The notes beneath the pieces are model-generated. The model was not told the origin of the DNA. It saw nothing but the letters and a program-made list of their open reading frames with translations, and made no database searches. A DNA stretch of 64,000 nt from Thermoanaerobaculia bacterium (lineage in GTDB: Bacteria > Acidobacteriota > Thermoanaerobaculia > Multivoradales > JAIOJS01): assembly GCA_030429235.1 (NCBI GenBank), contig JAUIDB010000010.1, positions 13,334 to 77,333 on the forward strand. The letters run 5' to 3'. Positions 1-64,000 of this stretch are shown piece after piece. The translations under genes and the position numbers were made by a program. Position 1 is the stretch's first letter. Each line of letters starts with the position of its first letter.

Positions 1-2
1 GC

Positions 3-920
3 TACTTGGGCCATCTGCTGGTAGGAGGGTCGGTCCGCGACGTCGAACTAGCCAATGGCCACGCCTACCTGGCAGGCAGCGGAGGCTTTACGGTATTGGA
101 TACTTCGTCACCGTGGATGCCAACTGTGTCTGCGAGGTTTGAAACCCAGGGCCGAGCCCTTGATGTCTCGTTGGATTCTGGATTGGCCTATGTTTCCGTC
201 GATGGTCCCGAGGGCCTGTTGATTTATGACTTGGGAGACCCAGGAGTCCCGGTGCTGCTCGGTTCACTTGCGTCGGCATCCGCAGCCGAAGAGGTTTCCG
301 TTAGGGGCGGCTATGCGTTCTTGGCATCACCCTTTCTTGATCTGAAGATCGTTGATATCAGCGTTCCGTCAGCGCCAATCGAAGTTGCTTCGGTAGTAGC
401 CGGGGCCTCCCAGACGACCGCCCTCAATGGCGACTACGCCTATAGCGCCGGTTCTCAACTGGCGGTCATCGATGTCTCCGTTCCGTCCAACCCGGTGGTT
501 CTGGCCTCTCAGGGGTTGCCCTTCTCAATAAGCGACTCTGCAGTTCGCAATGGGGTGCTCTACTTCTCCTCTTCCGGCCTGCGCGTTTTTGACACTGTCG
601 ATCCTCTTTCTCCGAACCAAATCGGATTGCTGTCTCTGGCGGGAGGTTCTTCCCACGATTTGGTCCTCGAGGCCGACCTCGTCTACCTGGCTGCCGGCCT
701 AGGTGGTGTTCGGGTAGTAGATGTTTCTGCGCCCACGGCACCTCGGCAAGTAGCGTATCGCGGTACCTCGTACGCTCGTGGAATTGCGGTTGGTGGTGAT
801 CGGGTTGCTGTAGCCAAGGACGGGCAAGGTCTGTCGATTCTGCAAGGCTGCGCAGGGCTGCTTTTTGCCGATGGTTTTGAGTCCGGGGATACCGTGGCCT
901 GGCCCCAGAGTAGTCCGTAG
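3..920 (+). CDS. LVIVD-repeat beta-propeller secreted protein, 5' end outside the window, with C-terminal FADGFESGD tail
   Basis: ORF is open to the window edge. It has six to seven ~45-aa repeats, each ending in a hydrophobic-x-D-x-S-x-P strand (LLIYDLGDPGVP, LKIVDISVPSAP, LAVIDVSVPSNP, VRVVDVSAPTAP), as in LVIVD repeats. It ends LLFADGFESGDTVAWPQSSP. Confidence 0.75.
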   Translation, partial: YLGHLLVGGSVRDVELANGHAYLAGSGGFTVLDTSSPWMPTVSARFETQGRALDVSLDSGLAYVSVDGPEGLLIYDLGDPGVPVLLGSLASASAAEEVSVRGGYAFLASPFLDLKIVDISVPSAPIEVASVVAGASQTTALNGDYAYSAGSQLAVIDVSVPSNPVVLASQGLPFSISDSAVRNGVLYFSSSGLRVFDTVDPLSPNQIGLLSLAGGSSHDLVLEADLVYLAAGLGGVRVVDVSAPTAPRQVAYRGTSYARGIAVGGDRVAVAKDGQGLSILQGCAGLLFADGFESGDTVAWPQSSP

Positions 921-1197
921 CTCTTGCTCTTCAGTGGCGGCTGAACTTCGTGCCAGATGGGAGTGCGTCAAGGTGGGGTTCACCCCTTATACCGTCGTTT
1001 GTTTGGGGACTTCGCCTACGAGCCAACCGCCGAAGATCTGAGGTTTTGGAACGAGTGGGCCGAGGAAGGCAGGAGAGTACTGGGTGCGGGCCGGGTCGGA
1101 TTGCGGGAGTTGGTCGAACCGAACGGTTGGTTCCTCGAACCCTCGCTAGTTCGCGCTAGGATCGCCCCTCGAATCCAGCCACACGAGGAACGTCTCC

Positions 1198-2661
1198 ATG
1201 ATCCGACTGAACCAGCTCCGCTTGCTGACCCTCTTGGTCACGATCGCCGCCGCCCTGCTGCTTGCGAGTCCCTCCGCCTCGACGGAGGCGGGGGAGACCT
1301 CCGATCTGCTGCTGATTCTCGACGCCTCGGGGTCGATGTGGGGGCAGATCGACGGCGAGAACAAGATCGTCATCGCTCGTCGCGTCATGGCGGGCCTGAT
1401 CGAGGGGCTTCCGGACGAGAGCGAGGTGGGGCTGGTGGCCTACGGGCATCGCCGTGAGGGCGACTGCGAGGACATCGAGACCGTAGTGCCGATCGGGCCG
1501 CTCGACCGCGGTGCCCTCACCGGGCGGATCGGGGAGCTCAACCCCAAGGGCAAGACGCCGATCACGCGTTCGGTCGAGGAGGCGTTCGCCTCGGTTCGGG
1601 GGCGGGAGGAGCCGACCACGATCGTGCTGGTCAGTGATGGACTGGAGACCTGTGGGGGCGACCCCTGTGCCACCGTGCGCGCGGCGGCGGAGGAGGGGAT
1701 CGACTTCGTGCTCCACGTGGTGGGTTTCGACGTCGCCAAGGAGGACGTCTCGTCGCTCGAGTGTGCGGCCCAGGCGGGGAACGGGCTCTACCTGACGGCG
1801 GAGACCGCAGGGGAGCTGGGAGCGGCGCTGGATCGGGCGGTGGCGATGCCGGCCGAGGTGCCGGGGGGGCGGCTGTCGGTCAAGGTGATCGCCGATGGCG
1901 AACTGGCCGACGCCGCGGTCCACGTCACGCGGTCCGCCGACGGTGAAGAAGCTGGTGGCGGACGCACGTACACCAGTCCCGAGACGAATCCGCGCATCAT
2001 TCCGCTGGCCGATGGTACCTACGACGTCGAAGTGACCGCGGTCGGCCTGCGCGGCGACAACCAGCGAACCTTCGCCGAGGTGGTCATCGCCGAGGACGGC
2101 GAGATGGTGGAGAAGGTAGTCGACTTCACCGCCGGCGAGGTCACGATCGAGGTCACCCGCAACGGCGAGCTCTCGGACGCCACCGTCCGCGCCTACCGCA
2201 GCGGCACCACCGAGCAGGTCGATGCCAGCCGGAGCTACGCCGCTTCCTCCTCGAACCCGGTACGGTTTCGCCTCACCGCCGGCACCTACGACGTAGAGAT
2301 CGGCTCGGTCGAGATGAGCGACAAACCCGAGCACCGCTGGGAAGGCGTGGTCATCGAACCGGGCGGACTCGCCGAACTCTCGCACGACTTCACCAGCGGC
2401 ACCTTGAAGGTCGGCGCCACCCTGGCCGGCGAACTGGTCGACGCCACCACCTCGGTCCGCCGGGTCTCCGACGGCAAGGCAGTGGCCCAGGGCCGAACCT
2501 ACACGAGCCCCAAGTCGAATCCCAAGACCTGGGATCTCGCTCCTGGCCGCTACCGAGTTACGGTCAAGGGGGTACGGCTCGAGGGGGATCCCCGCCGGGA
2601 GGTCGAGTTGGAGGTCCGGGCAGGTGAGATCACCGAGACGATGGTTGAGTTCGACGGGTGA
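1198..2661 (+). CDS. Secreted von Willebrand factor type A (VWA) domain protein with three C-terminal ~88-aa tandem repeats
   Basis: Signal peptide LLTLLVTIAAALLLASPSAS. MIDAS-type DxSxS motif in LLLILDASGSMWG, followed by VSDGLETCGG. Three similar modules run from about nt 1864 to 2658. GAGGA lies upstream of the ATG. Confidence 0.85.
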   Translation: MIRLNQLRLLTLLVTIAAALLLASPSASTEAGETSDLLLILDASGSMWGQIDGENKIVIARRVMAGLIEGLPDESEVGLVAYGHRREGDCEDIETVVPIGPLDRGALTGRIGELNPKGKTPITRSVEEAFASVRGREEPTTIVLVSDGLETCGGDPCATVRAAAEEGIDFVLHVVGFDVAKEDVSSLECAAQAGNGLYLTAETAGELGAALDRAVAMPAEVPGGRLSVKVIADGELADAAVHVTRSADGEEAGGGRTYTSPETNPRIIPLADGTYDVEVTAVGLRGDNQRTFAEVVIAEDGEMVEKVVDFTAGEVTIEVTRNGELSDATVRAYRSGTTEQVDASRSYAASSSNPVRFRLTAGTYDVEIGSVEMSDKPEHRWEGVVIEPGGLAELSHDFTSGTLKVGATLAGELVDATTSVRRVSDGKAVAQGRTYTSPKSNPKTWDLAPGRYRVTVKGVRLEGDPRREVELEVRAGEITETMVEFDG

Positions 2662-2688
2662 AAGCTAGGCCGTTCCTTGAAGGGATGG

Positions 2689-3672
2689 CTACTTGCGAGG
2701 GGAGGCCTGCAGAACCGTGTTCAGTACCCCGTCGACGACGGTAGCCATCCGTTCATAGTCCAGCGTGTCGGCAGTGTCCGAGGACGTGTGGTAGTTGGGA
2801 TTCCTCATGAAGGCGGTGTCCGTCACCATCACAGCGTCGTATCCGTTGCGCCAGTAGTTGCGGTGGTCGGAAGCATCGATCCCCATTACCACGGGTCCGT
2901 TGAAGCTGAAGACTGGGATGGTGGAAGCGCCTCTGAACGACTTCTTGGCGTGGGCGGTGAGCCAGGCGTCTTCTGAGCGACCCACCACGGCGATGAAGTT
3001 CCCGTGGTCCGGGTAGAAGAGATCCAGGATCCAGCTGGGCCATGGCTGCTCGTCGACGAAGTAGCCGATCATCTCCAGGTTGATCATCCCCCAGATCTCC
3101 TGCTCCTCGGCGCCCAATAGGTCCGCGTGCACTCGGCTCCCCATGAGTGGGGAAGCGTAGAAGGGCGGCTCTTCCAGGGTGAAAGCGACCAGGGTTACCG
3201 GGAGCTTCGGCTGGGTGGCGCCGAGCAGCCGTGCTAGCTCCAGAAGGCCGGCCGTGCCGCTCGCATTGTCGTCAGCCCCTGGGAACTCGCCAAACAGAGT
3301 GAAGGCATCGTAGTGGGCTCCCACCACGACTCTGGGTCCCTCGTGCGGTCCAAACTCGGCGATCACGTTGTGGTAGTCGGATCCGTTCGCCGGGAAGGTC
3401 TGAAGGCGTACTCGGTCCGAGTACTGCTCGAACAGATCGGCGATGTAGTTGGCGGCTCGGGCGAGATTCTCCGGGTTGTCGCTCCCTCTCGGTACGACCT
3501 TCGTGGTCAGGAAGCGAGTGTGGGCCTCTAGAAGGTCAGCCCGCGCCCGATCGTGGGTCAGATCCTCGAAGTGGCCGAGGGAAGGCCGGCGGAGCACGAA
3601 GCAGGCGGTCGCGAGGAGTGTGAGCGCCAGGATTCCGGCAATCGTGAGGATTCGTAGTAGGCGGCGGAGCAC
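2689..3672 (-). CDS. M28 family metallo-aminopeptidase, membrane-anchored or secreted
   Basis: N-terminal hydrophobic anchor. Motifs VVGAHYDA and PGADDNASGTAGLLELARLL are typical of peptidase M28. Confidence 0.85.
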   Translation of the reverse strand: MLRRLLRILTIAGILALTLLATACFVLRRPSLGHFEDLTHDRARADLLEAHTRFLTTKVVPRGSDNPENLARAANYIADLFEQYSDRVRLQTFPANGSDYHNVIAEFGPHEGPRVVVGAHYDAFTLFGEFPGADDNASGTAGLLELARLLGATQPKLPVTLVAFTLEEPPFYASPLMGSRVHADLLGAEEQEIWGMINLEMIGYFVDEQPWPSWILDLFYPDHGNFIAVVGRSEDAWLTAHAKKSFRGASTIPVFSFNGPVVMGIDASDHRNYWRNGYDAVMVTDTAFMRNPNYHTSSDTADTLDYERMATVVDGVLNTVLQASPRK

Positions 3673-3934
3673 ACTGGTTCTACGCTGTGGCCGAGAGAAC
3701 CGTCCAACGTGTGAGTTTCTGGCCGGACCGCGGCGACCGCGGGAGTTCCTGTCTCACCAGACGGACCATTGTGCGGTTTGCGAGCCGGCTCGATAGCAAC
3801 TGATGAAGCTCCCCACTGACTGAGGGCAGTTCCTGCTCGTGCTTCAACTGCTTCTTTGGGTTCGAGGCGAGTGGAGTAGGCGGAAGTGCAGCCGGTGCTT
3901 GCTCTGCATTCGTCGAGACACTCGATGGTCCACG

Positions 3935-3950
3935 TGGCACGTCAGTTGCT
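3935..3950 (+). promoter_or_regulatory. Sigma-54 (-24/-12) promoter candidate upstream of the Kelch-like gene
   Basis: TGGCACGTCAGTTGCT matches the consensus TGGCACG-N4-TTGCW at every specified position. It lies in a 400-nt intergenic region, about 120 nt upstream of the ATG at 4073. Confidence 0.6.
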
Positions 3951-4072
3951 CCTAGGACGATCGAAGCGCGCTGATCAGAAGGATGGTCCTCCACCGCGCG
4001 GACGCATCGATCCGATGCTCACACCAAGTTGTGCGGTGACCAAGAACGAATTGCTAACGAAGGGGAACAAAT

Positions 4073-5392
4073 ATGTTCAATCTCAAGAATCTAGTCATCG
4101 CGACGATTTGCCTTCTGGCGATCCCGGCTGTGCTGCCGGCGCAGTGGGTAATCAACGGTTGGATGCCGGCGGGCACGGTACCGATCGACTACCCGCCCAG
4201 TCCGTTCTTTGCTGCAAGCTACCAGGGACACCTGTTCGTAATGGATGGAGTGACCGCTTGGGTTGGAGAGGTAGACCCCTCGACCGGCAACATCCTGAGC
4301 TGGGAGGAAACCACGGCACCCGATCGGACCCAGTACCGAGCAGCTTTGGTGCCCACGAGTGCGGCCGTCGTGGGTGACTACATCGTGATACCCCATGAAC
4401 CCGAGTCGCTGGTCGCTCGGTTCAACAGCGACGGATCGATCGACGGGGACTGGCTTCCAGCCCCCGGACTCGTCAATGCAAGAGCCACGACCGGTGTTGG
4501 AGCGACCGCCGTGTCAGGCTCCTTCCTCTACGTCGTGGGGGGACATGGGCCCGGCTCGGCCCTGGGACGTGTAGAGGGAACTCTCGTCAACCAGGACGGC
4601 ACCCTGGCTCCCTGGCAAGACCTTGGATCCCTACCGGCCCCCGTGATCCTCCACGACCCAAGGGCTGATGTGATCGATGGCTTCCTCTACGTGTTCGGAG
4701 GAGAAGGAACGTCGCCTTCGGGCTCCTTGACCCACTCTCGGAACGTTCACCGGGCCCAGATTCAGCCAGACGGTACGCTTGGATCCTGGGTCAAGGTCGG
4801 TGACATGCTGCAGGCTCGCCCGCATGCCGGCCACCTGCTTGCAAACGGATCCGTCCATGTGGTTGCCGGCGGTGTTCACTCCTACATGACAAGTTCGGTG
4901 GAGTCAGCGACTCTTGCCGAGTTTGGGGAGACCGGGAGTCATATCCAGAACGCTCCCTTGCCCTACTCTCCGGGCCTCAACGAACTGGCTACGGCCGTAG
5001 TGGGGTCTTGGGGTTACGTCGTTGGTGGGAACACCCGACCGTTCGGTGGTGGTTTGGTTGCGGATGTTCTCGTCGCTCAGCTCGCACCCCTTTGCTCGGC
5101 CGATGGCGGCCCGTTTCATTTCGTTCGTCGACGTGGGAAGCCCAGGACAGAGTCTGCATCCTGGGTCGGATGCGGGGGCTCAGGGACGCTGCGGATCCTC
5201 AACAGCGGCACTTCTTCCGCGGTTGTTGTGCTCAACGGGGGCGAAGTAGCAGGGCCACAAGACTTCAACCCCAACGTGCAGGTCCTCGAGATTCCGATTC
5301 TGGACCTACCGACCGAGAACACCTTGGAGGTGACCATGAGGGGAGCTCCGGGTTCGAGTCTGCAGATCTCGTTCATAGCAGCAGGCTCTTGA
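4073..5392 (+). CDS. Secreted Kelch-like beta-propeller repeat protein with C-terminal beta-sandwich region
   Basis: Signal peptide MFNLKNLVIATICLLAIPAVLPAQ. Recurrent blade signatures with a GG doublet: FLYVVGGHG, FLYVFGGEG, VHVVAGGV, GYVVGGNT. Composition is lower in GC than the neighbouring genes. Confidence 0.7.
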   Translation: MFNLKNLVIATICLLAIPAVLPAQWVINGWMPAGTVPIDYPPSPFFAASYQGHLFVMDGVTAWVGEVDPSTGNILSWEETTAPDRTQYRAALVPTSAAVVGDYIVIPHEPESLVARFNSDGSIDGDWLPAPGLVNARATTGVGATAVSGSFLYVVGGHGPGSALGRVEGTLVNQDGTLAPWQDLGSLPAPVILHDPRADVIDGFLYVFGGEGTSPSGSLTHSRNVHRAQIQPDGTLGSWVKVGDMLQARPHAGHLLANGSVHVVAGGVHSYMTSSVESATLAEFGETGSHIQNAPLPYSPGLNELATAVVGSWGYVVGGNTRPFGGGLVADVLVAQLAPLCSADGGPFHFVRRRGKPRTESASWVGCGGSGTLRILNSGTSSAVVVLNGGEVAGPQDFNPNVQVLEIPILDLPTENTLEVTMRGAPGSSLQISFIAAGS

Positions 5393-5420
5393 TTCCGGCC
5401 CCTTCGCTTCAGTTGGCGAG

Positions 5421-5459
5421 CAAGACCACAGTAGGCCAGGGCGTCCTACTGTGGTCTTG
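5421..5459. terminator. Perfect 15-bp stem hairpin between convergent genes (probable bidirectional terminator, no clear U-tract)
   Basis: CAAGACCACAGTAGG (5421-5435), 9-nt loop, CCTACTGTGGTCTTG (5445-5459). It sits 29 nt after the stop of 4073..5392 and lies between that gene and 5686..6804(-). Confidence 0.5.
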
Positions 5460-5685
5460 GGCCTGATGATCGAGACTCTCTATCCAGGACCAGAGCTCCT
5501 TGGCTCGCCCGAAGTCGTACTGGGGCACCGGCGTCGGAGCCGGGCGCGTTCTTTGGGCGACGTTTCGGTCGCGATGAGCTTCGGTTTTGGGAGTAAGAAC
5601 AGGCGACGATCGTGTCACCGGAAGTGGCTGCAGGTCATAGCATGGCCAAACTAGGACCGAGCTGGATCATCACTCCTTGGGTTCG

Positions 5686-6804
5686 CTAGCCCGTCCTTGG
5701 CGACCTACGCGATGGTGAGATCGCGGCTGAGCTTGCCCGGAAGAAGATCAACGCCGAGAGTAGCGGGCCACCGAGTATGAGCATGAATCCAGAGAACGCC
5801 CTCACAGCCACGTTCTGAATACTGAGGTAGTAGTCCACGAGATGACTCGAGTATTGCCAGGCGTATTGGACCGTGGCGATCGCGATGAGGGCTGAGATAG
5901 CCGGTGCGGCATACCGACGGAGCCACTCTTGGCGTTTGAAGAATGCCGAGATGGGAGCCACTAGAACGGAAAACACCACCAGCATTACGGTCAAGGCCAC
6001 AGAAGCCCGAATCCAGAGGTTCATAACGCCCTTCTGGGTCAACAGGTCTCTCATTCGCTGGCTTTTGGCATGGTCTCGTGCTAGCTTGCCATCCAGGTCT
6101 CGAATGTTGACGTCAGCTCCCATGGCGATTAGTACTTCCGCTACCTGTGTGTAGTCCTCTCTGACCGCGGCCATCAACGGTGTAGTGCCGTCCTGTGCAG
6201 TCGCATCGACTTCGAGGTGTCTTCCGCTGTCTCCGATCTCGGTGAGGATTTCATGGTGACCCCGGGCCGCTACAAACCACAGTGGCGCCGCACCTTCAGG
6301 CCCACCTTTCAGGTTCAGGTTCGCACCGCCGCTGACGAGTTCCCGGAAGACCTCCAGTCGGCCCCGTTTGGCAGCAATGACGAGGGGTGTCTCTCCAAGG
6401 CTGTTTCTCGTGTCGATGTCTGGCATCCTGTCTTGAGCTAGGAGGAGCCTCAGGGTCTGCGTATCTGCGTTTCTTGCGGCTACGTGTAGGACAGTGTCTC
6501 CTGGGGCCATTTCCACAGAGTCGCCTGCTCCCTCAGGGACACGAAGAAAGGCGTCGGCTCCGTTGGCAAGAAGAAGTCGTGCTAATCCGGTACGGCTTCG
6601 GGAGATCGCCCAGAGCAGGGCTGAGATGCCCTCTCCATCCAGTTGGTTCGCATCGCCGGTGTTGGCCAGAGCCGAGAAGAGTTCCTTGACGTTCCCGGAC
6701 TTGGCTGCGGAGACCAGTTTCCCCTCGTTCGCCGCCGCTTGGCTGCTTGCCACGGTAGTCGCAGCCAGCACAAGAGCCACTTTTCCAGCTATACCGAGAT
6801 TCAC
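5686..6804 (-). CDS. Ankyrin-repeat protein with N-terminal signal/anchor and C-terminal multi-pass membrane domain
   Basis: Several ANK units (GISALLWAISRSRTGLARLLLANGAD, DTVLHVAARNADTQTLRLLL, ETPLVIAAKRGRLEVFRELVSGGAN, TTPLMAAVREDYTQVAEVLIAMGADVN). Four hydrophobic helices at the C-terminus. The GTG start overlaps the upstream stop (GTGA). Confidence 0.8.
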   Translation of the reverse strand: MNLGIAGKVALVLAATTVASSQAAANEGKLVSAAKSGNVKELFSALANTGDANQLDGEGISALLWAISRSRTGLARLLLANGADAFLRVPEGAGDSVEMAPGDTVLHVAARNADTQTLRLLLAQDRMPDIDTRNSLGETPLVIAAKRGRLEVFRELVSGGANLNLKGGPEGAAPLWFVAARGHHEILTEIGDSGRHLEVDATAQDGTTPLMAAVREDYTQVAEVLIAMGADVNIRDLDGKLARDHAKSQRMRDLLTQKGVMNLWIRASVALTVMLVVFSVLVAPISAFFKRQEWLRRYAAPAISALIAIATVQYAWQYSSHLVDYYLSIQNVAVRAFSGFMLILGGPLLSALIFFRASSAAISPSRRSPRTG

Positions 6805-7619
6805 CGAGACTCACCCTTCCGAGACAGTTCGAGTTGAATTGATTGGAGTGACTCCCCAGTTCCTGCTAGGAAGCGAGATACCGCCTGCTTTTTTTCTGGC
6901 CGGAGATCTAGGGTTGCCGGACAGAGCCTCTTCTTCGTACAGCTGATACGGGATCGTTCCCACTCGTCTATGGATTGCGCCAACTCGAGCAGTCGAAGCG
7001 CTACGGTTTCTCGCTGTCGTTCGTAGCTATCGATTCTGTGAGACAGGGTGTTCTCGGTCCGTTCGGTTGTCTCCCGGACCGCAGTGAGTTCCTTTTTCGT
7101 CTCATAGAGCTGTTCGAGTGTTTCGTTGGCTTTGGCTTGCAGGTCCACAAGTTCGTCCTCGACGGTTTGTATGTGCGCCCCGACCCCAGCGAGTAGAAGC
7201 TCGAAACTCGTACGGATTTCCGAGCGCACTTCGTCGTCGTAGTTCTGAAGCTGCCCCTCCACTTGACGAAAGACCTTCTCTCGATGATCGTTAAAGGCGC
7301 TGGGAATTTGGTCTACGTACTGCATCACCTGCTCGTTGAGTTCGAGGTGTCTACGCACCAGATCGTCGTGTTCACTCCGAAGTACTGATAGCTCGACTTC
7401 GTGAATCCGGAGTTCCTTCCGGAGGTCGGCCGTCAACTCGTTCGCTCGCTGAAGCTGATCTGAACAGCCCTGGCCTTCGGACCTGCATCTCTTGAGATCC
7501 CTTTCGCAGCAGGCTGCGGTGCCACTGATAAGAAAGACGAGCAGTAGCCGAGTCGGCAACGAGCGGCTCCGGCGGTGGAGGCTCCTTTCAGATCGAACCA
7601 TCATGGATTCTTTGTCCAT
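6801..7619 (-). CDS. Coiled-coil protein, possible lipoprotein, translationally coupled to the ankyrin gene
   Basis: N-terminus LLLVFLISGTAACC (lipobox-like). The rest is heptad-rich and E/L/R/Q-rich. The 4-nt GTGA overlap with the start of 5686..6804 supports co-expression. Confidence 0.6.
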   Translation of the reverse strand: MDKESMMVRSERSLHRRSRSLPTRLLLVFLISGTAACCERDLKRCRSEGQGCSDQLQRANELTADLRKELRIHEVELSVLRSEHDDLVRRHLELNEQVMQYVDQIPSAFNDHREKVFRQVEGQLQNYDDEVRSEIRTSFELLLAGVGAHIQTVEDELVDLQAKANETLEQLYETKKELTAVRETTERTENTLSHRIDSYERQRETVALRLLELAQSIDEWERSRISCTKKRLCPATLDLRPEKKQAVSRFLAGTGESLQSIQLELSRKGESR

Positions 7620-7850
7620 CCGATCTCCTTCTTCCGAGGCCTTCTCGGGCGGCCTTCACAAAACAACTCGTGGGGCCATGGATCTGCAAGGCCCGGGCCA
7701 AGCCCTCCCGGAGGCCTGGGTATGTCTGGACGCGATTTCCGGCGCGACCCCGAGTGCAAGCAGGTGAAGAGACTGGCTGTGGACGTTGCTAAGCTAGTGT
7801 CTACCCGTGTCTCTCGGAAGATGCGCGCTCCTGACACAATAGGGCCAGCA

Positions 7851-10577
7851 ATGAACAGAGACGGGGATCAGGGTGTCCCATCGGTTCCGAGCCCGGCCCT
7901 AGCAGCCGGAGCCACCTTCCGCTCCCGCTACGAGATCGTCGAACGGCTCGGTCAGGGCGGCTACGCCGAGGTGTACCGGGCTCAGGATCTAGAGATCGAT
8001 CGCGAGGTCGCCTTGAAGATCCTGCGGCCGGATCGGACGAGTGACGCTTCGGTACGCCGGCTGAAGCGGGAGGCGGCGGTGGCCCGGGATGTGGAGAGTC
8101 CTCATCTGGTTCGGGTCTTCGAGGTGGATACGTCGACTCTGCCGGCGTTTCTCACCATGGAGGTGGTGGAGGGGGGCAGCCTGCTGGAGGAGATCGCGGC
8201 GGGCCCGGTGCCGATCGAGCGGGTGCTGGAGGTGGCGCGGCAGGTACTCCTCGGGTTGGAAGCGCTGCACGGAATGGGGATCCTGCACCGGGACATCAAG
8301 CCCAGCAACGTGATGATCACGTCGGACGGCCAGGTGAAGCTGGCCGACTTTGGGATGGTCCACCAACTCTCGCGAGAGTCGACGCGGCTGACCGAGTCTT
8401 CGGCCATCGTGGGGACGATCGACTACGTGGCTCCGGAGACGGTTCTCGGCGATCCGCCCGACGGTCGAGCCGATCTCTACGGGCTCGGGTTGTTGCTGTT
8501 CGAGATGCTCACGGGGAGCCTGCCCTTCGGTGACTCCCCTTCGGCTCTCGGCGCTGCGTTGGAGCGCCTGCACCGATCACCGCCTCGGGTGGTACCGCTC
8601 CGACCAGAGACCCCCCGTTGGCTAGAGAAGGTCGTCCTGAGGCTCCTCGAACGACGTCCGGAAGACCGTTTCGCGAGTGCCGAGGCCGTGCGCCGCGCCT
8701 TGCGCGAGCATCGTGTGCCGCGATCTCGTCGGGTGTGGCGACGGAACGCCTGGCTGGCGGCGGGGATCGTGCTGGCCAGTGTCGCGAGCGCCTGGGTGCT
8801 GGCGAGGATAGGGGGATCGATCCCGGTCCTCTCGCACATCACGGCGCAGGAACCGGAGCCGGGCCTCTTCGGGCTCTCGGCTGACGGTGAGGTGCTGTGG
8901 CATCGGCCCGACCTGAGGTCCGGTTGGTGGGTCACTGCCCAGTCGAGTTCGGGGGGCGGACCGATTCCCCTCGGGTTGCGGGCCGGGGCCGGGCCACAGG
9001 ATCTGGAGGTGCTGCACCAGTTGCTGGTTCTCGATCCCACCAGCGGGGAGACGGTGGACCGAGTGACGCTGCCTTCGGCGGGAGATGAGTTTCCCGGTTT
9101 TGCACCGCGGTTCCAGCCGGAACTCCACGCGGTCGACATCGATGGAGATGGCGGCGAGGAGGTGGTGGTCACCTACTTTCACACCTACTGGCCCTCGTAC
9201 ACCGTGGTCTATGAACCCAGATGGCGCCGGGCGCGGGTGGCGCTGTTGGCGGCGGGGCACCACCGCCCGGTCGGCGTGGCCGACGTGGATTCTGACGGCA
9301 ACAACGAACTGATCTTCCTGGGAGTTTCGAACCGCATGGGTTGGTACGCTGGGCTGGCCGCAGTTTCGATGGTGCCTCCGATCAACCGGCCGGGAGAGGC
9401 GACGCTGAGTACGGCGGCGGCCACGACGCCGGACGGCTACTTCCTCAGGCGATGGCGGGGCATGGTTTGGTACGCGCTCGCTCCGCCCGGGATCTGGTGC
9501 TCCGGGATCGGCACCTGTACCGAAGTGGACCCCGATGCTCGTGAGATTCGCCTGGAACCCCCCGGCGGCTCGCAAGTGCGCTACTCGTTCGACGGGTACC
9601 TAGTGGAAGACCGGGTCTCCGGCCTCGATTCGGCGGAGCGGAACCGCCGCCGGGGTCGCGCCTACAAGCACCTGGAGGAAGCGGGGCGGCTGCTCGATTC
9701 GCGGCTCGAAGATTGGGGCGAGGAGGAGGCCGAGCGAGCGGTGGAGTTGGCTCGTACGGTCCGCGACCGCTTCCTTACCGACTGGGCCCTGCGCACGCTG
9801 GGGAGGATCGTGATCGAGCGCGGACGAATCGAGGAAGGAGAGCAGATCTTCGAACAACTCTCGGTCGACTCTCCAGCTGCTACCAGCGCCGCCTTCGAGG
9901 CCGCCCACGCGCTGCAATTGGCTGGCCGCCCGGATCGCTCTCTCGATTGGTACCCGCGGGCCTTCGGCGCCGCTGGGGACTGGGGACCGGGCCGCAGTCG
10001 CGACCGGCTGGTTCGGGGGTTGTTGTTGGCCTACAGCGAGATCGGTGACTACGAAGGAGCACAGAAGGCCCTCGACCGGTTCAGCAATCCCGGGCAGATC
10101 ACGTCGCGAATCGACACGTATCTGAGGCCCTACGTCGCCTGGCGGATGGAGGATCGATCCGTAGCCCCCATGCCCTACCGCGCGGGGAACCCCGATCTGG
10201 AGGTCTATTGGAGCCTCGAGCAGGCGCTGGCTCACGGTACCGAACTCGAAGTCCTTTGGGAACGGGTGCAACTCGCCATGGACCAGAGTTCGGAGGAATT
10301 GCCTTTGCTGCAGAATCTGGCCGGTGAGATCCAATGGAAGATGGGTCGCCGTGCGGAGGCTTTGGTCTGGTTCGAGAGGGCTTTCGCGGGAGGTGAAGCG
10401 GAGCTCGAGCGGAGTATCTCGGTCCGTGCCCACTTCGATCTGATCGTCAGCCGACTGCTGCGGGGAGTCCGCGACGCAGGCCTCGAGACCAGAAGCAGAG
10501 AGATCGCGAGCGTGGCGGAAGCCTGGGATTCTCATCAGCGGCAGCTGCGTCATCTCATGTCTGTCAGAGGGCAGTAA
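7851..10577 (+). CDS. Transmembrane Hanks-type Ser/Thr protein kinase with FG-GAP-like extracytoplasmic region and TPR-like C-terminus
   Basis: GQGGYAEVY, VALK, HRDIKPSNVMI, DFG and APE motifs. One TM helix (AWLAAGIVLASVASAWVLA). VDIDGDGGEEVVV and ADVDSDGNNELIFLG are FG-GAP-like. The track ORF starts at 7575 and would overlap the divergent gene, so ATG 7851 (or 7821) is preferred. Confidence 0.85.
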   Translation: MNRDGDQGVPSVPSPALAAGATFRSRYEIVERLGQGGYAEVYRAQDLEIDREVALKILRPDRTSDASVRRLKREAAVARDVESPHLVRVFEVDTSTLPAFLTMEVVEGGSLLEEIAAGPVPIERVLEVARQVLLGLEALHGMGILHRDIKPSNVMITSDGQVKLADFGMVHQLSRESTRLTESSAIVGTIDYVAPETVLGDPPDGRADLYGLGLLLFEMLTGSLPFGDSPSALGAALERLHRSPPRVVPLRPETPRWLEKVVLRLLERRPEDRFASAEAVRRALREHRVPRSRRVWRRNAWLAAGIVLASVASAWVLARIGGSIPVLSHITAQEPEPGLFGLSADGEVLWHRPDLRSGWWVTAQSSSGGGPIPLGLRAGAGPQDLEVLHQLLVLDPTSGETVDRVTLPSAGDEFPGFAPRFQPELHAVDIDGDGGEEVVVTYFHTYWPSYTVVYEPRWRRARVALLAAGHHRPVGVADVDSDGNNELIFLGVSNRMGWYAGLAAVSMVPPINRPGEATLSTAAATTPDGYFLRRWRGMVWYALAPPGIWCSGIGTCTEVDPDAREIRLEPPGGSQVRYSFDGYLVEDRVSGLDSAERNRRRGRAYKHLEEAGRLLDSRLEDWGEEEAERAVELARTVRDRFLTDWALRTLGRIVIERGRIEEGEQIFEQLSVDSPAATSAAFEAAHALQLAGRPDRSLDWYPRAFGAAGDWGPGRSRDRLVRGLLLAYSEIGDYEGAQKALDRFSNPGQITSRIDTYLRPYVAWRMEDRSVAPMPYRAGNPDLEVYWSLEQALAHGTELEVLWERVQLAMDQSSEELPLLQNLAGEIQWKMGRRAEALVWFERAFAGGEAELERSISVRAHFDLIVSRLLRGVRDAGLETRSREIASVAEAWDSHQRQLRHLMSVRGQ

Positions 10578-10638
10578 GTAGCGACTGTGCTATTCTGAGC
10601 GCACTTTCCGATCCGAGAAGAAGGGGGAGGCCTCACGC

Positions 10639-12414
10639 ATGCTGCGTTTTGTCGCCCGGAACGAGGGCCAGGAGCGTCGATTTCCGATCGCGGCCGATGG
10701 CGTGTGGACCGTAGGCTCGGCGATCGAGTGCGAACTCTCTGTCCCCTTCGACGGGGTCTCGCGGCGGCATGCCAGCCTCGAGCGCCGGGGAAGCCGAGTC
10801 TGGCTCACGGATTGTGGTTCCAAGAACGGCCTCAGGGTGGAGGGGCGGGTCGAGGCGCAGATCGAACTGCTGCCAGGGATTCGGGTAGACCTCGGTGGCA
10901 CGGTGGTCGAGATCGAAGAGGCAGCGTCGTCGGATACACGATTCGCGGTCGAGCTGCGGCGTTCGTCGAGCGTGGCTTCTCGACTGCGCACCAGTACGGC
11001 GGGAGCGATGGCCGGCGACGGACGTTCTTCACCCGCTGCCGCGCTCGCCTTCGTTCGGCGGTTCGAGCGAGCGTCGCTCCAACCGGGCTCGGAACTCTGG
11101 TCGCGACTCGTCGCCGAGACTCTGGAGATCCTCGAGGCCGAAACCGTGGCGGTGCTGCAGCGGGTTCCCGGGGAGCCTCGCGAGGTGTTGGAACAGTGCT
11201 GGGGCAGGCACCGGGTGCCAGGAGCCGAGGTAGAGGATCCGTGGAGCGCGGCCCAGCTCTCGGCCGAACTGGAAGGGGAATCGGCCAGAATCGTGGCCAT
11301 CCTGGGCCAGGGGGCCAAGGTCGATCGCTGGAAGGAGGACTTCTTCTCCTACCTGGCGACCCGCTGGCAGGAGCAGCGTCACGACCCTCCCGCTCCTCGC
11401 GCCCAGCCGGCCCAGGTCGAGCCGGAACGAGGCCCCGTGGTTCTCGGGCGCTCCGCCGCCATGGTAGAGGTCGAAACGCTGGCTCGGGCCGCGGCCGAGA
11501 GTGGTCTCAACGTCGTGCTCCTCGGCGAGACGGGGACCGGCAAGGAGGTTCTCTCACGCTTCATCCATCGTCTGCGTGCCACCGGGAAGGGTGAGCTGGT
11601 AGCGATCAACTGCGCTGCGATTCCCTCCGAACTCCTCGAAGCCGAACTCTTTGGCGTTGCCAGCCGAGTGGCGACCGGCGTAGATCCCCGCGAGGGGCTC
11701 TTCGTGCGCGCCCACGGGGGAACCCTTCTCCTGGACGAGATTGGCGAGATGCCCTACACGCTGCAGGCGAAACTGCTGCGAGCGCTCCAGGAGCGGGAGG
11801 TCATGCCGGTGGGAGGGCGACGGCCGATGCCGGTCGATCTTCGAGTCATCTCGACGACGCACCGTCCCCTGGCTCGGCTCGTGGCCGAGAAGAAGTTTCG
11901 CGCTGATCTCTACTACCGACTCCGCGGACTCGAGATCTGGCTTCCACCCCTCCGAGAGCGACTCGAAGACATTCCGGAGTTCGCCACTCTCTTTGCCCAG
12001 AGAGCAGCCCGTGCTTCGGGAAAGCGGGTCCGCGGGATCACCGAGCGTGCGCTGCGGCTTCTTACCTGCCACCGCTGGCCCGGCAACGTGCGGGAACTCG
12101 AGACCGACATGGAACGCGCTGTGGCGTTGTGTGCCGACGGAGGCAGCATCGACTCGCGGCTCTTCTCCCACCTGGATCCAGTCGCGGGACGACCTAGTTC
12201 CGTCTCGGTGCTCGAAGCCCCGACCTCGAGGGCCGTGGCGCCCAAGGCTGGCCACTCTACGGTCACACTGCGGGAGGAACTCGACGCTACCGAGCGCGAG
12301 CGAATCCGACGAGAGCTGGCGCTTTCGGGCGGCAACAAGTCGGAGGCCGCTCGAAGGCTCGGGGTGACCTGGAATGGGCTGGTGATGAAGATGAAGCGAT
12401 TGGGGTTACGGTAG
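10639..12414 (+). CDS. FHA-domain sigma-54-type enhancer-binding protein (AAA+) with Fis-type HTH and degenerate GAFTGA loop
   Basis: N-terminal FHA signature (GSAIECELSVPFDGVSRRHASLERRGSRVWLTDCGSKNGLRVEG). Walker A GETGTGKE and Walker B LLLDEIGEM. C-terminal HTH LSGGNKSEAARRLGVTWNGLVMKMKRLGL. The position normally occupied by GAFTGA reads RVATGV (nt 11665-11682). Confidence 0.85.
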   Translation: MLRFVARNEGQERRFPIAADGVWTVGSAIECELSVPFDGVSRRHASLERRGSRVWLTDCGSKNGLRVEGRVEAQIELLPGIRVDLGGTVVEIEEAASSDTRFAVELRRSSSVASRLRTSTAGAMAGDGRSSPAAALAFVRRFERASLQPGSELWSRLVAETLEILEAETVAVLQRVPGEPREVLEQCWGRHRVPGAEVEDPWSAAQLSAELEGESARIVAILGQGAKVDRWKEDFFSYLATRWQEQRHDPPAPRAQPAQVEPERGPVVLGRSAAMVEVETLARAAAESGLNVVLLGETGTGKEVLSRFIHRLRATGKGELVAINCAAIPSELLEAELFGVASRVATGVDPREGLFVRAHGGTLLLDEIGEMPYTLQAKLLRALQEREVMPVGGRRPMPVDLRVISTTHRPLARLVAEKKFRADLYYRLRGLEIWLPPLRERLEDIPEFATLFAQRAARASGKRVRGITERALRLLTCHRWPGNVRELETDMERAVALCADGGSIDSRLFSHLDPVAGRPSSVSVLEAPTSRAVAPKAGHSTVTLREELDATERERIRRELALSGGNKSEAARRLGVTWNGLVMKMKRLGLR

Positions 12415-12466
12415 TTTAGAGAGCAGGGCCCCTGATTGCGGACGGGTGGTCGATGAGCCCGGCTCC

Positions 12467-13345
12467 TTATGCCACCAGCAAAGCCTTGGCCAGCGCCGCT
12501 CGCAGCTTTCCGAACACCACGGCGAGGTACATCAGGAGGAGCCCGATCGCCACCGTGGTTAGCCAGAGGCCGGGGAAGATCCACCAGGGCACGAACCACT
12601 CGAGCGAACCGAGGACCACGAGAGGGCGGTCGAAGATCAGCTGGGCGAAGGGACCGATGAAGCAGGAGAGGGCCAGACTGAGCAGGGTGACCGAGACGAC
12701 GAAGGTGAGAATGCCGAGTGGCAGGGAGAGCAGGCAGTAGAGCAGGGTCTTCCAGGTGAGGGAGTCGGTGAGCCAGTACCTGGCCTTGGGGAGCCAGCCC
12801 GTTTCGGTGGGCAGCGAGACCGGCCGTCGTGGCATGCGCACGCCGATCAACGCCTCGAGCAGACGCCCCTCTACCAATCCCAGCATGCGCAGGGACATGG
12901 CGAACCCGATGAAGAACGGCACGCCGAAGATGAGGATGCCGAACCCCAGGGACATCGACAGGCCGACCACCGCCCAGGTGAAGTAGAAGAGCCCGGTCAG
13001 GAGACCGAATAGCATGAGGAAGAGGGCCCCGTAGGCTTTGGGATCGATCAGCATGCCGAGGGTTCCGCTGAGGAAACTGACCACCGGCGCCGGGGTTTCG
13101 AGGGCCTTGGAGACCGTGATCTCGGTGGCCCGGTAGGAGGCGGCGACCTCCTGGGGCGACCCAAAACCGGCGATCGCACGGTCGACCAGCTCCTGCTCGG
13201 TGAGGTCACTCGCGGAAGAAGAACGCTCACTGCGCAGGAACTCGTCGACGTCGTAGAGAGCGTCCTGAACCATCGCAGGGTCGCTGGCGGTGAGTGCGAG
13301 GCGAATGGCATTGCGGTACTGTTCGGTGGTCTTGATACGAGTCAT
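12467..13345 (-). CDS. PadR-associated membrane protein (N-terminal helical domain plus multi-pass sensor-like membrane domain)
   Basis: Its start overlaps the PadR stop by 4 nt. The soluble N-terminal ~90 aa are followed by 5-6 hydrophobic helices, an architecture typical of genes co-transcribed with PadR regulators. Confidence 0.7.
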   Translation of the reverse strand: MTRIKTTEQYRNAIRLALTASDPAMVQDALYDVDEFLRSERSSSASDLTEQELVDRAIAGFGSPQEVAASYRATEITVSKALETPAPVVSFLSGTLGMLIDPKAYGALFLMLFGLLTGLFYFTWAVVGLSMSLGFGILIFGVPFFIGFAMSLRMLGLVEGRLLEALIGVRMPRRPVSLPTETGWLPKARYWLTDSLTWKTLLYCLLSLPLGILTFVVSVTLLSLALSCFIGPFAQLIFDRPLVVLGSLEWFVPWWIFPGLWLTTVAIGLLLMYLAVVFGKLRAALAKALLVA

Positions 13346-13830
13346 GAGTCGGTCTCCTGAGTGGTGTCGTGCTGGGAGGCTTCGACCGCCCGACGGATCT
13401 GGTCACCGCCGTCGAGGACCCGGTCGACGAAGTTTCTGGTATCGGTCCAGGCCGCTTCGATCAGCTCGAGGGCCTCGTGGCCGAGCGGGGTTACCTGGTA
13501 GTAGCGCCTAGGGGGGCCCGAATCGGAGGGCTCGAGGGAGCTGCTCAACAGCCCCTCGCGTTCGAGCGATCGCAGCACCGGGTAGAGCGTCCCCTGCTTC
13601 ATCGGCAGGGGAGCGCGGGTAACCTGCTCTAGGATCTTGGACAGCTGGTAGCCGTACATCGGCTGCTCGGCCCGGGCCAGCAGGGCGAGCAGGGTCACAC
13701 TGACCGAACCGGCATTGAGCTGACGTTGGATCTTGGCCACGGCGGGCGGGTAGTCGGTTTCGTGCATAGAGGGTTCCCCGTGGGTCGGAGTGGCGGCACC
13801 TGGCTGTGCCTCGGTCTCTAGTACGATCAT
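13342..13830 (-). CDS. PadR family transcriptional regulator
   Basis: Winged-helix signature SVSVTLLALLARAEQPMYGYQLSKILE...KQGTLYPVLRSLEREGLL...RRYYQVTPLG. An alternative start at 13767 (MHETDYPP) is possible. Confidence 0.85.
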   Translation of the reverse strand: MIVLETEAQPGAATPTHGEPSMHETDYPPAVAKIQRQLNAGSVSVTLLALLARAEQPMYGYQLSKILEQVTRAPLPMKQGTLYPVLRSLEREGLLSSSLEPSDSGPPRRYYQVTPLGHEALELIEAAWTDTRNFVDRVLDGGDQIRRAVEASQHDTTQETDS

Positions 13831-13835
13831 ACTAG
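13818..13835. promoter_or_regulatory. Imperfect palindrome at the PadR 5' end (candidate operator)
   Basis: CTAGTA-cgatca-TACTAG has perfect 6-bp arms. It sits in an AT-richer patch between the divergent PadR operon and the ELWxxDGT gene. Confidence 0.3.
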
Positions 13836-14029
13836 TAGAAGGTTTCTAATAGCTAGTCGGCAATAGGGTGGACCAGGGTTGCCGCCTACGGGCTGATCCC
13901 GTCCGCGCGGGTTCTGAGAGTCCCAGAGCAGCGTCGCCCCTGTCTGCCAACTCGGCGAGAGGACGGGCGACAGTAGGCAGTTCGACTCTGGTAGAGTGTC
14001 GATGAGGCGACAGTAGTGAGGATTCACAT

Positions 14030-16819
14030 ATGAGGAACAACGGCAGGGTGCAATCTCGACGCCGGTTCCTTCACAGATTGGGGATTGCGTGGGCGCTGGC
14101 TGGACTGCTCGCCAGTGCGACCGGACTCAGGGCGGGTGAGTCGGCGCCTGCGGCGATGGCGGCTGATCTCGGCGAGATTCCAGGGTGGACGTTTCTCGAT
14201 GCGGCGCCCGGGGGCTTTCAGGAACTCGACGGGATCGTCTACTTCTTTGCGCATGACGGTGTTCACGGGCAGGAACTCTGGCGAACCGATCTGACGGAGG
14301 CCGGTACCTGGATGGTCGAGGACATCTGTCCTGGCTTCTGTCACGGCATGACCAATGGCCCGCCGATGGTTCAGAGCGGTGGGGCGCTGTATTTCTTCGC
14401 CGACGACGGGGGGTCCGGGGGGGAGCTGTGGACTTCGCGAGGTACGGCCGAGACAACTCGGATCGTTCGGGACTTGCAGGCCGGCCCGGCCTCCTCCGCT
14501 TGTGGTCAGTTGATCGAGTTCGGAGGCCAGGTCGTGTTCGGTGCTGACGACGGCATCCATGGCTGCGAACTCTGGGTCAAACCCTCTTCGTGGGCGGGAG
14601 TCCAGCTGCTGGTCGATGCAGTTCCCGGCGCCGACTCCGGGTTCTCGTCCGGTTATCGCCGTCTCTTTCCGCTCGACGATCAGCTTCTCTTCTGGTCGCA
14701 GGACTCTCTCTGGACGACGGACGGTACTCCGGCTGGAACCGAGAAGGTCACCGAGGTCGTGGCGAACCTCGACGTGCCTTGGTTTCACGACAACGGCCCA
14801 CGGGCCTTCGACGGCAGGTTGTTTTTTCAAGGCTGGGACGCAGTACATGGCTGGGAACTGTGGGCCACCGACGGAACCGCAGCGGGTACGGGTCTGGTTG
14901 CGGACCTGGTCGCCGGTAGCGGCAGCAGTTCTCCGGACGACTTCGTGGTGCACGCCAGCCAACTCTGGTTCGCAGCCCGGGGCGAGGACCAGGACGGGGA
15001 ACTGTGGCGGAGCGATGGGACCTCGACGGGTACTGCGTTTGTCGCCGATGCGGACTGGGGTCCCCTGGGGAGTACCCCCGCTGGCGTCCTCTACGTGGTG
15101 CACAACGGAGTCCAGAGCGAGCTAAGGATCGCCGACGGGAGTCAGGTGAACACACTGGTCAGCGTAGAGGATGTTTACTTCTACTTCCTCTATCCTCGTC
15201 GACAGCTCGATGGTGGGGTCTTCCTGGCGCTGAACGCGGGGCAAACCGGTCCGGAGCCCTGGATCTCCGAAGGCACTCCCGAGACCACGCGGCTTCTCGC
15301 CGACATCTACCAGGGCGAGGAGGGTTCCATGTTCCTTCCTCTGGACACCGCAATCCAGCTCTCGACGGGAGAGATCCTGTTCAAGGCCTATTCCCCCGAG
15401 ATCGACTACTCGCCCTGGGTCAGCGATCAGACGACGGCTGGCACCCGCCGAATCAAGCGGATCGACGATCAAGTTTCGGCCGGGTATCCGGGACGACGAC
15501 TCCTCTATTCCAGCTTGGCCCCGATCGGACCACGATGCCTGACGAGTCGATACTCTCTGGAGTACAACCGCGAGGAGGCGTGGTCCTCGGCCGGAGACCC
15601 AGCGACGGTGGCTAGGATTCCCGTCCACCAGGGGCCTGGCGCCACGGTGCTTCAGGCAGATCCCGGACCTACTCCTGCCACTCGTTCCCGCGCCATTTTG
15701 AGAGTCCACGGGGAAGAGGGACCCAGCCTGTGGGGCACGGACGGTACGGTTCAGGGAACCGAGGAGATCACCGCGGCTTTCGGTGCGACGAGTCTGGGGC
15801 TCGAACGTTTCGTGGCGACTCCAGATCGCGTCTGGATCCAGAACCACGATCGGGTCTGGAGTACCGATGGAACCCTGGCCGGAACGGTGTGGGTTCCCTC
15901 CTGGAACCAGGTCAGAGACGCTGCCGTCGTCTCTGGCCGCACCTACCTGGCGCTCGGCAACAGCGGGACCGGAGTAGAACTCTGGCTTCAGCACCAAGGG
16001 GCAGCCCCGGTTCCGGTTCGCGACATCGAGCCAGGACCCGATAGTTCCACGCCATCGTGGCTGACGACCGGTTCCGAACCGAACCTCGGGGTCTTCTTCT
16101 TTGCCAGTACTACAGAGACTGGTCGCGAGCCCTGGTTCTCGGATGGAACTGCGGAGGGAACCTACCCGCTCGGGGACATCTTTCCTGGCGAGGAAGACTC
16201 TCGCGAGTTGACTGAGGAGCCCAATTCCGGCGGGGCCGTGGGGGCCTTCCTGGGGTCGACGCTCGTGTTCGCGGCCGATGACGGAGTCCACGGCAACGAA
16301 CTGTGGGCTTCGGATGGGAGTCCCGAGAGTGCGACTCTGCTTCTCGACCTCGTGCCGGGCAACGTGGGAAGCGAACCCGCTTGGTTTACCACCTTCGAGG
16401 ATCGGGTCTACTTCGTGGCCTCCACTCTGGAGCACGGACGAGAGCTCTGGCGGACCGACGGCACTCCGGAAGGCACCGAGATCGTGTTGGATCTGTTCCC
16501 GGGACGGCGTTCCGCTCTGCCCCACGATCTCTTGGTACGTGGTGACACTCTCTTCCTGGTCGCCGCCGACCCCGCCCACGGTTCCGAATTGTGGAGGCTC
16601 GACTCCGAGGGCCTCGAACTGCACCAGGACATCAATCCAGGGCCCGACTCGTCGTCACCGAGCTGGCTGGCGCTCGGTCAAGATCGACTCTGGTTCATGG
16701 CGACGGACGGTGTTCACGGGTTTGAACTCTGGAGCCTTCCGTTTGGGCTACTCTTTGCAGACGGCTTCGAATCTGGGGACGTCACCGCCTGGGGAGAAGC
16801 CGGGTCGGTCGTTCGCTAG
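14030..16819 (+). CDS. ELWxxDGT repeat protein (secreted), with C-terminal FADGFESGD tail
   Basis: Signal peptide, then more than 10 repeats such as GQELWRTD, GGELWTSRGTAETT, GWELWATDGTAAGT, DGELWRSDGTSTGT, GRELWRTDGTPEGT, GSELWRLD, GFELWSL. It ends LLFADGFESGDVTAWGEAGSVVR. Confidence 0.85.
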   Translation: MRNNGRVQSRRRFLHRLGIAWALAGLLASATGLRAGESAPAAMAADLGEIPGWTFLDAAPGGFQELDGIVYFFAHDGVHGQELWRTDLTEAGTWMVEDICPGFCHGMTNGPPMVQSGGALYFFADDGGSGGELWTSRGTAETTRIVRDLQAGPASSACGQLIEFGGQVVFGADDGIHGCELWVKPSSWAGVQLLVDAVPGADSGFSSGYRRLFPLDDQLLFWSQDSLWTTDGTPAGTEKVTEVVANLDVPWFHDNGPRAFDGRLFFQGWDAVHGWELWATDGTAAGTGLVADLVAGSGSSSPDDFVVHASQLWFAARGEDQDGELWRSDGTSTGTAFVADADWGPLGSTPAGVLYVVHNGVQSELRIADGSQVNTLVSVEDVYFYFLYPRRQLDGGVFLALNAGQTGPEPWISEGTPETTRLLADIYQGEEGSMFLPLDTAIQLSTGEILFKAYSPEIDYSPWVSDQTTAGTRRIKRIDDQVSAGYPGRRLLYSSLAPIGPRCLTSRYSLEYNREEAWSSAGDPATVARIPVHQGPGATVLQADPGPTPATRSRAILRVHGEEGPSLWGTDGTVQGTEEITAAFGATSLGLERFVATPDRVWIQNHDRVWSTDGTLAGTVWVPSWNQVRDAAVVSGRTYLALGNSGTGVELWLQHQGAAPVPVRDIEPGPDSSTPSWLTTGSEPNLGVFFFASTTETGREPWFSDGTAEGTYPLGDIFPGEEDSRELTEEPNSGGAVGAFLGSTLVFAADDGVHGNELWASDGSPESATLLLDLVPGNVGSEPAWFTTFEDRVYFVASTLEHGRELWRTDGTPEGTEIVLDLFPGRRSALPHDLLVRGDTLFLVAADPAHGSELWRLDSEGLELHQDINPGPDSSSPSWLALGQDRLWFMATDGVHGFELWSLPFGLLFADGFESGDVTAWGEAGSVVR

Positions 16820-16832
16820 GTCTCTCAGCTAC

Positions 16833-17822
16833 CTAGCGTTCGCCTCGGGACTCGGGCTCCGGGCTCTGCTCTGATTCCAGGCAAAGACTCTCGTCCGGCG
16901 GCGACCACGATCCGTCTCGACAGTAGAGCCAGAGCAGACCAAGGCGGTAGCTGGTGCCGCTGTAGGCGGAGTGGGTGCCGCCGGGAATGGTCAGGACCTC
17001 ATGAGCCCACGGCGCGGTGTCGGCATCCTGCCAGGCGGCGCTCCAGGCCAGGGCGGCCTCTCGGAGCGGTGGGTAGTCCTCGGATCCGCTGGTGACGACC
17101 AGACCCAGATCCTTCCGCTCGGCTGGGGCCGGAGTCGAGAAGTAGAGCTCGCGCCCGGGGTCGAAAGCCGGGTTGTTGGCGATTCGGCCCCAGAAGAGAT
17201 CCGGGTGCCGGAAGGCGGAGTAGAGCACCATCGAGCCCCCGCGGCTCTGTCCGAACAGGATGCGTCGTTCGGGGTCGACTCGGTAGTCCTTCTCGATCCG
17301 TGGGAGGAGTTCGCTGGACAGAAAGCGGTGGAAGTTCTCGGCCCCGCCCCGGGCTGGGTCGCCGTCCGGGGTGGGGGCCGAAAAGTCGAAGCCCCGGCGG
17401 TTGGTGTCGGGGGCGAAGGAGCCGTACGAGATGCCGACCACCACCGCCTCGGGCAATCCGAGGTCGTAGGTCAGGAAGAGATGACTGGCGGCCAGGATCG
17501 GGAAGAGCGAATCGCCATCCAGCACGTAGACCGTGGGGTAGCGGCGATCTGAGTCCGTCTCGTACCCGTCCGGCAGGCGAACGTAGATATGGAACGGCCG
17601 GCCGACCGCGCGCGAGTCGATCCGGAAGTAGCCCCCGGCCAGCGCGGGAAGGTGGTCCAGGGGAGTGGCGGCTTTGGCGACCGCTGGGTTCGGAGTCTGG
17701 TCGCCCGATGCGGGGGCGAGGTTGTCGACGGGGTGGCCCCAACCAGGGGCGCCCAACAGTTCCAAGATCAGCAGGGAACTCGCCAGGACGACGAGGAGGA
17801 TGGCTCTCACCCTGCGGACCAT
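16833..17822 (-). CDS. Secreted alpha/beta hydrolase of the putative-esterase (enterochelin-esterase-like) type
   Basis: Start re-set to MVRRVRAILLVVLASSLLIL (ATG 17822), because the track's N-terminal extension overlaps gene 17867..18415. Motifs RYPTVYVLDGD and GQSRGG (GxSxG). Confidence 0.75.
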   Translation of the reverse strand: MVRRVRAILLVVLASSLLILELLGAPGWGHPVDNLAPASGDQTPNPAVAKAATPLDHLPALAGGYFRIDSRAVGRPFHIYVRLPDGYETDSDRRYPTVYVLDGDSLFPILAASHLFLTYDLGLPEAVVVGISYGSFAPDTNRRGFDFSAPTPDGDPARGGAENFHRFLSSELLPRIEKDYRVDPERRILFGQSRGGSMVLYSAFRHPDLFWGRIANNPAFDPGRELYFSTPAPAERKDLGLVVTSGSEDYPPLREAALAWSAAWQDADTAPWAHEVLTIPGGTHSAYSGTSYRLGLLWLYCRDGSWSPPDESLCLESEQSPEPESRGER

Positions 17823-17866
17823 CCGCCGGCGGGCGGGAGTTCGATGGGTTGGGACTTCACCGGATG

Positions 17867-18415
17867 CTATTCGAACTCGAGATCCCGTCCCGGGAGGGGG
17901 GGCGGCGTCTCGTCCACTCGTTCGAGATCCTGGAACTCGGGGCTGGTGACGATGGTCTCCAGGTGTTCGACGAGCTGGTGGAGTCGTTCCTTCCGCAAGG
18001 CACGACCGCTCGCTGAGTCCGAGGGGTTGGGGGCCGCGGCTCGGAGTCCTTCCTCGGCTTGCTGCACCACCGAGGACCCTTCGGGCCAGCGACGGCTGGT
18101 CACCAACACGGAGAGGTCCTCGATGCGACGCGACAGCCGTTCGAGTTCGTCCTGAGTGGCGGACTGGCCCATGAGTTCCTGCAGTTTCTGCTCCTCCCAC
18201 TCGCGGCCACCGATACCGAAGATGCCAAAGACCTGGACGGTGTGGCTCAAAAACCCGATGCCCCAGCCCAGGAGCGGGAAGATGAACCACCACTCGCCGG
18301 GGGAGACGAGAAGATTCATAGTGAACAGCGCGGCGTTGACCCCCACGTAGGAGGTCAGGTGGCCGTAGTAGTCCCGCAGCTCTTTGACCCGCTTGCGGGC
18401 CTGGGCTTCGTTCAT
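17867..18415 (-). CDS. 2TM-domain membrane protein with C-terminal coiled-coil/acidic region
   Basis: N-terminus KRVKELRDYYGHLTSYVGVNAALFTMNLLVSPGEWWFIFPLLGWGIGFLSH matches the characteristic 2TM-domain pattern. Confidence 0.7.
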   Translation of the reverse strand: MNEAQARKRVKELRDYYGHLTSYVGVNAALFTMNLLVSPGEWWFIFPLLGWGIGFLSHTVQVFGIFGIGGREWEEQKLQELMGQSATQDELERLSRRIEDLSVLVTSRRWPEGSSVVQQAEEGLRAAAPNPSDSASGRALRKERLHQLVEHLETIVTSPEFQDLERVDETPPPLPGRDLEFE

Positions 18416-18578
18416 GGGGTAAGCCTACTACGTTCGCTCCGGGGCGTGGGGCTTCGTAACCGACCCTCGACTCGTACGTCCAAGGATCTGCGGTGCCGGC
18501 TTGCGAAGTCGTTCAGCCCAGTGTGGGTAGGAGCATCGCTCCCGAAGCGCTCACCTCGAGAGTTGGAGAATCAGCGTC

Positions 18579-19793
18579 ATGAACCGAAACCGAGTCCTTC
18601 GGCGATCCCTTGGCGTCAGCCTTGCCTGGTGCATCGCGGCGCTGTCGGTGGCGGCTGGCTCGAGCACAGCTCCCGACCCGCCGATCGCCCTGGGGGTCGA
18701 GAAGACGCTCGACTCCGACCGGCTGGGACACGTTCGTCGGGTCTTCGTCTCCCTACCGTCCGACTATGCCAAGGGGGAGGAGCGGTATCCGGTGCTCTAT
18801 CTGTTGGACGGCGACCGACTCTTCGAGTCGACGGCGGCGGCCGCTCGGTTCCTGGCTTCGGCCGGCGCGATCCCTCCCCTCATCGTGGTCGGAGTGGCCA
18901 ACGATGTCGACCGCGGCTACTACCTCACTCCGCCCTTCGATCGTTGGCTTTCCCGCAGTGGGGGCGCCGACGAGTTTCTGGGGTTTCTCGAGACCGAGCT
19001 GATCCCCTGGGTCGACTCCGAGTATCGGACGGCGCCGCATCGCACCCTCGCCGGTTCGTCGTTCGGCGGCATCTTCGTGCTGCATGCGCTGTACTCGAAG
19101 CCGGACCTCTTCCACGCCTACCTCGCCGCCAGTCCGAGCCTGCACATGGGGGAGGGATCGCTGGTCGACGCGGCGGCGTCGAGACTCGATCGCGGGCTGC
19201 CGACTTCGCGCTTTCTGTTTCTGAGCCTGGCCGACGAACGCAACGAACTGGTTTGGGGCCAGGAGATGCGGACCCACTTCGACCGGTTGGTCGAGCTACT
19301 GAACTATCGCCACCGATCCGCGGGGCTGCGGTTCGAGGCGCGGCAGTATCCCGACGAGACCCACTCCACGGTGAAACTGCGCGCCTTCTCGGACGGGCTG
19401 CGCAGCCTCTTCTGGCAGTGGCCCATCCCCGAGTTTCGCTCCCGCCGTGGCTTGTCCGGTCTCGAGGAACACTTTCGTGAACTGTCGAAGGAACTGGGGT
19501 TCGAGTTGGGGATTCCGGTGGTGGCCTTCGTCGACCTCGGGTCTCGGGCCCTCGATCGCGACGAGGCCGACCAGGCGGTCGAGTTGTTCCGCCTGGCTAC
19601 CGAGCGGTTCGCGGAGTCACCGATCCTCTGGCACGGCCTGGCGGAGTCGCTGGAGAAGGTCGGTGAGGGTGACTCGGCGCTCGAAGCCATGGCCCGAGCC
19701 GTGGACACGGCGCAGAGATCGGACGATCCCGACCTGGAGCGGTACCGCCGCCGCCTTCAGGCGATGGAGCAGCGACTGGGCGTCGAGCCCTGA
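18579..19793 (+). CDS. Secreted alpha/beta hydrolase (putative-esterase family) with C-terminal TPR-like helical region
   Basis: Signal peptide. Motifs RYPVLYLLDGD and AGSSFGG (GxSxG). It is a paralog of 16833..17822. The C-terminal ~110 aa are helical repeats. Confidence 0.8.
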   Translation: MNRNRVLRRSLGVSLAWCIAALSVAAGSSTAPDPPIALGVEKTLDSDRLGHVRRVFVSLPSDYAKGEERYPVLYLLDGDRLFESTAAAARFLASAGAIPPLIVVGVANDVDRGYYLTPPFDRWLSRSGGADEFLGFLETELIPWVDSEYRTAPHRTLAGSSFGGIFVLHALYSKPDLFHAYLAASPSLHMGEGSLVDAAASRLDRGLPTSRFLFLSLADERNELVWGQEMRTHFDRLVELLNYRHRSAGLRFEARQYPDETHSTVKLRAFSDGLRSLFWQWPIPEFRSRRGLSGLEEHFRELSKELGFELGIPVVAFVDLGSRALDRDEADQAVELFRLATERFAESPILWHGLAESLEKVGEGDSALEAMARAVDTAQRSDDPDLERYRRRLQAMEQRLGVEP

Positions 19794-19914
19794 TTCCTCG
19801 ACCGATCGGCCCCACCGACCGGGATCCTCACCGCCGCTAGGGATTCAGGAACGACGCCGAGCCGAGCGCCCGCGGAGGGATCTCGACGAGCTGCCAGCCC
19901 GCTCGGCGACGACC

Positions 19915-20646
19915 TCAGCCGGCCGGCTCGGGCAGCGTCAGCACAGGCGCGCCCGCGGCGTCGAGGAACTCGAGGCGGGGTCCGGCTTCGTCGACTAGAA
20001 GCCGCAGTCGCGGTTGTCCTGCTTCGTCTCGCATCTCGACCTGGGCCACCTGGTCGCGGCTGCCGACGAACAGTCGCTCGACTCCGATCTTCTCTCGCAT
20101 CGTCGCCATCTCGGCCCGCAGCCGTTCCCGCTCCGCTTCGTCCTCGCTCTCCATCCGCCGTAGGCCGAGGTCGAGGAAGTCGCCGAAGAAGAGGTCGCTG
20201 GGACGGTCCCAGACTCTGAGGCCCGCGCGGCGGGTCTGGCCGTTGTCGAGGTACTGGATTGCCACCACCTGGTTCTGGCGCCACTGATCGAAGGAGAGAT
20301 GGCCTCCCGCCCAGTATCCGTCCTCTTTGGGGATGCCATTGAAGACGAGGCCTCCCACCTCGTCGCCCTCTTCGTTGAAGAAGATCATGCCCGACAGCAG
20401 ATTGCGGCCGTCGCCGAAGGCCGCCGGATACTCCTTGCCCCCGAAGGTCGGGCCCGGGATATGCCGCTGGTTGGCCAGGGCGAGGACCGGTGCCCCGTTG
20501 ACCCCGACGATGTCGATGCGCTCGGCGCTGATGCGCGTGGTGTCGAGGTGGTCACGGGCCGCCGCCCGATCGAGGAGCAGGTAGCCGAGGGCGATCCAGG
20601 TCACCAACTGGCTCGTGACGAGGGCGAAGAGAACAGTGCGCTGCAT
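19915..20646 (-). CDS. Membrane-anchored hypothetical protein
   Basis: Start re-set to MQRTVLFALVTSQLVTWIALGYLLL (ATG 20646). Coding-like composition; no family recognised. Confidence 0.55.
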   Translation of the reverse strand: MQRTVLFALVTSQLVTWIALGYLLLDRAAARDHLDTTRISAERIDIVGVNGAPVLALANQRHIPGPTFGGKEYPAAFGDGRNLLSGMIFFNEEGDEVGGLVFNGIPKEDGYWAGGHLSFDQWRQNQVVAIQYLDNGQTRRAGLRVWDRPSDLFFGDFLDLGLRRMESEDEAERERLRAEMATMREKIGVERLFVGSRDQVAQVEMRDEAGQPRLRLLVDEAGPRLEFLDAAGAPVLTLPEPAG

Positions 20647-21039
20647 GCGAATCTCCAAGGGAATGGGGCGGAGGTAGAAACAGGGACTGGGAGGCGCTCC
20701 TGACGTCGCGAGGCAGCCTTCGACTCGGCCAAGGGTCCGGGGCGAACCTGTCGAGGTGCGGAGCGGAGACCCACGATCGTCGGGACGAGGCGCGAGGTTA
20801 CCTGATGTGAGGGCACTCTCGAGGCACCTGGCGCGAGTGGTTGGGGTCGACCGGTTTCCTGCTCCCGTTCTCGGGTGAGGCAAGGGTTCTCGACGGCCTC
20901 GTGTGAATCCAGGGAGGCCACACAGTCTGTGTCGAGCCCTGGGTCAAGTGGCTCTCGATTGAGTCTTGATCCTCACCCTACGTCAGGGACTACCGTCGGA
21001 TCTCCATCGATGTTCTGCAAAGGAAGGGACTTCCAATGA

Positions 21040-21429
21040 GTGAGAATGGCAAACCCCGAATCGACTCCGTTGAGGCAACGTTTCCTCTCTCTGTTCGAGG
21101 CTTTCGCTTGGACTCTGACCCTGGTGGTCCTGCTCCAGTTCATGGCCTGGCATCAGTCCGCGTTGGAACACACCATCTCGCAGCGCGCGATGGCCCTCCT
21201 CAAGATTGGCGGAGCCGACACCGTCGAGTTCGGCCTTGATTGTCTTCCTGGTCCTGCGGTTTCGCAGGAGGGGTATTCCCCGGAGCAACGAGTCGAGACG
21301 AGTGCAGAGTGCGACCCTCGACATCGGTCCGTCCGACTAGACTACGAGGCCATGGGCAGAGAGAGCCGAGGTCTCCAGCGGAGGTCCGAACCCACCAAGG
21401 ATCTGAAGCAGGTTCCAAGCTGGTCATGA
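21040..21429 (+). CDS. Hypothetical small membrane protein (weak call)
   Basis: One hydrophobic helix (AFAWTLTLVVLLQFMAW). It lies in a lower-GC intergenic-like stretch, with no recognisable family and no clear RBS. Confidence 0.25.
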   Translation: MRMANPESTPLRQRFLSLFEAFAWTLTLVVLLQFMAWHQSALEHTISQRAMALLKIGGADTVEFGLDCLPGPAVSQEGYSPEQRVETSAECDPRHRSVRLDYEAMGRESRGLQRRSEPTKDLKQVPSWS

Positions 21430-21447
21430 CGATCTTTCCGGCATCGG

Positions 21448-23745
21448 TTGTCCGTGCTTTCTTGCGTTCCGAAGACTGGTTTCGAAGCAGCAGCGAGTGG
21501 ATCGACCGGCCATGAGTTCAGCGCTAGTTCACTTCGGCCGTCGACCGACCCGGTACGGATTCTCGGTTTGACGCTCGGAAACAAGGGGGCCGACTGGCTG
21601 CGCCATGGGGTGGTCTTGTGGCTCGTGTCGTTGGCACTAGGCTGCAGCTCCGAGGCACCCTGGAACGTCTTGCTGGTGACTCTCGACACCACCAGGGCGG
21701 ACTTCCTCGGCTGCTACGGCAAGACCTCCGCGCAGACTCCCGTTCTCGACCAACTGGCCGAAAGGGGGACTCTCTTCGAGAGCGCCTATACCTCGAATCC
21801 GGTAACCCAAGCCGCGCACTCGACCATTCTCACCGGGGTCTACCCCATGGTTCACGGAGTGCGAGACAACATTCTCTTTCGCCTTCCCGAGGAGATGACG
21901 ACCCTCGCTGAGCATCTTCGGGTCGCTGGCTACGCGACCGGTGCCGCGGTCGGTGGCTTTCCCTTGACGCGGGAGTTCGGGACCGCACAGGGTTTCGACT
22001 TCTATGACGACGACTTGACCCATGGCCGCACAGATTTCCGGGGCCGGCCGATTCCGGATCGGCTCGCTACTTGGTACGACGAGCGTCCCGCGCCGCAGGT
22101 CAACGATGCGATTCTCAGCTGGCTCCGCGAAGATCGGTCGGTTCCATTCTTCGCCTGGGTGCACTATTGGGATCCGCACGAACCCCACATCGCTCCGTCG
22201 CCCTTCAGAGAACTGTTCATCGACGATCCCTACCAGGCCGAAATCGCCTACGCCGATCAAAGCCTGGGTGCACTACTCGACGCTCTGGAGCGTGCTGGCG
22301 AACGGCACCGCACTCTCGTCGTGGTGACCGCAGACCACGGCGAGGGACGGGGCGAACACCGCGAGAGCACACACGCGTTTCTTGCGTACGATGCCACGCT
22401 CCGCGTGCCGTTGATTGTCAGCGCGCCCGATCAAGCGCAGAACCGGAGGATTGCGGAACGCGTCGGCACGGTCGACATCGTGCCGACCATCCTGGATCTT
22501 CTCGATCTACCGTCCAGTGACCAGCTTCAGGGACGATCTCTGGCGCCGCTGATGCGCCAGCCTGCTGCCTCCGACAGTGTGGCGACCCCGCGCCATCGCA
22601 CTCCCTACTACAGTGAGAGTCTGTCGCCCCGGCTCTCTCATGGACTCGGAGAGCTTCGAGCCCTGTTCCTAGGTCCTTGGAAGTACGTCCACGGGCCTCG
22701 ACCGGAGCTGTTTCATCTGGGTCGCGACCCCGGCGAGCTTCGTGACCTCATCACGGTCGAGACAGCCCAAGCCGAATCGATGAGATCCCAGTTGCAGGAG
22801 TTCCTGCACGCAAGGAAGAGCAAAGAGGTGACGAAGGCCTTGCATGACATCGATGAAGAAACGCGGCAGAGATTGGCAGCCCTGGGCTACCTCGCCTCCA
22901 TGCCGGGTACCGGCGAGCAGGTCGACGAGATCCTGCGCTCTGATGGCGAAGCTCCCCAGGACCGTGTGGGCGACATCAACCTCCAGAGCCGTTTGAGAAG
23001 ACAGCTCGGAGTGCGACACTTCGCTGCCGCGGAGCGCACGGCTCGATCGCTGTTGATGGCCGCGCCCGAGAACACCTTCTACCTGAAGTCCCTCGTGGCG
23101 GCGCAACTCGGGCTCGACAAACCTGAGGAGGCGGCCCGCGAGCTGCTCGCCGTGACGCCGTCGGCTGCGCTTGGCCCTCAGTTCCTAGCAGTTGGCCAAG
23201 CTCTCTTCGACTCTGGCGCGGAGGTTCGAGGCCTCGAGCTGATTCGGCGAGGCATCGAAGCTGGAGACGTGGCCAACGGCGAAGCGCAGCTGGCCAGGCT
23301 GCTGCTTGCGTCCGACGACATCGAGGGATTCCAGCAAGCCACGAAGCGGGCTCTCGAGGCCGATCCGGAGCATCGAGGATCCCGTCTGGAACGGGCTCGC
23401 TACTACCTGGCGACCGACCGACTGCGTGAAGCAGAAAGCGATCTGCTGCGGCTCTTGCGCGCGAACCCTATCGACCCCGAAGTGCATCTGGAGTACGCGG
23501 GTCTGCTCCGTAGGGAAGGGCAGTCCGAGGCAGCGGAAAGGCGCTTGCTGCGCGTCCTGCGACTCGCACCGCACTGGTGTGACCCCTACCTGGAGCTGAT
23601 CCGGTTGCATCGAGAAGCCCTCCGGCCAGCGGAGGCTTCCGAGGTCTTGGGACGGATGCGCACACACTGCACCGACGCAAGCCAACTTTCCCATGCCGCC
23701 ACTCTTGCCGTGGCGATGGACACAGCTGGAGGATACCGCCCGTGA
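21448..23745 (+). CDS. Sulfatase-fold (alkaline-phosphatase superfamily) lipoprotein with C-terminal TPR domain; Thr replaces the formylglycine residue
   Basis: Lipobox LVSLALGCSS. NVLLVTLDTTRADFLGCYG. The active-site region reads VTQAAHSTILTG where type I sulfatases have C/S-x-P-x-R-xxxLTG. TADHGE is present. About 300 aa of TPR-like repeats follow. The exact start is uncertain. Confidence 0.8.
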   Translation: MSVLSCVPKTGFEAAASGSTGHEFSASSLRPSTDPVRILGLTLGNKGADWLRHGVVLWLVSLALGCSSEAPWNVLLVTLDTTRADFLGCYGKTSAQTPVLDQLAERGTLFESAYTSNPVTQAAHSTILTGVYPMVHGVRDNILFRLPEEMTTLAEHLRVAGYATGAAVGGFPLTREFGTAQGFDFYDDDLTHGRTDFRGRPIPDRLATWYDERPAPQVNDAILSWLREDRSVPFFAWVHYWDPHEPHIAPSPFRELFIDDPYQAEIAYADQSLGALLDALERAGERHRTLVVVTADHGEGRGEHRESTHAFLAYDATLRVPLIVSAPDQAQNRRIAERVGTVDIVPTILDLLDLPSSDQLQGRSLAPLMRQPAASDSVATPRHRTPYYSESLSPRLSHGLGELRALFLGPWKYVHGPRPELFHLGRDPGELRDLITVETAQAESMRSQLQEFLHARKSKEVTKALHDIDEETRQRLAALGYLASMPGTGEQVDEILRSDGEAPQDRVGDINLQSRLRRQLGVRHFAAAERTARSLLMAAPENTFYLKSLVAAQLGLDKPEEAARELLAVTPSAALGPQFLAVGQALFDSGAEVRGLELIRRGIEAGDVANGEAQLARLLLASDDIEGFQQATKRALEADPEHRGSRLERARYYLATDRLREAESDLLRLLRANPIDPEVHLEYAGLLRREGQSEAAERRLLRVLRLAPHWCDPYLELIRLHREALRPAEASEVLGRMRTHCTDASQLSHAATLAVAMDTAGGYRP

Positions 23746-25496
23746 TGATACTGCTCAGCCGTCGACTGAGGGCTGTCCCTTCCATCCTCTTCCTACTCGC
23801 TGTCGTGTCGCTCGCCTGCGCCAGCAACGACTCGTCCTCGCCGATCGACCCGGCCCGAGCTGGTGTCGTGGCTTCCTGGGACAGCGGGAGCCTTGGGCTC
23901 GAGGAGATCGAACAGGCACTCTCGACTTCGGTCCTCGAAACCTGCCGCAAGGCTCGCCGCCAGGGCGGACTGGAGAACCTGATTCCCTGCTATCGAGAGT
24001 TGTCCGAGGCTCTGGTGCTGGAACGTCTGGTGCTGGCCGATGTCGCCGACCTCGCGGAGGCAACGCGGAGGGTAGAGGGTTTTGGGCAGTTGGAACGGGA
24101 AGCTCTTCTAGGGTTGTTCCTGAGCCAGGTGCGAACTGAGATCTCGATCGAACCCGCTGAGATCGAGCGCCACTTCGAGGCCGACCCGGAACGGTTCCGC
24201 CAGCCTAGAGCTGTCGAGTTGTCGACGCTCTTTCGTCGCCACGAGAATCCGAGTCAGCCCGAGGCGACTCTCGCCTATCTCGAGGATCTCAAGCGGCGCT
24301 TCGAGGCAGGCGCTTCCTTTTCGGCACTCTCTCGGTCGCATTCGCATTCCGAGACCCGCTCTCGCGGCGGCGAGGTCGGTAGCGTTTCCGAGTTCGACCT
24401 ACCACCCCGGCTCGCTCAGGTCGCCTTCTCACTGGAGGTTGGCGAAGTCAGCGACCCAGTTCTGGTGAGAAACGGTGCGATTCTCTTGCACGTTCGCGGG
24501 GCGCGGGCAGCGGTCGAGCCCAGTCTGTCCAGTGCCGAGCTAGAGATCCGCCGCGAACTCCTACGCGAGCGGATCCGGTCGATCGTGTCAGAGCACACAA
24601 AGGACCTGACGCCGCCCGCTGGCTCGACCGTCCTCACCTCAGGGGAGCTCTCGACCGCGGTCGAGGCGGGCGTTCCAGATCGGATGGTTCTCGAGGTCGA
24701 AGGGGATTCCCTCGATCTCGCGGCGTTGCATCGACTGGCTGGGATCGGCAATCCCGGTCGGGCGCTGACCGAGGCCCAGTTCGGTCAACTCGAAGCTGAG
24801 TACCGGCACCAGATCGAGCGCCGACTCCTCGGTCTGGAACTCGTTCGGTCCCCGCCACCCGATCTCTCGGAAGCGGCTTTCGAGCGGGTACGGCGGAACG
24901 CGATTGATCGGCTCGTCGATGATCGAGTGCAAGAGGCCCTCGACCTTCGGCTCGACGAGACCGTCCTCCAGGAGTACTACGCGGACAATCGTCTGCACTA
25001 TCAGAGCCCGCTGCGGCTCGAGTTGCGGCTGTGGAGCCTGCCTTTCGGCGACGATCCACCCGCACAGCTTCGTCAGATGGAGCAGTTCCGAGCCGACCTG
25101 ATCGGTCACCGGAGGACGCTCGACGAAGCGGTCCAACGACTGGGAGGGGTCGTTCGAGAACTAGGCTGGAGGACCATCCAGGAACTACCGAGCGACATAC
25201 CGCCCAAAGCCCGAACCTATCTGGCCGAGGCTGCCTCCACGGGGTACTCCGTTCCCTACCAACAGGCCGAGGAACTCCACCTGTTCGTCATCGATGCGCG
25301 GCAGGATCCCCTGCCGCTTCCCTACGGGGAGGTCAAGGAAGAGGTGCGGTCGGACTATCTGAGGCGATTCCACCATCAGCTCTATCGAGAGATGCTGGAC
25401 GAGCGCCTGGCGGCCAGATCCTTCCAGTTCCACGAAACAGCCCTCCATGACCTACTGATTCCGAGCGGCGACCGCGATCCAACTGCGGTGCGGTAG
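23742..25496 (+). CDS. SurA/PpiD-like periplasmic chaperone lipoprotein with parvulin-type PPIase domain
   Basis: Lipobox VVSLACAS. Parvulin-like segment RAVELSTLFRRHE...FSALSRSHSHSETRSRGGEVGSVSEFDLPPRLAQVAFSLEVGEVSDPV. The start (GTG 23742 or ATG 23745) overlaps the upstream TGA, and GGAGGA lies at 23728. Confidence 0.75.
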   Translation: MMILLSRRLRAVPSILFLLAVVSLACASNDSSSPIDPARAGVVASWDSGSLGLEEIEQALSTSVLETCRKARRQGGLENLIPCYRELSEALVLERLVLADVADLAEATRRVEGFGQLEREALLGLFLSQVRTEISIEPAEIERHFEADPERFRQPRAVELSTLFRRHENPSQPEATLAYLEDLKRRFEAGASFSALSRSHSHSETRSRGGEVGSVSEFDLPPRLAQVAFSLEVGEVSDPVLVRNGAILLHVRGARAAVEPSLSSAELEIRRELLRERIRSIVSEHTKDLTPPAGSTVLTSGELSTAVEAGVPDRMVLEVEGDSLDLAALHRLAGIGNPGRALTEAQFGQLEAEYRHQIERRLLGLELVRSPPPDLSEAAFERVRRNAIDRLVDDRVQEALDLRLDETVLQEYYADNRLHYQSPLRLELRLWSLPFGDDPPAQLRQMEQFRADLIGHRRTLDEAVQRLGGVVRELGWRTIQELPSDIPPKARTYLAEAASTGYSVPYQQAEELHLFVIDARQDPLPLPYGEVKEEVRSDYLRRFHHQLYREMLDERLAARSFQFHETALHDLLIPSGDRDPTAVR

Positions 25497-25766
25497 GAGC
25501 GTGGGTCCCGCGGCACTGGCACGAAAGCCTGCGAGCTCTCGATCGAAGGGTTTGGACGAGGGGTCGTGTCTCGAGAGTGACTCTCGCCGGAGGTCGGAGT
25601 CCACCCCACAACCGGAAGGCGCGAAGGAAGCAGTCGCCATCCGAGGCGGCGGCATGCGACATGCTAGACTGCAGAAGCGTCCTACACAGGCAAGAGCGTC
25701 CGAGTTCAATGGCCATGGTCTACAAAAACGAGCCTTCTTGCTCGGCACACACGAGGTGACGAAACA

Positions 25767-26267
25767 ATGGTGACTTCCCGAGCGAGGCTGCTGGCCTGCA
25801 TCGCCGGCGGCATTCTGATCTTGATGGCTGGTGTCGACCCCGCCCGGGCACAATGCAATACCACCGGGAATCCGAACATGACCACGTTCCCGACCGGCCC
25901 CACCATCGTGATCACCAAGTACCTAACGGCGGCCACGACCTGTACGGGGACCGTGAGCACTGCCCTCGCCTGCTACCCATCGAATGGAGAGGTGGTCACC
26001 GGGTTGACGTTTCTGGTTGCGAGTGCGCTGACGGCAACAGTCAACCCTGTTTGTCAGTGGAACTGTGGCTGTGGCACCGTCACCACGGACACGGGAGACG
26101 GTCTGCCGGTGGAACTGATGGACTTCGAGATCGAAGCTTCGTCCCAAGCGGCTGGCATGCCAGTCGAGGAGACTCCGGCCAGAGCGGCTCCACTCGCTTC
26201 GAGTACCAGAGCCTCGAGCGCCGACTCCAACGCGCCGGTGTATCGACCAGAACCTCAGCCACTCTGA
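25767..26267 (+). CDS. Small secreted Thr/Cys-rich protein containing a PVELMDFEIE motif
   Basis: Signal peptide with cleavage-like site ARA|QC. Seven Cys in the mature part. GAGGTG lies 9 nt upstream of the ATG. No family recognised. Confidence 0.5.
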   Translation: MVTSRARLLACIAGGILILMAGVDPARAQCNTTGNPNMTTFPTGPTIVITKYLTAATTCTGTVSTALACYPSNGEVVTGLTFLVASALTATVNPVCQWNCGCGTVTTDTGDGLPVELMDFEIEASSQAAGMPVEETPARAAPLASSTRASSADSNAPVYRPEPQPL

Positions 26268-26571
26268 GAGAAGGACACTCGATCTCGAGAAGGCTTTGGG
26301 AACCGAGGTGTCGAGGTATCGGGGCTGCCTAGACTAGTGTTCTAGGGGATTCCGGAATGCCGATGTTGATGGTTGTGGTTCTGAATGAAGATCCGTGCCC
26401 ACTGGTGTCGATGGTCGAGATCACGGAGCCTACCGAGCACGCCACGGTGGAGTAATCTGGCTTCTTTGAAGTGACTCTCGGAGAAGGGGTTGCCGTCCGA
26501 GGGGTGTGGACTCGATGTTCGCTCACTGAGCAGGTGCGTGCGTTGTCGGGTCCGCTGGCGTTTCTAGGGTC

Positions 26572-27060
26572 ATGGGACAGCCATTGCAGTTGCTTGAACA
26601 CGCAATCGTTGAGCTGCGTCTCGTCGTGGTCTGGAGGCGGATTCCCTGGGCCTCTTGGGCCTTGACTCTGGCGACCCTTTTCGCGCTCTGGCCCCTCGTG
26701 GCGGCTCACAGCTCGAATCTCGGCGCCCCACCTAGCGATCGGGTTCGTCAGCTCCCAGACTCCACCATGGAAGCCGCGATCCAGGCCGGTTGTGGCTCGG
26801 CGGCCCCGTTGGAGTTCCGTCAGTCCCCGGGGTCGAAACCCGAGGTCACAGGGCCGCTCCTGCTCGCTGAGGGCCCCGAGCCGGTGCCCCGAGGCGTCAT
26901 CCTACTTCCTTGTCGGCGGGTTCCCCTTGACGGCCGCGGTCGGGGCTTCCATCGAGCCCATGGTGGAGGAGGCTCGTACCTGACCGACTCAGAGGTCTTC
27001 TCGTTGACGATGGTTCTTGAGGAACCGTGGTCGATTACTCAGGGCCAGGAGTCAGAGTAG
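26572..27060 (+). CDS. Hypothetical protein (weak), in frame with the next ORF and separated from it only by a TAG
   Basis: One TM-like segment (WASWALTLATLFALWPLVAA). No RBS seen. It stops at 27058-27060, immediately before GTG 27061 in the same frame. Confidence 0.25.
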   Translation: MGQPLQLLEHAIVELRLVVVWRRIPWASWALTLATLFALWPLVAAHSSNLGAPPSDRVRQLPDSTMEAAIQAGCGSAAPLEFRQSPGSKPEVTGPLLLAEGPEPVPRGVILLPCRRVPLDGRGRGFHRAHGGGGSYLTDSEVFSLTMVLEEPWSITQGQESE

Positions 27061-27792
27061 GTGCCGAGCGGTTTGCAGCCTCGGAGAGAGGAAGCGCCCG
27101 CCGCAGTTCCCGGAAGAGTCTGGGCTTTGCTCAGTGTCGTCTTGCTGCTCGATGGCTTCCTGGCAGTTCCGATGCTCGAGCAGTGGCGAGCGGGAAGCCT
27201 CCATCACGGGCTGCTTCTCTTTCTCCTGCCGTTTCATCTCTTCGCTCTGGGCTGGGTTCTCGAGCTTGTCTCGCGTTGCACTCTCGGGCGGTCACTCGAG
27301 CCGGAGGGCCTTTCGTTTGGTCGTGACGAGGCCATCGAGTGGGCGGAGTTCCATCGACTCGGTCCGATCAAGTTCGCACTGGGACTGCTGTTCGCGCTCG
27401 CCTTCGTACTGATGTTCTTTGCCTTCAGGGTGTCCAACGAGTCACTCGCGAGAGTCTGGCCGGTCCTTCTGTCTCTAGCCGTTGGGTTGTGGCTGGGGAA
27501 GGCTGTGTTCAACCGGCGCCGTTCCCGCCGGTATCTCTACTCCGCCGTGAAAGACTTGTTGACGCTTCCTGGAGGCGAGCAACTCGTGGCGTCGACTCTG
27601 AACCTACGGATCGAGGAGATCCAGTCTCCTCGCGGTGACAGAGTTCGCTGTCGCCCCGTACTCCTCGTCTGCGAAGATGGCCGCACGCGGCACATCCACC
27701 TTCCGTGGTCCTTTGGGCGGGAGACGAGCGAGCAGTTTGCCGACTGGTGGACCAGTCGCTGTGGTCAAGCGGCTGAGAGAGCTCTGCTCTGA
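27061..27792 (+). CDS. Multi-pass membrane protein, function unknown
   Basis: Four to five hydrophobic helices (VWALLSVVLLLDGFLAV, LLLFLLPFHLFALGWVLELV, FALGLLFALAFVLMFFAF, VWPVLLSLAVGLWLG) plus a soluble C-terminus. Confidence 0.5.
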   Translation: MPSGLQPRREEAPAAVPGRVWALLSVVLLLDGFLAVPMLEQWRAGSLHHGLLLFLLPFHLFALGWVLELVSRCTLGRSLEPEGLSFGRDEAIEWAEFHRLGPIKFALGLLFALAFVLMFFAFRVSNESLARVWPVLLSLAVGLWLGKAVFNRRRSRRYLYSAVKDLLTLPGGEQLVASTLNLRIEEIQSPRGDRVRCRPVLLVCEDGRTRHIHLPWSFGRETSEQFADWWTSRCGQAAERALL

Positions 27793-27884
27793 TCCTGCTG
27801 GTTGCTAACGGAACGGAGTGTAGTCAGCGAGATCAGGCAACCTAGTCCACGATACCCGAGCCAACCGCGAACAAACGAGGAAGC

Positions 27885-28256
27885 ATGCGACCGAAGACCT
27901 TGATACTCGCCGCTCTAATGGTGATCGATGTCGGGGTCTTGCCGGTCACGGCTCAGGTCTTCGATCTCGTCATCACCAAGGGTCGAGTCTTGGATCCAGA
28001 GTCCGGGCTCGACGCGATGCGCAACGTGGCCCGCGCTCGATCCCGATTTCTCGGGGTGCGACCCCCCATGCCGGCTTCTAGGTCGATGATCGAGACGCCG
28101 CGAGTCAGCGGATCCTGCTCTTCGGGTCGAGCGGTTGGTCCCCGGTCCGAGACCGGAGATCCAAGACACCGCAACCAGTATCAGCAGGCTCGCCCGCAAT
28201 CCACCTTCCGGTCGATGCGCTACAGAACCTCCTTGAAGCTGCCATCGCCGCCGTAG
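27885..28256 (+). pseudogene. Probable 5' remnant of a secreted amidohydrolase (D-aminoacylase-like) gene
   Basis: A signal peptide is followed by VFDLVITKGRVLDPESGLDAMRNVA, which resembles the conserved N-terminal strand of amidohydrolases. After that the translation becomes Arg/Pro-rich noise. Only ~335 nt remain before the convergent gene 28220..29596. Confidence 0.35.
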
Positions 28257-29596
28257 CGAAGCTGCTTTCCGCTGTCGAACGTAACGACAGTGTAGGCGGT
28301 GCCGCAGGGGGTTTGCCCAACGGTAATCTGGAGGAGGCTGCTTCTGGATCCAACCCTTCCTTGGGCGTCATCCAACAAGAGAGGCAGGGCTTCCAGTTTG
28401 AACGCCCCGGGGGTCATGCCCTGCTTGCAACTCAGCCACTGGGTATCCACGGCGGTGGGACCTGAGATCTCACCCGCCCTCCAACTCCACTGCTCGACCC
28501 CACCTTCGGCCTCAACCGAGAGGCTTAGGAAAGACGGTGGCATGGCTAGAGCACTTACTATCTCGGGTCCCGGGCCGACCCTCTCGAGCAGGGCGGTCGC
28601 CGCGTCTAGTAGGTCTCTAGCGACCGGAGAGAAGCCCTCGACGGAGTGGGTACCCGAGTGTTGGCTTCTGCTGGCGGATCCCACCACGACCTCGATCAGG
28701 CTCGTCGGGGCTTGCGCGACCACCCTGGGATCTTCGATCATTTTCCCCAACATCGCTTTCGGTAGAGGTTCCGCGATCGGCACATCGTAGTGGATCGTCA
28801 GCTCCGCGAATCGTGGCACGACATCGACTTCGCCCCGGGCCACGACGCCGTAGAAACCGACGCGCTTGAACGACTTGCCCTTCCGCTCGATGTAGGTGGT
28901 CACCGTCGGATCGCGAGCGAGCTGACGCCCCTGAGCATCAAACGCCCGGATGGGACCCATCTCTGAGAAGGGCGCGGCCTCCGGCAAGATCGCGGTCTCC
29001 ACCTCGAGGAAGGCCCCATCGACACGAGCCACTGATTCCTCATCTCCCCGGGTGGATCGAGTCTCCACTACGACTGGGTAGCGAACAGAGATCGTCCCGA
29101 CCACCCTCGCAAACTCGGCCGGCCCCTCGCCCGCCTCATCGAGAAAACGGATCTCGGCGATCTGCGACTCGGAGTCGTGCAGACCTCGCTCCAACTCAAA
29201 GGCGACCTCGTTCTCCGCAGCGTCGAGCAGGCGAGGTTCGAGCATCTCGATCTCTGCGTAGGTGCTGTTGGCTACCGCCGGTAGATGCAGTTGTAGTTCC
29301 GGCGTGTTGAACCCAAGAACGGCGTTGTTGCGGGTCGAAACGACGAGGAACGCTGATCGTAGATCCTCGTCGGTCCACTCGACAAAGCCGGGCTCGACAG
29401 GTGGATCGACAAACTGTGGGTTGTTGTCTTGTAGCGAGTCAAGCGCTCGTCCGGAGCTCACAACCAGGAAGAACAGAGTGAGAACTACCGCTACGTGGCC
29501 TAGGGGGTTGCTCTCGACAAGTTTCCGACGGAGGCTCCGGGGCCTCTGGTCTAGAGTCGTCGGTCCGTCTTCCGCGGGACAAGTTGAGGCGTTCAT
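28220..29596 (-). CDS. Membrane-anchored hypothetical protein
   Basis: 458-aa ORF with one N-terminal TM helix (VAVVLTLFFLVVSS) and balanced amino-acid composition. No family recognised. Confidence 0.6.
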   Translation of the reverse strand: MNASTCPAEDGPTTLDQRPRSLRRKLVESNPLGHVAVVLTLFFLVVSSGRALDSLQDNNPQFVDPPVEPGFVEWTDEDLRSAFLVVSTRNNAVLGFNTPELQLHLPAVANSTYAEIEMLEPRLLDAAENEVAFELERGLHDSESQIAEIRFLDEAGEGPAEFARVVGTISVRYPVVVETRSTRGDEESVARVDGAFLEVETAILPEAAPFSEMGPIRAFDAQGRQLARDPTVTTYIERKGKSFKRVGFYGVVARGEVDVVPRFAELTIHYDVPIAEPLPKAMLGKMIEDPRVVAQAPTSLIEVVVGSASRSQHSGTHSVEGFSPVARDLLDAATALLERVGPGPEIVSALAMPPSFLSLSVEAEGGVEQWSWRAGEISGPTAVDTQWLSCKQGMTPGAFKLEALPLLLDDAQGRVGSRSSLLQITVGQTPCGTAYTVVTFDSGKQLRYGGDGSFKEVL

Positions 29597-30064
29597 GACT
29601 CTAGAAACGCCGCGGTAGCTTGAAACGCACAGTTGCCTCGACTTCTCGAGCGACCGCCTGAACCGTCGGGTTCCAAGAGTCGTACCCGACGGCAGTGGTT
29701 GAAGTTCCAGGTCAGATGTGACCCGTGTGGGCAGGTCTGTGTCCTGGCGTCGCGGAGGTTGGAGCGTTGAGGTTCGCTGGCGGGTCTTCGGGCACTCGTC
29801 AGCTCAGTTCGTCAGCTCAACCGAGTCCGCGGAGCGCTCGATCGCCGACGAACGTCGTGACGCTGGGTCGCTGAGTTGCGGCCGAGGTGGCAGGGCTCGC
29901 GAAACAGTCGTTTGGCCGTGAGGTGTGCGGTTTCAACCGGATCGTCGTTTCGATGGGTGTACGCGGTCAGATCGACGGTTGGCTGGCGGAGCTCACAGCG
30001 CCGCTCGGTACCCAGATCGGACCTCTCGGAATCGTCGATCTGGTTATTCCTCTAGGAGTTCACA

Positions 30065-32230
30065 GTGAGTACACCACGCCTCGTCTTGCTCGGCAGCCTT
30101 GCCGTCCTCCTCCTCACCACTCCGGCGCTGATGGCTGGGGTCATCACCGTCGACACCGCCCTCGGCACGCGAGTGGACGACATGGGCGATGGCCCCTGCT
30201 CCTTCAAGGAGGCCCTGGCGAATGCCTTCGGGTCGATGCAGCAGTTCGACGATTGCGAGGACCCCGGGATGGCGCCCCACACCATCGTGTTCACGGGGGC
30301 CTTCGTGATCAATATGGACGATACCGGCTCGATCGCGAACGTGGTGAACGAACTGACCATTCAGGGGCCGGTGGTTTTGGACGGAAACAATCAGATGCAC
30401 GGGGGATTCCTCCTCGATGCGGCCAGTTCGGCCATCCTCACCGTCAACCAGGTGACGTTTCAGGACAACGGCGCGAGCGCGATCAACGTGCGGGACAGCG
30501 CCACGCTGACGGTGAACGCGAGCGTCTTCGACAACAACCAGGCCAACAACGGAGGCGCGATCCAGGCCGGAGGTAGCGGTTCGGTGACGGTCAATCTGTC
30601 GAACTTCACCCGCAACGATGCCACCTTCTTCGGCGGGGCGATCTTCAAGGGCAATGGGTGCGAACTGTTCGTCAGCGGCTCCAACTTCGGCGGACCGATG
30701 CTCGGTAACGAGGCCGACCAGGGGGGAGCGATCTACATCGCGGGCGCGGCCACCGGCGAAGGGGTGGTGATCACGGGATCGACGTTCCTCGGGAACTCCT
30801 CCGACGGCACCGATACCAACGACGGGGGTGGGGCGATCTACATCCAGGGCGCGGGGAACGGCTCCTACATCTCGATCTTCGGCGGTGCTTTCGGCTCCTC
30901 GGTGCCGCTGACCGGTAACAGTGCGATGAGCCGCGGTGGAGCGATCTACAACAACGCCACCTCGGGGCTGGTGAACAGCGACCCCACCGACATTCTCGAC
31001 GCGGGGATCATCGGCGTGGAGTTCGTGGGCAACAGCGCCGGTGATCGGGGCGGAGCGATCTACAACCGCGGGTCGATGAATGTCTTCCACGCTACCTTCG
31101 ATGGCAACAGTGCCGTCGGCGGGGGAGCGGTGGCCGACGACCAGCAGATTTCGGGCCGGGAGTTGACGATCTCGAACTCGACCTTCAATGGCAACAGCGC
31201 TTCGGGTGACGGGGGAGGACTCGGCAGCTTCGACTCCGACTCCAACGTGATCCTGCGGAATGTCACCCTCGCTGGGAACAGCGCTTCGACGAGTGGCCGC
31301 GAACTCTTCGCGACCGGCGACATCGACCTTGGCAACGTGCTGATCGCCAACGGGTCGGCCGGCGCCAACTGCGCCGGGGGCGGGACCTTCGTCGACTCGA
31401 TGGGCAACTTGCAGTGGGATCCGACCATGGACACCGGCTGTGGAGCGGCGATCCCCGTGGCTGATCCTCTGCTCGCGGCGCTGACCTTGAATCCGGGGCC
31501 GATCCCGGTCCGCACCATGGCCCTCGGAGCGGGGAGTCCGGCGCTGGGAGCCGGTGTACCGGCGATCTGTTCGGCCCTGCCGGTCTTCATGCTCGACGCT
31601 CGCGGGGTGCCGCGCCCTACCGCCTGTGATAGCGGAGCCTTCGAAGGTGGCGATGCGGCCCGGCTGGTCATCAACGAGATCGACTACGACCAGGGAGGGA
31701 CCGACGATCACGAGTTCATCGAGATCTACAACGGCGGTGCGGCCTCGATCAACCTCGACAACGTCAGTCTGGAGTTGGTGGACGGCAACATGGGGACGGC
31801 GAGTCTGTACGCGCCGTCGCCGATCGACCTGCCCAACGCCGACCTTGGTCCGGGCGAGTACTACGTCGTGTGTGGTCAGACCGGTCTCGGGATTCCGCTG
31901 ATCAACTGCGACCTCGACCTCGCGACCGACGATTTCCTGCAGGACGGCGATCCGGATGCAATCGGACTGCGGCTTTCGGGGCTTCTGATCGACGCCGTGA
32001 GCTACGGTGGCGCCGATACCGGGGCGCCCTACACCGAGACCGCGGGTGCCGGCGACGACCCCGGTGGTACTCCGTTCCTCGGCCTCTCGCGGTTGCCCGA
32101 TGGCGCCGACAGCGATGACAACTCGGCCGACTTTTCGAGCCGTTGTGCCACGCCGAAGGAGGCCAACGTGCCGGACGCGACGTCCTGTTCGATGGTCCCC
32201 GTGGAACTGCTCGGTTTCTCGGTCGAGTAG
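30065..32230 (+). CDS. Secreted parallel beta-helix protein with GGAI-type (polymorphic-membrane-protein-like) repeats and a lamin tail domain (LTD)
   Basis: Signal peptide. More than 8 GGAI(Y/F/Q) repeats (NNGGAIQAG, FFGGAIF, QGGAIYIAG, GGGAIYIQG, RGGAIYNN, RGGAIYNRG). LTD-like segment LVINEIDYDQGGTDDHEFIEIYN...GPGEYYVVCG...DAVSYGG. It ends VPVELLGFSVE. Confidence 0.8.
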   Translation: MSTPRLVLLGSLAVLLLTTPALMAGVITVDTALGTRVDDMGDGPCSFKEALANAFGSMQQFDDCEDPGMAPHTIVFTGAFVINMDDTGSIANVVNELTIQGPVVLDGNNQMHGGFLLDAASSAILTVNQVTFQDNGASAINVRDSATLTVNASVFDNNQANNGGAIQAGGSGSVTVNLSNFTRNDATFFGGAIFKGNGCELFVSGSNFGGPMLGNEADQGGAIYIAGAATGEGVVITGSTFLGNSSDGTDTNDGGGAIYIQGAGNGSYISIFGGAFGSSVPLTGNSAMSRGGAIYNNATSGLVNSDPTDILDAGIIGVEFVGNSAGDRGGAIYNRGSMNVFHATFDGNSAVGGGAVADDQQISGRELTISNSTFNGNSASGDGGGLGSFDSDSNVILRNVTLAGNSASTSGRELFATGDIDLGNVLIANGSAGANCAGGGTFVDSMGNLQWDPTMDTGCGAAIPVADPLLAALTLNPGPIPVRTMALGAGSPALGAGVPAICSALPVFMLDARGVPRPTACDSGAFEGGDAARLVINEIDYDQGGTDDHEFIEIYNGGAASINLDNVSLELVDGNMGTASLYAPSPIDLPNADLGPGEYYVVCGQTGLGIPLINCDLDLATDDFLQDGDPDAIGLRLSGLLIDAVSYGGADTGAPYTETAGAGDDPGGTPFLGLSRLPDGADSDDNSADFSSRCATPKEANVPDATSCSMVPVELLGFSVE

Positions 32231-32322
32231 TCGCAAGATCCTCCGCGCCCGGCACGGAACGCAACCCGCCGTTGTCCGTAGGGTATTCTGAGGGAAACGA
32301 GCCACCCGGTCTCGGAGGATCC

Positions 32323-32829
32323 ATGGGCAATCACCAGCGCAGTCTCTTCGTCGTCCCCTTCCTCGCCTTCGTCCTGCTCCAAGGGCAGAGTCAGGCGGGG
32401 GAGCGCGTGGAGACCTTGCAGGATCTGAAACCGAAACTGGAGGCCCTACTCGAGGGGATCGAGGGCACTTCGGTGTCGCTCCATCCCTGGGGTCTAGCAG
32501 CGGAGTACCGCGTGCAGGAGTTCCAGGTGCACGGCGTCTCGCGAGACGGGGTGGTGGCCGAAGCTCCGCACACGGTGCGAGGACCCAACCAGGGAGGGTT
32601 CCTCCTGCGCGTCCGGGTGCAAGACGGGCCGCGCTACCAGGGTCCCATCGCGCTCTCGAGCGAAGGGTTCGGGGCGCTGCGAGAGCCCTACTGGATGACC
32701 CAGGTGCGGGAGATCCCGCTCCCGGGAGGACAGCACCACGCGTGGGTGGCCCTGGCGCAGGGCGCCAAGGTGGACCAGGAGCTGATGGCCAGGATCCACG
32801 CAGTGGTGCACCGACACCTGACCGAGTAG
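32323..32829 (+). CDS. Small secreted hypothetical protein
   Basis: Start re-set to ATG 32323, preceded by GGAGGA. Signal peptide LFVVPFLAFVLLQGQSQA. Confidence 0.55.
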   Translation: MGNHQRSLFVVPFLAFVLLQGQSQAGERVETLQDLKPKLEALLEGIEGTSVSLHPWGLAAEYRVQEFQVHGVSRDGVVAEAPHTVRGPNQGGFLLRVRVQDGPRYQGPIALSSEGFGALREPYWMTQVREIPLPGGQHHAWVALAQGAKVDQELMARIHAVVHRHLTE

Positions 32830-32896
32830 CGATCGCGGCAACGAATCAGCGTGGGGATTCCGAATCGAAGCCTCGCGGTCGACTCGGCCCCAGGCT

Positions 32897-33334
32897 CTAC
32901 TGCTCGACCTGGATCGACTTCAAGAAGGCCACCAGATCGTCGATCTTGGCCGAGATCTCTTCGTCGTCGGCCTCCTCGAAGGCGACCTTGAAGGCGTTGC
33001 CCCAGACCGGCATGTCCGGGCTACCGTGCGCCGGGCGGCGCTCGCGGCCGTCGATGATCTCGTGGATCGTCTGGGTGGGAAACTCGCCGTCGTAGCGAGT
33101 GACGATCCCGGTCAGGTCGGCCGGTTTGGGCTCGAGATACTCGGCCACCGGACCGTCTCCTTCACCCTGCTTCCCGTGGCAACTACCGCAGTAGTTCACG
33201 TAGGTGGCGTGTCCACGGACGGCCGAAGCGGACTCCATCTCGTCGGCGCCGACCGGGCCGCTGGCGACCCAGCTCCCGATCCCTACCACCACGGCCACGA
33301 TCATCAGGATCCAACGCGTCGTGCGAGCTCCCAT
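32897..33334 (-). CDS. Membrane-anchored or periplasmic class I c-type cytochrome
   Basis: Heme-binding CGSCH (CxxCH) in YVNYCGSCHGKQGEGDGP, and a distal Met in SPDMPVWG. Start re-set to ATG 33334, which has an AGGAG RBS. Confidence 0.8.
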   Translation of the reverse strand: MGARTTRWILMIVAVVVGIGSWVASGPVGADEMESASAVRGHATYVNYCGSCHGKQGEGDGPVAEYLEPKPADLTGIVTRYDGEFPTQTIHEIIDGRERRPAHGSPDMPVWGNAFKVAFEEADDEEISAKIDDLVAFLKSIQVEQ

Positions 33335-33482
33335 CTCTGATCTCCTCTGGGTTGATTGTGGTGGATCTAGGATACACCCCTCCTGCCTCCCGTGGGATTG
33401 CACGGGCGAGGGTGGAGCTGACTTGGCAGGGTCGCCGTCGCGTTGCTATCGTCGCGGTACACAACCGAGGAGCCGAGAGTGG

Positions 33483-33719
33483 ATGCATAGCAGCCGATTG
33501 GAGTTCTGGGAGCGCTTGACACGCTGCTTCGAGGAGGACGAACTGCAGATCCTCGTGACTGGCACGACCAGCCCGGCGGTCAAGGTCGTCCACCGTCCCA
33601 CGGGGATCGAGACCACCTGCGACCAGCACAACTCGCAGATTTTCAATCGGTCGCAGGCGGCTCTCGACCTCCTGCAGCGGCTCTTCCGGGAGTCGGTGGC
33701 CGAGGACCCGGTCGCGTGA
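33483..33719 (+). CDS. 78-aa RF-1 (class I release factor / peptidyl-tRNA hydrolase) domain protein lacking the GGQ loop
   Basis: VKVVHRPTGIETTCDQHNSQIFNRSQAALDLL aligns by eye with the RF1/RF2 segment [27 protein letters not shown]. The preceding GGQ-containing ~10 aa are absent. GAGGAG lies upstream of ATG 33483. Confidence 0.5.
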   Translation: MHSSRLEFWERLTRCFEEDELQILVTGTTSPAVKVVHRPTGIETTCDQHNSQIFNRSQAALDLLQRLFRESVAEDPVA

Positions 33720-33801
33720 ACCCCCGGCTCGAGGTTCACCAACCCAGCCAACAGAAGACCACCTTGGTGCCGGCGAGCATCACTTCCGAGAGGACCTACC
33801 C

Positions 33802-34590
33802 ATGACGGACCCCTTCATCCCCCGCGTCGGCGGCGTGCTGAGCGCCGACATCGCCGTTCCCGACCACGAGCGAGAGGTGCGCTTCTACTCTCGGGTCCTC
33901 ACCACCGGCGAGAACCCGTTGTGGCGCGACGACCTGATGAACAACCGGGGTATGCCAGTCATCGGTCTCGGCGCGTACAGCGAAGAGTACGGTGATCTCC
34001 CCTTGCAGTGGATGCCCCACATCCAGGTCGAGGACGTTGCCGCCTGCGTGGCGCGGGTTCTCGAACGGGGTGGAAGTGAAGTGATGCATGCCAAGGACGA
34101 CGACGGGGCCAGCCAGTGGGCGGTGCTCCTGGACCCGAACGGCGCGGCGTTTGGGGTCATGCCAGTGGTATCGGTCGACGCGATGCCGCCGACAGACCCC
34201 TCCGCCAGTTCCGGTCCCGTGGGGTGTATCTCGTGGCTCGATCTGACGGTTGCCGATGCCTCGACCACGCGGGACTTCTATCAGCACGTCGTGGGTTGGG
34301 AAGTGCAGGACGTGGCGATGCGCGACGGCGAGGAGTCCTATGCCGACTACAACATGCTGGGGGGCGATGGATCCCCGGCCGCGGGGGTCTGCCACGCTCG
34401 GGGTGGCAATCTCGGCCTGCCGTCGGTGTGGTTGCTCTACCTGCCGGTAGGGGATCTCGCCGAGAGTCTACGCCGGGTGGAAGAGGAAGGGGGGAGCGTG
34501 GTCAAGGCGTCTCGAGGCAAGGACGGGGAGTACTCCTGGGCGGTCATCGAGGACCCGGTGGGAGTGCACCTGGCGCTGATGGCGGGATAG
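33802..34590 (+). CDS. VOC (glyoxalase/bleomycin-resistance/dioxygenase) family protein with two tandem domains
   Basis: Two similar halves (ADIAVPDHEREVRFYSRVL... and LDLTVADASTTRDFYQHVVGWEV...), each ending in a G..F.V.DP/DPVG-type strand typical of VOC folds. Confidence 0.75.
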   Translation: MTDPFIPRVGGVLSADIAVPDHEREVRFYSRVLTTGENPLWRDDLMNNRGMPVIGLGAYSEEYGDLPLQWMPHIQVEDVAACVARVLERGGSEVMHAKDDDGASQWAVLLDPNGAAFGVMPVVSVDAMPPTDPSASSGPVGCISWLDLTVADASTTRDFYQHVVGWEVQDVAMRDGEESYADYNMLGGDGSPAAGVCHARGGNLGLPSVWLLYLPVGDLAESLRRVEEEGGSVVKASRGKDGEYSWAVIEDPVGVHLALMAG

Positions 34591-34625
34591 GCCACCGTCC
34601 GGGTGGCGGTGGGATCGAAGCTGGT

Positions 34626-35303
34626 TCAGCTCGGGGTCGGCGCGGAAGCCGGGGGCCACAGGTTGCGTCCCAGCTTGGTCGACAGCCACTCCAGGCCGCC
34701 GCGCCAGCCCGTGAAGCGAATCCCGGTCTCGACGCGGGCGAGCAGTACGCAGCCTTCGTCGGCTTCGGTGGCGGGTCGGTGGCTCGAACCCGCCTCGTAC
34801 CGCACGAAGTCGCCCGCCTCGACCAGGAGCTGGTCGTCGCGATAGCCGCCGGTGAGGACCAGGGTCTCCTCGGAGCCGAGGTGCTGGTGGGTCGGGAAAC
34901 GCCGGTCGGCACCGGCTCGAGCCGCCACCAGGAAGTACTCGTCCTCGCGGGCCAGAATCGCTACCTCCACCCCCCGAGTCAAAGGCGATCGCCAGCGCGG
35001 CGAACCCTGCCAGGGGAGGCTACCCGTCCGCCACTCGCGAGGTAGAGGCAGCCCGCCATCGGTGGTGCCCGGCGAGTCGTCGAGGCTCCTTGCCAGGCGC
35101 TCCCAGATCGTCGGTGGCGGCGCGGCTTCCCGAACTCCTTCGAGCCAATGCTGTCCGGGGGCTTGCAGCGCGTCCAGTTCCGAGCGGCAGGCGGCGCAGA
35201 GATCGAGATGGCAGTCGATCAGAAAGCGGCGCGGCAGGTCGACCTGGCCGGCGGAGTAGTCGATCAGTAGATCCGCAGAGGGGTGGTGGCGGGGGATCCT
35301 CAT
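34626..35303 (-). CDS. chrR: ChrR-type anti-sigma factor (N-terminal zinc-binding domain plus C-terminal cupin)
   Basis: HHPSADLLIDYSAGQVDLPRRFLIDCHLDLCAACRSEL matches the ChrR N-terminal HxxxCxxC pattern. Cupin-like C-terminus. It starts 1 nt after the ECF sigma stop. Confidence 0.8.
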   Translation of the reverse strand: MRIPRHHPSADLLIDYSAGQVDLPRRFLIDCHLDLCAACRSELDALQAPGQHWLEGVREAAPPPTIWERLARSLDDSPGTTDGGLPLPREWRTGSLPWQGSPRWRSPLTRGVEVAILAREDEYFLVAARAGADRRFPTHQHLGSEETLVLTGGYRDDQLLVEAGDFVRYEAGSSHRPATEADEGCVLLARVETGIRFTGWRGGLEWLSTKLGRNLWPPASAPTPS

Positions 35304-35304
35304 C

Positions 35305-35844
35305 CTATCGATTCTCCAGGTGTTGTCTCAGTCGGTTCAGGCCGCTCCGAACCCTCGACTTGAGGGTGCCGAGAGGGAGCTCGAGACGGCGCGCCGTCTC
35401 CTCGTAGGTCAGCCCGCCGAAGTAGGCGAGCTCGAGGGCGCTGCGCTGCCCGTCGTCCAGCTGACCGAGAGCCTGTACCACAGCGAGACGGGTCTCGAGA
35501 GAGAGCCGCAAGGGTGGTTGGATCGGCTCCGATTCCAAGGCGCTGGTGGGACGACGTCCCTGGTAGCGCAGGCGATCGAACCACTTGTTGCGGGCGATGG
35601 TGAAGAGCCAGCCGGCGGCGACTCCGCGCCGGGCATCGAAGGTCGTGGCTCGGTCCCAGACGGCGAGAAAGACGTCCTGGAGCAGGTCGTCGACGTCAGT
35701 CTTCGCTGCACCGAGGCTGCTCAGGTAGGCGGCGATGCGACCGCCGTACCGCTCGTAGAAGGTCGCAAAGGCGTGGCGGTCGCCGCTGGCGACGCGTCGC
35801 AGCAGCTCCTGGTCATCGATCGTCGGTGTGGGCAAGGGAATCAC
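35305..35844 (-). CDS. ECF-type RNA polymerase sigma-70 family factor
   Basis: Region 2 (DVDDLLQDVFLAVWDRATTFD...WLFTIARNKWFDRLR) and region 4 (ALELAYFGGLTYEETARRLELPLGTLKSRVRSGL). GTG start with a GGAGA RBS. Confidence 0.85.
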   Translation of the reverse strand: MIPLPTPTIDDQELLRRVASGDRHAFATFYERYGGRIAAYLSSLGAAKTDVDDLLQDVFLAVWDRATTFDARRGVAAGWLFTIARNKWFDRLRYQGRRPTSALESEPIQPPLRLSLETRLAVVQALGQLDDGQRSALELAYFGGLTYEETARRLELPLGTLKSRVRSGLNRLRQHLENR

Positions 35845-36020
35845 AGTATGGCATCTCCGAGGGCCACAAAGTCGCTGCTTTCGGCAGGCTTGTCGATCCG
35901 TCCTACGTCGGCGGGGTGGATTTGGATGAAGTCATCTATCGCGGGCATCGTGGCGTAGACCTCCATGAAGCCACCGATCCACCGCGTGCGCCGCGCACCA
36001 TCTTCAAGGAGTTCCTGCCG

Positions 36021-37448
36021 ATGCTCTATCGTTTGTTTCGTAGAATGTTTCTCGCTCTGGTCTCGATCTCGCTCCTCGCTGCCGGCGCGTCGGCGAGCAC
36101 CCATCGAGGCCCGACCGTCGTCCCGACCGCGGAGGGTCAGATCGGGGAGACACCCGGGGTGGACGACCGGATCCTGGGGCCCCGCTTCGAGTCGATCCGA
36201 GGCCAGGCCGGCGAGGTCCTGTTGGGGAGCAGCGTGCTCTTCGGAGGGGTGATGCCGCCGCCGCCGGCCTTCGACTTCCTGACGGATCGGCTGCACGGCG
36301 CCAGCAATCCGGTACCGATCACCAGTGCCACGAGCTCCTTCCTGACGGTGCCGATGCAGTCTCCGGCCTCGGATCGGCGGCGCGCGGCCAGTGGGCTCGG
36401 TGACTTCGTGGCCTTCAGTTTCGCCGTCGACGGCTCATTGCCCCAGACGATGACGGTTCGGATCGCCACCTTCGACGAAGACGGGACGACGCTGGCCTCG
36501 GTGCCGGTGGCGGTCGATGTCCCGACGTTCAGCGTTCCGGACCCCTTGTTCACCAAGACCGGCGTAGCGGTCGACGACCAGGGTCGGGCTACCGTCGTCT
36601 TCACCCAATTCGACTCCGGGATTCCTACGGTGCGCGGTCAGCGGGTGAGTGTAGTGACGGGAGCCCCGATCGGTGGGTCGTTCCCGATCGGACCCGCGGC
36701 TCAGGCGAACCCTGACGTCGCTCTGCTCGATCCGGCGGGCGATCGACTGATCGTGGCCTCCAACCGCTTCACCAATCCCCCGGTGCTGGTCGGCAATATC
36801 GTCGACTTCTCCTCGGGCAGCCCCGTGGTCTTGCCGGAGTTCACGATCCCCAATACCCCGGCCAGTTTCGGCAACTTACTCACCGATGTTGCCGCAGACC
36901 CGGCCACCGGTACCTCCACCGTGGTCTGGGATCAGTTGACCGGCGTGCTCGGCAACCCGGCCGACGTGCGCGCCCGGCGCTTCGACGCCATGGGCAACCC
37001 CATCGGTGGCGACTTCCAGGTCAACACGCTCGATGCCAACGCGCAGGGCCAGGCGGCGGTGGCCTACGGACCGAACGGCAACTCGGCCATCATCTGGGCG
37101 GGAGATCCCGCCGCACCGCAGGGTCCCGAGGATCTCGACGTGTTCGGCCAGGCCTACGACGCCGACGGCAATCCGATCGGCGGCGAGGTGCCGGTGAACA
37201 CGTTCACGACCAACACCCAGGACCGGCCGACGGTTCGGTTTCTACCAGAGCCGGACGCGCAGGGTCGGTCCCAGTTCGCCGTCGCCTGGCGCGACACCGG
37301 GGACTCCACGGGGGCAACTCCGCGCGGCACCGGTCAGAGCTACCGCTGCTTCTCGATCGAAGGTCTGGAGGATCCTACGGAGATCTTCGCCGACGGCTTC
37401 GAGTCCGGGGACACGACATCATGGTCCGAGACGCAGCCCGGGTCATAG
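36021..37448 (+). CDS. Secreted repeat protein with C-terminal FADGFESGD tail
   Basis: Start re-set to ATG 36021 (MLYRLFRRMFLALVSISLLAAGASA). Repeated GNPIGG(D/E)xxVNT modules. It ends EIFADGFESGDTTSWSETQPGS. Confidence 0.7.
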   Translation: MLYRLFRRMFLALVSISLLAAGASASTHRGPTVVPTAEGQIGETPGVDDRILGPRFESIRGQAGEVLLGSSVLFGGVMPPPPAFDFLTDRLHGASNPVPITSATSSFLTVPMQSPASDRRRAASGLGDFVAFSFAVDGSLPQTMTVRIATFDEDGTTLASVPVAVDVPTFSVPDPLFTKTGVAVDDQGRATVVFTQFDSGIPTVRGQRVSVVTGAPIGGSFPIGPAAQANPDVALLDPAGDRLIVASNRFTNPPVLVGNIVDFSSGSPVVLPEFTIPNTPASFGNLLTDVAADPATGTSTVVWDQLTGVLGNPADVRARRFDAMGNPIGGDFQVNTLDANAQGQAAVAYGPNGNSAIIWAGDPAAPQGPEDLDVFGQAYDADGNPIGGEVPVNTFTTNTQDRPTVRFLPEPDAQGRSQFAVAWRDTGDSTGATPRGTGQSYRCFSIEGLEDPTEIFADGFESGDTTSWSETQPGS

Positions 37449-37493
37449 CTTCGGAAACCAGAGTCTTACCCGAGAGCAACGGCGATGACCGGT

Positions 37494-38888
37494 CTAGGTC
37501 TGGTCGTCCTGCTCCGGTCGGGCAATGCCGAGACTGTTCATCTTCTGATGGAGATGGGTCCTCTGCAGTTCGAGCAGGCGGGCGGCAGCGGCCACGTTCC
37601 AGCCCGTGCTGGCGAGGGCGCGTCGGATGTGGCGGGCCTCGGCGATCTCCTTGAACCGGCGAAAGGGGAGTACGGGGCCGTCGAAGGGGTCGTCGCCATC
37701 GGCTCCGCTCTCAGAGGTCCGGGGATCGAGCATCTCGACCGGTAGCTGCTCGGGAGTGACGGGGTCGGTGCCAAAGACGACGAGCCGCTCGGTCAGGTTT
37801 TCGAGTTCGCGAACGTTGCCGGGCCACGGGTACTGTTCGAGGATCGGATAGACGGCCTCGGTGGCGGCGAGTTGGCGCACGCGGTGGCGAGTCCAGGCCC
37901 GACGGAGAAAGTGGTCGAAGAGGAGCCGGATGTCTCCGGAGCGCTGGCGCAGCGGAGGGACTTCGATCGGCAGGTGGGCGAGGCGGAAGTACAGGTCCTG
38001 TCGGAAGGACTGGTTCCGGATGCCCTCCTCCAGTTGGGCGTGGGTGGCGGCGAGGACCCGCACGTCGACCTCTCGGTCGCGGGTCTCGCCGATGCGGCGG
38101 ACGCGGCCGTCCTCGAGAACCCTGAGGAGGCGGGACTGTAACCGGTAGTCCATGTCGCCGATCTCGTCGAGGAAGAGGGTCCCGCCGTGAGCCTCTTCGA
38201 AAAGGCCCCGTTTGTCGCTGGCGGCGCCGGTGAACGCTCCCTTGACGTGGCCGAAGAGCTCGTCCTCGACCAGATCCTGCGGGATCGCGGCGCAGTTGAG
38301 TTTGATGAAGGGTTGGCGCGCCCGTGGGCTGCCGCGATGGATGGCGTCGGCCACGAGCTCCTTGCCGGTACCACTCTCGCCGAGGATGAGGACCCGACCC
38401 TCGGTCGGGGCCGCTTTGGCGATCGCCTCGCGGAGGGCCAGCATGGCCGGCGACTCGCCGATCAGTTCCGACTGGCCGCGCAGCTCGGACTCGAGGTCCT
38501 GGACCCGCGTTCTCAGGCTGGAGTGTTCGAGGGTGTTCTCGATCGATCGGCGGAGGCGCTCGGTACTGAACGGCTTCTCGATGAAGTCGTGGACGCCGAG
38601 CTTGAGGGCCTCGACCGTCTCGGCGATCGAGGCCTCCCCGGAAACGATGATCGTCGGCGGGAGACGATCCGACTCGGCCAGGCGTCGGATCAACTCGACG
38701 CCGCTCAGGCCGGGCAAACGCACGTCGACCAGCATCAGGCCCGGAGGGTTGTCGGGTCGGGAGTCGAGCCATTCCAGGGCCGCCTCGGCGGTGTCGGTGG
38801 CCGCGGCCCGGTGTCCCGCCTCTTTGAGCTGGAAGAGCAGGTTGGCGCGAATCCTCGGATCGTCCTCGACGACGAGAACCTCGATCAT
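37494..38888 (-). CDS. NtrC-family sigma-54-dependent response regulator
   Basis: Receiver domain (VVEDD...MLVDVRLPG). AAA+ domain with GESGTGKE, an intact GAFTGA (ELFGHVKGAFTGA) and LFLDEIGDM. C-terminal Fis-type HTH (NVAAAARLLELQRTHLHQKMNSLGI). Confidence 0.9.
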   Translation of the reverse strand: MIEVLVVEDDPRIRANLLFQLKEAGHRAAATDTAEAALEWLDSRPDNPPGLMLVDVRLPGLSGVELIRRLAESDRLPPTIIVSGEASIAETVEALKLGVHDFIEKPFSTERLRRSIENTLEHSSLRTRVQDLESELRGQSELIGESPAMLALREAIAKAAPTEGRVLILGESGTGKELVADAIHRGSPRARQPFIKLNCAAIPQDLVEDELFGHVKGAFTGAASDKRGLFEEAHGGTLFLDEIGDMDYRLQSRLLRVLEDGRVRRIGETRDREVDVRVLAATHAQLEEGIRNQSFRQDLYFRLAHLPIEVPPLRQRSGDIRLLFDHFLRRAWTRHRVRQLAATEAVYPILEQYPWPGNVRELENLTERLVVFGTDPVTPEQLPVEMLDPRTSESGADGDDPFDGPVLPFRRFKEIAEARHIRRALASTGWNVAAAARLLELQRTHLHQKMNSLGIARPEQDDQT

Positions 38889-40114
38889 TCGGTACTCCGT
38901 GCGGACGGCGCCTCGGGTTCGGGCGGCGGCAGGGTGAGCTGGAAGGTGGCGCCGCCGGTCGAGCTCGAAACCAGTCGAAGGTCGCCACCGTGGTCGAGGA
39001 GGATCTTCTTGGAGATCGCCAGACCGAGTCCCATCCCCTCGCCGACGTTCCGGGTCGTCGTGTAGGGCTGGAAGAGGCTGTCACTCACCTGGGCGGCGAT
39101 GCCGGGGCCGTCATCGGCCACGTCGACCTGCACCTCGTGGTCGAGGCAGCGAACCTCCAGGGTCACCGACACCGAGCCCGGGGCCGCGGCGGCGGAACTG
39201 TTATCCCAGAGGTTCACCAGCACTTGACGCATCATGTCGCGGTCGATGTTGACGAAAGCGGGTCCGCTGGTGACGCACTGGAGGGAGAGGTTGTCCCAGG
39301 CATCCTGGTAGATCTCGGCGAGTTCGGCCAGGAGACTCGACAGGTCGACGCGCTGTAGCTTCGGCCGCGGCAGCCGGGCGAAGGAGCTGAAGCGGTGGGT
39401 GAACTCGGTGAGTCGATCCAGTTCCTGCCGGGCCCCGTCGAGGAACTCGTCGATCTCGGCGGCAGTGGCGCGAGGGTTCTTCTGCAGTGTGTTGCCCAGG
39501 CGAGCCAATTCGAGGCGCAAACCGGTGATGGGAGAGCGCATCTCGTGGGCGTGGCGTCGCGCTGCTTCCTGCCAGGCGGACAGGTTTTCGAGCATGGCCA
39601 GTCGTTGGCGGTCACCGGCCATGCGGCGCGAGGTCTCCTCGATCATGGCTGCGATCCTACCGAGGACGCCCCGCCCGCTCTCGCCCGTGTCGAGGACCGG
39701 TCGGCCTTCGGCGAGCCGACCGAGCGACTCTCGGAGCCGCTCGAGGCGGCGCTCGCGGTTCGTCTGGCGCCAAACCAGGCCGCCGGCTACCACCAGGAGG
39801 CAGAGGGCGAAGAGGGTGAGCCCGAGTGCCTCGGATCGCGCCACCAGGTCGGCTCGACTGCGCTCCAAGACCTGGAGTCGGTGCAGCGTCGATTCGATCC
39901 GATCGAATCGTTCGCGGTACTCGGCCGCTCGCTCCGGATCCAGCTCCGCCAGCCGCTTCTGGTCGTCGAGCGAGCCGGACAGTCGATCGAGTACCTCGGG
40001 GTGGGCGCCGAAGGCGAAGGAAGCCTGCGAGAGCTGTCGCTGTAGGACCTGAAAGAGGAGGGCCGCGAGCAGGATGGCTCCGAGCGTGGCGACGATCGGG
40101 GTGCGAAGCTTCAT
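38885..40114 (-). CDS. Two-TM sensor histidine kinase (HisKA + HATPase_c)
   Basis: Start re-set to ATG 40114 (MKLRTPIVATLGAILLAALLF). H-box HEMRSPITGL, N-box VLVNLWDNS, G-boxes DDGPGI and GMGLGLAISK. ATGA overlaps at both ends link it to its neighbours. Confidence 0.85.
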   Translation of the reverse strand: MKLRTPIVATLGAILLAALLFQVLQRQLSQASFAFGAHPEVLDRLSGSLDDQKRLAELDPERAAEYRERFDRIESTLHRLQVLERSRADLVARSEALGLTLFALCLLVVAGGLVWRQTNRERRLERLRESLGRLAEGRPVLDTGESGRGVLGRIAAMIEETSRRMAGDRQRLAMLENLSAWQEAARRHAHEMRSPITGLRLELARLGNTLQKNPRATAAEIDEFLDGARQELDRLTEFTHRFSSFARLPRPKLQRVDLSSLLAELAEIYQDAWDNLSLQCVTSGPAFVNIDRDMMRQVLVNLWDNSSAAAAPGSVSVTLEVRCLDHEVQVDVADDGPGIAAQVSDSLFQPYTTTRNVGEGMGLGLAISKKILLDHGGDLRLVSSSTGGATFQLTLPPPEPEAPSARSTE

Positions 40115-40800
40115 GGGCGCGGTGCCTTTTCGAGGCGCAGTGTCCATTCCAGATGCACCATGGGTCGACGGCGGATCGAGGTGCTGAGGAGTCCGTCGAA
40201 GACGCGGTCGAGAGAGCTCTCGCTGCGCTCGAGACGATCCTTGGACTCCGATTCGGCCGTACGACTGGAACGTACCGACTCGGCAAACCAACGCTGGGTC
40301 TCGCGCTGTTCGGCCGCCGAGAAGGGAACCACCTGGAGGCGCACCCGGAGGGCGGGAGGCGGGTCGTGGGCAAGAGCAGCCGCGCACAGTGGGACCTCGA
40401 GGTCGGACCACCAGCCCCGGAGGTCGGCGGGGTCGGCCAGGGTTCGGCGGGTGGTGCTGTCCGGAGTTCGGAAGGTGGTGACCTGAAACTGCTCCTCCCA
40501 GAGCTCGTACCGAATCTGGATCGTGGTCCGGGCCAGGGAGGCCTTGCGGTTCAGGGCCAACTCGAACCTGAAGTGCGTGGTCAGACCGGTCTGGAGGTGT
40601 CGCTCGATCTCGGGGTCATCCAGGATTTCGGGCAGCTGCGAGAGGAGCACACACTCCTCATTGGACCGAGAGAGCCGCGGCGGGTCGGCGGCCAAGGAGG
40701 AGCCCAAACAGAGGATCAAGCAGAGACCCCAGAATCCCCGAGTCGCGGGGCGACGAGGCAGGACCGACGACGGGGGCACCCGGTAGAGCAAAGGTCGCAC
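40111..40800 (-). CDS. Periplasmic protein co-transcribed with the kinase (possibly DUF4390-like)
   Basis: Signal peptide FWGLCLILCLGSSLA. GTG start 3 nt after the upstream stop, and its stop overlaps the kinase ATG. The DUF4390 assignment rests on my recollection of that family's position upstream of NtrY-like kinases and is unverified. Confidence 0.6.
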   Translation of the reverse strand: MRPLLYRVPPSSVLPRRPATRGFWGLCLILCLGSSLAADPPRLSRSNEECVLLSQLPEILDDPEIERHLQTGLTTHFRFELALNRKASLARTTIQIRYELWEEQFQVTTFRTPDSTTRRTLADPADLRGWWSDLEVPLCAAALAHDPPPALRVRLQVVPFSAAEQRETQRWFAESVRSSRTAESESKDRLERSESSLDRVFDGLLSTSIRRRPMVHLEWTLRLEKAPRP

Positions 40801-40803
40801 CGG

Positions 40804-42336
40804 CTACTGCTTCCCTCGATCCAGGTAGGCCAACCGCAAGGAGACCACGCCCCATGGGCTGCGGAACGACAGACCGCTGCTGACCTCGAACCCCCGTTCG
40901 AAGTCGGGCGCAGCGGGAGAACCGGCGAACGAACTGCCGTCGAACAGGGTCAGGGCCTGGGTCCAACGCAGTTCCCGGCTCCCGTGCCGACGGCTGGAGT
41001 GTAGGAGTAGGCTGTGTTGGAGCGAAGCCTGCAGTCGCCACACCGTCGAACGACTCGATCCGAGGCCCAGTCCCGAAGGCGCGACGTCGTCCACCTTGCG
41101 TTCTCCGGCCAGGATCCGACCGGAGACACCCAGCGACTGCCGGGCACCGAACGAGCGGTGGAGTTCCCCTCCCAGTGAGAGGCCGAGCAGGGACGAGTCC
41201 ATCTCCGCCAGCGGGGTCGTGGAGTCGAGGAAGGAGCGAATCGGGCCGAGCCGCGCGGTCAGGTGCTGCCACTCGATTCCCGCCTGCAAGCGGGCCCCGT
41301 CGGTGGGGAAGAGGGGGTCGTCGACCGAGTCGAATCGCCACGCCAACTCCAGCCGCTGGTCCTCACGGTCCTCGAAGCCCAGGGTGCTCTCGACCACCGG
41401 AGCGACGGCGGACCGACGGATCCCGGAATCGCTCCGCCGCGCTTCACCGCGGAGGAGCAGGGAGTGGTTGCGCCGCAGGGGGACTCCAAGGTCGAGCCGG
41501 AACCGGGTCGTGCGTTCGCCGGCGCTCCAGGTCGAGGCCGTCGGGTCGAGGACGTCGTGGAGCTGAGTACGGCACTCACTGCCGGCCGCCGGGACCGCGT
41601 CGTGGCCGATGGCCGACTCGAGAGAATCCACGATCTGCTGCCGCACGTCCTCGCAGTGCACGGTCGAGACGCTGAGGGTGGCCAGGCCCCCGCGGCCGAA
41701 AGGGTCGTAGCGGCTGACCCCCGCGGTGAGTTCGCCATCCCCACTGACGACGCCGAACGCGACGAGGCTCGGGCCGAGAGCGAAACGCCGACCGGCGAAC
41801 AGGGTCGTTCCGTCGACCCGATCGGTGGTGGCCAGCCCGTCGACCGAGACGTCGTGGGCCCACCAGGTGGCCTCGGAATACAGGCCGAAGACCCACCTTC
41901 GGACCTCTTCGACCCGAATCTGCAGGTGGTACAGACCGCGGGAGGAACCCTTCTCGAGCGAGAACTCGGCGTCCAGGACCAGGGGGAGCCGGACGATGCG
42001 GGCCATGGCCTGGCCGAGCTGCGACTCGCTGTAGGCGTGGCCCTCCTCCAACTGTGCCGTGTTGAGGAGGCTGGTCGTCGACAGCAGGGAGATGCCGTCG
42101 ACGGCGATCGTCTCGATCGCGAACCGAGGGCCCTCCGGGGGCGGCGGGGGCGAGGCGGCGTGCGTGGCCGGCGGGGGAGGCTGGGCGCGTCCCGTGGAGG
42201 GGCCCACCGCGGATCCCAGGAGGAGAGCGAGGCCGATCAGGACGACCGGCCGCCTCCAGCTTCCGCGGAGCCGGTTGCGGTGTGGCGGAGCGGGCCGCGG
42301 GATTCCCTGCACAAGGCCTGGTCGTCGGGTTCTCAT
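40804..42336 (-). CDS. POTRA-domain outer-membrane beta-barrel protein (Omp85/TpsB superfamily)
   Basis: Signal peptide. POTRA-like FAIETIAVDGISLLSTTSLLNTAQLEEGHAYSESQLGQAMARIVRLPLVLDAEFSLEKGS..LYHLQIRVEE. This is followed by ~400 aa of alternating beta-strand-like sequence. Confidence 0.7.
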   Translation of the reverse strand: MRTRRPGLVQGIPRPAPPHRNRLRGSWRRPVVLIGLALLLGSAVGPSTGRAQPPPPATHAASPPPPPEGPRFAIETIAVDGISLLSTTSLLNTAQLEEGHAYSESQLGQAMARIVRLPLVLDAEFSLEKGSSRGLYHLQIRVEEVRRWVFGLYSEATWWAHDVSVDGLATTDRVDGTTLFAGRRFALGPSLVAFGVVSGDGELTAGVSRYDPFGRGGLATLSVSTVHCEDVRQQIVDSLESAIGHDAVPAAGSECRTQLHDVLDPTASTWSAGERTTRFRLDLGVPLRRNHSLLLRGEARRSDSGIRRSAVAPVVESTLGFEDREDQRLELAWRFDSVDDPLFPTDGARLQAGIEWQHLTARLGPIRSFLDSTTPLAEMDSSLLGLSLGGELHRSFGARQSLGVSGRILAGERKVDDVAPSGLGLGSSRSTVWRLQASLQHSLLLHSSRRHGSRELRWTQALTLFDGSSFAGSPAAPDFERGFEVSSGLSFRSPWGVVSLRLAYLDRGKQ

Positions 42337-42412
42337 GGAGTCCGGACAGAGCCTCTCACAGGTTGCGCGGTGGCGCCAGGACGGCCCGCTCTCGCCACAG
42401 GGTCCATCCCGC

Positions 42413-43060
42413 CTAGAAGCGGTACCCGAGTCCGAGACTCAGGGAGTCGAAGTCGATGTCGACGGTTCCGTAGTCGACCAGCAGGTCGAGGCGGGGCGTC
42501 AGGTCGACGCGAGCGCCGGCACCGAGGAGTAGCTCGCTTCCAGTCAGCCGACCGAGGTACCCGAAGGTCGGTTGCACCGCCGAGATACGCTCTTCGTAAT
42601 AGCCCAGACCAACCCGTCCGAAGAGCGTAGTGCGGCCGAAATGGGTCTGCGGCACGAAGGCAAAGGTGAACAGTTCGAGGTCGGCCTCGACTTTGGCCAG
42701 CAGTTCGATGCAGAGAACCAGGGGGCCGGGAAAGCAGGCGGAACCCCAGCCCTCGAGATCATCGGCCCTTTGGTAGCCAACCTCGATGGCGAGGTTGCGG
42801 TGCAGTTCGAACCCGAAGACGACGGCTGGGGAGACCGCCTCGTTGTCGAAGTCCCAAGCGTGTAGGCCTTCGTAGGTGCGGTCGAAGGCCGCCAGTCCGC
42901 CCTTGAAGTCGACGTAGAAACGTTCCTCGGCCGCGCTTGGCGCCGCCAGGGCGAAGAGCACGCAGAGCCAGGCGAGGCCGGGAAGGAGCCTTCGAGACGT
43001 CGCAGGGGACCGGCGGGTCGTGGGGGCTGGGAGGTGGTTGCGGAGGAGGGAATGGTGCAT
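42413..43060 (-). CDS. Small outer-membrane beta-barrel protein (OmpA-like/OmpW-like porin family)
   Basis: Start re-set to ATG 43060 with an AGGAGA RBS. Signal peptide LAWLCVLFALAAPSAA. Alternating hydrophobic strands. C-terminal OMP signature LSLGLGYRF. Confidence 0.7.
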   Translation of the reverse strand: MHHSLLRNHLPAPTTRRSPATSRRLLPGLAWLCVLFALAAPSAAEERFYVDFKGGLAAFDRTYEGLHAWDFDNEAVSPAVVFGFELHRNLAIEVGYQRADDLEGWGSACFPGPLVLCIELLAKVEADLELFTFAFVPQTHFGRTTLFGRVGLGYYEERISAVQPTFGYLGRLTGSELLLGAGARVDLTPRLDLLVDYGTVDIDFDSLSLGLGYRF

Positions 43061-43103
43061 GGTGTCTCCTGGTCGGTGGAAAGGGTTCGATGCCTCTGAC
43101 GAC

Positions 43104-43119
43104 AGCAATGACCTTGCCA
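43104..43119 (-). promoter_or_regulatory. Sigma-54 promoter candidate (minus strand) for 42413..43060 and possibly the downstream operon
   Basis: The minus strand reads TGGCAAGGTCATTGCT, one mismatch to TGGCAC-N5-TTGCW with correct GG/GC spacing. It lies ~45 nt upstream of ATG 43060. Confidence 0.5.
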
Positions 43120-43309
43120 ACCTCGGGGGCGGAGGGCTCGGGTGGAGCGATCCTGGCCGATCCGAAGGTTGAGAAGAATCGGGGCCGGTCGGCGCCTCGT
43201 GTCCGAGAGGGGCGAGTCGTTCGTAGCCACCGACGGTGGTGTCTGGGAAACCAGACGGTTCCGCACCATGGAGCCCCGGTCACTGCCCGTTGGAAACGGA
43301 GGAATCGTC

Positions 43310-43325
43310 TGGCCTCGGGATTGCA
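43310..43325 (+). promoter_or_regulatory. Sigma-54 promoter candidate (plus strand) for 43353..43904
   Basis: TGGCCTCGGGATTGCA has the invariant GG and GC at correct spacing and a perfect TTGCA, with two mismatches in the -24 hexamer. It lies 28 nt upstream of ATG 43353. Confidence 0.45.
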
Positions 43326-43352
43326 CCGGCTTCCGAACCAGGAGGATCTCTG

Positions 43353-43904
43353 ATGACCAAACTTCTCTGTTCGACCCTTCTCCTACTCGTCGCTGGACCG
43401 TTGGCGGCTCTGCCGGATCTCTGGATCGGAGCTGGGGTGGGTAGTTCTCCCACGGCCGGTACCCAGGGCGCCAGCTTCCCCTCGGTCACCGAGACCGACG
43501 GGCCGAGCTGGCGGCTGAGCGCCGGCGCCGAACTGGGACGTTTTTTCGGTCTGGAACTTGCCTACCGGGACTTGGCGCGCCAGCTCTGTTGCGAGGGGTT
43601 CGCGGACCTCGGGTTCGATCTCTCGGTTCGAGGGCTCTCGGCGGCGCTCTCGAGTCGACTCCCCCTGAACCGCTTCTCGCTCTTCGCCAAGATCGGTGTC
43701 TTCACCTGGGAGGAGGAGGGCAACTTGCTGACGATCGCCGGGCCCCGCGACTTCGCCGCCGACGGCACCGACCTGTTGATCGGCGCGGGGATCGACTACG
43801 AACTCTGGCGCGACCTTGGAGTCCGAGCGGATTGGGAACGTCTCGAGTTCAACGATCTTTCGAGCGACCTCTTCTGGATCTCGGTGCAGTGGCGCTTCGA
43901 GTGA
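43353..43904 (+). CDS. Small outer-membrane beta-barrel protein
   Basis: Start re-set to ATG 43353, preceded by GGAGGA. Signal peptide LLCSTLLLLVAGPLAA. Beta-strand periodicity. It ends FWISVQWRFE. Confidence 0.65.
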   Translation: MTKLLCSTLLLLVAGPLAALPDLWIGAGVGSSPTAGTQGASFPSVTETDGPSWRLSAGAELGRFFGLELAYRDLARQLCCEGFADLGFDLSVRGLSAALSSRLPLNRFSLFAKIGVFTWEEEGNLLTIAGPRDFAADGTDLLIGAGIDYELWRDLGVRADWERLEFNDLSSDLFWISVQWRFE

Positions 43905-43999
43905 GATGCACCGGGGCCTGCCATCCGACGGGCTCCTGAGTCTCGGGGACCGGCGAAGCGGGTCGTCAGGCAGCGCAGGCGTCGGTGCGACCACTCGAC

Positions 44000-45385
44000 T
44001 CAGCCGAGGAGGCCGTCCGGATTCCAGGTGCGGCGCACCCGGTGGAGTCGCTCGAGGTCGACTCCTCCGCTGGCGCCGCGCCGCTCGCTTTCGTCTGAGT
44101 CCTCGGTCAGAAAGTTGACGTAGCCACCACGCTGCGATCGGGCGTGGACCTGGGTCCAGAAGTCCCGAACCCAACGGAGGTTGGCCTCGTCTTCCGACGG
44201 GTCGGTCCAGGCGGTGGCGATCACGACGATGTACCGAGCATCGCGGTGTCCGGCGGCCGAGTGCTGGGCCGAAACCCGGGCGACCGCGCCCCCCAGCTCG
44301 AAGACCTTGATGTTGGCGGCGGGGGAGGGCAGCTGCTGGAGCGCGCGGAGCAGAATCGCCTGCAGCTCGTCATCGAGTTCGCCGATGTACTCGGACTTCC
44401 AGTAGTTGCGCCGCCCGTCGGGCTCGCCGGCGTCGAACATCGCCTGGAACTGTCCGAACCGGCGGGGTTCGAAGAGGTCGGCGGCCAGGCCGGGCCCGAT
44501 GCGGAGCGGCGCGAGGTCGGTGGCAGCCTGCTCGAGATCGTCGCCACTATGGCAGCCGATGGTGGCAGCGCAGGGCTGGCCGTGGAGGTCGGCTTCCAGG
44601 AACGGGGCGGCCGGAGCCGCGCCGAGCTTCAATAGGCAGGTCAGTTCCTCGGGCCGGTTGCGCTCCCGCGAGCGGAACCGTCGAAATGCCGCTTCCGCGT
44701 CGCGGTGGAAGACCACTCCGGCCAGCACCTCGTGGTCGAGGCGGTGCGACCGGAAGTGGAAGGTGGTGACGACGCCTAGACCGCCGCCGCCGCCCCGGAG
44801 CGCCCAGAGGAGCTCGGGGTGGCTGTCGGCGTCGACGCGCACGGCTTCACCGGTGGCGGTGACCAGGTCGACCGCCTCGAGGTGGTCGCAGGTCAAGCCC
44901 CAGCGGCGGGAGAGCCAGCCGAAACCACCCCCGAGGGTGAGGCCGGCGATCCCGGTGGCCGAGACGATGCCGCTGGGGACGACGCGGCCGTGCGGCAGCG
45001 TGCCGGCGTCGAGGTCTCCCAAGGTGGCCCCCGGTTCCACGACGACGCGCTCACCTTCGATCCGCACCCCGCGGCGGTGGCCCTGGTAGACCACCACTCC
45101 TCCGTCAGCGAGGGCCCGTCCACCGATATTGTGTCCGCCACCCCGGACGCTGAGCGGCAAAGCATGGGTCCGGGCGAAGCGAACACACTCCTGCACGTCG
45201 GAGACGTCGTCGCAGCGCACGATGAGTTGCGGCTGACGCTCGATCATGGCGTTCCAGAGGGTGCATGCCGTGGGGTAGCCCGGATCCTCTGGGGTCAGGG
45301 CCTCGCCGCCCAGACGCGAACGCAGGGCCTCCAGGCCCTCCAGGGGGTGTGACGTCAAGGGGCTCGTAGGGGGTGTTTCGCGCAT
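44000..45385 (-). CDS. FAD-linked oxidase (FAD_binding_4 / berberine-bridge-enzyme-like)
   Basis: PLSVRGGGHNIGGRAL, GATLGDLD, TGIAGLTLGGGFGWLSRRWG, and a C-terminal BBE-like YVNFL...RLHRVRRTWNPDGLL. Start re-set to ATG 45385 with a GAGGAG RBS. Confidence 0.85.
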   Translation of the reverse strand: MRETPPTSPLTSHPLEGLEALRSRLGGEALTPEDPGYPTACTLWNAMIERQPQLIVRCDDVSDVQECVRFARTHALPLSVRGGGHNIGGRALADGGVVVYQGHRRGVRIEGERVVVEPGATLGDLDAGTLPHGRVVPSGIVSATGIAGLTLGGGFGWLSRRWGLTCDHLEAVDLVTATGEAVRVDADSHPELLWALRGGGGGLGVVTTFHFRSHRLDHEVLAGVVFHRDAEAAFRRFRSRERNRPEELTCLLKLGAAPAAPFLEADLHGQPCAATIGCHSGDDLEQAATDLAPLRIGPGLAADLFEPRRFGQFQAMFDAGEPDGRRNYWKSEYIGELDDELQAILLRALQQLPSPAANIKVFELGGAVARVSAQHSAAGHRDARYIVVIATAWTDPSEDEANLRWVRDFWTQVHARSQRGGYVNFLTEDSDESERRGASGGVDLERLHRVRRTWNPDGLLG

Positions 45386-45462
45386 GGTCGGTACTCCTCG
45401 GTTCTGCGGTGGCAAGGTGACGAGAGGAAGGGTAGAGGACTGCTCGCGGCGGGGCCAGTACG

Positions 45463-45495
45463 GTTTCTGTACCTCACCGGTAGCGTTTCTGTACC
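45463..45495. promoter_or_regulatory. Direct repeat GTTTCTGTACC x2 (22-nt period) in the HxlR/oxidase divergent intergenic region (candidate operator)
   Basis: Copies at 45463-45473 and 45485-45495. The first copy is embedded in GTAC-N7-GTAC. Confidence 0.3.
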
Positions 45496-45590
45496 GCGAC
45501 TTCGCCCCGCAGGCGGCACAAAGCGCCATCGCGAGGCAGGGATGGGTGGGTTCGGGTGCATTTTGGCGAGGATCGGTCTACGATCGGTGC

Positions 45591-46274
45591 ATGCCCGGAT
45601 ATGGCCAGTTCTGTCCAGTGGCGAAGGCGTCGGAGGTCCTCGCCGAGCGTTGGACTCCGCTCGTCGTCCGCGAACTGCTGTCGGGGAGCCACCGCTTCAA
45701 CGAACTGCAGCGAGGCGTCCCGCTGATGTCGCGTTCCTTGCTCTCCAAGCGCTTGAAGGAACTCGAACGGGCGGGAGTGGTCGAGCGCCGGAAGCTGGCC
45801 GGTCAGGGCACCCACGAGTACTACCTCACACCGGCGGGAGAGGAACTCCGCCCGATCATCGAGGGCCTGGGAGTGTGGGGCCAGCGTTGGGTACGCCAGG
45901 CGGTCGAACCGGAGGATCTCGATCCCGCGCTCCTGATGTGGGACATTCGGCGCCGAGTGCTCTGTGACGAGATCGAGGGCCGTCGCGTCGTCACCCGGTT
46001 CGACTTCCTCGGCGTACCGGCCGCGAAACGGCGTTGGTGGCTGGTCGTCAGTGGCGACGGCTGCGATCTCTGTCTCACGGATCCCGGATTCGAAGTGCAG
46101 CTCTTCCTCGAGGTCGGGATTCAGCCGCTGACCCACTACTGGCTGGGTCGGATCGAGTGGCGCCAACTGGTGGCGACCGACGGTTTTGCCCTCGAGGGGC
46201 CGACCTGGGCGCGACGTTCGTTGCCAAAGTGGTTGGGCCGCAGCAGCACCGCCCCCTACGCTCGTCACGACTAA
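45591..46274 (+). CDS. HxlR-family transcriptional regulator with C-terminal extension
   Basis: Start re-set to ATG 45591. CPVAKASEVLAERWTPLVVRELLSGSHRFNELQRGVPLMSRSLLSKRLKELERAGVVERR is a classic HxlR winged helix. Confidence 0.8.
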   Translation: MPGYGQFCPVAKASEVLAERWTPLVVRELLSGSHRFNELQRGVPLMSRSLLSKRLKELERAGVVERRKLAGQGTHEYYLTPAGEELRPIIEGLGVWGQRWVRQAVEPEDLDPALLMWDIRRRVLCDEIEGRRVVTRFDFLGVPAAKRRWWLVVSGDGCDLCLTDPGFEVQLFLEVGIQPLTHYWLGRIEWRQLVATDGFALEGPTWARRSLPKWLGRSSTAPYARHD

Positions 46275-46385
46275 ACCTGGGCGATCCCCATAGAGTGGCC
46301 CCGGGAATGGTGGGTTGCGGGGAGCATGTTCATGCGCTTTCGTTGCCTGGGAGCGAGCGGCCATCATGGGGCGAGAGGAGGTCCC

Positions 46386-47627
46386 ATGCACCGAGCACTT
46401 GTTCTCTCCGGAGCGTTCCTGGTTTCGTCGTTCCAGCCCATCTGCGCCGACAGCTACGTCGTCGATACCGAGGCCGACGTCATGGCGACCGGCTGCTCGG
46501 ACATCGTGGTAGGCGACTGTAGCCTGCGCGGTGCGATCCAAAGGGCGAACCAGAATCCCGGGCTCGACGTGATCACCTTCGGCTTCGGGGTGGCCGACGT
46601 TGCGCTGGGAATCGTCGGTTCCTACGAGGATGACAATCAGCAGGGCGATCTGGACATCCTGGAGGAGGTAGTGATCAACGGCGGCGACGTGGTGACGATC
46701 GACGGCAGTCTGATCGGTGATCGAGTGTTCGACGTGATGACCAGCACGACCGTCGAACCGACGATCCTTCAGGGGCTCACAGTGACGGGCGGAGCGGCGC
46801 CGTCGGGAGACTCTCTCTTCGACGGTGGCGGCGTCCGCTGTGACTCTTCTCGGCTCCACCTCGAAGCCGTGGTGCTCGCCGGCAACGGTCCGGTCCGCAA
46901 TGGGGGAGGAGTGTTTGCCCTGTCGTGCGACCTCTCGGTCGTCACTTCCACCCTCGACCACAACACGGCGACCGGTCTGGGAGGTGGACTGCACTTCGAG
47001 TCCGGATCGGATCTTTCGATAGCCCACGTCGCCTTCGTGGCCAACGTCGCCAGCTCGGGGGGTGGGTTGCAAGTGCACTCGGCGAGCGCCACCGTCGAGA
47101 ACACGACCTTCAGCGGCAACGACGCCGACAACGATGGGAGTGCGTTGCAAGTTGCGTTCGGCGAGTTGGAACTGGGCTTCGTGACCGTGGTCGGAGGGAC
47201 CGGCAACAACACTCTGTCCAACGCCGCGTCGGTGGTTTCGACCGTGGCCAACTCGGTGATCGTCGGTACCTGTCAGGGGACCTTCACGACCGAGGGTGGC
47301 AATCTCGAAGCGCCCGGCGACACCTGCGGACTCGACCCTCTCGTCGACCAGTTCTCCGTCGCCGATGCCCTCCTGCAGCCGCTGGGCTTCTACGGGGGGC
47401 GGACGCCCTCCCATGCTCCGCGCTGGGACAGTCCCGCGGTTGACGATCCTCTCGGCGTCATCGCCGACTGTCCCACGGTCGATCAGCGCCTCCAGCCTCG
47501 ACCCGTCGATGGCAACGGGGATAGCATCGTCGGGTGTGATGCCGGCGCCGTCGAAGCGGACGAACTGATCTTCGCCGACGGATTCGAGTCGGGCGACACC
47601 CTCGCCTGGGGGGTTGCCAGCCAGTAG
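46386..47627 (+). CDS. Secreted parallel beta-helix protein with C-terminal FADGFESGD tail
   Basis: Start re-set to ATG 46386 with an AGGAGG RBS. Signal peptide. CSLRGAIQRANQNPGLDVITFG opening typical of beta-helix adhesin-like proteins. GGG(V/L) repeats. It ends LIFADGFESGDTLAWGVASQ. Confidence 0.7.
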   Translation: MHRALVLSGAFLVSSFQPICADSYVVDTEADVMATGCSDIVVGDCSLRGAIQRANQNPGLDVITFGFGVADVALGIVGSYEDDNQQGDLDILEEVVINGGDVVTIDGSLIGDRVFDVMTSTTVEPTILQGLTVTGGAAPSGDSLFDGGGVRCDSSRLHLEAVVLAGNGPVRNGGGVFALSCDLSVVTSTLDHNTATGLGGGLHFESGSDLSIAHVAFVANVASSGGGLQVHSASATVENTTFSGNDADNDGSALQVAFGELELGFVTVVGGTGNNTLSNAASVVSTVANSVIVGTCQGTFTTEGGNLEAPGDTCGLDPLVDQFSVADALLQPLGFYGGRTPSHAPRWDSPAVDDPLGVIADCPTVDQRLQPRPVDGNGDSIVGCDAGAVEADELIFADGFESGDTLAWGVASQ

Positions 47628-47634
47628 GAACGTG

Positions 47635-47826
47635 ATGAAGAAGCGAAGGCCCCACGCCCGCGAGCTCCACCGCCGCCGCTACCAGCCTCAGACGGTACCG
47701 GACCGCCGGTCGGAGCATCTGGAAGAGGCGGCCCGCGACGAGATCGAGGAGGCCCTCGAAGAGGTCGCCAAAGATCGTCCGTCCGAGCCGTCGAACCCGA
47801 CGGTCGAAGACGATCAGCCGGGTTGA
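47635..47826 (+). CDS. Hypothetical 63-aa protein, basic N-terminus and acidic C-terminus (weak call)
   Basis: ATG 47635 is preceded by AGGA. MKKRRPHARELHRRRY...EEAARDEIEEALEEVAKD. No family recognised. Confidence 0.25.
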   Translation: MKKRRPHARELHRRRYQPQTVPDRRSEHLEEAARDEIEEALEEVAKDRPSEPSNPTVEDDQPG

Positions 47827-47891
47827 TGCCGGAGGCCCGGCCCCTCTCCTAGGTCACGAAAACGCCAGCGGTTCGCTACAATCGGCACACC

Positions 47892-50132
47892 ATGACCAGC
47901 GGACCAGTCACGGTGGAGACGTTCATCCATATGATGAGCCTCGCCTGGAAGCAGCTCTGGGTCTACCCCGAGGGGCATCCGGCACGGGCGGGAGCGGTGG
48001 GGCGTGCCTTCGCGCAGCTTCGTCTGCTCGTCGCGCCGACGGGGGAACTCGCTCTCGGCATCGATCGCGATGCCCTGGTCTGCGGCGGGGACCGGTTGAC
48101 CGACACCAACGCGCAGCAGGTGGCGGGACAGCTCTTTCGACGCAATGTCGCGGTGGTTCGGTTCCTCGAAGGGGTGGCTCCCGAGGACCTCGAGACCTGG
48201 CTGGCGCTGCTGCACCCGGATCCGTTGAAGAAGCACACCCAGAGGCTCTGGGACGAGGCGGCTCAGGCCGGAGTACAGCAGATCGAGATGGAGCCGGTCG
48301 ACTTTTCCGGCGTGGAAGCGACCGAGGACCTCGAGGCCGAGGTGGAGGAGGGCGAGTCGCCGGTCCAGGGCAACCTGTGGAACCGAATCCTCGCACGGTT
48401 GCTCGAGTCTGGCGCCAAGGGGGGTCCGAGGAAGGCGCGCAGCGGCGGTGGCGGCGGACTGTCCGAGGTCGTGCAGCTGTTGAAGGACTTGATCACGGAG
48501 GGAGAGGGGGAGGCGTCCGAGGGCGACCTGATCGGGGCTCCGGGAGCCTCCGATGGGGAGACGGTCGCCAAGCAGCGCAAGCGTCGAATGCACCATCTGG
48601 CCGAGCACCTCGCTTCGGCTGTGACCGGTCATCTCACCGAAGCGGGTACCGGCGAGCGTCCGGCCGAGGCGGACCTGCGGCAGGTGGCGGAACTGGTCAA
48701 GGCACTGCCCGCGGCGATGCGGCCCCAAGTCCTCGACGCGGCGGTGCGGCGGGTGGCGGGAGCCGAGGACGCCCGGGGTCTGGAACTGATGGCAGCCTCC
48801 AGTTCGGCGGCGGCCGTCGTCGGTTCGTTGCGCCGGTTGCGGGGAGAGGACTTCAGCTTCTCGGAACACGCGCTGTCGATCGTCGATGCCCTGGCCTGGA
48901 AGGAGGCGGGTGGTCTCGAACGCGAACAAGAGCTCTCCGAGGCCCAGCTGCAACATCGAGCCCACGATCTGAAGCGTTTCTTCGCGGCCGAGGACATCGA
49001 CTCCGTGGCCGGGGGAGGAGGGACCAACTCGCTGCTGTTGGAGCTACCGCCCGAGGTCGAGCCGCTGTCCGAGCTACCCCTCGAGATCGAGAACGATCTC
49101 CGCTCGTTGTCGGATCAGCACCAGTCTCGAGCCCTCTCGATGACGCTGCTCGAGTTGATCGCGCGCGCCCGGGAGCCGGAGGCGGCGGACCCCATGATCG
49201 AGCGGTTGGAGACGGTCTTCGCGACCCTCGTCACGGAAGGGCAGCTGACTTCGGCGACCCGAATCGTCGAGGTGCTGCGCGAGATCTCGACCCGTCAGGA
49301 AGAGACCGAGGCGGCGCGCGGGGCCGCCGTTCGTGGGCTGCGGCGCCTGTCGGGGCCGGCGGGGACCACGGCCATGGTGGACTACGTGGCGCGCGTTACC
49401 CACGAGGGATACGAGCGTCCCCAGAAACTGGTCGATGCCTTCGACGGCGCAATGCTCAAGTCGTTGCTGCAAGCGCTGTCGGAGGAGGAGGACATGACGC
49501 GGCGCAAGCGGCTGCTCGGCTTCCTGACCGCTCTGGGAAGCGAGGTAGCAGGCCTGGCTACCACCGCCCTGCAGGACTCGCGCTGGTTCGTGGTGCGCAA
49601 CATGCTGGGTCTACTCCGCGACGTCGGAGGGCCCGAAGCGGTGCCGGCGGTCCGCAAGGCAGCAGGGCACGAAAACCCGAAGGTGCGGCTCGAAGCGATC
49701 AAGACCCTCGCCCAGTTGGACGACGAGCCGCCACGAGACCTGATCGAGCAGCTCCTGGCGGACTCCGATGCCCAGGTGGCGGAACTGGCCACCACGACCC
49801 TGGCGGGCCGGGCCGGAGCCGGGGTCGACAGCCTGGTGGCTCTCCTGCAGAAGAAGGACCCTCTCGGGCGCGGCCGGGCTCAGCGGCTCAAGGCGTTCCG
49901 GACCCTCGGCACGGTGGGCGACCCACGCGCCCTCAAGCCCCTCAAGCGCTACTTCAACCAGTTCTTCGTCTTCGACCACATCAGCGAACGGAGGGCGGCG
50001 TTCGCTTCGCTGGCGGGGTACGAAGCGGAGGCGAGGAAACCCTGGCTCAAGAAGGGACGCAAGTCCAAGGACCCCGAGATCCAAGCGGTCTGTAGCCGCC
50101 TGTGGTCTGAAGATCAGGCGGGAGCGAACTGA
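47892..50132 (+). CDS. HEAT-repeat protein with an N-terminal domain shared with the downstream HD-GYP-like protein
   Basis: C-terminal HEAT/PBS-lyase-type repeats (NPKVRLEAIKTLAQLDD, DSDAQVAELATTTLAG, RLKAFRTLGTVGDPRAL). Its TGA overlaps the next ATG by 1 nt. Confidence 0.75.
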   Translation: MTSGPVTVETFIHMMSLAWKQLWVYPEGHPARAGAVGRAFAQLRLLVAPTGELALGIDRDALVCGGDRLTDTNAQQVAGQLFRRNVAVVRFLEGVAPEDLETWLALLHPDPLKKHTQRLWDEAAQAGVQQIEMEPVDFSGVEATEDLEAEVEEGESPVQGNLWNRILARLLESGAKGGPRKARSGGGGGLSEVVQLLKDLITEGEGEASEGDLIGAPGASDGETVAKQRKRRMHHLAEHLASAVTGHLTEAGTGERPAEADLRQVAELVKALPAAMRPQVLDAAVRRVAGAEDARGLELMAASSSAAAVVGSLRRLRGEDFSFSEHALSIVDALAWKEAGGLEREQELSEAQLQHRAHDLKRFFAAEDIDSVAGGGGTNSLLLELPPEVEPLSELPLEIENDLRSLSDQHQSRALSMTLLELIARAREPEAADPMIERLETVFATLVTEGQLTSATRIVEVLREISTRQEETEAARGAAVRGLRRLSGPAGTTAMVDYVARVTHEGYERPQKLVDAFDGAMLKSLLQALSEEEDMTRRKRLLGFLTALGSEVAGLATTALQDSRWFVVRNMLGLLRDVGGPEAVPAVRKAAGHENPKVRLEAIKTLAQLDDEPPRDLIEQLLADSDAQVAELATTTLAGRAGAGVDSLVALLQKKDPLGRGRAQRLKAFRTLGTVGDPRALKPLKRYFNQFFVFDHISERRAAFASLAGYEAEARKPWLKKGRKSKDPEIQAVCSRLWSEDQAGAN

Positions 50133-51277
50133 TGTCGCGAGGTCTCAACGAGGTGATCTTCTCGGCCACTACCGCGATCAGCGCGCGCTCGATGTACCCG
50201 GTGACCCATCCCAAGTTCGAGGAGGCTCGGGATCGTCTGCTGGGAGCGCTCGAACACGCGATGAAGGAGCGCAAGGCCGACGAGATGACCTTCCTGGTGG
50301 TCGGCGAGGACCTGGTCGAGGGCGACCGGCCGATTCGGCAATCGACCCTCTACATCGAGAGTTTTCTGCGCGCTCTGAAGCGTCACGGAGTCGAGCGGGT
50401 CACCTTTGCGCGCGGGATCACGGTCGAAGAGCTGGCGGGGTTTCTCGCCGGGATGAGTGGTGCCGGCGATCTGCAGACCACGACCCACCTGGTACTCGGT
50501 AAAGTTCGTCTCGAACTCGACTCGGTGGGTGAGGGAGGCGACGGCGAAGGCGAAGGGGAGGAGGGCGATGCCGGGGACCGGGGGCCGGGTCAGGTTCGCG
50601 GATTCTCGGAGCGAGATCTCGACGTGGCCCGAGGGAGTTTCGTGGGGTTCCGGACCGACCGTCAGGGCAGCATCAGGGCGCTGGATTCCGTGATGTGGCA
50701 TCTGATGGAGGGGATGGGCCGAGCGAGTCGCAACCTGCTGCTGTTGGCGCCGCTGAAGGGTGTGGACGACCGGGCCTTCGTGCACGCCATCAACGTCTCC
50801 CTTCTGGTGCTGATGCAGGGCCGATCGTTGGGAATCGGTGGCCAGCCGCTGCATGATCTGGGGATGGCGGCGTTGCTGCACGACATCGGCAAGCTCAGCT
50901 TGCCGCCGGCGATCGTGCAGAAGAAGGAGCCGCTGGACGAGAAGGAGGCAGCGATGCTCCGCCAGCATCCGGAACTGGGAGCGGTGCATCTGAGCGGGGT
51001 TCCGGGTACCTCGACCCTCGCCGTCTTGGTGGCCTACGAACACCATCTTCGTTGGGACGGCAAACCGAGCTATCCGGTCCTGCGGACGCCGCGGCGGCCC
51101 GGCCTCGCTTCGCAGCTGACGGCGGTGGCTGACACCTACGACCTGGCGCACAGCCGCTACGGCAACCCGCGAGGAGCCGCCCGAGCCCGGGCGCTGCAAG
51201 CGGTTGCAGCGCGGTCTGGAACCTTCTTGAATCCCGCTTTGGTACAGAACTTCAGCCGCCTGCTGGCAGCCGACTGA
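50132..51277 (+). CDS. HD-GYP-like metal-dependent phosphohydrolase (GYP degenerate: SYP)
   Basis: HAINVSLL...AALLHDIGKL...LRQHPELG...AYEHHLRWDGKPSYP...VADTYDL. The H/HD/H/HH/D ligands are present, but the HHExxDGxGYP signature reads HHLRWDGKPSYP. Confidence 0.8.
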   Translation: MSRGLNEVIFSATTAISARSMYPVTHPKFEEARDRLLGALEHAMKERKADEMTFLVVGEDLVEGDRPIRQSTLYIESFLRALKRHGVERVTFARGITVEELAGFLAGMSGAGDLQTTTHLVLGKVRLELDSVGEGGDGEGEGEEGDAGDRGPGQVRGFSERDLDVARGSFVGFRTDRQGSIRALDSVMWHLMEGMGRASRNLLLLAPLKGVDDRAFVHAINVSLLVLMQGRSLGIGGQPLHDLGMAALLHDIGKLSLPPAIVQKKEPLDEKEAAMLRQHPELGAVHLSGVPGTSTLAVLVAYEHHLRWDGKPSYPVLRTPRRPGLASQLTAVADTYDLAHSRYGNPRGAARARALQAVAARSGTFLNPALVQNFSRLLAAD

Positions 51278-51423
51278 CCGCCGGTCCGCCGTCTCCACGG
51301 CGCGAGCGGGAACCGTGGGCGGGATTGGTATAGTCAGCGCTCATTACGACCCCGTGCTCATGGCGGTCGCCCGGATCTGGCGGTGGCCTCGGTGAGTGAC
51401 GATCTCGCTGGAAAGGGAACTCC

Positions 51424-54400
51424 ATGCCGCCACGTTTCTCCACCCTCCATCGGTCCGTCGCCGTTCCCGGTGCGGTCGCCTTGCTCGTTACCTGGCTCAT
51501 CCTCCTACTCGCGGCCCAGGCCGCGCTCGCCACAACCGCTCGCAAGGGGAAGAAGGCGAAAGCCGAAGCCGAAGCGGAGGAGGAAGAGTGGTCGGTCGAC
51601 GCCCCGCCGTACCCGACCTTCGAGGTGGCCATCGACGTCGAGGAGGGTACCTGGATGTCGCTCGATGTCAGTCCCGAAGGCGACGAGATCGTGTTCGATC
51701 TGCTCGGCGATCTCTACACGCTGCCCATCACCGGCGGGGAGGCCACCCGTATCAGTCAAGGGATCTCCTGGGACATGCATCCGACCTACAGCCCCGATGG
51801 CCAGCGCATCGCGTTCACCAGCGATCGGGCGGGGGGAGACAACATCTGGGTGATCGACCGCGACGGGAGCGATCCAGTGCAGGTGTCCGACGAGAGCTTC
51901 CGACTGCTGAACAGCCCGGCCTGGAGCCCCGACGGCGAGTACATCGCGGCTCACAAGCACTTCACGTCGCAGCGGTCGCTCGGAGCCGGTGAGATCTGGC
52001 TCTACCATCGGAGCGGATCCGGCGGGTTGCAGATGACCGAGCGACGGAACGACCAGAAGGACCTCGGCGAACCCGCCTTCTCGCCCGATGGGCGGTATCT
52101 CTACTACTCCCACGACGCCACGCCGGGCGACACCTTCGAGTACAGCAAGGACTCGAACGGTCAGATCTACGCAATCTACCGCATGGACCGCGAGACGGGG
52201 CGCGTCGAGTCCCTGGTTTCCGGGGCGGGCGGAGCGGTACGACCGACCCCCTCGCCGGACGGCAGGCTGCTGGCGTTCGTGCGCCGGGTCGACTTCGTGA
52301 GCACCCTCTTTCTCAAGGACCTCGAGTCGGGTCAGGAGTGGCCGCTCTATTCACCCCTCGAACGAGACATGCAGGAGACCTGGGCCATCCACGGGGTGTA
52401 TCCCTCGATGGCTTGGACCCCGGACAGCCAGGAGATCGTGTTCTGGGCCAAGGGCAAGATCCATCGGCTGGACGTCGAGACCCAGGAGTACCACGAGATC
52501 CCCTTCCACGTGGCGGACTCGAGGCAGGTGGCGCAGGCACGACGGCGGCCCATCGAGGTCCACCCCGAGGCCACCGACGTGAGGATGTTGCGGTGGCTGA
52601 CCGCCTCACCGACCGGCGACCGCGTCGTCTACCAGGCCCTGGGATACCTCTGGGTCCAGGAACTTCCGAACGGCGAGCCTCAACGGCTTACGGCCCAGGA
52701 AGCGCACTGGGAGTACTACCCGGCCTTCTCGCGCGATGGGAAGTGGATCGCCTACACCACCTGGTCGGACGACGAACTGGGGACGGTGCGGATTGTCGCC
52801 GCCAGCGGCGGGGAAAGCCAGGTGGTCAGCGACCGCCCGGGACACTACGTCGAACCCGAGTTCTCGCCCAGCGGGGAAGCGCTGATCTTTCGCCGAACCA
52901 GCGGCGGCTACCTGCGAACTCCGACCTGGTCGCAAGACGAGGGGATCTACCGGATCGAGTTGGGGATGTTCGGAGAGTCGGGACCGGCGGAGTTGGTAAC
53001 TCGCGACGGTTGGCAGGCGCACTTCGGCGCCGAGGAGGACCGGATTTACCTGCTGCGCGCCTCCGGAGCCGACAGCCGAGACCTGGTCTCGGTCGATCTG
53101 TCGGGCGAAGACGAACGGACCCACGCTAGCGGCGGGTTCGTGAGCGAGTACCGGGTGTCTCCCGACAGCCTTTGGGTGGCGTGGCGAGAGCACTATCAGG
53201 CCTACCTGGCCGCCATGCCCCGGATCGGACGATCGATCAGCGTCGCCCCTGGGGCCAAGGCGATGCCCACGGCTTCACTGAGCAAGAACGCGGGGGAGCA
53301 CCTCCACTGGTCGGCTGACGGGGAGACCGTCTACTGGTCCCTGGGATCGCAGCTCTTCGATCGCTCGCGGTCGGAGCTCTTCGCCTTTGCTCCCGGTGCC
53401 CCGGACGAGTTGCCAGAACCCCCCGAGACGGGGCGGGACTTCGGGTTCGAGGTGCCGAGCGACGTGCCCACGGGGACCGTAGCCTTCATCGGCGGCAAGG
53501 TCATCACCATGCGGGGAGACGAGATCCTGGACCCCGGAACCGTGGTCGTGGAGGGCAACCGGATCCTGGCCGTCGGTCCGAGCGACGAGGTCGAGGTGCC
53601 GGCTGACGCCCACGAGGTCGATGCCACGGGGAAGGTCCTGATGCCGGGGCTGGTCGACGTGCACTGGCATGGTGCCTTCGCCAGCGAAGAGATCGTGCCC
53701 CAGCAGAACTGGGCGACGTATGCCAGCCTGGCGTTCGGAGTCACCACGGTCCATGACCCGTCGAACGACACCTCCGAGGTGTTCGCCGCCGCCGAGCTCC
53801 AGCGCAGCGGAGCGATCACCGCCCCCCGGATCTTCTCGACCGGGGTGATCATCTACGGGGCGAAGGCGTCGGTTCATGCTCCGATCGATAGCCTGGACGA
53901 CGCCCGTCGCCACCTGAAGCGACTGGCGGCCGCCGGTGCGTTCAGTGTCAAGAGCTACAACCAACCGCGGCGGGATCAGCGGCAGCAGGTGATCGAAGCG
54001 TCGCGGGAACTCGGCATGCTGGTGGTGCCCGAGGGCGGTTCGACCTTCATGCACAACCTCACGATGATCATCGACGGTCATACCGGCATCGAGCACTCCG
54101 TACCGGTCGCGGCAATCTACGACGACGTCGCGCAGCTATGGAGTGCTACCGAGACCGGCTACACCCCAACTCTCGGGGTCGGATACGGCGGGATCTGGGG
54201 CGAACGCTACTGGTACCAGCACACCGAGGTGTGGAAGAACGAGCGGCTGCTGAACTTCGTACCCCGGCGCCTGATCGATCCCGTGGCGCGGCGACGGATG
54301 ATGGCGCCCGAGAAGGAGTACAACCACTTCAACAACGCGCGGGTGGCAGCCCAGCTCCAGGATCTCGGAGTTCCGGTGGCGGTGGGAGCCCACGGTCAGC

Positions 54401-54774
54401 GGGAAGGGCTGGCGGCGCATTGGGAGATCTGGATGTTCGAACAGGGAGGAATGACGCCCCACGAAGCCCTGCGCGCAGGGACTCTCGACGGCGCCCGCTA
54501 CCTGGGGATGGACCACGAGATCGGCTCGCTGGAGGCGGGAAAACTCGCCGATCTGCTGGTGCTCGCCGCCGACCCGCTCGCCGACCTCCGCAACAGCGAG
54601 TCGGTCGAGTCGGTGATGGTCAACGGCCGGCTCTACGATGCCATGACCATGGAGCAGATCGGCAACCACCCGAGTCCGGCCCCGAGCTTCTTCTTCTCCT
54701 CCGAACCCGCGTCGGGGATGCACTGCGCGGGAGCGGCCTGCGCGGGGCCGAGTCACGCTCGCTGCGAACACTGA
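51424..54774 (+). CDS. Secreted PD40/TolB-like beta-propeller(s) fused to a C-terminal amidohydrolase domain
   Basis: Signal peptide. WD40-like PD40 repeats (HPTYSPDGQRIAFTSDRAGGDNIWV, SPAWSPDGEYIA, EPAFSPDGRYLYYS, RPTPSPDGRLLAF, YPAFSRDGKWIAY, EPEFSPSGEALIF). Amidohydrolase motifs VLMPGLVDVHWHG, EGGSTFMH, GHTGIEHS, AVGAHG. Confidence 0.85.
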   Translation: MPPRFSTLHRSVAVPGAVALLVTWLILLLAAQAALATTARKGKKAKAEAEAEEEEWSVDAPPYPTFEVAIDVEEGTWMSLDVSPEGDEIVFDLLGDLYTLPITGGEATRISQGISWDMHPTYSPDGQRIAFTSDRAGGDNIWVIDRDGSDPVQVSDESFRLLNSPAWSPDGEYIAAHKHFTSQRSLGAGEIWLYHRSGSGGLQMTERRNDQKDLGEPAFSPDGRYLYYSHDATPGDTFEYSKDSNGQIYAIYRMDRETGRVESLVSGAGGAVRPTPSPDGRLLAFVRRVDFVSTLFLKDLESGQEWPLYSPLERDMQETWAIHGVYPSMAWTPDSQEIVFWAKGKIHRLDVETQEYHEIPFHVADSRQVAQARRRPIEVHPEATDVRMLRWLTASPTGDRVVYQALGYLWVQELPNGEPQRLTAQEAHWEYYPAFSRDGKWIAYTTWSDDELGTVRIVAASGGESQVVSDRPGHYVEPEFSPSGEALIFRRTSGGYLRTPTWSQDEGIYRIELGMFGESGPAELVTRDGWQAHFGAEEDRIYLLRASGADSRDLVSVDLSGEDERTHASGGFVSEYRVSPDSLWVAWREHYQAYLAAMPRIGRSISVAPGAKAMPTASLSKNAGEHLHWSADGETVYWSLGSQLFDRSRSELFAFAPGAPDELPEPPETGRDFGFEVPSDVPTGTVAFIGGKVITMRGDEILDPGTVVVEGNRILAVGPSDEVEVPADAHEVDATGKVLMPGLVDVHWHGAFASEEIVPQQNWATYASLAFGVTTVHDPSNDTSEVFAAAELQRSGAITAPRIFSTGVIIYGAKASVHAPIDSLDDARRHLKRLAAAGAFSVKSYNQPRRDQRQQVIEASRELGMLVVPEGGSTFMHNLTMIIDGHTGIEHSVPVAAIYDDVAQLWSATETGYTPTLGVGYGGIWGERYWYQHTEVWKNERLLNFVPRRLIDPVARRRMMAPEKEYNHFNNARVAAQLQDLGVPVAVGAHGQREGLAAHWEIWMFEQGGMTPHEALRAGTLDGARYLGMDHEIGSLEAGKLADLLVLAADPLADLRNSESVESVMVNGRLYDAMTMEQIGNHPSPAPSFFFSSEPASGMHCAGAACAGPSHARCEH

Positions 54775-54782
54775 AACTCGAG

Positions 54783-54809
54783 GGAACCTCGGCCCGCGGG
54801 TCTGCGTTC
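54783..54809 (+). promoter_or_regulatory. ECF-type promoter-like motif upstream of the ECF sigma gene
   Basis: GGAAC-N17-CGTTC, ~55 nt upstream of the TTG start at 54862. This pattern fits typical autoregulated ECF promoters. Confidence 0.35.
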
Positions 54810-54861
54810 TTTGAGATAGGGCCACTTCGGAGGCCGCCGATCGACAAGGACACGACACGCT

Positions 54862-55449
54862 TTGGATGACCTGACACTCGTAGAACGTTGCCGACTCGGC
54901 GACGACATCGCCTGGGAGGCACTCGTGCGGCGCTATCAGCACCGGGTGTTCGGGGTCGCCTTGCACTATCTACGGAATCGAGAGGATGCCCAGGACGCAG
55001 CCCAGGAGATCTTCGTCAAGGTCTACCGCGGGCTGGGGAAACTGGAGCCGGGGCGCGCCTTTCTGCCCTGGTTGCTGCGCGTCGCCCGCAACGGTTGCAT
55101 CGACCGCATTCGACGGCGCAAGGTCCGAACCCCCGAGATCGAAGTGCCAGTCGAAGATTGCTACGACCTGTCGGCCGACGATCCCACTCCCGAGGACCGT
55201 TCACTACTCAGCGGGCGGCAGGCTCTGCTGTACCAGGCGTTGGGCCAGATCAGCGACAACCATCGAGAGCTGATCCTGCTCAAGGAGATCCAGGAGATGG
55301 AGATTCGTGAGATCGCGGATCTGCTCGACCTGCCGCTGGGAACGGTCAAGTCCCGTTCCAACCGCGCCCGGCTGGAACTCGCACGGGCGGTGCGCTCGCT
55401 CGAAACGGGCCAGGCACGCAACCCGGCGGTACAGGAGGTGGCACCATGA
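54862..55449 (+). CDS. ECF-type RNA polymerase sigma-70 family factor
   Basis: Region 2 (DAQDAAQEIFVKVYRGL...WLLRVARNGCIDRIRRR) and region 4 (ELILLKEIQEMEIREIADLLDLPLGTVKSRSNRARLEL). Apparent TTG start. Confidence 0.85.
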   Translation: MDDLTLVERCRLGDDIAWEALVRRYQHRVFGVALHYLRNREDAQDAAQEIFVKVYRGLGKLEPGRAFLPWLLRVARNGCIDRIRRRKVRTPEIEVPVEDCYDLSADDPTPEDRSLLSGRQALLYQALGQISDNHRELILLKEIQEMEIREIADLLDLPLGTVKSRSNRARLELARAVRSLETGQARNPAVQEVAP

Positions 55450-56246
55450 TCTGCTCGGATTTCGAGGGGCGTCTGGAGGCACTCGCAGAGGGCCGCCTCG
55501 GCGACCGTGCCGCGCAGGACTGCCGAGAGCACGCGGCCCGTTGCTCGGCTTGTTCCGAGTTGCTCTTCCTAGCGGGTCTCGGGCCCACCGAGGGGTCCGT
55601 GGTGGATCTCACGCCGGCGGTACTGGCGGCCACCAGTGGTTCCCTCTGCGAAGCGGTCCAGGGGCAACTGGCGGACGTCGAGTCTGGGGTCGGAGTTGCC
55701 GGAGCGGCCACCTACGACGAGGCGTTGGCGTCGCACCTGGACCACTGCCCGGAGTGCGAGGCGATCGCCGGTGTGCTCCACGGGTTGCCGCGGGAACTCC
55801 CCGCGCTGGCCGAGGTCCGGGCGCCGTACGGTTTCGTCGCCGCCGTACTCCGGCGCACCCTGCCGCCGACGACTCGCTGGCGACGGCGTTGCGCCACCGC
55901 GTGGCAGGATTGGGTCCGGCGGCCACGCTTCGCTACCGAACTGGCCTACGCGCTCACCGTCGCGCTATTGATCCTGGTCGGCAATCCGGCCACCCCCCTG
56001 TCGGCGATGTCGGATACGGCGCGTCGGGCGCTGCCGCGCGGCGAAGACCTGGCCCAACGAGTCGCTCCCCTGGAGAGCAAGCTCGAGCAGTATGGGGAGT
56101 CGATCGGCCACTCGCCGGCGGTGCGGGTGTTCGTGGCGGGGGCGGAGTGGAGTCAGGACCGGGTGGACGATCTGTGGCAGAGCACGTCGAGGGCCCTGTC
56201 CGACCTCGAGGCCGGCCTGACCGAGCTGTTCGGTCCCGGCCGCTAA
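55446..56246 (+). CDS. Transmembrane zinc-finger (zf-HC2/ZAS-like) anti-sigma factor with two HxxxCxxC motifs
   Basis: ATGA overlap with the sigma gene. HAARCSAC and HLDHCPEC motifs. One TM helix (LAYALTVALLILVG). Confidence 0.75.
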   Translation: MICSDFEGRLEALAEGRLGDRAAQDCREHAARCSACSELLFLAGLGPTEGSVVDLTPAVLAATSGSLCEAVQGQLADVESGVGVAGAATYDEALASHLDHCPECEAIAGVLHGLPRELPALAEVRAPYGFVAAVLRRTLPPTTRWRRRCATAWQDWVRRPRFATELAYALTVALLILVGNPATPLSAMSDTARRALPRGEDLAQRVAPLESKLEQYGESIGHSPAVRVFVAGAEWSQDRVDDLWQSTSRALSDLEAGLTELFGPGR

Positions 56247-56298
56247 CCGTCCGCAGTCCTCCGGACGCGTCCCTGTCGTCGACGACCTCGGGATCCGC

Positions 56299-56324
56299 GC
56301 GAACTCTTCGCGGTCGCTGACGTA
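56299..56324 (+). promoter_or_regulatory. ECF-type promoter-like motif upstream of the sulfatase-fold lipoprotein gene
   Basis: GCGAAC-N16-CGTA, 66 nt upstream of ATG 56390. It is followed by a 7-bp-arm inverted repeat, GATTTCC-N8-GGAAATC (56326-56347). Confidence 0.3.
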
Positions 56325-56389
56325 TGATTTCCTGAGTCTAGGAAATCAGCGACCACCGTGGCGTCGGCTCACGGTACGGAGGAGGCCGA

Positions 56390-58906
56390 ATGCGTAGAGG
56401 ATCGACCAGGGCGGCGACAGGTTCCACTCTTCTGGCCTTGGCCGCGGCGCTGGGTGGCTTGGCATGGCTGGCCTGCACTCCCGACGCTCCTGAGCCGGCC
56501 CCGGTCCCCCCTCTCCGCTTCCACTTGGCGAGCCAACTGAACACCGCGACGGTCGTGGCGCCGACGGCTCCCGACAGCACACCCTTGGACTGGCAGGGCC
56601 GCGATCTCGAGACGACGTGGACGCTGCTGGGCAGCGAATCGGTGCCTCACTTTGCGACCCTGGCTCCGACCTTCACCGACGAGGGAGTCGATCTCGACTT
56701 CGGGGTGCCGGCACAGCCGCGGGGACCGCTGCGGGTGGGTGGACTGCGCATCGACCTCGAAGCGAGCGACTTCGGTCGCTGGGATACCGTGCTGGTCGAG
56801 GCCCGTTCGAGTGATCGTTTTGCGGGAGTCACGGTGGCGGTCAACGTCGACGACGACGAGGCGCTGCCGGGTTTCATGCGGTTCTTCGCGTCGACTGGAA
56901 ACTGTCCCCCGATCTTCAACGATGGTTCGATCCAGACCTACGCGATTCCGATCAGCCTGGCTGAGAAGCAGACCCGCCCCGACCAACTGAAAAGCCTCGC
57001 GGTGCTCTTCGCGGCGCCCGGCGAGGCTACGATCCAGGTCCGGTCGGTCCGTTTGGTACCGCACGGCGCCTCGTACCCGGAAGAAGCCGGCGTCCTGCGC
57101 ACCGAGCGCGGGGGCACCACCCGCGAGGCGCTCTATCTACGGACACCAGGCGAGATCTCCCTCGAGGTGCCAGCCATGGGGGAGAGCCGGCTCGATTTCG
57201 GCCTCACCGCCGAGGTCGACCGCCCCGTCACGTATCGTTTGTTGCGAAGGTTCGGAGATTCCGAGGAGGTGCTGTTCGAGCGCACCGTCGAGGCGGCAGA
57301 GAGCTGGGAACAGTTCAGCCAACCGCTGAACCTGAACGAACCGACGCAGCTCGTCCTGGCGGCCGAGGCCGCGGAGCCCGGGACGGTCGCGCTGTGGGGT
57401 TCTCCGGTGGTGAGTTCCACTCCGCCGCCCGGCGGGCCACCCAACGTCATCTTCTACGTCATCGATGGCGGCGACGCCAACCTGATGAGCCTCTACGAGT
57501 ACGGCCGACCGACCACTCCCTACCTCGAGAGTCTGGCCAACGAGGGGGTTCTGTTTGGGCGGGCGTACTCCAATGCAACTTGGACCCAACCGTCGACGGT
57601 CTCGTTCCTCACCTCGCTGCAGCACAGTGTGCTGGGTGGCTTGCGTCGCGGCATCCACTCGACCCCGGTGCCGACGGCGGCGGTGACCATGGCCGAGCAC
57701 TTCCGTCAGGGCGGTTACACCACGGCTTCCTTTACCGCCAACCCCAACGCCGGTCGGATGGTCGGTACCGATCGGGGGGTCGACTGGATGCGGGATGCGG
57801 CGACCGAGAACCACTCGACTTCGTCCCTGACCCTGCACGAGGAGTTCTGGAAGTACCGCGATGCCTACCCGCAGGGGCCGTTCTTCGTCCACTTCCAGAC
57901 CACTGACGTCCACGAACCGAACCACCCCGAGGAGCCCTTTGCCGGCACCTTCGTCGGCGCGGAGCAGTTGGCCGAGTTCGAGGAGTGGGACAATCGGCTC
58001 TGGGGCGCCGTCTTCCCCTGGTTCGGACGCACCTCGGTGGTCGACCTCTACGACCGGGGTATCGAGGCCAGCGGAGTGGATCGCTACGCCTACTTCGCGG
58101 TCCGTAATGGGCTCTACGACGAGACCATGCTCCACCAGGACCACGCCCTCGAGCAGTTCGTGCAGGAACTCCGGGACCGGGGTGAGTGGGAGAACACGAT
58201 CCTGGTGATCGGCGCTGACCACGGACATCCGGCGGGGACCTTCGCCCGCTTCGGTCGTGGACTCCTCGATCCCCAGCCCGAACCCTGGCAGGGCGCCTTG
58301 GCAGATGCCTACGCCACTCGCGTACCCTTCCTCGTGGTGTGGCCGGGTCAGTTGGAGGGTGGTCGGCGGATCGACCGCCCCGTGTCGATGCTCGACGTGT
58401 TGCCCACGGTGCTGGAACTCGCCGGCCTGCCGGAGCCGGAAGTCTTACAGGGGCAGTCGCTGGCGCCGCTGCTGCGTGGGGGGGAGATCGAGGCTCGTCC
58501 GGTGATCCTGGACGAGTTCCGCGTCGACGAAACCAGCGGCGAGCTGATCGGAAATCTCGAGATCATCGACGGCCGCTGGGCCGCTTCGCTCGAGATCGGC
58601 CCCACTCCGGAGGAGACGGCGCCAGGGTTCGGTCGCTACCAGGTGCCGGCTGGAGGCCGTTGGGGGGCCGTTCATCCCTTCTTCCCCGACGTTCCGAGGC
58701 TGTTGCTCTACGACCTCGAGGAAGATCCCTTCACGACCCGGGCCGTCAACGAAGAGCATCCGGACCTGGTGCGCAAATACACGCGGTTGCTGCAGGAACA
58801 CTGGCAGGCGCACCAGGCTCTCGCCACCCGATTCAGCGAGGCGGGTGAGGTCACCCTGGATCCGGAACAGCTCGAGCAGCTCAAGGCACTGGGCTACATC
58901 CAATAG
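56390..58906 (+). CDS. Sulfatase-fold lipoprotein with an unknown ~330-aa N-terminal domain; Thr replaces the formylglycine residue
   Basis: Lipobox LGGLAWLACT. PNVIFYVIDGGDA. The active-site region reads WTQPSTVSFLTS where type I sulfatases have C/S-x-P-x-R-xxxLTG. GADHGHP is present. GGAGGAGG RBS. Confidence 0.8.
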   Translation: MRRGSTRAATGSTLLALAAALGGLAWLACTPDAPEPAPVPPLRFHLASQLNTATVVAPTAPDSTPLDWQGRDLETTWTLLGSESVPHFATLAPTFTDEGVDLDFGVPAQPRGPLRVGGLRIDLEASDFGRWDTVLVEARSSDRFAGVTVAVNVDDDEALPGFMRFFASTGNCPPIFNDGSIQTYAIPISLAEKQTRPDQLKSLAVLFAAPGEATIQVRSVRLVPHGASYPEEAGVLRTERGGTTREALYLRTPGEISLEVPAMGESRLDFGLTAEVDRPVTYRLLRRFGDSEEVLFERTVEAAESWEQFSQPLNLNEPTQLVLAAEAAEPGTVALWGSPVVSSTPPPGGPPNVIFYVIDGGDANLMSLYEYGRPTTPYLESLANEGVLFGRAYSNATWTQPSTVSFLTSLQHSVLGGLRRGIHSTPVPTAAVTMAEHFRQGGYTTASFTANPNAGRMVGTDRGVDWMRDAATENHSTSSLTLHEEFWKYRDAYPQGPFFVHFQTTDVHEPNHPEEPFAGTFVGAEQLAEFEEWDNRLWGAVFPWFGRTSVVDLYDRGIEASGVDRYAYFAVRNGLYDETMLHQDHALEQFVQELRDRGEWENTILVIGADHGHPAGTFARFGRGLLDPQPEPWQGALADAYATRVPFLVVWPGQLEGGRRIDRPVSMLDVLPTVLELAGLPEPEVLQGQSLAPLLRGGEIEARPVILDEFRVDETSGELIGNLEIIDGRWAASLEIGPTPEETAPGFGRYQVPAGGRWGAVHPFFPDVPRLLLYDLEEDPFTTRAVNEEHPDLVRKYTRLLQEHWQAHQALATRFSEAGEVTLDPEQLEQLKALGYIQ

Positions 58907-59024
58907 CGGGGATCATCTCCGTGGCGAGACTTCCGGCCGAGGAGTGGACGGAACCTCGGCGGGGTCAGCTGCGTCTTCTCTGTGAACCGGCACTCAGGTG
59001 CCCAACCCCATGAGGAGAGACGAG

Positions 59025-59675
59025 ATGTCCGAAACACCGATTTCCGATCAGGTCCCATCAGAGGAGGCGCCAGAGAGTGCAGCGCAGAGTCAAGCCCCGC
59101 CGGCCGCCGCGGCCGCGCCGAGGTCTGCTTCCTATCGAACCACCCCGACGTACTCCACCGTGGTCGCCGATGACCCGCGCCGCAAGTCCCCGCTGCTGGC
59201 TTCCTTTCTGTCGGCGATGCCGGGCCTGGGTCAGGTCTACGTGGGCTACTACCAACGGGGCTTCGCCCACCTGCTGACGGTGGCTGGCACGATCGCCGTT
59301 CTCAACACGCGTTCGCTGCACAACAACGAGGCCCTGGTCCCGGCGGTGGCCTTCTTCCTGGTCTTCTTCTGGCTCTACAACATCATCGATGCCGGCCGGC
59401 GGGCGTCCTTCTACAACTACGCCCTGGCCGGAGGAACCGACATCAACCTGCCTCAGGATCTCGGGGCACCGATGAGTGGTTCGATCGCCGGTGGCGTGGT
59501 GGCCATCGCGGTGGGTGCCCTCCTCCTGAGCCACACCCTGCTCGACTTCTCGATGGACTGGCTCGAGGAGTGGTGGCCGATGGCGATCATCGGGTTCGGC
59601 GTGTTCCTGGTCTACCGGGCGCGACAGGACCAGGCGAAGAACTCGACCGCAGCCCACGATCTCGAAGGCTACTGA
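59025..59675 (+). CDS. Multi-pass membrane protein, function unknown
   Basis: ATG 59025 is preferred because GAGGAG lies 7 nt upstream. Four hydrophobic helices. PGLGQVYVGYYQRG motif after a disordered N-terminus. Confidence 0.55.
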   Translation: MSETPISDQVPSEEAPESAAQSQAPPAAAAAPRSASYRTTPTYSTVVADDPRRKSPLLASFLSAMPGLGQVYVGYYQRGFAHLLTVAGTIAVLNTRSLHNNEALVPAVAFFLVFFWLYNIIDAGRRASFYNYALAGGTDINLPQDLGAPMSGSIAGGVVAIAVGALLLSHTLLDFSMDWLEEWWPMAIIGFGVFLVYRARQDQAKNSTAAHDLEGY

Positions 59676-59766
59676 GCCCGGGAGCGTCTGACCTCGGCTG
59701 CGAGGCACCGGGTCCCGAAGGGCTCGGTGCCTCGTGCTTGGTGCGGGGACGAGGTTGGGCGCCGGC

Positions 59767-61104
59767 TCAGAAGAAGCGGAGCCAGACGTAGAGGTGGGCG
59801 ATGGCCAGAGTCATCAGCAGGACCGGCATGCCCCAGGCCATGAAGCGCGTGAAGGAGATCTTGTGGCCGGCGCGTTCGGCGATACCGAGCACCGCCACGT
59901 TGGCGGAGGCTCCGATCGGGGTCCCGTTGCCTCCCAGGCAGGAACCCAGGGCCAGCGACCACCAGACCGGCAGGATCGAGGGGTGTTGGAGGGTCTGGAC
60001 GCCGCTCGGGGCCGCGCTGCCGACTACGGTCTCCGACATCTCGGCGACCAACGGTGCCATGGTGGCGACGTACGGGATGTTGTCGACGAAGGCCGAGAGG
60101 ATGCCGGAGAACCAGAGCATCACGTAGCTGGTGGTGGCGGTCGAGGCCAGGCTGGGGCTCGTCTCGGCGATCACCACCGCCGAGAGCTGCTCGACGAATC
60201 CCACCTTCACGATTCCGCCGATCACGATGTAGAGCCCGACGAAGAAGAAGATCGTAGGCCACTCGACCGCGGCGAACACCTCGTGCGGATCTTCCTTCGA
60301 AATCAGCAAGAGGAGGGCGGCTCCGGCGAGGGCGACGGCCGCGGGTTCGATGTGGGTCACGCTGTGGAACATGAACCCAGCGGTGACCAGGAGCAGCACC
60401 AGAATCGACTTCTTGACCAACGAGGGATCGCGGATCAGCTTCCCTTCGTTCATCCCGAGGATGTGTTGACGTTTGTCCTCGTCGACCCTCATGCGTCCGA
60501 AGAAGGCCCAGAGCACGACGAGCAGGGCTCCCATCATGACGATGACGACGGGACCGAGGTTGACGACGAAGTCGAGGAACCCCAGTTTCGAGCGCGATGC
60601 GATCATCAGGTTCGGGGGGTCACCGATCAGCGTGGCGGTACCCCCGATGTTGGAGGCGAGAGCTTCGGCGATCAAGAAGGGCACCGGGTCGAGTTCCAGC
60701 TCGTCGGCAATCAGCAGTGTCACCGGGGCGAAGAGTAGGACAGTCGTTACGTTGTCGAGCAGGGCCGAGAAGAAGGCGGTGGCGATCACGAAGAGCACCA
60801 TGATCGGAAACGGCCGACCTCCGACGAGTTTGGCCATGCGCACCGCGCACCACTCGAAGGCGCCGCTCTTGCCCAGGATGTCGACGATCACCATCATGCC
60901 GATCAGGAGGAAGATCACGCCGTGATCGATCCCGAGTTCGGCGGAGTGGAAGGCCTCCTCCTGGGTCAAGAGGCCGAGTCCCAGCACCACGCCGGCGCCG
61001 AGGAGGGCGGCTTTGGTCTTGTGGACCTTTTCACTGACGATCAGGCCCAGCGTGGCGACAAAGGTCGCGCACGCCGTCCAGTAGGCCAAGCTTCCAGAGA
61101 GCAT
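59767..61104 (-). CDS. ArsB/NhaD-superfamily ion permease
   Basis: 445 aa with about 11-12 TM helices. FSALLDNVTTVLLFAPVTL and ASNIGGTATLIGDPPNLMI are motifs characteristic of the ArsB/NhaD permease family. Confidence 0.85.
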   Translation of the reverse strand: MLSGSLAYWTACATFVATLGLIVSEKVHKTKAALLGAGVVLGLGLLTQEEAFHSAELGIDHGVIFLLIGMMVIVDILGKSGAFEWCAVRMAKLVGGRPFPIMVLFVIATAFFSALLDNVTTVLLFAPVTLLIADELELDPVPFLIAEALASNIGGTATLIGDPPNLMIASRSKLGFLDFVVNLGPVVIVMMGALLVVLWAFFGRMRVDEDKRQHILGMNEGKLIRDPSLVKKSILVLLLVTAGFMFHSVTHIEPAAVALAGAALLLLISKEDPHEVFAAVEWPTIFFFVGLYIVIGGIVKVGFVEQLSAVVIAETSPSLASTATTSYVMLWFSGILSAFVDNIPYVATMAPLVAEMSETVVGSAAPSGVQTLQHPSILPVWWSLALGSCLGGNGTPIGASANVAVLGIAERAGHKISFTRFMAWGMPVLLMTLAIAHLYVWLRFF

Positions 61105-61133
61105 GGTCGAATCTCCGTAGAGGGTCGGGGGCG

Positions 61134-61598
61134 CTATCCTGCGGGGGTGTCTTCTTCGAGGAGCAGGGGAGCGAGATGGTTGAGAACGGTGCGGCGGGTG
61201 ATCATGCCCACGAAACGGCCCTCCTCGAGAACCGGGAGGGTCTTTCGGCGATGCTCGACGATCAAACCCACGACCTTGATCAGACTGTCGTCCGGTGCCA
61301 CCGCGTCGATCTTGGTCGACATCAGGTCGCGCACCAGTACCTTACGGATCCGTGGCGCTCGCTCCTCGAGGTAGTCGGCGTGGACTACGTCGGCGAGCTT
61401 CAGATCGAGATCGAGGTAGAGCGGCACGAACTTCTTGAGCAGGTCGTGGACTCCGACCAGACCGAGGAGTTCTCGTTCTGGACCGAGTACCGCGGCCGTG
61501 GCCTGCCGACTGGCCAGGACCCTCGGCAAGAGGGTACCCAAGGCCTCGTCTGGGTAGGTCGTCAGCGGATCGTCGAGGAGGGCGTCACGTACGAGCAT
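61134..61598 (-). CDS. CBS-domain pair protein
   Basis: Start re-set to ATG 61598, since the track's 393-aa ORF has an Arg/Pro-rich N-terminal extension overlapping the SDR gene. Two CBS-like units (LLGLVGVHDLL and FVGMITRRTVL). It lies 29 nt upstream of the permease gene. Confidence 0.75.
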   Translation of the reverse strand: MLVRDALLDDPLTTYPDEALGTLLPRVLASRQATAAVLGPERELLGLVGVHDLLKKFVPLYLDLDLKLADVVHADYLEERAPRIRKVLVRDLMSTKIDAVAPDDSLIKVVGLIVEHRRKTLPVLEEGRFVGMITRRTVLNHLAPLLLEEDTPAG

Positions 61599-61759
61599 GG
61601 TGGGCTTCGCGAGGGGGCGGGAACGCAGTCGAATCGACTGCGCCCCGGACCCTACACCAGGACGCCGAGGATTTCGAGGGTCTCGGCCAGGGAGTACCGG
61701 CGGCGCAGCGTCCAGTGCCATGGCCTCATCCCGACGAGGCCGTGGCGGTCGGAACGAGA

Positions 61760-62464
61760 CTAGAACGGATTCGTGGCGAAGACGGCGAGTTCGGGGATGA
61801 ACCCGCGGTCGTTCATCTCGAGACCGTTGACGATCGCGGCGGCAATGTCTTCGGGACGGAGCTTCTTCGCATCGCCGGGATCCTGGGCCAGACCGGCTCG
61901 AGGGTAGAAGTCGGTGACCACCTCCGAGGGGTTGATCAAGAGTACGCGGACGTCGTGGCGTCGCAGTTCGTCGCGCCAGCAGTCGTTCATCCCGCGCAGG
62001 GCAAACTTGGACGAGGAATAGGCGGTGCCGCCGGCGAAACCCTTCAGGGCAGCGGTCGAGGCGACGTTGACGATCGCGCCCGAGCGCTGAGCCACCAGGT
62101 GGCGAGCGACCTCGCGCGCGACGAGAAACGCTCCGAAGACGTTGGTCTCGTAGACTCGTCGCAGGTCGCTGAGTTCGGTCTCGAGCAGAGGGGCGAAGGT
62201 ACCGAACCCGGCGTTGTTGACGACCGCGTCGATGCCCCCGAACTCCTCGACGAAACGCGCCACCATCGCGACGACCGTCGCCTCGTCGCTGACGTCCCCG
62301 GGCAGCGCCAGACATCCGAGTTCCGCCGCGGCCTCGGCCAGGCGCTCGGGGTTCCTTCCGTTGATGGCCACGCGAGCCCCACGGGCGACGAGGGCCGCGG
62401 CGGTGGAGCGACCGATGCCGCTCGATCCCCCGGTGACGAGGATTCGACTGTTCTTGAGTTCCAT
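61760..62464 (-). CDS. Short-chain dehydrogenase/reductase (SDR)
   Basis: TGGSSGIG cofactor motif, NNAG, and catalytic YSSSK (YxxxK). Confidence 0.9.
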   Translation of the reverse strand: MELKNSRILVTGGSSGIGRSTAAALVARGARVAINGRNPERLAEAAAELGCLALPGDVSDEATVVAMVARFVEEFGGIDAVVNNAGFGTFAPLLETELSDLRRVYETNVFGAFLVAREVARHLVAQRSGAIVNVASTAALKGFAGGTAYSSSKFALRGMNDCWRDELRRHDVRVLLINPSEVVTDFYPRAGLAQDPGDAKKLRPEDIAAAIVNGLEMNDRGFIPELAVFATNPF

Positions 62465-62475
62465 GGCAGGCTCCT

Positions 62476-64000
62476 TCAGGGGGTCTCGGTGGCGAGTTCG
62501 AGCAGGGCGGCGGTCATCATCTTCAAGTTGAGTTCGACCTGGTCTCGGGTGACGAACTCATGTTCGCTGTGGCCGGTGTACGGAGTGTTCGGCATCGACG
62601 GGCCGAAGTTGACGGCTCCCGGCAGCAGCTTGGCGTGGGTGGATCCCCCGATCGCCACCGGTTGGGCGTCTGCCTGACCGGTGTAGTGGCGGTAGACCGA
62701 GAGTAGGGTAGCGACGTGGGGAGCGTCGCGCTGGTCGATCGGGTCGCTGACGCTAACCTCGAGTTCGGCGAATCCGCGGCCTGGATCCTGTTCCCGTTGC
62801 CAGGCGGAGAGCGCATCCAGCGTCGCGGCCATGACGGCCTCTCGACTCCTTCCCGAGGGACGGCGGAAACTGATCCCGAGTTCGAGCTTCCAATCTTTGC
62901 TGCGCACTCTCGCCGCGGTCAGGGTCAGGCGTCCCATGAACTCGTCTTGGTAGGCGAGGTCTCCGAATCGGCCCGCGTAGTTCCCTCTCCCGACCAGGTC
63001 GTCGATCAGGCGTACGACCCCGGCGGCGGCGCTGGGGGGCCAGTCGACGGTGGCGAGGACGGTCGCCAATCGCGTCAGGGCGTTGTCACCCTCCTCCGGT
63101 ACGCTGGAGTGAGCCCCCGTACCGCTGGCCGAGATCTGCAGCTGGTCTCCGGTTCGCTGCAGGGTCACCAGACCGCCACCGTAGGCGGCGATGGCGGTGC
63201 CGAGTTCCTTCTCGATCGCCTCGGTGGCTCGATCGACGGTGGCTGAAGCGCGGCTCGGGACGATCGACAGGCCGGTTCCGGCCTCCAGGTGGGACAACCA
63301 GGGTTCTTCGAGGCCCAGGCCATCGCCCCAGAGCGGGAAGAAGACGTCGACGCCGCCCCAGGCCTTCTCGGCGACGGTGACCGGATAGCTCGAGTCGAAC
63401 ACGACGTTGAGGGGGGGAGGCGGGTGGTCGACGAGATAGTTGCGGAACGGATTCCAGTCGAGTTCCTCGCTGAGGGAGACGATCAGTTCGATGCGGCGCT
63501 GCATCGGGCGTCCGGAGTCGGCGACGGCCTTCATGGCGTAGAGGGCGACGGCGATGGCTCCTTTGTCGTCTTCGGTGCCCCGGCCGATGAGCCGGCCCGG
63601 CTCGGTCTCGGCGTCGAGCGTGAAGGGGTCCTTGGCCCACTGGCTGGCATCGACCGGTTGCACGTCGCCGTGGGTGACGAGTCCGAGGCGGTCCTTCGAA
63701 TCACCGAGACCGACGACCACCACGAGTCCGTGGTCCTCGACGTCGAAGCCGAGTTCGGCGGCGCGCTCGGCGAGGTAGCGTCGGATCTTTACGTACTCCT
63801 CGAGCTCCCCGTCGGCGGGTTGTTCGAGTTTGAAGGTACGGAAGGAGACGAGGTCGGCGAGGGTCTCGATCGTCGGCTCCAGATACCGGGCGGCCGCGGC
63901 CTCGCCCAGTTGGAGATTCTCCGTCGCCGGTTCGGGCAAGGACCAGGCAGGCGAGGCGATGGCCAGGAGGCAGACCACCAGCGGAGATCGGAGGAGAAGG
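62476..64000 (-). CDS. Secreted M20 family metallopeptidase (dipeptidase-like); the N-terminal signal peptide probably begins beyond the window end
   Basis: LVTHGDVQPV, GRGTEDDKGAIAVALYAMKAV and SLSEELDW (metal ligands of M20). The reading frame stays open upstream of the GTG at 63978 (..LLLRSPLVVCLLAIASPAWS) to position 64000. Confidence 0.8.
   Translation of the reverse strand, partial: LLLRSPLVVCLLAIASPAWSLPEPATENLQLGEAAAARYLEPTIETLADLVSFRTFKLEQPADGELEEYVKIRRYLAERAAELGFDVEDHGLVVVVGLGDSKDRLGLVTHGDVQPVDASQWAKDPFTLDAETEPGRLIGRGTEDDKGAIAVALYAMKAVADSGRPMQRRIELIVSLSEELDWNPFRNYLVDHPPPPLNVVFDSSYPVTVAEKAWGGVDVFFPLWGDGLGLEEPWLSHLEAGTGLSIVPSRASATVDRATEAIEKELGTAIAAYGGGLVTLQRTGDQLQISASGTGAHSSVPEEGDNALTRLATVLATVDWPPSAAAGVVRLIDDLVGRGNYAGRFGDLAYQDEFMGRLTLTAARVRSKDWKLELGISFRRPSGRSREAVMAATLDALSAWQREQDPGRGFAELEVSVSDPIDQRDAPHVATLLSVYRHYTGQADAQPVAIGGSTHAKLLPGAVNFGPSMPNTPYTGHSEHEFVTRDQVELNLKMMTAALLELATETP

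Follow-up and report, generated by a model that had tools for sequence, protein, structure and literature searches.

A probable sigma-54-dependent envelope signalling cassette joining an Omp85-like barrel gene to a two-component system in Acidobacteriota

We analyzed a 64-kb stretch of DNA (the window) from an uncultured acidobacterium and found a four-gene cassette, coding for an Omp85-like outer-membrane (OM) barrel, a periplasmic protein, a sensor kinase and a sigma-54 regulator, which is conserved in Acidobacteriota and so far undescribed. It is probably a positively autoregulated, sigma-54-dependent envelope signalling cassette. Sequence and comparison show what the genes are, that their order and the promoter are conserved, and that a conserved, phased enhancer co-varies with the regulator. 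The initial annotation had taken the locus for a self-contained sigma-54 envelope module, possibly autoregulated, with OM proteins as outputs, and the conserved core, promoter, palindrome and helix covariation described below speak for that reading. It had also stated that an Omp85/TpsB-type barrel joined to a two-component system matches no described system; our literature searches likewise found neither such a coupling nor a paper on the cassette.

Six genes are present at the locus (Table 1). Their previously proposed identities were confirmed by Pfam and predicted structures, the periplasmic protein being without a Pfam family. The sequences and coordinates, the 292-nt region between the small barrel genes, the 76-nt gap, the 3-nt gap between the Omp85-like and periplasmic genes and the two ATGA overlaps (periplasmic/kinase and kinase/regulator) also held on re-examination.

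Table 1. Features of the locus, numbered from the first letter of the window
Feature	Position	Strand	Remarks
NtrC-type response regulator / sigma-54 enhancer-binding protein	37494..38888	-	Receiver, AAA+ with GAFTGA, Fis-type HTH
Sensor histidine kinase	38885..40114	-	Pfam HisKA + HATPase_c; hydropathy; ATGA overlap at each end
Exported periplasmic protein, unannotated family	40111..40800	-	Signal peptide, beta-sandwich, two long C-terminal helices
Divergent Omp85-superfamily OM protein	40804..42336	-	Signal peptide, one POTRA, barrel of ~16 strands
bbA/Omp85-like spacer	42337..42412	-	76 nt; promoter or terminator not recognisable
bbA, small 8-strand-type OM barrel gene	42413..43060	-	Pfam OMP_b-brl 8e-11, OmpA_membrane; opens the operon in this lineage
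Predicted sigma-54 (-24/-12) promoter of the five-gene operon	43104..43119	-	TGGCAAGGTCATTGCT; predicted start near 43093
Palindrome CCACCG-A-CGGTGG	43227..43239	.	CCACCGACGGTGG; adjoins the conserved element
Candidate upstream activating sequence GTCTG-N6-CAGAC	43241..43256	.	GTCTGGGAAACCAGAC; presumed site of the operon's own regulator
Candidate sigma-54 promoter of bbB	43310..43325	+	TGGCCTCGGGATTGCA; predicted start near 43336
bbB, second small OM barrel gene, divergent from the operon	43353..43904	+	Pfam OMP_b-brl 5e-13, OmpA_membrane 8e-6

The strongest evidence came from comparison with relatives. The core order, Omp85-like barrel, periplasmic protein, kinase and sigma-54 regulator, was kept together with the strand in about 40 loci, found in Thermoanaerobaculia, in Holophagales and elsewhere in Acidobacteriota, and the flanks of the core were unrelated between loci. 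In most loci compared a small barrel gene was absent near the core. One locus, L003, carried a bbA ortholog (43% identity) in the equivalent position, with TGGCAGCGGGGTTGCA ahead of the gene. There, as in the window, the sigma-54 site lay only before bbA, and the best site before the Omp85-like gene scored 3.7 bits. In this lineage, bbA separates the Omp85-like gene from the ancestral promoter. It has AGGAGA 7 nt ahead of its ATG. In the 76-nt spacer that follows it, no sigma-54 site reached 7 bits, and the fold stability of the spacer was no better than that of shuffles (z = 0.62); no terminator-like or sigma-70-like sites were found within positions 37000–44300.

The window was scanned for sigma-54 promoters with an approximate weight matrix, with frequencies after Barrios et al. 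1999. The minus-strand site scored 16.9 bits (rank 2 in the 64 kb) and the plus-strand site 12.0 bits (rank 7). The paired -24/-12 observation is genuine and well over chance level: TGGC-N7-TTGCW occurred five times in the window versus 0.49 expected (~10-fold; none of 100 shuffles reached five), with two of the five copies inside the 292-nt spacer and four intergenic and correctly oriented. The two promoters had been called facing, but their orientation is actually back-to-back (divergent). Among relatives, 31 of the 39 testable loci carried a YGGCAC-N5-TTGCY element directly upstream of the first cassette gene, and a recognisable -24/-12 element was absent in the other 8. We infer sigma-54 itself, because no rpoN gene was seen in either the window or the other loci retrieved.

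The promoter of bbB deserves separate consideration. It is possible that only the operon promoter is real, that the plus-strand match is a chance GG-N10-GC and that bbB lies outside the regulon behind another type of promoter. In random sequence of this composition, a window contains ~3.8 sites scoring 11 bits or more and 0.75 scoring 13 bits or more, and about two sites as good as the plus-strand one are expected by chance. In addition, this promoter was seen in this lineage only among the relatives compared; bbB, which is distantly paralogous to bbA (25% identity over 105 residues, E 4e-5), was absent from L003 and every other locus compared, and neither promoter nor enhancer was found with its distant relatives (30–34% identity). 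However, an equally good site in the correct orientation within ~100 nt of a start codon has p ~0.001–0.002. The site keeps TGGC and TTGCA intact and ends 27 nt before the bbB ATG, with AGGAGG in between and a predicted leader of 17 nt. It lies 69 nt from the conserved palindrome, 0.4–2.6 bp off the helical phase of the family, and the interval mentioned above offers no sigma-70-like promoter. We regard a chance match as rather unlikely. One of the loci compared for the bbB promoter, L049, is a 99% identical strain.

The two palindromes between the promoters had been suggested to be enhancer-binding-protein sites. Of the two, only the second proved to be a conserved upstream element. The first is not conserved generally: a similar CACCGTGGCGG came after that element in just L008, L010 and L017, and CACCGCGGCGG in L024. 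The first palindrome may be an auxiliary site. The second is the sole exact GTMTG-N6-CAKAC match in the window. Upstream regions of orthologous cassettes (~5.9 kb) contained 14 exact and 6 one-mismatch copies, whereas the remaining ~650 kb had 8 exact ones, and the motif was ~200-fold enriched 91–163 nt upstream of the -24 element. Enhancer-promoter spacings clustered at about 103, 115, 127, 138, 149 and 161 nt, i.e., with a period of ~11.5 bp, which was equalled by 37 of 5000 random sets.

The enhancer also co-varied with the recognition helix of the regulator's Fis-type HTH, which reads QRTHLHQK in the window. The half-site was GTATG in 17/17 loci with a QRTYLHQK helix and a GTATG-type upstream activating sequence call (14 exact, two with one mismatch and one unmatched to a regulator), and GTCT[GC] in all four loci with QRTHLHQK-type helices, and these H-type regulators fell into three separate lineages in a neighbour-joining tree. 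Two loci, L012 and L032, have weak enhancer calls and may break the correlation. Because the loci are related and cannot count as independent samples, the significance of both the phasing and the covariation is overstated. The palindrome at 43241–43256 is presumably where the operon's own regulator binds, common to both promoters.

Could all motif matches nevertheless be coincidental, with an ordinary housekeeping promoter reading the operon? GG-N10-GC is frequent in DNA of 65% G+C, and TGGCAC-N5-TTGCW with up to two mismatches was not enriched window-wide (18 observed versus 16 expected). However, dozens of loci whose proteins share only ~30–40% identity agree in the sequence, position and phase of promoter and enhancer, the enhancer co-varies with the regulator, and a GAFTGA enhancer-binding protein is among the products of the operon. 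We disfavor this explanation and consider it extremely improbable.

The regulator matched Response_reg (1e-24), Sigma54_activat (1e-68), AAA_lid_14 and HTH_8 in Pfam, and the GAFTGA motif, previously described as intact, was indeed found. It scored under every NCBIfam equivalog cut-off (NtrC 390/559, NtrX 347/600 and ZraR 309/760 bits). The kinase, of 409 residues, has two transmembrane helices (residues 6–24 and 96–114) and a periplasmic loop of ~70 residues by hydropathy; its best NCBIfam match was AtoS-like (114 bits, far under the cut-off). Conserved motifs of the periplasmic family are TGLTT, IRYELWDE, PFSxxEQRETQRWF and ATSIRRR, and no Pfam model covers the family. DUF4390, which had been guessed for this protein, was its only recurrent weak Pfam match, with E = 0.054 and 13.4 bits against a cut-off of 27; thus, there is a remote resemblance at best, but not a family match.

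PlrP is the periplasmic third component of PlrSR, plrP overlaps plrS by 4 bp, and the periplasmic gene always occurs with the kinase gene (PMC13001219). The PlrP-PlrS-PlrR system of Bordetella and other beta- and gamma-proteobacteria, an NtrYX-family system with a DUF4390 third component, resembles the cassette in that a gene for an exported protein of ~200 residues lies directly 5' of the kinase gene with a 4-bp overlap, followed by an NtrC-family regulator. The cassette might be a distant member of the NtrYX/PlrPSR family with a true DUF4390 component; the weak DUF4390 matches also speak for this, and NtrX is among the regulator's top NCBIfam matches. However, NtrC and AtoC score higher; DUF4390 stayed under the Pfam cut-off in 129/129 family members tested; the kinase lacks the PDC and PAS domains of NtrY/PlrS, and NtrY was absent among its best 25 NCBIfam matches listed. 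Moreover, rsmB is absent upstream, where the Omp85-like gene precedes the periplasmic gene instead, GAFTGA is intact in the regulator, which has a conserved sigma-54 promoter as its target, the phylum is different and DUF4390 genes have been reported in Proteobacteria only (PMC13001219). True family membership thus appears improbable.

The Omp85-like protein scored 25.8 bits against Pfam Omp85, just over the cut-off of 24, and an NCBIfam search detected a BamA POTRA-like stretch. Its predicted structure (pLDDT 81.5, pTM 0.77) shares the ~16-strand barrel and N-terminal POTRA domain of the Omp85 superfamily (BamA, TamA, TpsB/FhaC). As to whether it is TpsB- or BamA/TamA-like, the best Foldseek matches were BamA and TamA (E 4e-10), and no ShlB, POTRA_2 or other TpsB signature domain was found by Pfam. 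Compared with BamA, the cassette barrel has a single POTRA, ~12% identity and an equivalog score of 26/297 bits. It further differs from the superfamily in a long loop with two invariant cysteines and in sharing an operon with two-component genes, an arrangement for which our literature searches gave no precedent. By inspection, it has no conserved L6 VRGF/Y motif of the kind that active Omp85 insertases typically carry.

These properties bear on whether the barrel and the periplasmic protein are a regulated output rather than a sensor. They could be a pair dedicated to assembly or export, e.g., one that inserts the co-regulated small barrels, or a two-partner-like translocator and its cargo or plug. 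In that case, sensing would fall to the 70-residue periplasmic loop of the kinase itself, and the transcription logic would be unchanged. The insertases as best structural matches, the co-regulation of small barrels in the window and L003, and a tandem duplicate of the barrel in L019 favor such an output. In Sulfidibacter corallicola (L043), the enhancer and promoter still precede two Omp85-like genes and the periplasmic gene, and no kinase or regulator gene is adjacent; this arrangement is equally compatible with outputs and with sensors. On the other hand, the periplasmic and kinase genes overlap by 4 bp like plrP/plrS, the four genes remain together in ~35 loci, and DUF4390 is the commonest weak match of the periplasmic family. 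The missing TpsB domains and L6 motif, and the scarcity of small barrel genes near the core, also argue against an output. We consider an output role a real possibility, though short of probable.

Another system with similar logic is ZraPSR of E. coli and Salmonella, in which ZraR, responding to envelope stress, drives divergent sigma-54 promoters, one for zraP and one for zraSR (PMC4987338). As in the circuit proposed here, a kinase and a sigma-54 regulator activate their own operon and, from a second sigma-54 promoter placed back-to-back with the first, a divergent gene for an envelope protein. Both systems include a periplasmic accessory protein, and ZraR and ZraS are among the NCBIfam matches of the cassette. 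However, the cassette scores far under the ZraS and ZraR equivalog cut-offs and has no ZraP/CpxP-type protein; instead, a beta-sandwich of an unannotated family is encoded inside an operon that includes an Omp85-family barrel, the divergent gene codes for an OM barrel and the lineage is Acidobacteriota. The cassette resembles ZraPSR and PlrP-PlrS-PlrR in regulatory logic but appears to be a member of neither family.

In the autoregulated cassette that we favor, the kinase would phosphorylate the response regulator, which would bind the GTCTG-N6-CAGAC palindrome and, via DNA looping, activate sigma-54 RNA polymerase at the operon promoter 137 nt away. A single message would then carry bbA and the genes for the Omp85-like barrel, periplasmic protein, kinase and regulator, and the same enhancer would serve the divergent bbB promoter in this lineage. 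By analogy with PlrP, ZraP and CpxP and their kinases, the periplasmic protein may modulate the kinase from the periplasmic side, and the single-POTRA barrel may couple this protein, and through it the activity of the kinase, to the condition of the outer membrane. Such a circuit would yield more of the cassette itself together with small OM barrels.

The four packed minus-strand genes and the two small outer-membrane barrel genes (here bbA for the first and bbB for the second) described in the initial annotation lie exactly where it had placed them in the window, whose G+C content is 65%. All spacings given there were recovered in the sequence: a gap of 3 nt, two ATGA overlaps, a 76-nt spacer and, between bbA and bbB, a divergent region of 292 nt. 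Pfam agreed with the identities proposed for the regulator, the kinase, the Omp85-like barrel and both small barrels. The regulator has the receiver, the AAA+ domain and the C-terminal HTH of an enhancer-binding protein, and its GAFTGA motif is intact (residues 217-222). The kinase (409 residues) carries two transmembrane helices (6-24 and 96-114) around a periplasmic loop of ~70 residues and has no PAS domain. Both bbA and bbB have hydrophobic N-termini and match the family profile over the whole protein, as do OmpA/OmpX-like small barrels with a signal peptide. No terminator-like or sigma-70-like sites were detected across 37000-44300. For the 76-nt spacer, a hairpin acting as terminator or attenuator was ruled out, as the fold was no better than that of shuffled sequence. 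Genes for an ECF sigma factor (35305-35844, minus strand) and a ChrR-type cupin anti-sigma factor (34626-35303, minus strand) are located two genes downstream of the cassette; a convergent ORF of 540 aa with no Pfam family (35826-37448) separates this pair from the cassette, and the adjacency is not kept in other loci.

Genes of the cassette and sigma-54-related sites in the window
Feature	Position	Strand	Matches and scores
NtrC-type regulator	37494-38888	-	Pfam Response_reg, Sigma54_activat (1e-68), AAA_lid_14, HTH_8
Sensor kinase	38885-40114	-	Pfam HisKA and HATPase_c
Periplasmic protein	40111-40800	-	no Pfam or NCBIfam match
Omp85-like barrel	40804-42336	-	Pfam Omp85, 25.8 bits (cut-off 24)
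bbA, small barrel	42413-43060	-	OMP_b-brl (PF13505), 8e-11, profile coverage 3-175 of 175
bbB, small barrel	43353-43904	+	OMP_b-brl (PF13505), 5e-13, profile coverage 2-175 of 175
Minus promoter	43104-43119	-	1 mismatch; 16.9 bits; rank 2 of 64 kb
Plus promoter (candidate)	43310-43325	+	2 mismatches; 12.0 bits; rank 7 of 64 kb
Enhancer GTCTGGGAAACCAGAC	43241-43256		only exact copy of the enhancer pattern in 64 kb
Sigma-54 site TGGCACGTCAGTTGCT	3935-3950	+	perfect consensus; 18.6 bits; best in window
Sigma-54-like site TGGCCCGGGCCTTGCA	7685-7700	-	15.3 bits
Sigma-54-like site	25650-25665	+	11.7 bits; just before small ORF 25767-26267 (no Pfam family)
Sigma-54-like site	26573-26588	+	14.2 bits; just before small ORF 26572-27060 (no Pfam family)

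A scan of one genome per species yielded 41 loci, all of which belong to Acidobacteriota (Thermoanaerobaculia, Holophagales, Sulfidibacter corallicola and two loosely labelled MAGs). When these were compared with the six window proteins by tblastn, the Omp85-like, periplasmic, kinase and regulator genes occurred in the same order and on the same strand in nearly every sufficiently long locus, with identities of 25-47% for the Omp85-like and periplasmic proteins and 34-69% for the kinase and regulator. The genes flanking this core are unrelated and differ from locus to locus. The four genes therefore form a self-contained cassette, as had been proposed from the window sequence. Two Thermoanaerobaculia loci lack the regulator gene after the kinase gene. 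In one of them (L007, 12027-14488) an AAA_21 (AbiEii-like) ATPase gene and a Pfam-less gene are found instead, and the other (L015) has ORFs of similar length at the equivalent position; the replacement looks like an inserted two-gene element.

The operon promoter is also conserved. In the 700 nt before the POTRA-equivalent position, YGGCAC-N5-TTGCY was present in 29 of 39 loci, directly preceding the Omp85-like gene at 120-330 nt upstream. A search anchored on the enhancer described below added two loci (L013 and L027), so that the counterpart of the minus promoter is found in 31 of the 39 orthologous loci. bbA occurs only in the window's lineage and, at the same position, in one further locus, L003, whose sole sigma-54 site (TGGCAGCGGGGTTGCA) precedes bbA as in the window. 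A second sigma-54 promoter before the Omp85-like gene was looked for and rejected: no site of at least 7 bits is present there in the window, and the best in L003 has 3.7 bits. Judged from these sequences, the simplest history is that bbA would have been inserted downstream of the ancestral promoter, separating it from the Omp85-like gene and making a five-gene operon in the window's lineage. In L003, the stretch from the sigma-54 promoter to the small barrel gene also holds an upstream ORF of 29 codons (7612-7701), served by a good ribosome-binding site and ending in a stop codon that overlaps the barrel ATG (caATGa); the window instead shows an N-terminal extension in frame. This ORF could be a leader peptide or could have arisen by chance. 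bbB was found only in the window's lineage. A metagenome scan for its relatives returned three loci with 30-34% identity, which are too distant, and none of them had the promoter or the enhancer. In a near-identical strain (L049), none of 7 intergenic differences fell in the motifs (P ~0.19).

We compared the promoter matches with chance expectation. Allowing up to two mismatches, TGGCAC-N5-TTGCW showed no enrichment across the window (18 copies against 16 expected). The core TGGC-N7-TTGCW was enriched (5 found, 0.49 expected, a count reached by none of 100 shuffles); two of the five copies lie in the 292-nt divergent region, and two more, those at 3935 and 7685, are intergenic and aimed at a downstream gene. 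This enrichment and placement point to wide use of sigma-54 promoters in the genome, and the sites at 25650 and 26573, together with others, likewise suggest heavy use. Sites were scored with an approximate weight matrix modelled on the compilation of Barrios et al. (1999), and the absolute scores are only indicative. With this matrix, Markov-random sequence gave, per window, ~3.8 sites scoring 11 bits or more and 0.75 scoring 13 bits or more. GG and GC are exactly 10 nt apart in both promoters of the divergent region. The minus promoter is strong by itself. The plus promoter, a candidate in a single lineage, is credible mainly through its location: the chance of such a site less than ~100 nt from a start codon and in the correct orientation is roughly one or two in a thousand, and the predicted start gives bbB a 17-nt leader containing AGGAGG. 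Six-frame translation of the window and of the fetched loci revealed no RpoN-box motif.

The best site in the window, TGGCACGTCAGTTGCT, is intergenic and lies 122 nt upstream of an ORF of 439 aa with no Pfam family (4073-5392). No GTMTG-N6-CAKAC enhancer was detected near it, and therefore another activator presumably acts there. The TGGCCCGGGCCTTGCA site is located ~66 nt upstream of an ORF of 272 aa without a Pfam family (6801-7619), which is followed by an ankyrin-repeat protein gene (5686-6804), and it is divergent from a gene for a 1000-aa Ser/Thr protein kinase with TPR repeats (7575-10577).

Inspection of the upstream regions revealed a common palindrome, GT[A/C]TG-N6-CA[T/G]AC. The initial annotation had pointed to two adjacent palindromes in the divergent region as possible regulator sites; the second of these is the conserved element, whereas the first (43227-43239) is no general feature, as only four closely related loci have a similar sequence after the enhancer. 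In the 656 kb of related loci, 22 further loci carry the exact pattern, each of them once and almost always just upstream of the operon promoter. The ~5.9 kb of promoter-proximal sequence holds 14 exact copies and 6 with one mismatch, against 8 exact copies in the ~650 kb elsewhere. Distances from the enhancer to the -24 element range from 91 to 163 nt and fall into classes of ~91, 103, 115, 127, 138, 149 and 161 nt. Their best period is ~11.5 bp (37 of 5000 random sets were equally periodic), as expected if the activator must occupy one face of the helix. The loci are kin, and all these enhancer statistics are thus upper bounds on significance. Upstream activating sequences of enhancer-binding proteins are usually found ~80-200 bp from the promoter; in the window the enhancer is 137 nt from the minus promoter and 69 nt from the plus promoter, both within about 1-2.6 bp of the common phase.

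The HTH of the regulator is highly conserved (WN[VF]xAAARLLxxQRT[Y/H]LHQK), and its variable Y/H position in the recognition helix covaries with the enhancer. All 17 loci with Y and a GTATG-type enhancer call had GTATG...CATAC (14 exact, 2 with one mismatch and 1 unmatched to a regulator). The H-type loci, namely the window, L003, L037 and L025, had GTCT[G/C] in at least one half-site in all four cases, and in a neighbour-joining tree the H-type regulators formed three separate lineages interleaved with the Y-type. L012 and L032, whose enhancer calls are weaker, are possible exceptions. This covariation is the best available evidence that the palindrome is probably recognised by the operon's own regulator. 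The cassette has a defined promoter and a defined enhancer sequence, and Y or H of the recognition helix is the predicted specificity-determining residue.

A structure model of the Omp85-like barrel was built from nine homologs (pLDDT 81.5, pTM 0.77). It has one beta-alpha-alpha-beta-beta POTRA domain and a predicted barrel of ~16 strands, and the closest solved structures by Foldseek were BamA and TamA (E 4e-10, ~12% identity). A 16-strand barrel after one or more POTRA domains is the Omp85 pattern. By its modeled fold the protein belongs to the Omp85 superfamily, yet it is neither BamA nor TpsB. It reaches only 26/297 bits with the BamA model TIGR03303 and has one POTRA domain, whereas BamA has five. 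Unlike the TpsB proteins ShlB and FhaC, it has no ShlB or POTRA_2 match, and a TpsB (two-partner-secretion) reading was rejected on this domain content. By inspection, the conserved loop-6 VRGF/Y motif is absent from the barrel; its sole RGF lies near the C-terminus and is not kept in the family consensus. Two cysteines (~228 and ~255 of 510 aa; C185 and C212 in the homolog alignment) are invariant in 9/9 homologs. The long, partly disordered, helix-containing loop that they flank joins strands 5 and 6 of the barrel, and their position suggests that it is disulfide-stapled.

The periplasmic protein represents a family without a name. A first search with it returned seven relatives only, and a profile search of 1.84 billion representative proteins gave 434 clusters; no member returned with source annotation carried a name or a Pfam domain, and the family profile had no sequence match in the PDB. 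DUF4390 (PF14334) matched the window protein at E 0.054 (13.4 bits, cut-off 27). It was also the commonest weak match in the family (6 of 129 members, best E 0.0014), and none of the 129 passed the cut-off. A search with the 129-sequence profile at E <= 10 returned only members of the family itself, all unnamed, and no DUF4390 proteins. With more than 400 sequence clusters lacking annotation, this is a periplasmic family deserving a name.

Two known systems resemble the cassette. Like ZraPSR, it combines a two-component operon under autoregulation with sigma-54 promoters in divergent orientation, and its output is an envelope protein. The ZraPSR-like layout, with a promoter on each side of the enhancer, is a likeness of architecture only. 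Membership in ZraPSR was rejected for each of ZraP, ZraS and ZraR: the regulator reached 309 bits with ZraR (cut-off 760), the kinase 90 bits with ZraS (cut-off 479), and the periplasmic protein has no Pfam family. With PlrPSR/NtrYX the cassette shares the three-component idea and a periplasmic gene that overlaps the kinase gene by 4 bp. ZraP modulates its kinase ZraS (PMC4987338), and PlrP, whose gene overlaps the kinase gene by 4 bp, modulates the kinase PlrS (PMC13001219). Unlike PlrPSR/NtrYX, the cassette lacks rsmB, and its kinase lacks the NtrY architecture (multi-span N-terminus, periplasmic PDC, HAMP and PAS). No NtrY model was among the best 25 NCBIfam matches listed for the kinase, and the regulator reached 347 bits with NtrX (cut-off 600). 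An NtrY-type kinase with an NtrX equivalog was therefore rejected on kinase architecture and the sub-cut-off NtrX score. No such cassette turned up in full-text literature searches, of incomplete coverage, that combined Omp85 or POTRA with sigma-54, kinases or enhancer-binding proteins, or Acidobacteria with both sigma-54 and outer-membrane proteins. Classical in its regulatory principle, the cassette is new in its composition, its periplasmic family and its phylum-wide conservation.

Together, the conserved cassette, promoter, phased enhancer and covariation support the initial interpretation as a sigma-54 envelope module. The operon's own enhancer-binding protein is the only one encoded in the neighbourhood, which makes the arrangement one of probable positive autoregulation. 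The kinase would phosphorylate the regulator, which would oligomerise on the enhancer and remodel the sigma-54 holoenzyme at both promoters. As far as sequence can tell, two outer-membrane barrel genes would be under enhancer control in the window's lineage, bbA in the operon and bbB on the candidate divergent promoter. By analogy only, the periplasmic protein might modulate the kinase and the Omp85-like barrel might tie the periplasmic protein to the outer membrane. A tentative and rather doubtful proposal is that the single-POTRA barrel holds or releases the periplasmic beta-sandwich protein, which sets the kinase/phosphatase balance, in a three-tier relay (outer membrane, periplasm, inner membrane) reporting the state of the outer membrane to sigma-54 RNA polymerase. 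Equally compatible with the gene order is that the barrel and the periplasmic protein are an effector made by the system. The locus of S. corallicola M133 (NZ_CP071793; L043, 6379-10543) speaks for such an effector: two tandem Omp85-like genes and a periplasmic gene lie behind the enhancer GTCTGAATAATCATAC and, 142 nt downstream of it, the promoter TGGCAGTCATCTTGCC, with no adjacent kinase or regulator. This is the only cultured carrier found and would be a useful experimental system in which the barrel/periplasmic pair can be tested as outputs.

Acidobacteriota, abundant in soils and sediments, are hard to grow, and to our knowledge almost nothing is known of the means by which they monitor the state of their envelope. 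Even with the barrel as no more than an output, the cassette would be a clean new sigma-54 regulon controlling outer-membrane composition, which fits the reported proposal that sigma-54 governs the bacterial exterior. If the relay is true, it would provide the first Omp85-type protein with a sensory role rather than one in assembly or secretion, and the founding example of a phylum-wide acidobacterial envelope-stress pathway. The cassette is a conserved regulatory unit with the first candidate Omp85-family protein wired to signal transduction, and it may extend the idea of a periplasmic third component (PlrP, NtrZ, ZraP) beyond Proteobacteria.

Follow-up and report, generated by a model that had tools for sequence, protein, structure and literature searches.

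The closest described relatives of the locus analysed here are the systems SigW-RsiW, RpoE-RseA and AlgU-MucA, in which the sigma factor drives its own operon from a promoter of the AAC / CGT type and the anti-sigma factor has a single anti-sigma domain. In RsiW and MucA this domain is N-terminal and cytoplasmic and is followed by a single membrane pass. Within the ZAS family, RsrA is soluble and redox-sensing, and the anti-sigma domain of ChrR and of RslA holds a single zinc site. The sigM-yhdL-yhdK locus of Bacillus subtilis has the gene order sigma factor, anti-sigma factor, small polytopic membrane protein, and LiaI and LiaF belong to a cell-envelope stress system of Bacillus that is controlled by LiaR. 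On the enzymatic side, S1 sulfatases and phosphonate monoester hydrolases (PMH) combine an N-terminal catalytic subdomain with an SGSH_C subdomain, and the Thr-type members of PF00884 (LtaS, EptA/MCR-1, OpgB and PbgA) have an N-terminal multi-TM domain that handles the lipid donor.

The window, a stretch of 64,000 nucleotides from a Thermoanaerobaculia bacterium (GCA_030429235.1 JAUIDB010000010.1:13334-77333), holds a locus with features of several of these systems. The elements that a sequence-only reading had described there were all located by direct reading of the sequence, including the ATGA overlap of the sigma and anti-sigma ORFs and the gap of 143 nt before the lipoprotein ORF. The features are as follows.

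54783..54808, plus strand: GGAACC-N16-CGTT, predicted ECF promoter through which the sigma factor would control its own operon (matrix and related loci)
54862..55449, plus strand: ECF sigma factor of 195 aa starting at TTG (MDD...); L075 and L078 share this start
55446..56246, plus strand: anti-sigma factor of 266 aa that spans the membrane once and carries two zf-HC2 (ZAS) modules in tandem
55452..55553, plus strand: zinc module 1, residues 3-36, C3...H29xxxC33xxC36 (Pfam zf-HC2, 22.5 bits)
55647..55757, plus strand: zinc module 2, residues 68-104, C68...H97xxxC101xxC104 (hhalign against module 1; zf-HC2 in relatives)
55929..55979, plus strand: predicted TM helix of the anti-sigma factor, residues 162-178 (helix in the AF2 model)
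56300..56324, plus strand: degenerate ECF-like element CGAACT-N15-CGTA upstream of the lipoprotein gene
56325..56348, plus strand: hairpin or palindrome abutting CGTA, 10-bp stem and 4-nt loop (folding)
56390..58906, plus strand: lipoprotein, 838 aa, with signal peptide and lipobox Cys29
57581..57598, plus strand: W398-T399-Q400-P401-S402-T403 of the lipoprotein, replacing the sulfatase C/S-x-P-x-R (homologue alignment)
58950..58975, plus strand: predicted sigma-type promoter GGAACC-N16-CGTC before the membrane-protein gene (top matrix match)
58998..59675, plus strand: LiaI/LiaF-like polytopic membrane protein, third gene of the module (Pfam and related loci)

The sigma factor scores 72 bits for Sigma70_r2 and 40.5 bits for Sigma70_r4_2 in Pfam, and its nearest solved relatives are AlgU (6in7, 8z6g; E 2e-29), SigW (E 3e-23) and RpoE (E 2e-21). 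All NCBIfam equivalog models fall under their cut-off, the best being SigM and SigW at about 117 bits. The gene order ECF sigma factor, tandem-zinc-finger anti-sigma factor and 4-TM LiaI/LiaF-like membrane protein is found in 35 related loci (L075-L109), the membrane-protein gene being detected downstream by tblastn in nearly all of them. The window membrane protein is 44-63% identical to the gene product encoded after the anti-sigma gene in these loci, as against about 35% for the anti-sigma factors. Comparison of the loci thus points to a probable reading of this one as a conserved three-gene ECF signalling module into which, in one lineage, a lipoprotein gene has been inserted. The order is that of sigM-yhdL-yhdK (a comparison by order), but the third gene of the window appears to have a sigma-type promoter of its own and encodes a member of the LiaI/LiaF-like TM family.

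The promoters and regulatory links proposed throughout the locus are drawn from sequence conservation. A matrix was built from 36 distinct sites, all from other loci, and scored over the 128,000 positions of the window. The training sites share the pattern [GC]GAAC[CT]-N15/16-CGT[CT]; the final base is C in 35 and T in one, and the bases before CGT are TG in most (T in 31, G in 29). The site before the membrane-protein gene (58950) ranks first at 20.8 bits and that before the sigma gene (54783) third at 15.1 bits. The window has three occurrences of GGAACC-N16-CGTY where 0.42 would be expected, a count reached in none of 100 shuffles; the motif before the sigma gene is far beyond chance. The motif noted earlier as GGAAC-N17-CGTTC at 54783-54809 is present in the sequence, and GGAACC-N16-CGTC/T recurs upstream of the sigma gene in the orthologous loci with upstream DNA available, distant ones having CGAACC or a 15-nt spacer. 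The autoregulation proposed from the sequence is supported by this comparison, and the sigma gene is very probably autoregulated, as in SigW-RsiW and its counterparts, from a promoter that differs from theirs in its GGAACC-N16-CGTC form.

In most of the 35 loci an equivalent site stands 5' of the orthologous membrane-protein gene, as a rule within the 3' end of the anti-sigma ORF, where the encoded peptide, G-T...V-A-S-W, could account for part of its conservation. Upstream of the sigma gene the same motif does not lie in coding sequence, nor does the membrane-protein promoter in the window and in L075. In L075, where the membrane-protein gene has the opposite orientation, the promoter has been carried along with it. 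From these footprints we infer that the conserved target of the sigma factor is the LiaI/LiaF-like membrane protein, not the lipoprotein. The C-terminal TM hairpin of this protein matches LiaI-LiaF-like_TM1 above cut-off (31.6 bits against 27) and, as in the Bacillus system, it would be under stress control, though by an ECF sigma factor in place of LiaR. Unlike LiaI and LiaF, it has an N-terminal half that matches only DUF5683 and TM2, and these weakly, and no LiaF C-terminal domain, LiaRS two-component genes or PspA-like partner were seen. Neither this gene nor its promoter had been picked up in the sequence-only reading; its true start may be ATG 59010 or a position at about 59025.

The anti-sigma factor has RsiW as its top profile match, with RslA, ChrR and RsrA also matched, and RsiW and MucA are its top fold matches. 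The two HxxxCxxC motifs pointed out from the sequence (HAARCSAC, residues 29-36; HLDHCPEC, residues 97-104) hold up and in fact define a family, which has at least 469 clusters. Neither of the zinc sites (C3/H29/C33/C36 and C68/H97/C101/C104) shows any variation. Each has the H-x3-C-x2-C and upstream Cys ligand of the ZAS family, so that there are two homologous zinc modules here where SigW-RsiW and its counterparts have one anti-sigma domain. Pfam sees only the first motif in the window protein and both modules in relatives; hhalign aligns module 1 to module 2 with a probability of 97.3% (E 2e-11), and on this profile comparison the two arose by duplication within the protein. The family profile aligns module 1 to the zinc regions of DdvA, RslA and RsrA, and module 2, taken with the helix after it, to the anti-sigma domain of RsiW over its full length (E 5e-5) and also to ChrR. 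No tandem-ZAS anti-sigma factor was found described in the searchable literature. The predicted TM helix is preceded by R159-P160-R161-F162, with R159 and P160 invariant and R161 nearly so, and the extracytoplasmic part, unlike those of the known systems, is only about 80 residues of predicted helix.

The position of the lipoprotein gene is harder to interpret. In just two loci, the window and L075, is it found between the anti-sigma gene and the membrane-protein gene; in L078 the upstream synteny is shared and the gene is absent. Its insertion, which we infer from these three related loci, would fit a gain in two of them and a loss in L078 equally. The gene has no sigma or anti-sigma gene within 6 kb in any of 74 genome loci, and four further close homologues, in four unrelated contexts, have none nearby. 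The sequence-only reading had the sigma factor driving the lipoprotein gene from GCGAAC-N16-CGTA (56299-56324). That motif is present, but as a promoter match it is weak: it scores 2.3 bits and ranks 127 of 128,000, where the two true sites reach 15-21 bits, about 0.14 such sites being expected by chance on one strand of the 143-nt spacer. It deviates from consensus at positions where the true sites vary little or not at all; it ends in A, not C or T, and the TG before CGT is missing. What speaks for direct transcription is that the element has ECF architecture (AAC, 16-17 nt, CGT), that true sites of distant relatives include examples of CGAAC at -35 and of a spacer one base shorter, and that its spacer is similar to the one in the membrane-protein promoter of the window (p about 0.015 by shuffling). 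Moreover, L075 has a counterpart, AGAACC-N16-CGTA, at the same position (9.7 bits, rank 4 of 23,856), and since in 54 other loci the gene is not preceded by such an element, the element may have arisen with the sigma neighbourhood. There is thus some evidence, from conserved position in both arranged loci and absence before the gene elsewhere, that the element was recruited to this sigma factor. Taken whole, as direct transcription by the sigma factor of a gene for an EptA/LtaS-like envelope transferase, this explanation seems to us doubtful, and as a conserved target of the sigma factor the lipoprotein does not stand, the recurrent promoter preceding the LiaI/LiaF-like gene.

A somewhat better, though still unlikely, possibility is that the lipoprotein gene is an unrelated passenger, controlled by a CGTA-specific ECF sigma factor or a palindrome-binding repressor, with a neighbourhood that means nothing for its regulation. 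Its context differs in nearly every genome, and CGTA is unlike the CGTC of the module; in B. subtilis, the fourth base discriminates sigma-W from sigma-X. L038 has TGAACC...GCTGACGTA before its orthologue with no sigma gene nearby, and a palindrome over the predicted start would be typical of an operator. This palindrome, previously taken as an inverted repeat with 7-bp arms, is there, but its stem is 10 bp (nine Watson-Crick pairs and one G-U; dG -12.1 kcal/mol, z = -4.3). L075 has a hairpin of the same stem and loop length at the same place (z -3.4); its sequence is different, and the half-sites, which differ between the two loci, tell against the passenger explanation. Nor is GAAC...CGTA enriched upstream of orthologues elsewhere (2/50 loci against a 1.3% background). 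Furthermore, no intrinsic terminator or sigma-70-type promoter was found in 54700-59800, and read-through from the sigma promoter into the lipoprotein gene would be likely, since no terminator separates it from the anti-sigma gene.

The lipoprotein itself is built of two beta-sandwich domains (about 40-343), a sulfatase-fold domain (351-679, Pfam Sulfatase at 138 bits, plus SGSH_C) and a conserved C-terminal LxxLGYIQ tail. Its N-terminal region, described earlier as unassigned, has no Pfam match for residues 30-345 even at E<=1. It shares with S1 sulfatases and PMH the two-subdomain catalytic layout and the general-acid His of the PH.P region (H508), and with PMH, SpAS2 and EfAS the Asp...Asp-His metal ligands; it differs in its extra 300-aa N-terminal pair of domains and its lipid anchor (lipobox Cys in 114/120 homologues). 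Residues 398-409 read WTQPSTVSFLTS. W398, T399, S402 and T403 are found in all 120 homologues, Q400 in 119 and P401 in 100; in HMMER alignments with solved sulfatases, T399 falls on the nucleophile Cys and T403 on the Arg, in agreement with the replaced formylglycine motif reported from the sequence. A search for a canonical motif found no [CS]x[PA]xR anywhere in the protein, whose only cysteines are C29 (lipobox) and C172. Threonine is unable to yield formylglycine (PMC5066984). In the sulfatase signature GY-x-[TSCV]-x3-G-K (PMC5066984), GY-x-T is retained and G-K reads T-A; the signature Arg and Lys are both missing, and the Lys after DHG is not aligned. Judged by these residues, the lipoprotein is unable to be a sulfatase.

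One metal site is kept (D359, T399, D610, H611). D359, H501, H508, D610, H611 and H613 are invariant in the 120 homologues, and the further invariant polar residues are H412, R420, H423, N451, N453 and D506, besides H501, H508 and H613. With metal ligands, the threonine at the nucleophile position and dense polar residues all invariant, the pattern is that of a live active site, which makes it quite improbable that the protein is a ligand-binding or sensor lipoprotein on a dead sulfatase scaffold, like the PbgA/YejM periplasmic domain, perhaps signalling to the anti-sigma factor. A weak NCBIfam match to LapC/YejM/PbgA and the lost sulfate-binding residues would fit such a protein, but in other genomes the lipoprotein is unlinked to the anti-sigma factor. 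The envelope transferase proposed earlier has in its favour a Thr nucleophile with a D/T/D/H metal site, common to LtaS and EptA. However, the lipoprotein has only a lipoprotein signal peptide and no multi-pass membrane domain, EptA and LtaS resemble it less in sequence and fold than soluble S1 sulfatases and PMH do, and its sequence similarity to the Thr-type PF00884 proteins is marginal (E 1e-7 to 4e-4 in NCBIfam, well under the cut-offs). In Gemmatimonadota, moreover, tandem arrays of 3-6 paralogues adjoin NPP-type phosphodiesterase genes, an arrangement that suggests substrate-diverse hydrolases, not a housekeeping envelope transferase. An EptA/LtaS-type identity is less likely, and the lipoprotein is probably a Thr-nucleophile phosphoester hydrolase.

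Of the original interpretation of the locus, then, autoregulation, the double zinc motif and the lack of a formylglycine motif are supported; the lipoprotein gives way to the membrane protein as conserved target, and the EptA/LtaS-type envelope role is weakened. In the three-gene module that we favour, an RpoE/AlgU/SigW-like ECF sigma factor would be kept at the membrane by a single-pass anti-sigma factor whose cytoplasmic part is a zinc-binding anti-sigma module duplicated in tandem, module 2 with the next helix resembling a complete class I anti-sigma domain and module 1 being, presumably, an additional zinc or thiol module. Once freed, the sigma factor would transcribe from two GGAACC-N16-CGTC promoters, one giving positive autoregulation of its own operon and the other, as comparative footprints suggest, the 4-TM LiaI/LiaF-like protein as the conserved output of the system. 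In the lineage of the window and one relative, a lipoprotein gene would have been inserted between the anti-sigma and membrane-protein genes, and it may have entered the regulon by read-through from upstream, no terminator being detectable, or be controlled by the weak, degenerate GAAC-N16/17-CGTA element and the conserved hairpin that follows. The enzyme would originate in the S1 sulfatase / phosphonate-monoester-hydrolase branch of the alkaline-phosphatase superfamily; with formylglycine impossible, Thr399 is most likely a metal-activated nucleophile, and the protein would act outside the cytoplasm as a soluble, lipid-anchored hydrolase of phosphate mono- or diesters.

Pairs of ECF sigma and anti-sigma factors make up the third major mode of signal transduction in bacteria, and their anti-sigma domains are customarily regarded as single modules. 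For the present locus, what the sequence-only reading observed is confirmed, and its interpretation is partly supported. Direct reading bears out the sigma gene at 54862-55449 with its ATGA overlap with the anti-sigma ORF (55446-56246), the two zinc motifs of the anti-sigma factor (HAARCSAC, residues 29-36, and HLDHCPEC, residues 97-104), the lipoprotein start 143 nt downstream, the motif WTQPSTVSFLTS (residues 398-409) that replaces the formylglycine site in the lipoprotein, and both promoter-like elements, GGAAC-N17-CGTTC (54783-54809) and GCGAAC-N16-CGTA (56299-56324). The features on which the argument turns are as follows.

54862-55449, ECF sigma ORF, TTG start, 195 aa, Pfam Sigma70_r2 and r4_2
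56390-58906, lipoprotein ORF, 838 aa, 143 nt after the anti-sigma ORF, Pfam Sulfatase and SGSH_C
58950-58975, putative membrane-protein promoter, GGAACCTCGGCGGGGTCAGCTGCGTC, non-coding in the window
58998-59675, LiaI/LiaF-like gene by Pfam, the window counterpart of the module's third gene

The module that is kept across loci consists of the sigma factor, the anti-sigma factor and a membrane protein. Throughout the related loci L076 to L109, a LiaI/LiaF-like gene comes immediately after the sigma and anti-sigma genes, in most cases with its start overlapping the stop before it, and the lipoprotein gene is absent. The gene order of the window is found among relatives only in L075, the locus with the closest relative of the lipoprotein (62% identical), which reads propeller-amidohydrolase, sigma, anti-sigma, lipoprotein and LiaI/LiaF-like; in L078 the upstream synteny is that of the window and the lipoprotein gene is missing. 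The lipoprotein gene is thus probably an insertion specific to one lineage, placed between genes two and three of the module. The product of the third gene belongs with the LiaI/LiaF-like membrane proteins by its TM hairpin: in the window it matches PF18917 (LiaI-LiaF-like_TM1) with 31.6 bits against a cut-off of 27, over residues 164-204, and it is 44-63% identical to its counterparts in other loci. No further Pfam domain that would correspond to the LiaF C-terminal domain is present (PF22570, at 25.6 bits, falls just below its cut-off of 27), and LiaRS and LiaH genes are absent from all 35 loci. Comparison strongly supports a core biology in which an autoregulated ECF module would have this membrane protein as its conserved output. 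As for the upstream flank, a gene for a 1116-aa protein (51424-54774), in which a TolB/Tricorn-like beta-propeller is fused to an amidohydrolase, lies directly before the sigma promoter; its synteny is confined to the window, L075 and L078, at 71-74% identity, and in L075 and L078 HEAT-repeat and HD-domain genes lie farther upstream of it.

The sigma factor itself is an ECF (group 4) sigma-70 protein of about 200 aa with regions sigma-2 and sigma-4 only (PF04542, 72 bits; PF08281, 40.5 bits); regions 3 and 1.1 are absent by Pfam, and the match to the sigma70-ECF model TIGR02937 reaches 101 bits (cut-off 42.9). Its nearest solved relatives are AlgU, SigW and RpoE. All NCBIfam equivalog and subfamily models tried score below their cut-offs, and the ECF classification papers mention neither a tandem zinc finger, nor a LiaF context, nor such a promoter. 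Promoters of the AAC/CGT type are generic among ECF sigma factors.

The case for autoregulation is made by comparison. GGAACC-N16-CGTC/T precedes the sigma gene in the closer loci for which upstream DNA is available; in distant relatives it becomes CGAACC, and in one of these the spacer is one base shorter. The same type of element also precedes the membrane-protein gene, and the window copy at 58950 is identical to the sigma promoter over its first 11 bases. In L075 the membrane-protein gene is turned round, and the element precedes it there too, on the other strand. In most loci the anti-sigma ORF contains the element in its 3′ end, as in these examples, among others.

L076, 6709-6734, putative membrane-protein promoter within the anti-sigma ORF
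L079, 1306-1331, the same
L081, 2385-2410, the same

There, GGAACC...GTTGCGTCTTGG codes for G-T...V-A-S-W, almost the sole conserved stretch in the otherwise variable periplasmic tail of the anti-sigma factor. Since the motif is also conserved in non-coding DNA, we read the conservation of these residues as a consequence of the promoter and not the reverse; the embedded element would be a promoter that constrains the C-terminal sequence of a protein. When the window is scored with a weight matrix from 36 distinct sites, all in other loci, 58950 comes out first (20.8 bits) and 54783 third (15.1 bits) of its 128,000 positions; GGAACC-N16-CGTY occurs 3 times in the window against 0.42 expected. 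Together, the footprints and the matrix strongly support both sigma-dependent expression of the membrane-protein gene and the autoregulation that had been proposed: the footprint is kept in the orthologous loci with available upstream DNA, and the sigma gene combines a predicted co-transcribed anti-sigma gene with an AAC...CGT element of its own, from which we infer the function. Two other matches in the window stand apart. The third exact GGAACC-N16-CGTC (15903-15928) falls within an ORF of 929 aa (14030-16819), has a matrix score of only 8.1 bits and is probably a chance occurrence. On the minus strand at 57229-57254, antisense inside the lipoprotein gene, CGAACCTTCGCAACAAACGATACGTG is the fifth-best matrix match in the window (14.3 bits), and could be either chance or an antisense promoter.

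The most novel element of the locus is the tandem zinc module, which is invariant across a large anti-sigma family. An HMM search of 1.84 billion representatives returned 469 proteins at E<=1e-30 (868 at E<=1e-10). Clustered at 50% identity, the family numbers at least 469. Of 154 family sequences (the listed representatives plus word-search matches), 150 have two HxxxCxxC motifs and no more, with median positions of 29 and 97; the single-motif exceptions are without the N-terminal module and look N-terminally truncated. In a 78-sequence alignment C3, H29, C33, C36, C68, H97, C101 and C104 are all invariant, and these eight residues would make up two complete four-ligand sites, each an H-x3-C-x2-C with a fourth ligand upstream, as predicted for a ZAS domain; fold matches also back the ZAS assignment. 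By hhalign the modules are homologous to each other (probability 97.3%, E 2e-11). The Pfam zf-HC2 match in the window protein is borderline and covers residues 3-36; in relatives, zf-HC2 matches both modules. The AF2 model (mean pLDDT 84.7, pTM 0.41) comprises two helical modules, two more helices, a membrane-spanning helix (162-178) and an extracytoplasmic part of about 80 residues, also helical. Against the PDB, module 2 of the family profile aligns together with the next helix to the whole anti-sigma domain of RsiW (E 5e-5) and to ChrR, and module 1 aligns to the zinc regions of DdvA, RslA and RsrA. We take module 2 to be the canonical class I anti-sigma domain, with module 1 as an added, putative zinc or thiol module. 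The literature searched holds no description of tandem or double ZAS anti-sigma factors, an absence that is not proof of novelty.

The lipoprotein is a different matter. A family search gave 653 matches; the best 120 are all about 830-850 aa long and 52-62% identical over their full length, and most of these come from Thermoanaerobaculia and other Acidobacteriota, from Gemmatimonadota and from bins labelled Planctomycetota. The signal peptide ends ...L-A-W-L-A-C29, and the lipobox Cys, with [AGS] at -1, is found in 114 of the 120 homologues, as predicted for a bacterial lipoprotein. Pfam places Sulfatase at residues 351-679 (138 bits), followed by SGSH_C, and finds no match in the N-terminal 316 aa even at E<=1. 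In the AF2 model (pLDDT 83, pTM 0.83), two beta-sandwich domains (about residues 40-343) are followed by a sulfatase-fold core and a C-terminal helical tail. The last 50 or so residues of the family (window 58816-58906) end in an invariant C-terminal L-x-x-L-G-Y-I-Q, and the same module ends an unrelated Ser/Thr-kinase/TPR ORF in a Gemmatimonadota locus (L058, 378-3167); it looks like a mobile module, perhaps a sorting or interaction tag.

HMMER alignments set two residues of this protein against the C-x-P-x-R motif of sulfatases, T399 at the nucleophile Cys and T403 at the Arg. They match H508 with the His of the PH.P region, and D610-H611 with the metal ligands of D-[NH]-G. All 120 homologues keep W398, T399, S402, T403, D359, H501, H508, D610, H611 and H613, and 119 keep Q400. 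No [CS]x[PA]xR occurs anywhere in the protein, so that a formylglycine-bearing Cys or Ser nucleophile is not predicted. The sulfatase signature G-Y-x-[TSCV]-x3-G-K...[H] contributes the sulfate-binding Lys and His (PMC5066984); here the region reads G442-Y-T-T-A-S-F-T-A-N-P-N, with G-Y-x-T kept and G-K replaced by T-A, and therefore the Lys is lost and the predicted protein is without the sulfate-binding signature. N451-P-N453 is invariant in a 43-sequence alignment. D359, though invariant, is followed by Gly and not by the Asp/Gln of the sulfatase [DE]-[DQ] pair, and D610-H611-G612 is invariant in the His variant found in PMH and EfAS. The argument that a Thr nucleophile points away from sulfatases is standard and correct, because, as the SulfAtlas paper notes, Thr occupies this position in about half of the Pfam PF00884 seed and cannot yield formylglycine, such proteins being mis-annotated as sulfatases (PMC5066984). 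The lipoprotein would fit a Thr nucleophile with an acidic/Thr/Asp/His metal site (D359, T399, D610 and H611, all invariant), a placement drawn from alignment to sulfatases and from fold similarity, not from coordinates. The Mn-dependent arylsulfatase of Enterococcus was considered as a Thr-type relative and ruled out, as it uses Cys61/formylglycine.

From the Thr nucleophile it had been suggested that the regulated activity may be envelope modification of the EptA/LtaS type. LtaS, EptA, OpgB and PbgA have a multi-pass membrane domain, whereas the window protein is modelled with a single N-terminal hydrophobic helix, ending in the lipobox Cys29, and with beta-sandwich at residues 40-343; it would be a lipid-anchored soluble protein, without the multi-pass domain with which LtaS, EptA and OpgB bind their lipid donor. 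Its descent is from the sulfatase/PMH branch. True neighbours of the gene are not conserved among 74 species-representative loci, with the exception of Gemmatimonadota, where tandem arrays of 3-6 lipoprotein paralogues are flanked by two genes for PF01663 NPP-type phosphodiesterases and by a small sulfotransferase-family gene.

L049, L051, L052 and L061, whole locus, Gemmatimonadota array
L042, 8758-13340, Gemmatimonadota array or flanking genes
L058, 8513-9130, Gemmatimonadota array or flanking genes

The largest apparent neighbour cluster in the 74 loci proved to be an artefact of antisense ORFs in GC-rich DNA and was discarded as a guide to function. With no multi-pass membrane domain, a sulfatase/PMH descent, paralogue arrays beside NPP-type genes and no fixed genomic partner, the EptA/LtaS-like proposal is weakened, and a putative extracytoplasmic phosphoester (mono- or diester) hydrolase fits better than a dedicated envelope-modifying transferase.

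Whether the sigma factor drives the lipoprotein gene, as the sequence-only reading proposed, is the point on which the evidence divides. The linkage exists only in the window and L075: by tblastn, none of the 74 loci has a sigma or anti-sigma gene within 6 kb of the lipoprotein gene, even at E<1, and four additional close homologues (58-61% identical) are each found in a different, unrelated context. Three things set the candidate elements of the window and L075 apart from ten true sites with which they were aligned: in place of the first G of GGAAC the window has C and L075 has A; GA or TA stands where the true sites have TG before CGT; and CGT is followed by A, where 35 of the 36 training sites have C and the remaining one T. 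At 2.3 bits the window element ranks 127th of 128,000 (about 0.14 such sites would be expected by chance in the spacer), and at 9.7 bits that of L075 ranks 4th of 23,856. Upstream of lipoprotein orthologues elsewhere, the sigma-type motif is found in 0 of 50 loci and GAAC...CGTA in 2 of 50, both at background level, and four further lipoprotein loci have no ECF-like element upstream. In favour of the element are its same position in the window and L075, the absence of any ECF-like element before the gene in 54 other loci, and the fact that distant relatives have genuine sites with CGAAC and with shorter spacing. There is also a resemblance between its spacer and that of the window membrane-protein promoter (p about 0.015, weakly significant), a hint of promoter duplication and no more. 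A scan of 54700-59800 found no intrinsic terminator and no sigma-70-type promoter, and therefore read-through from the sigma promoter is possible. The balance is close to even that the lipoprotein gene is under sigma control, directly or via read-through.

The inverted repeat noted after the second element is present, not with 7-bp arms but as a 10-bp stem with a 4-nt loop (56325-56348; dG -12.1 kcal/mol, z -4.3). Both the window and L075 have such a stem and loop directly 3′ of CGTA, with differing sequences, and it could be a 5′-terminal stabilising hairpin, an operator or a 5′-UTR element. In another Thermoanaerobaculia bin, TGAACC...GCTGACGTA lies upstream of a lipoprotein orthologue (L038, 5832-5856); its -10-like 9-mer is that of the window lipoprotein element, and it has neither the hairpin nor a nearby sigma gene. 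On a metagenomic contig, the orthologue is preceded by a gene for a BlaI/Penicillinase_R-family repressor (L112, 1345-1764), a different regulator of the envelope-stress type.

A joint reading of these results can be offered, one that we think rather unlikely to be right. In it, anti-sigma factors with tandem ZAS modules form a widespread class not described before, always with their own ECF sigma factor and a LiaI/LiaF-like protein, in which a canonical membrane-anchored domain gained a duplicated zinc/thiol module. One such factor might integrate two inputs, the envelope through the TM/periplasmic part and cytoplasmic redox or metal through the extra module, or each module might clamp one sigma domain; one lineage would have captured a Thr-nucleophile phosphoesterase lipoprotein by promoter duplication.

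The gene for this pseudo-sulfatase lipoprotein is nomadic and was probably inserted into the ECF module, and the window illustrates how such a gene may be slotted into an existing regulon. The lipoprotein family is large (more than 650 matches) and is labelled "sulfatase" or "arylsulfatase A-like" in databases, yet cannot be one, which bears on inferences about the sulfur and phosphorus cycles from metagenomes. The tandem-zinc family, to judge from the MAG labels of related loci, belongs mainly to Thermoanaerobaculia and other Acidobacteriota. In these little-studied phyla it combines a duplicated zinc module that is invariant with a constant membrane-protein partner and a clear consensus promoter, and hence offers a ready system for how a second zinc/thiol site alters anti-sigma function, with the sigma factor and its promoter as an orthogonal pair for synthetic biology.
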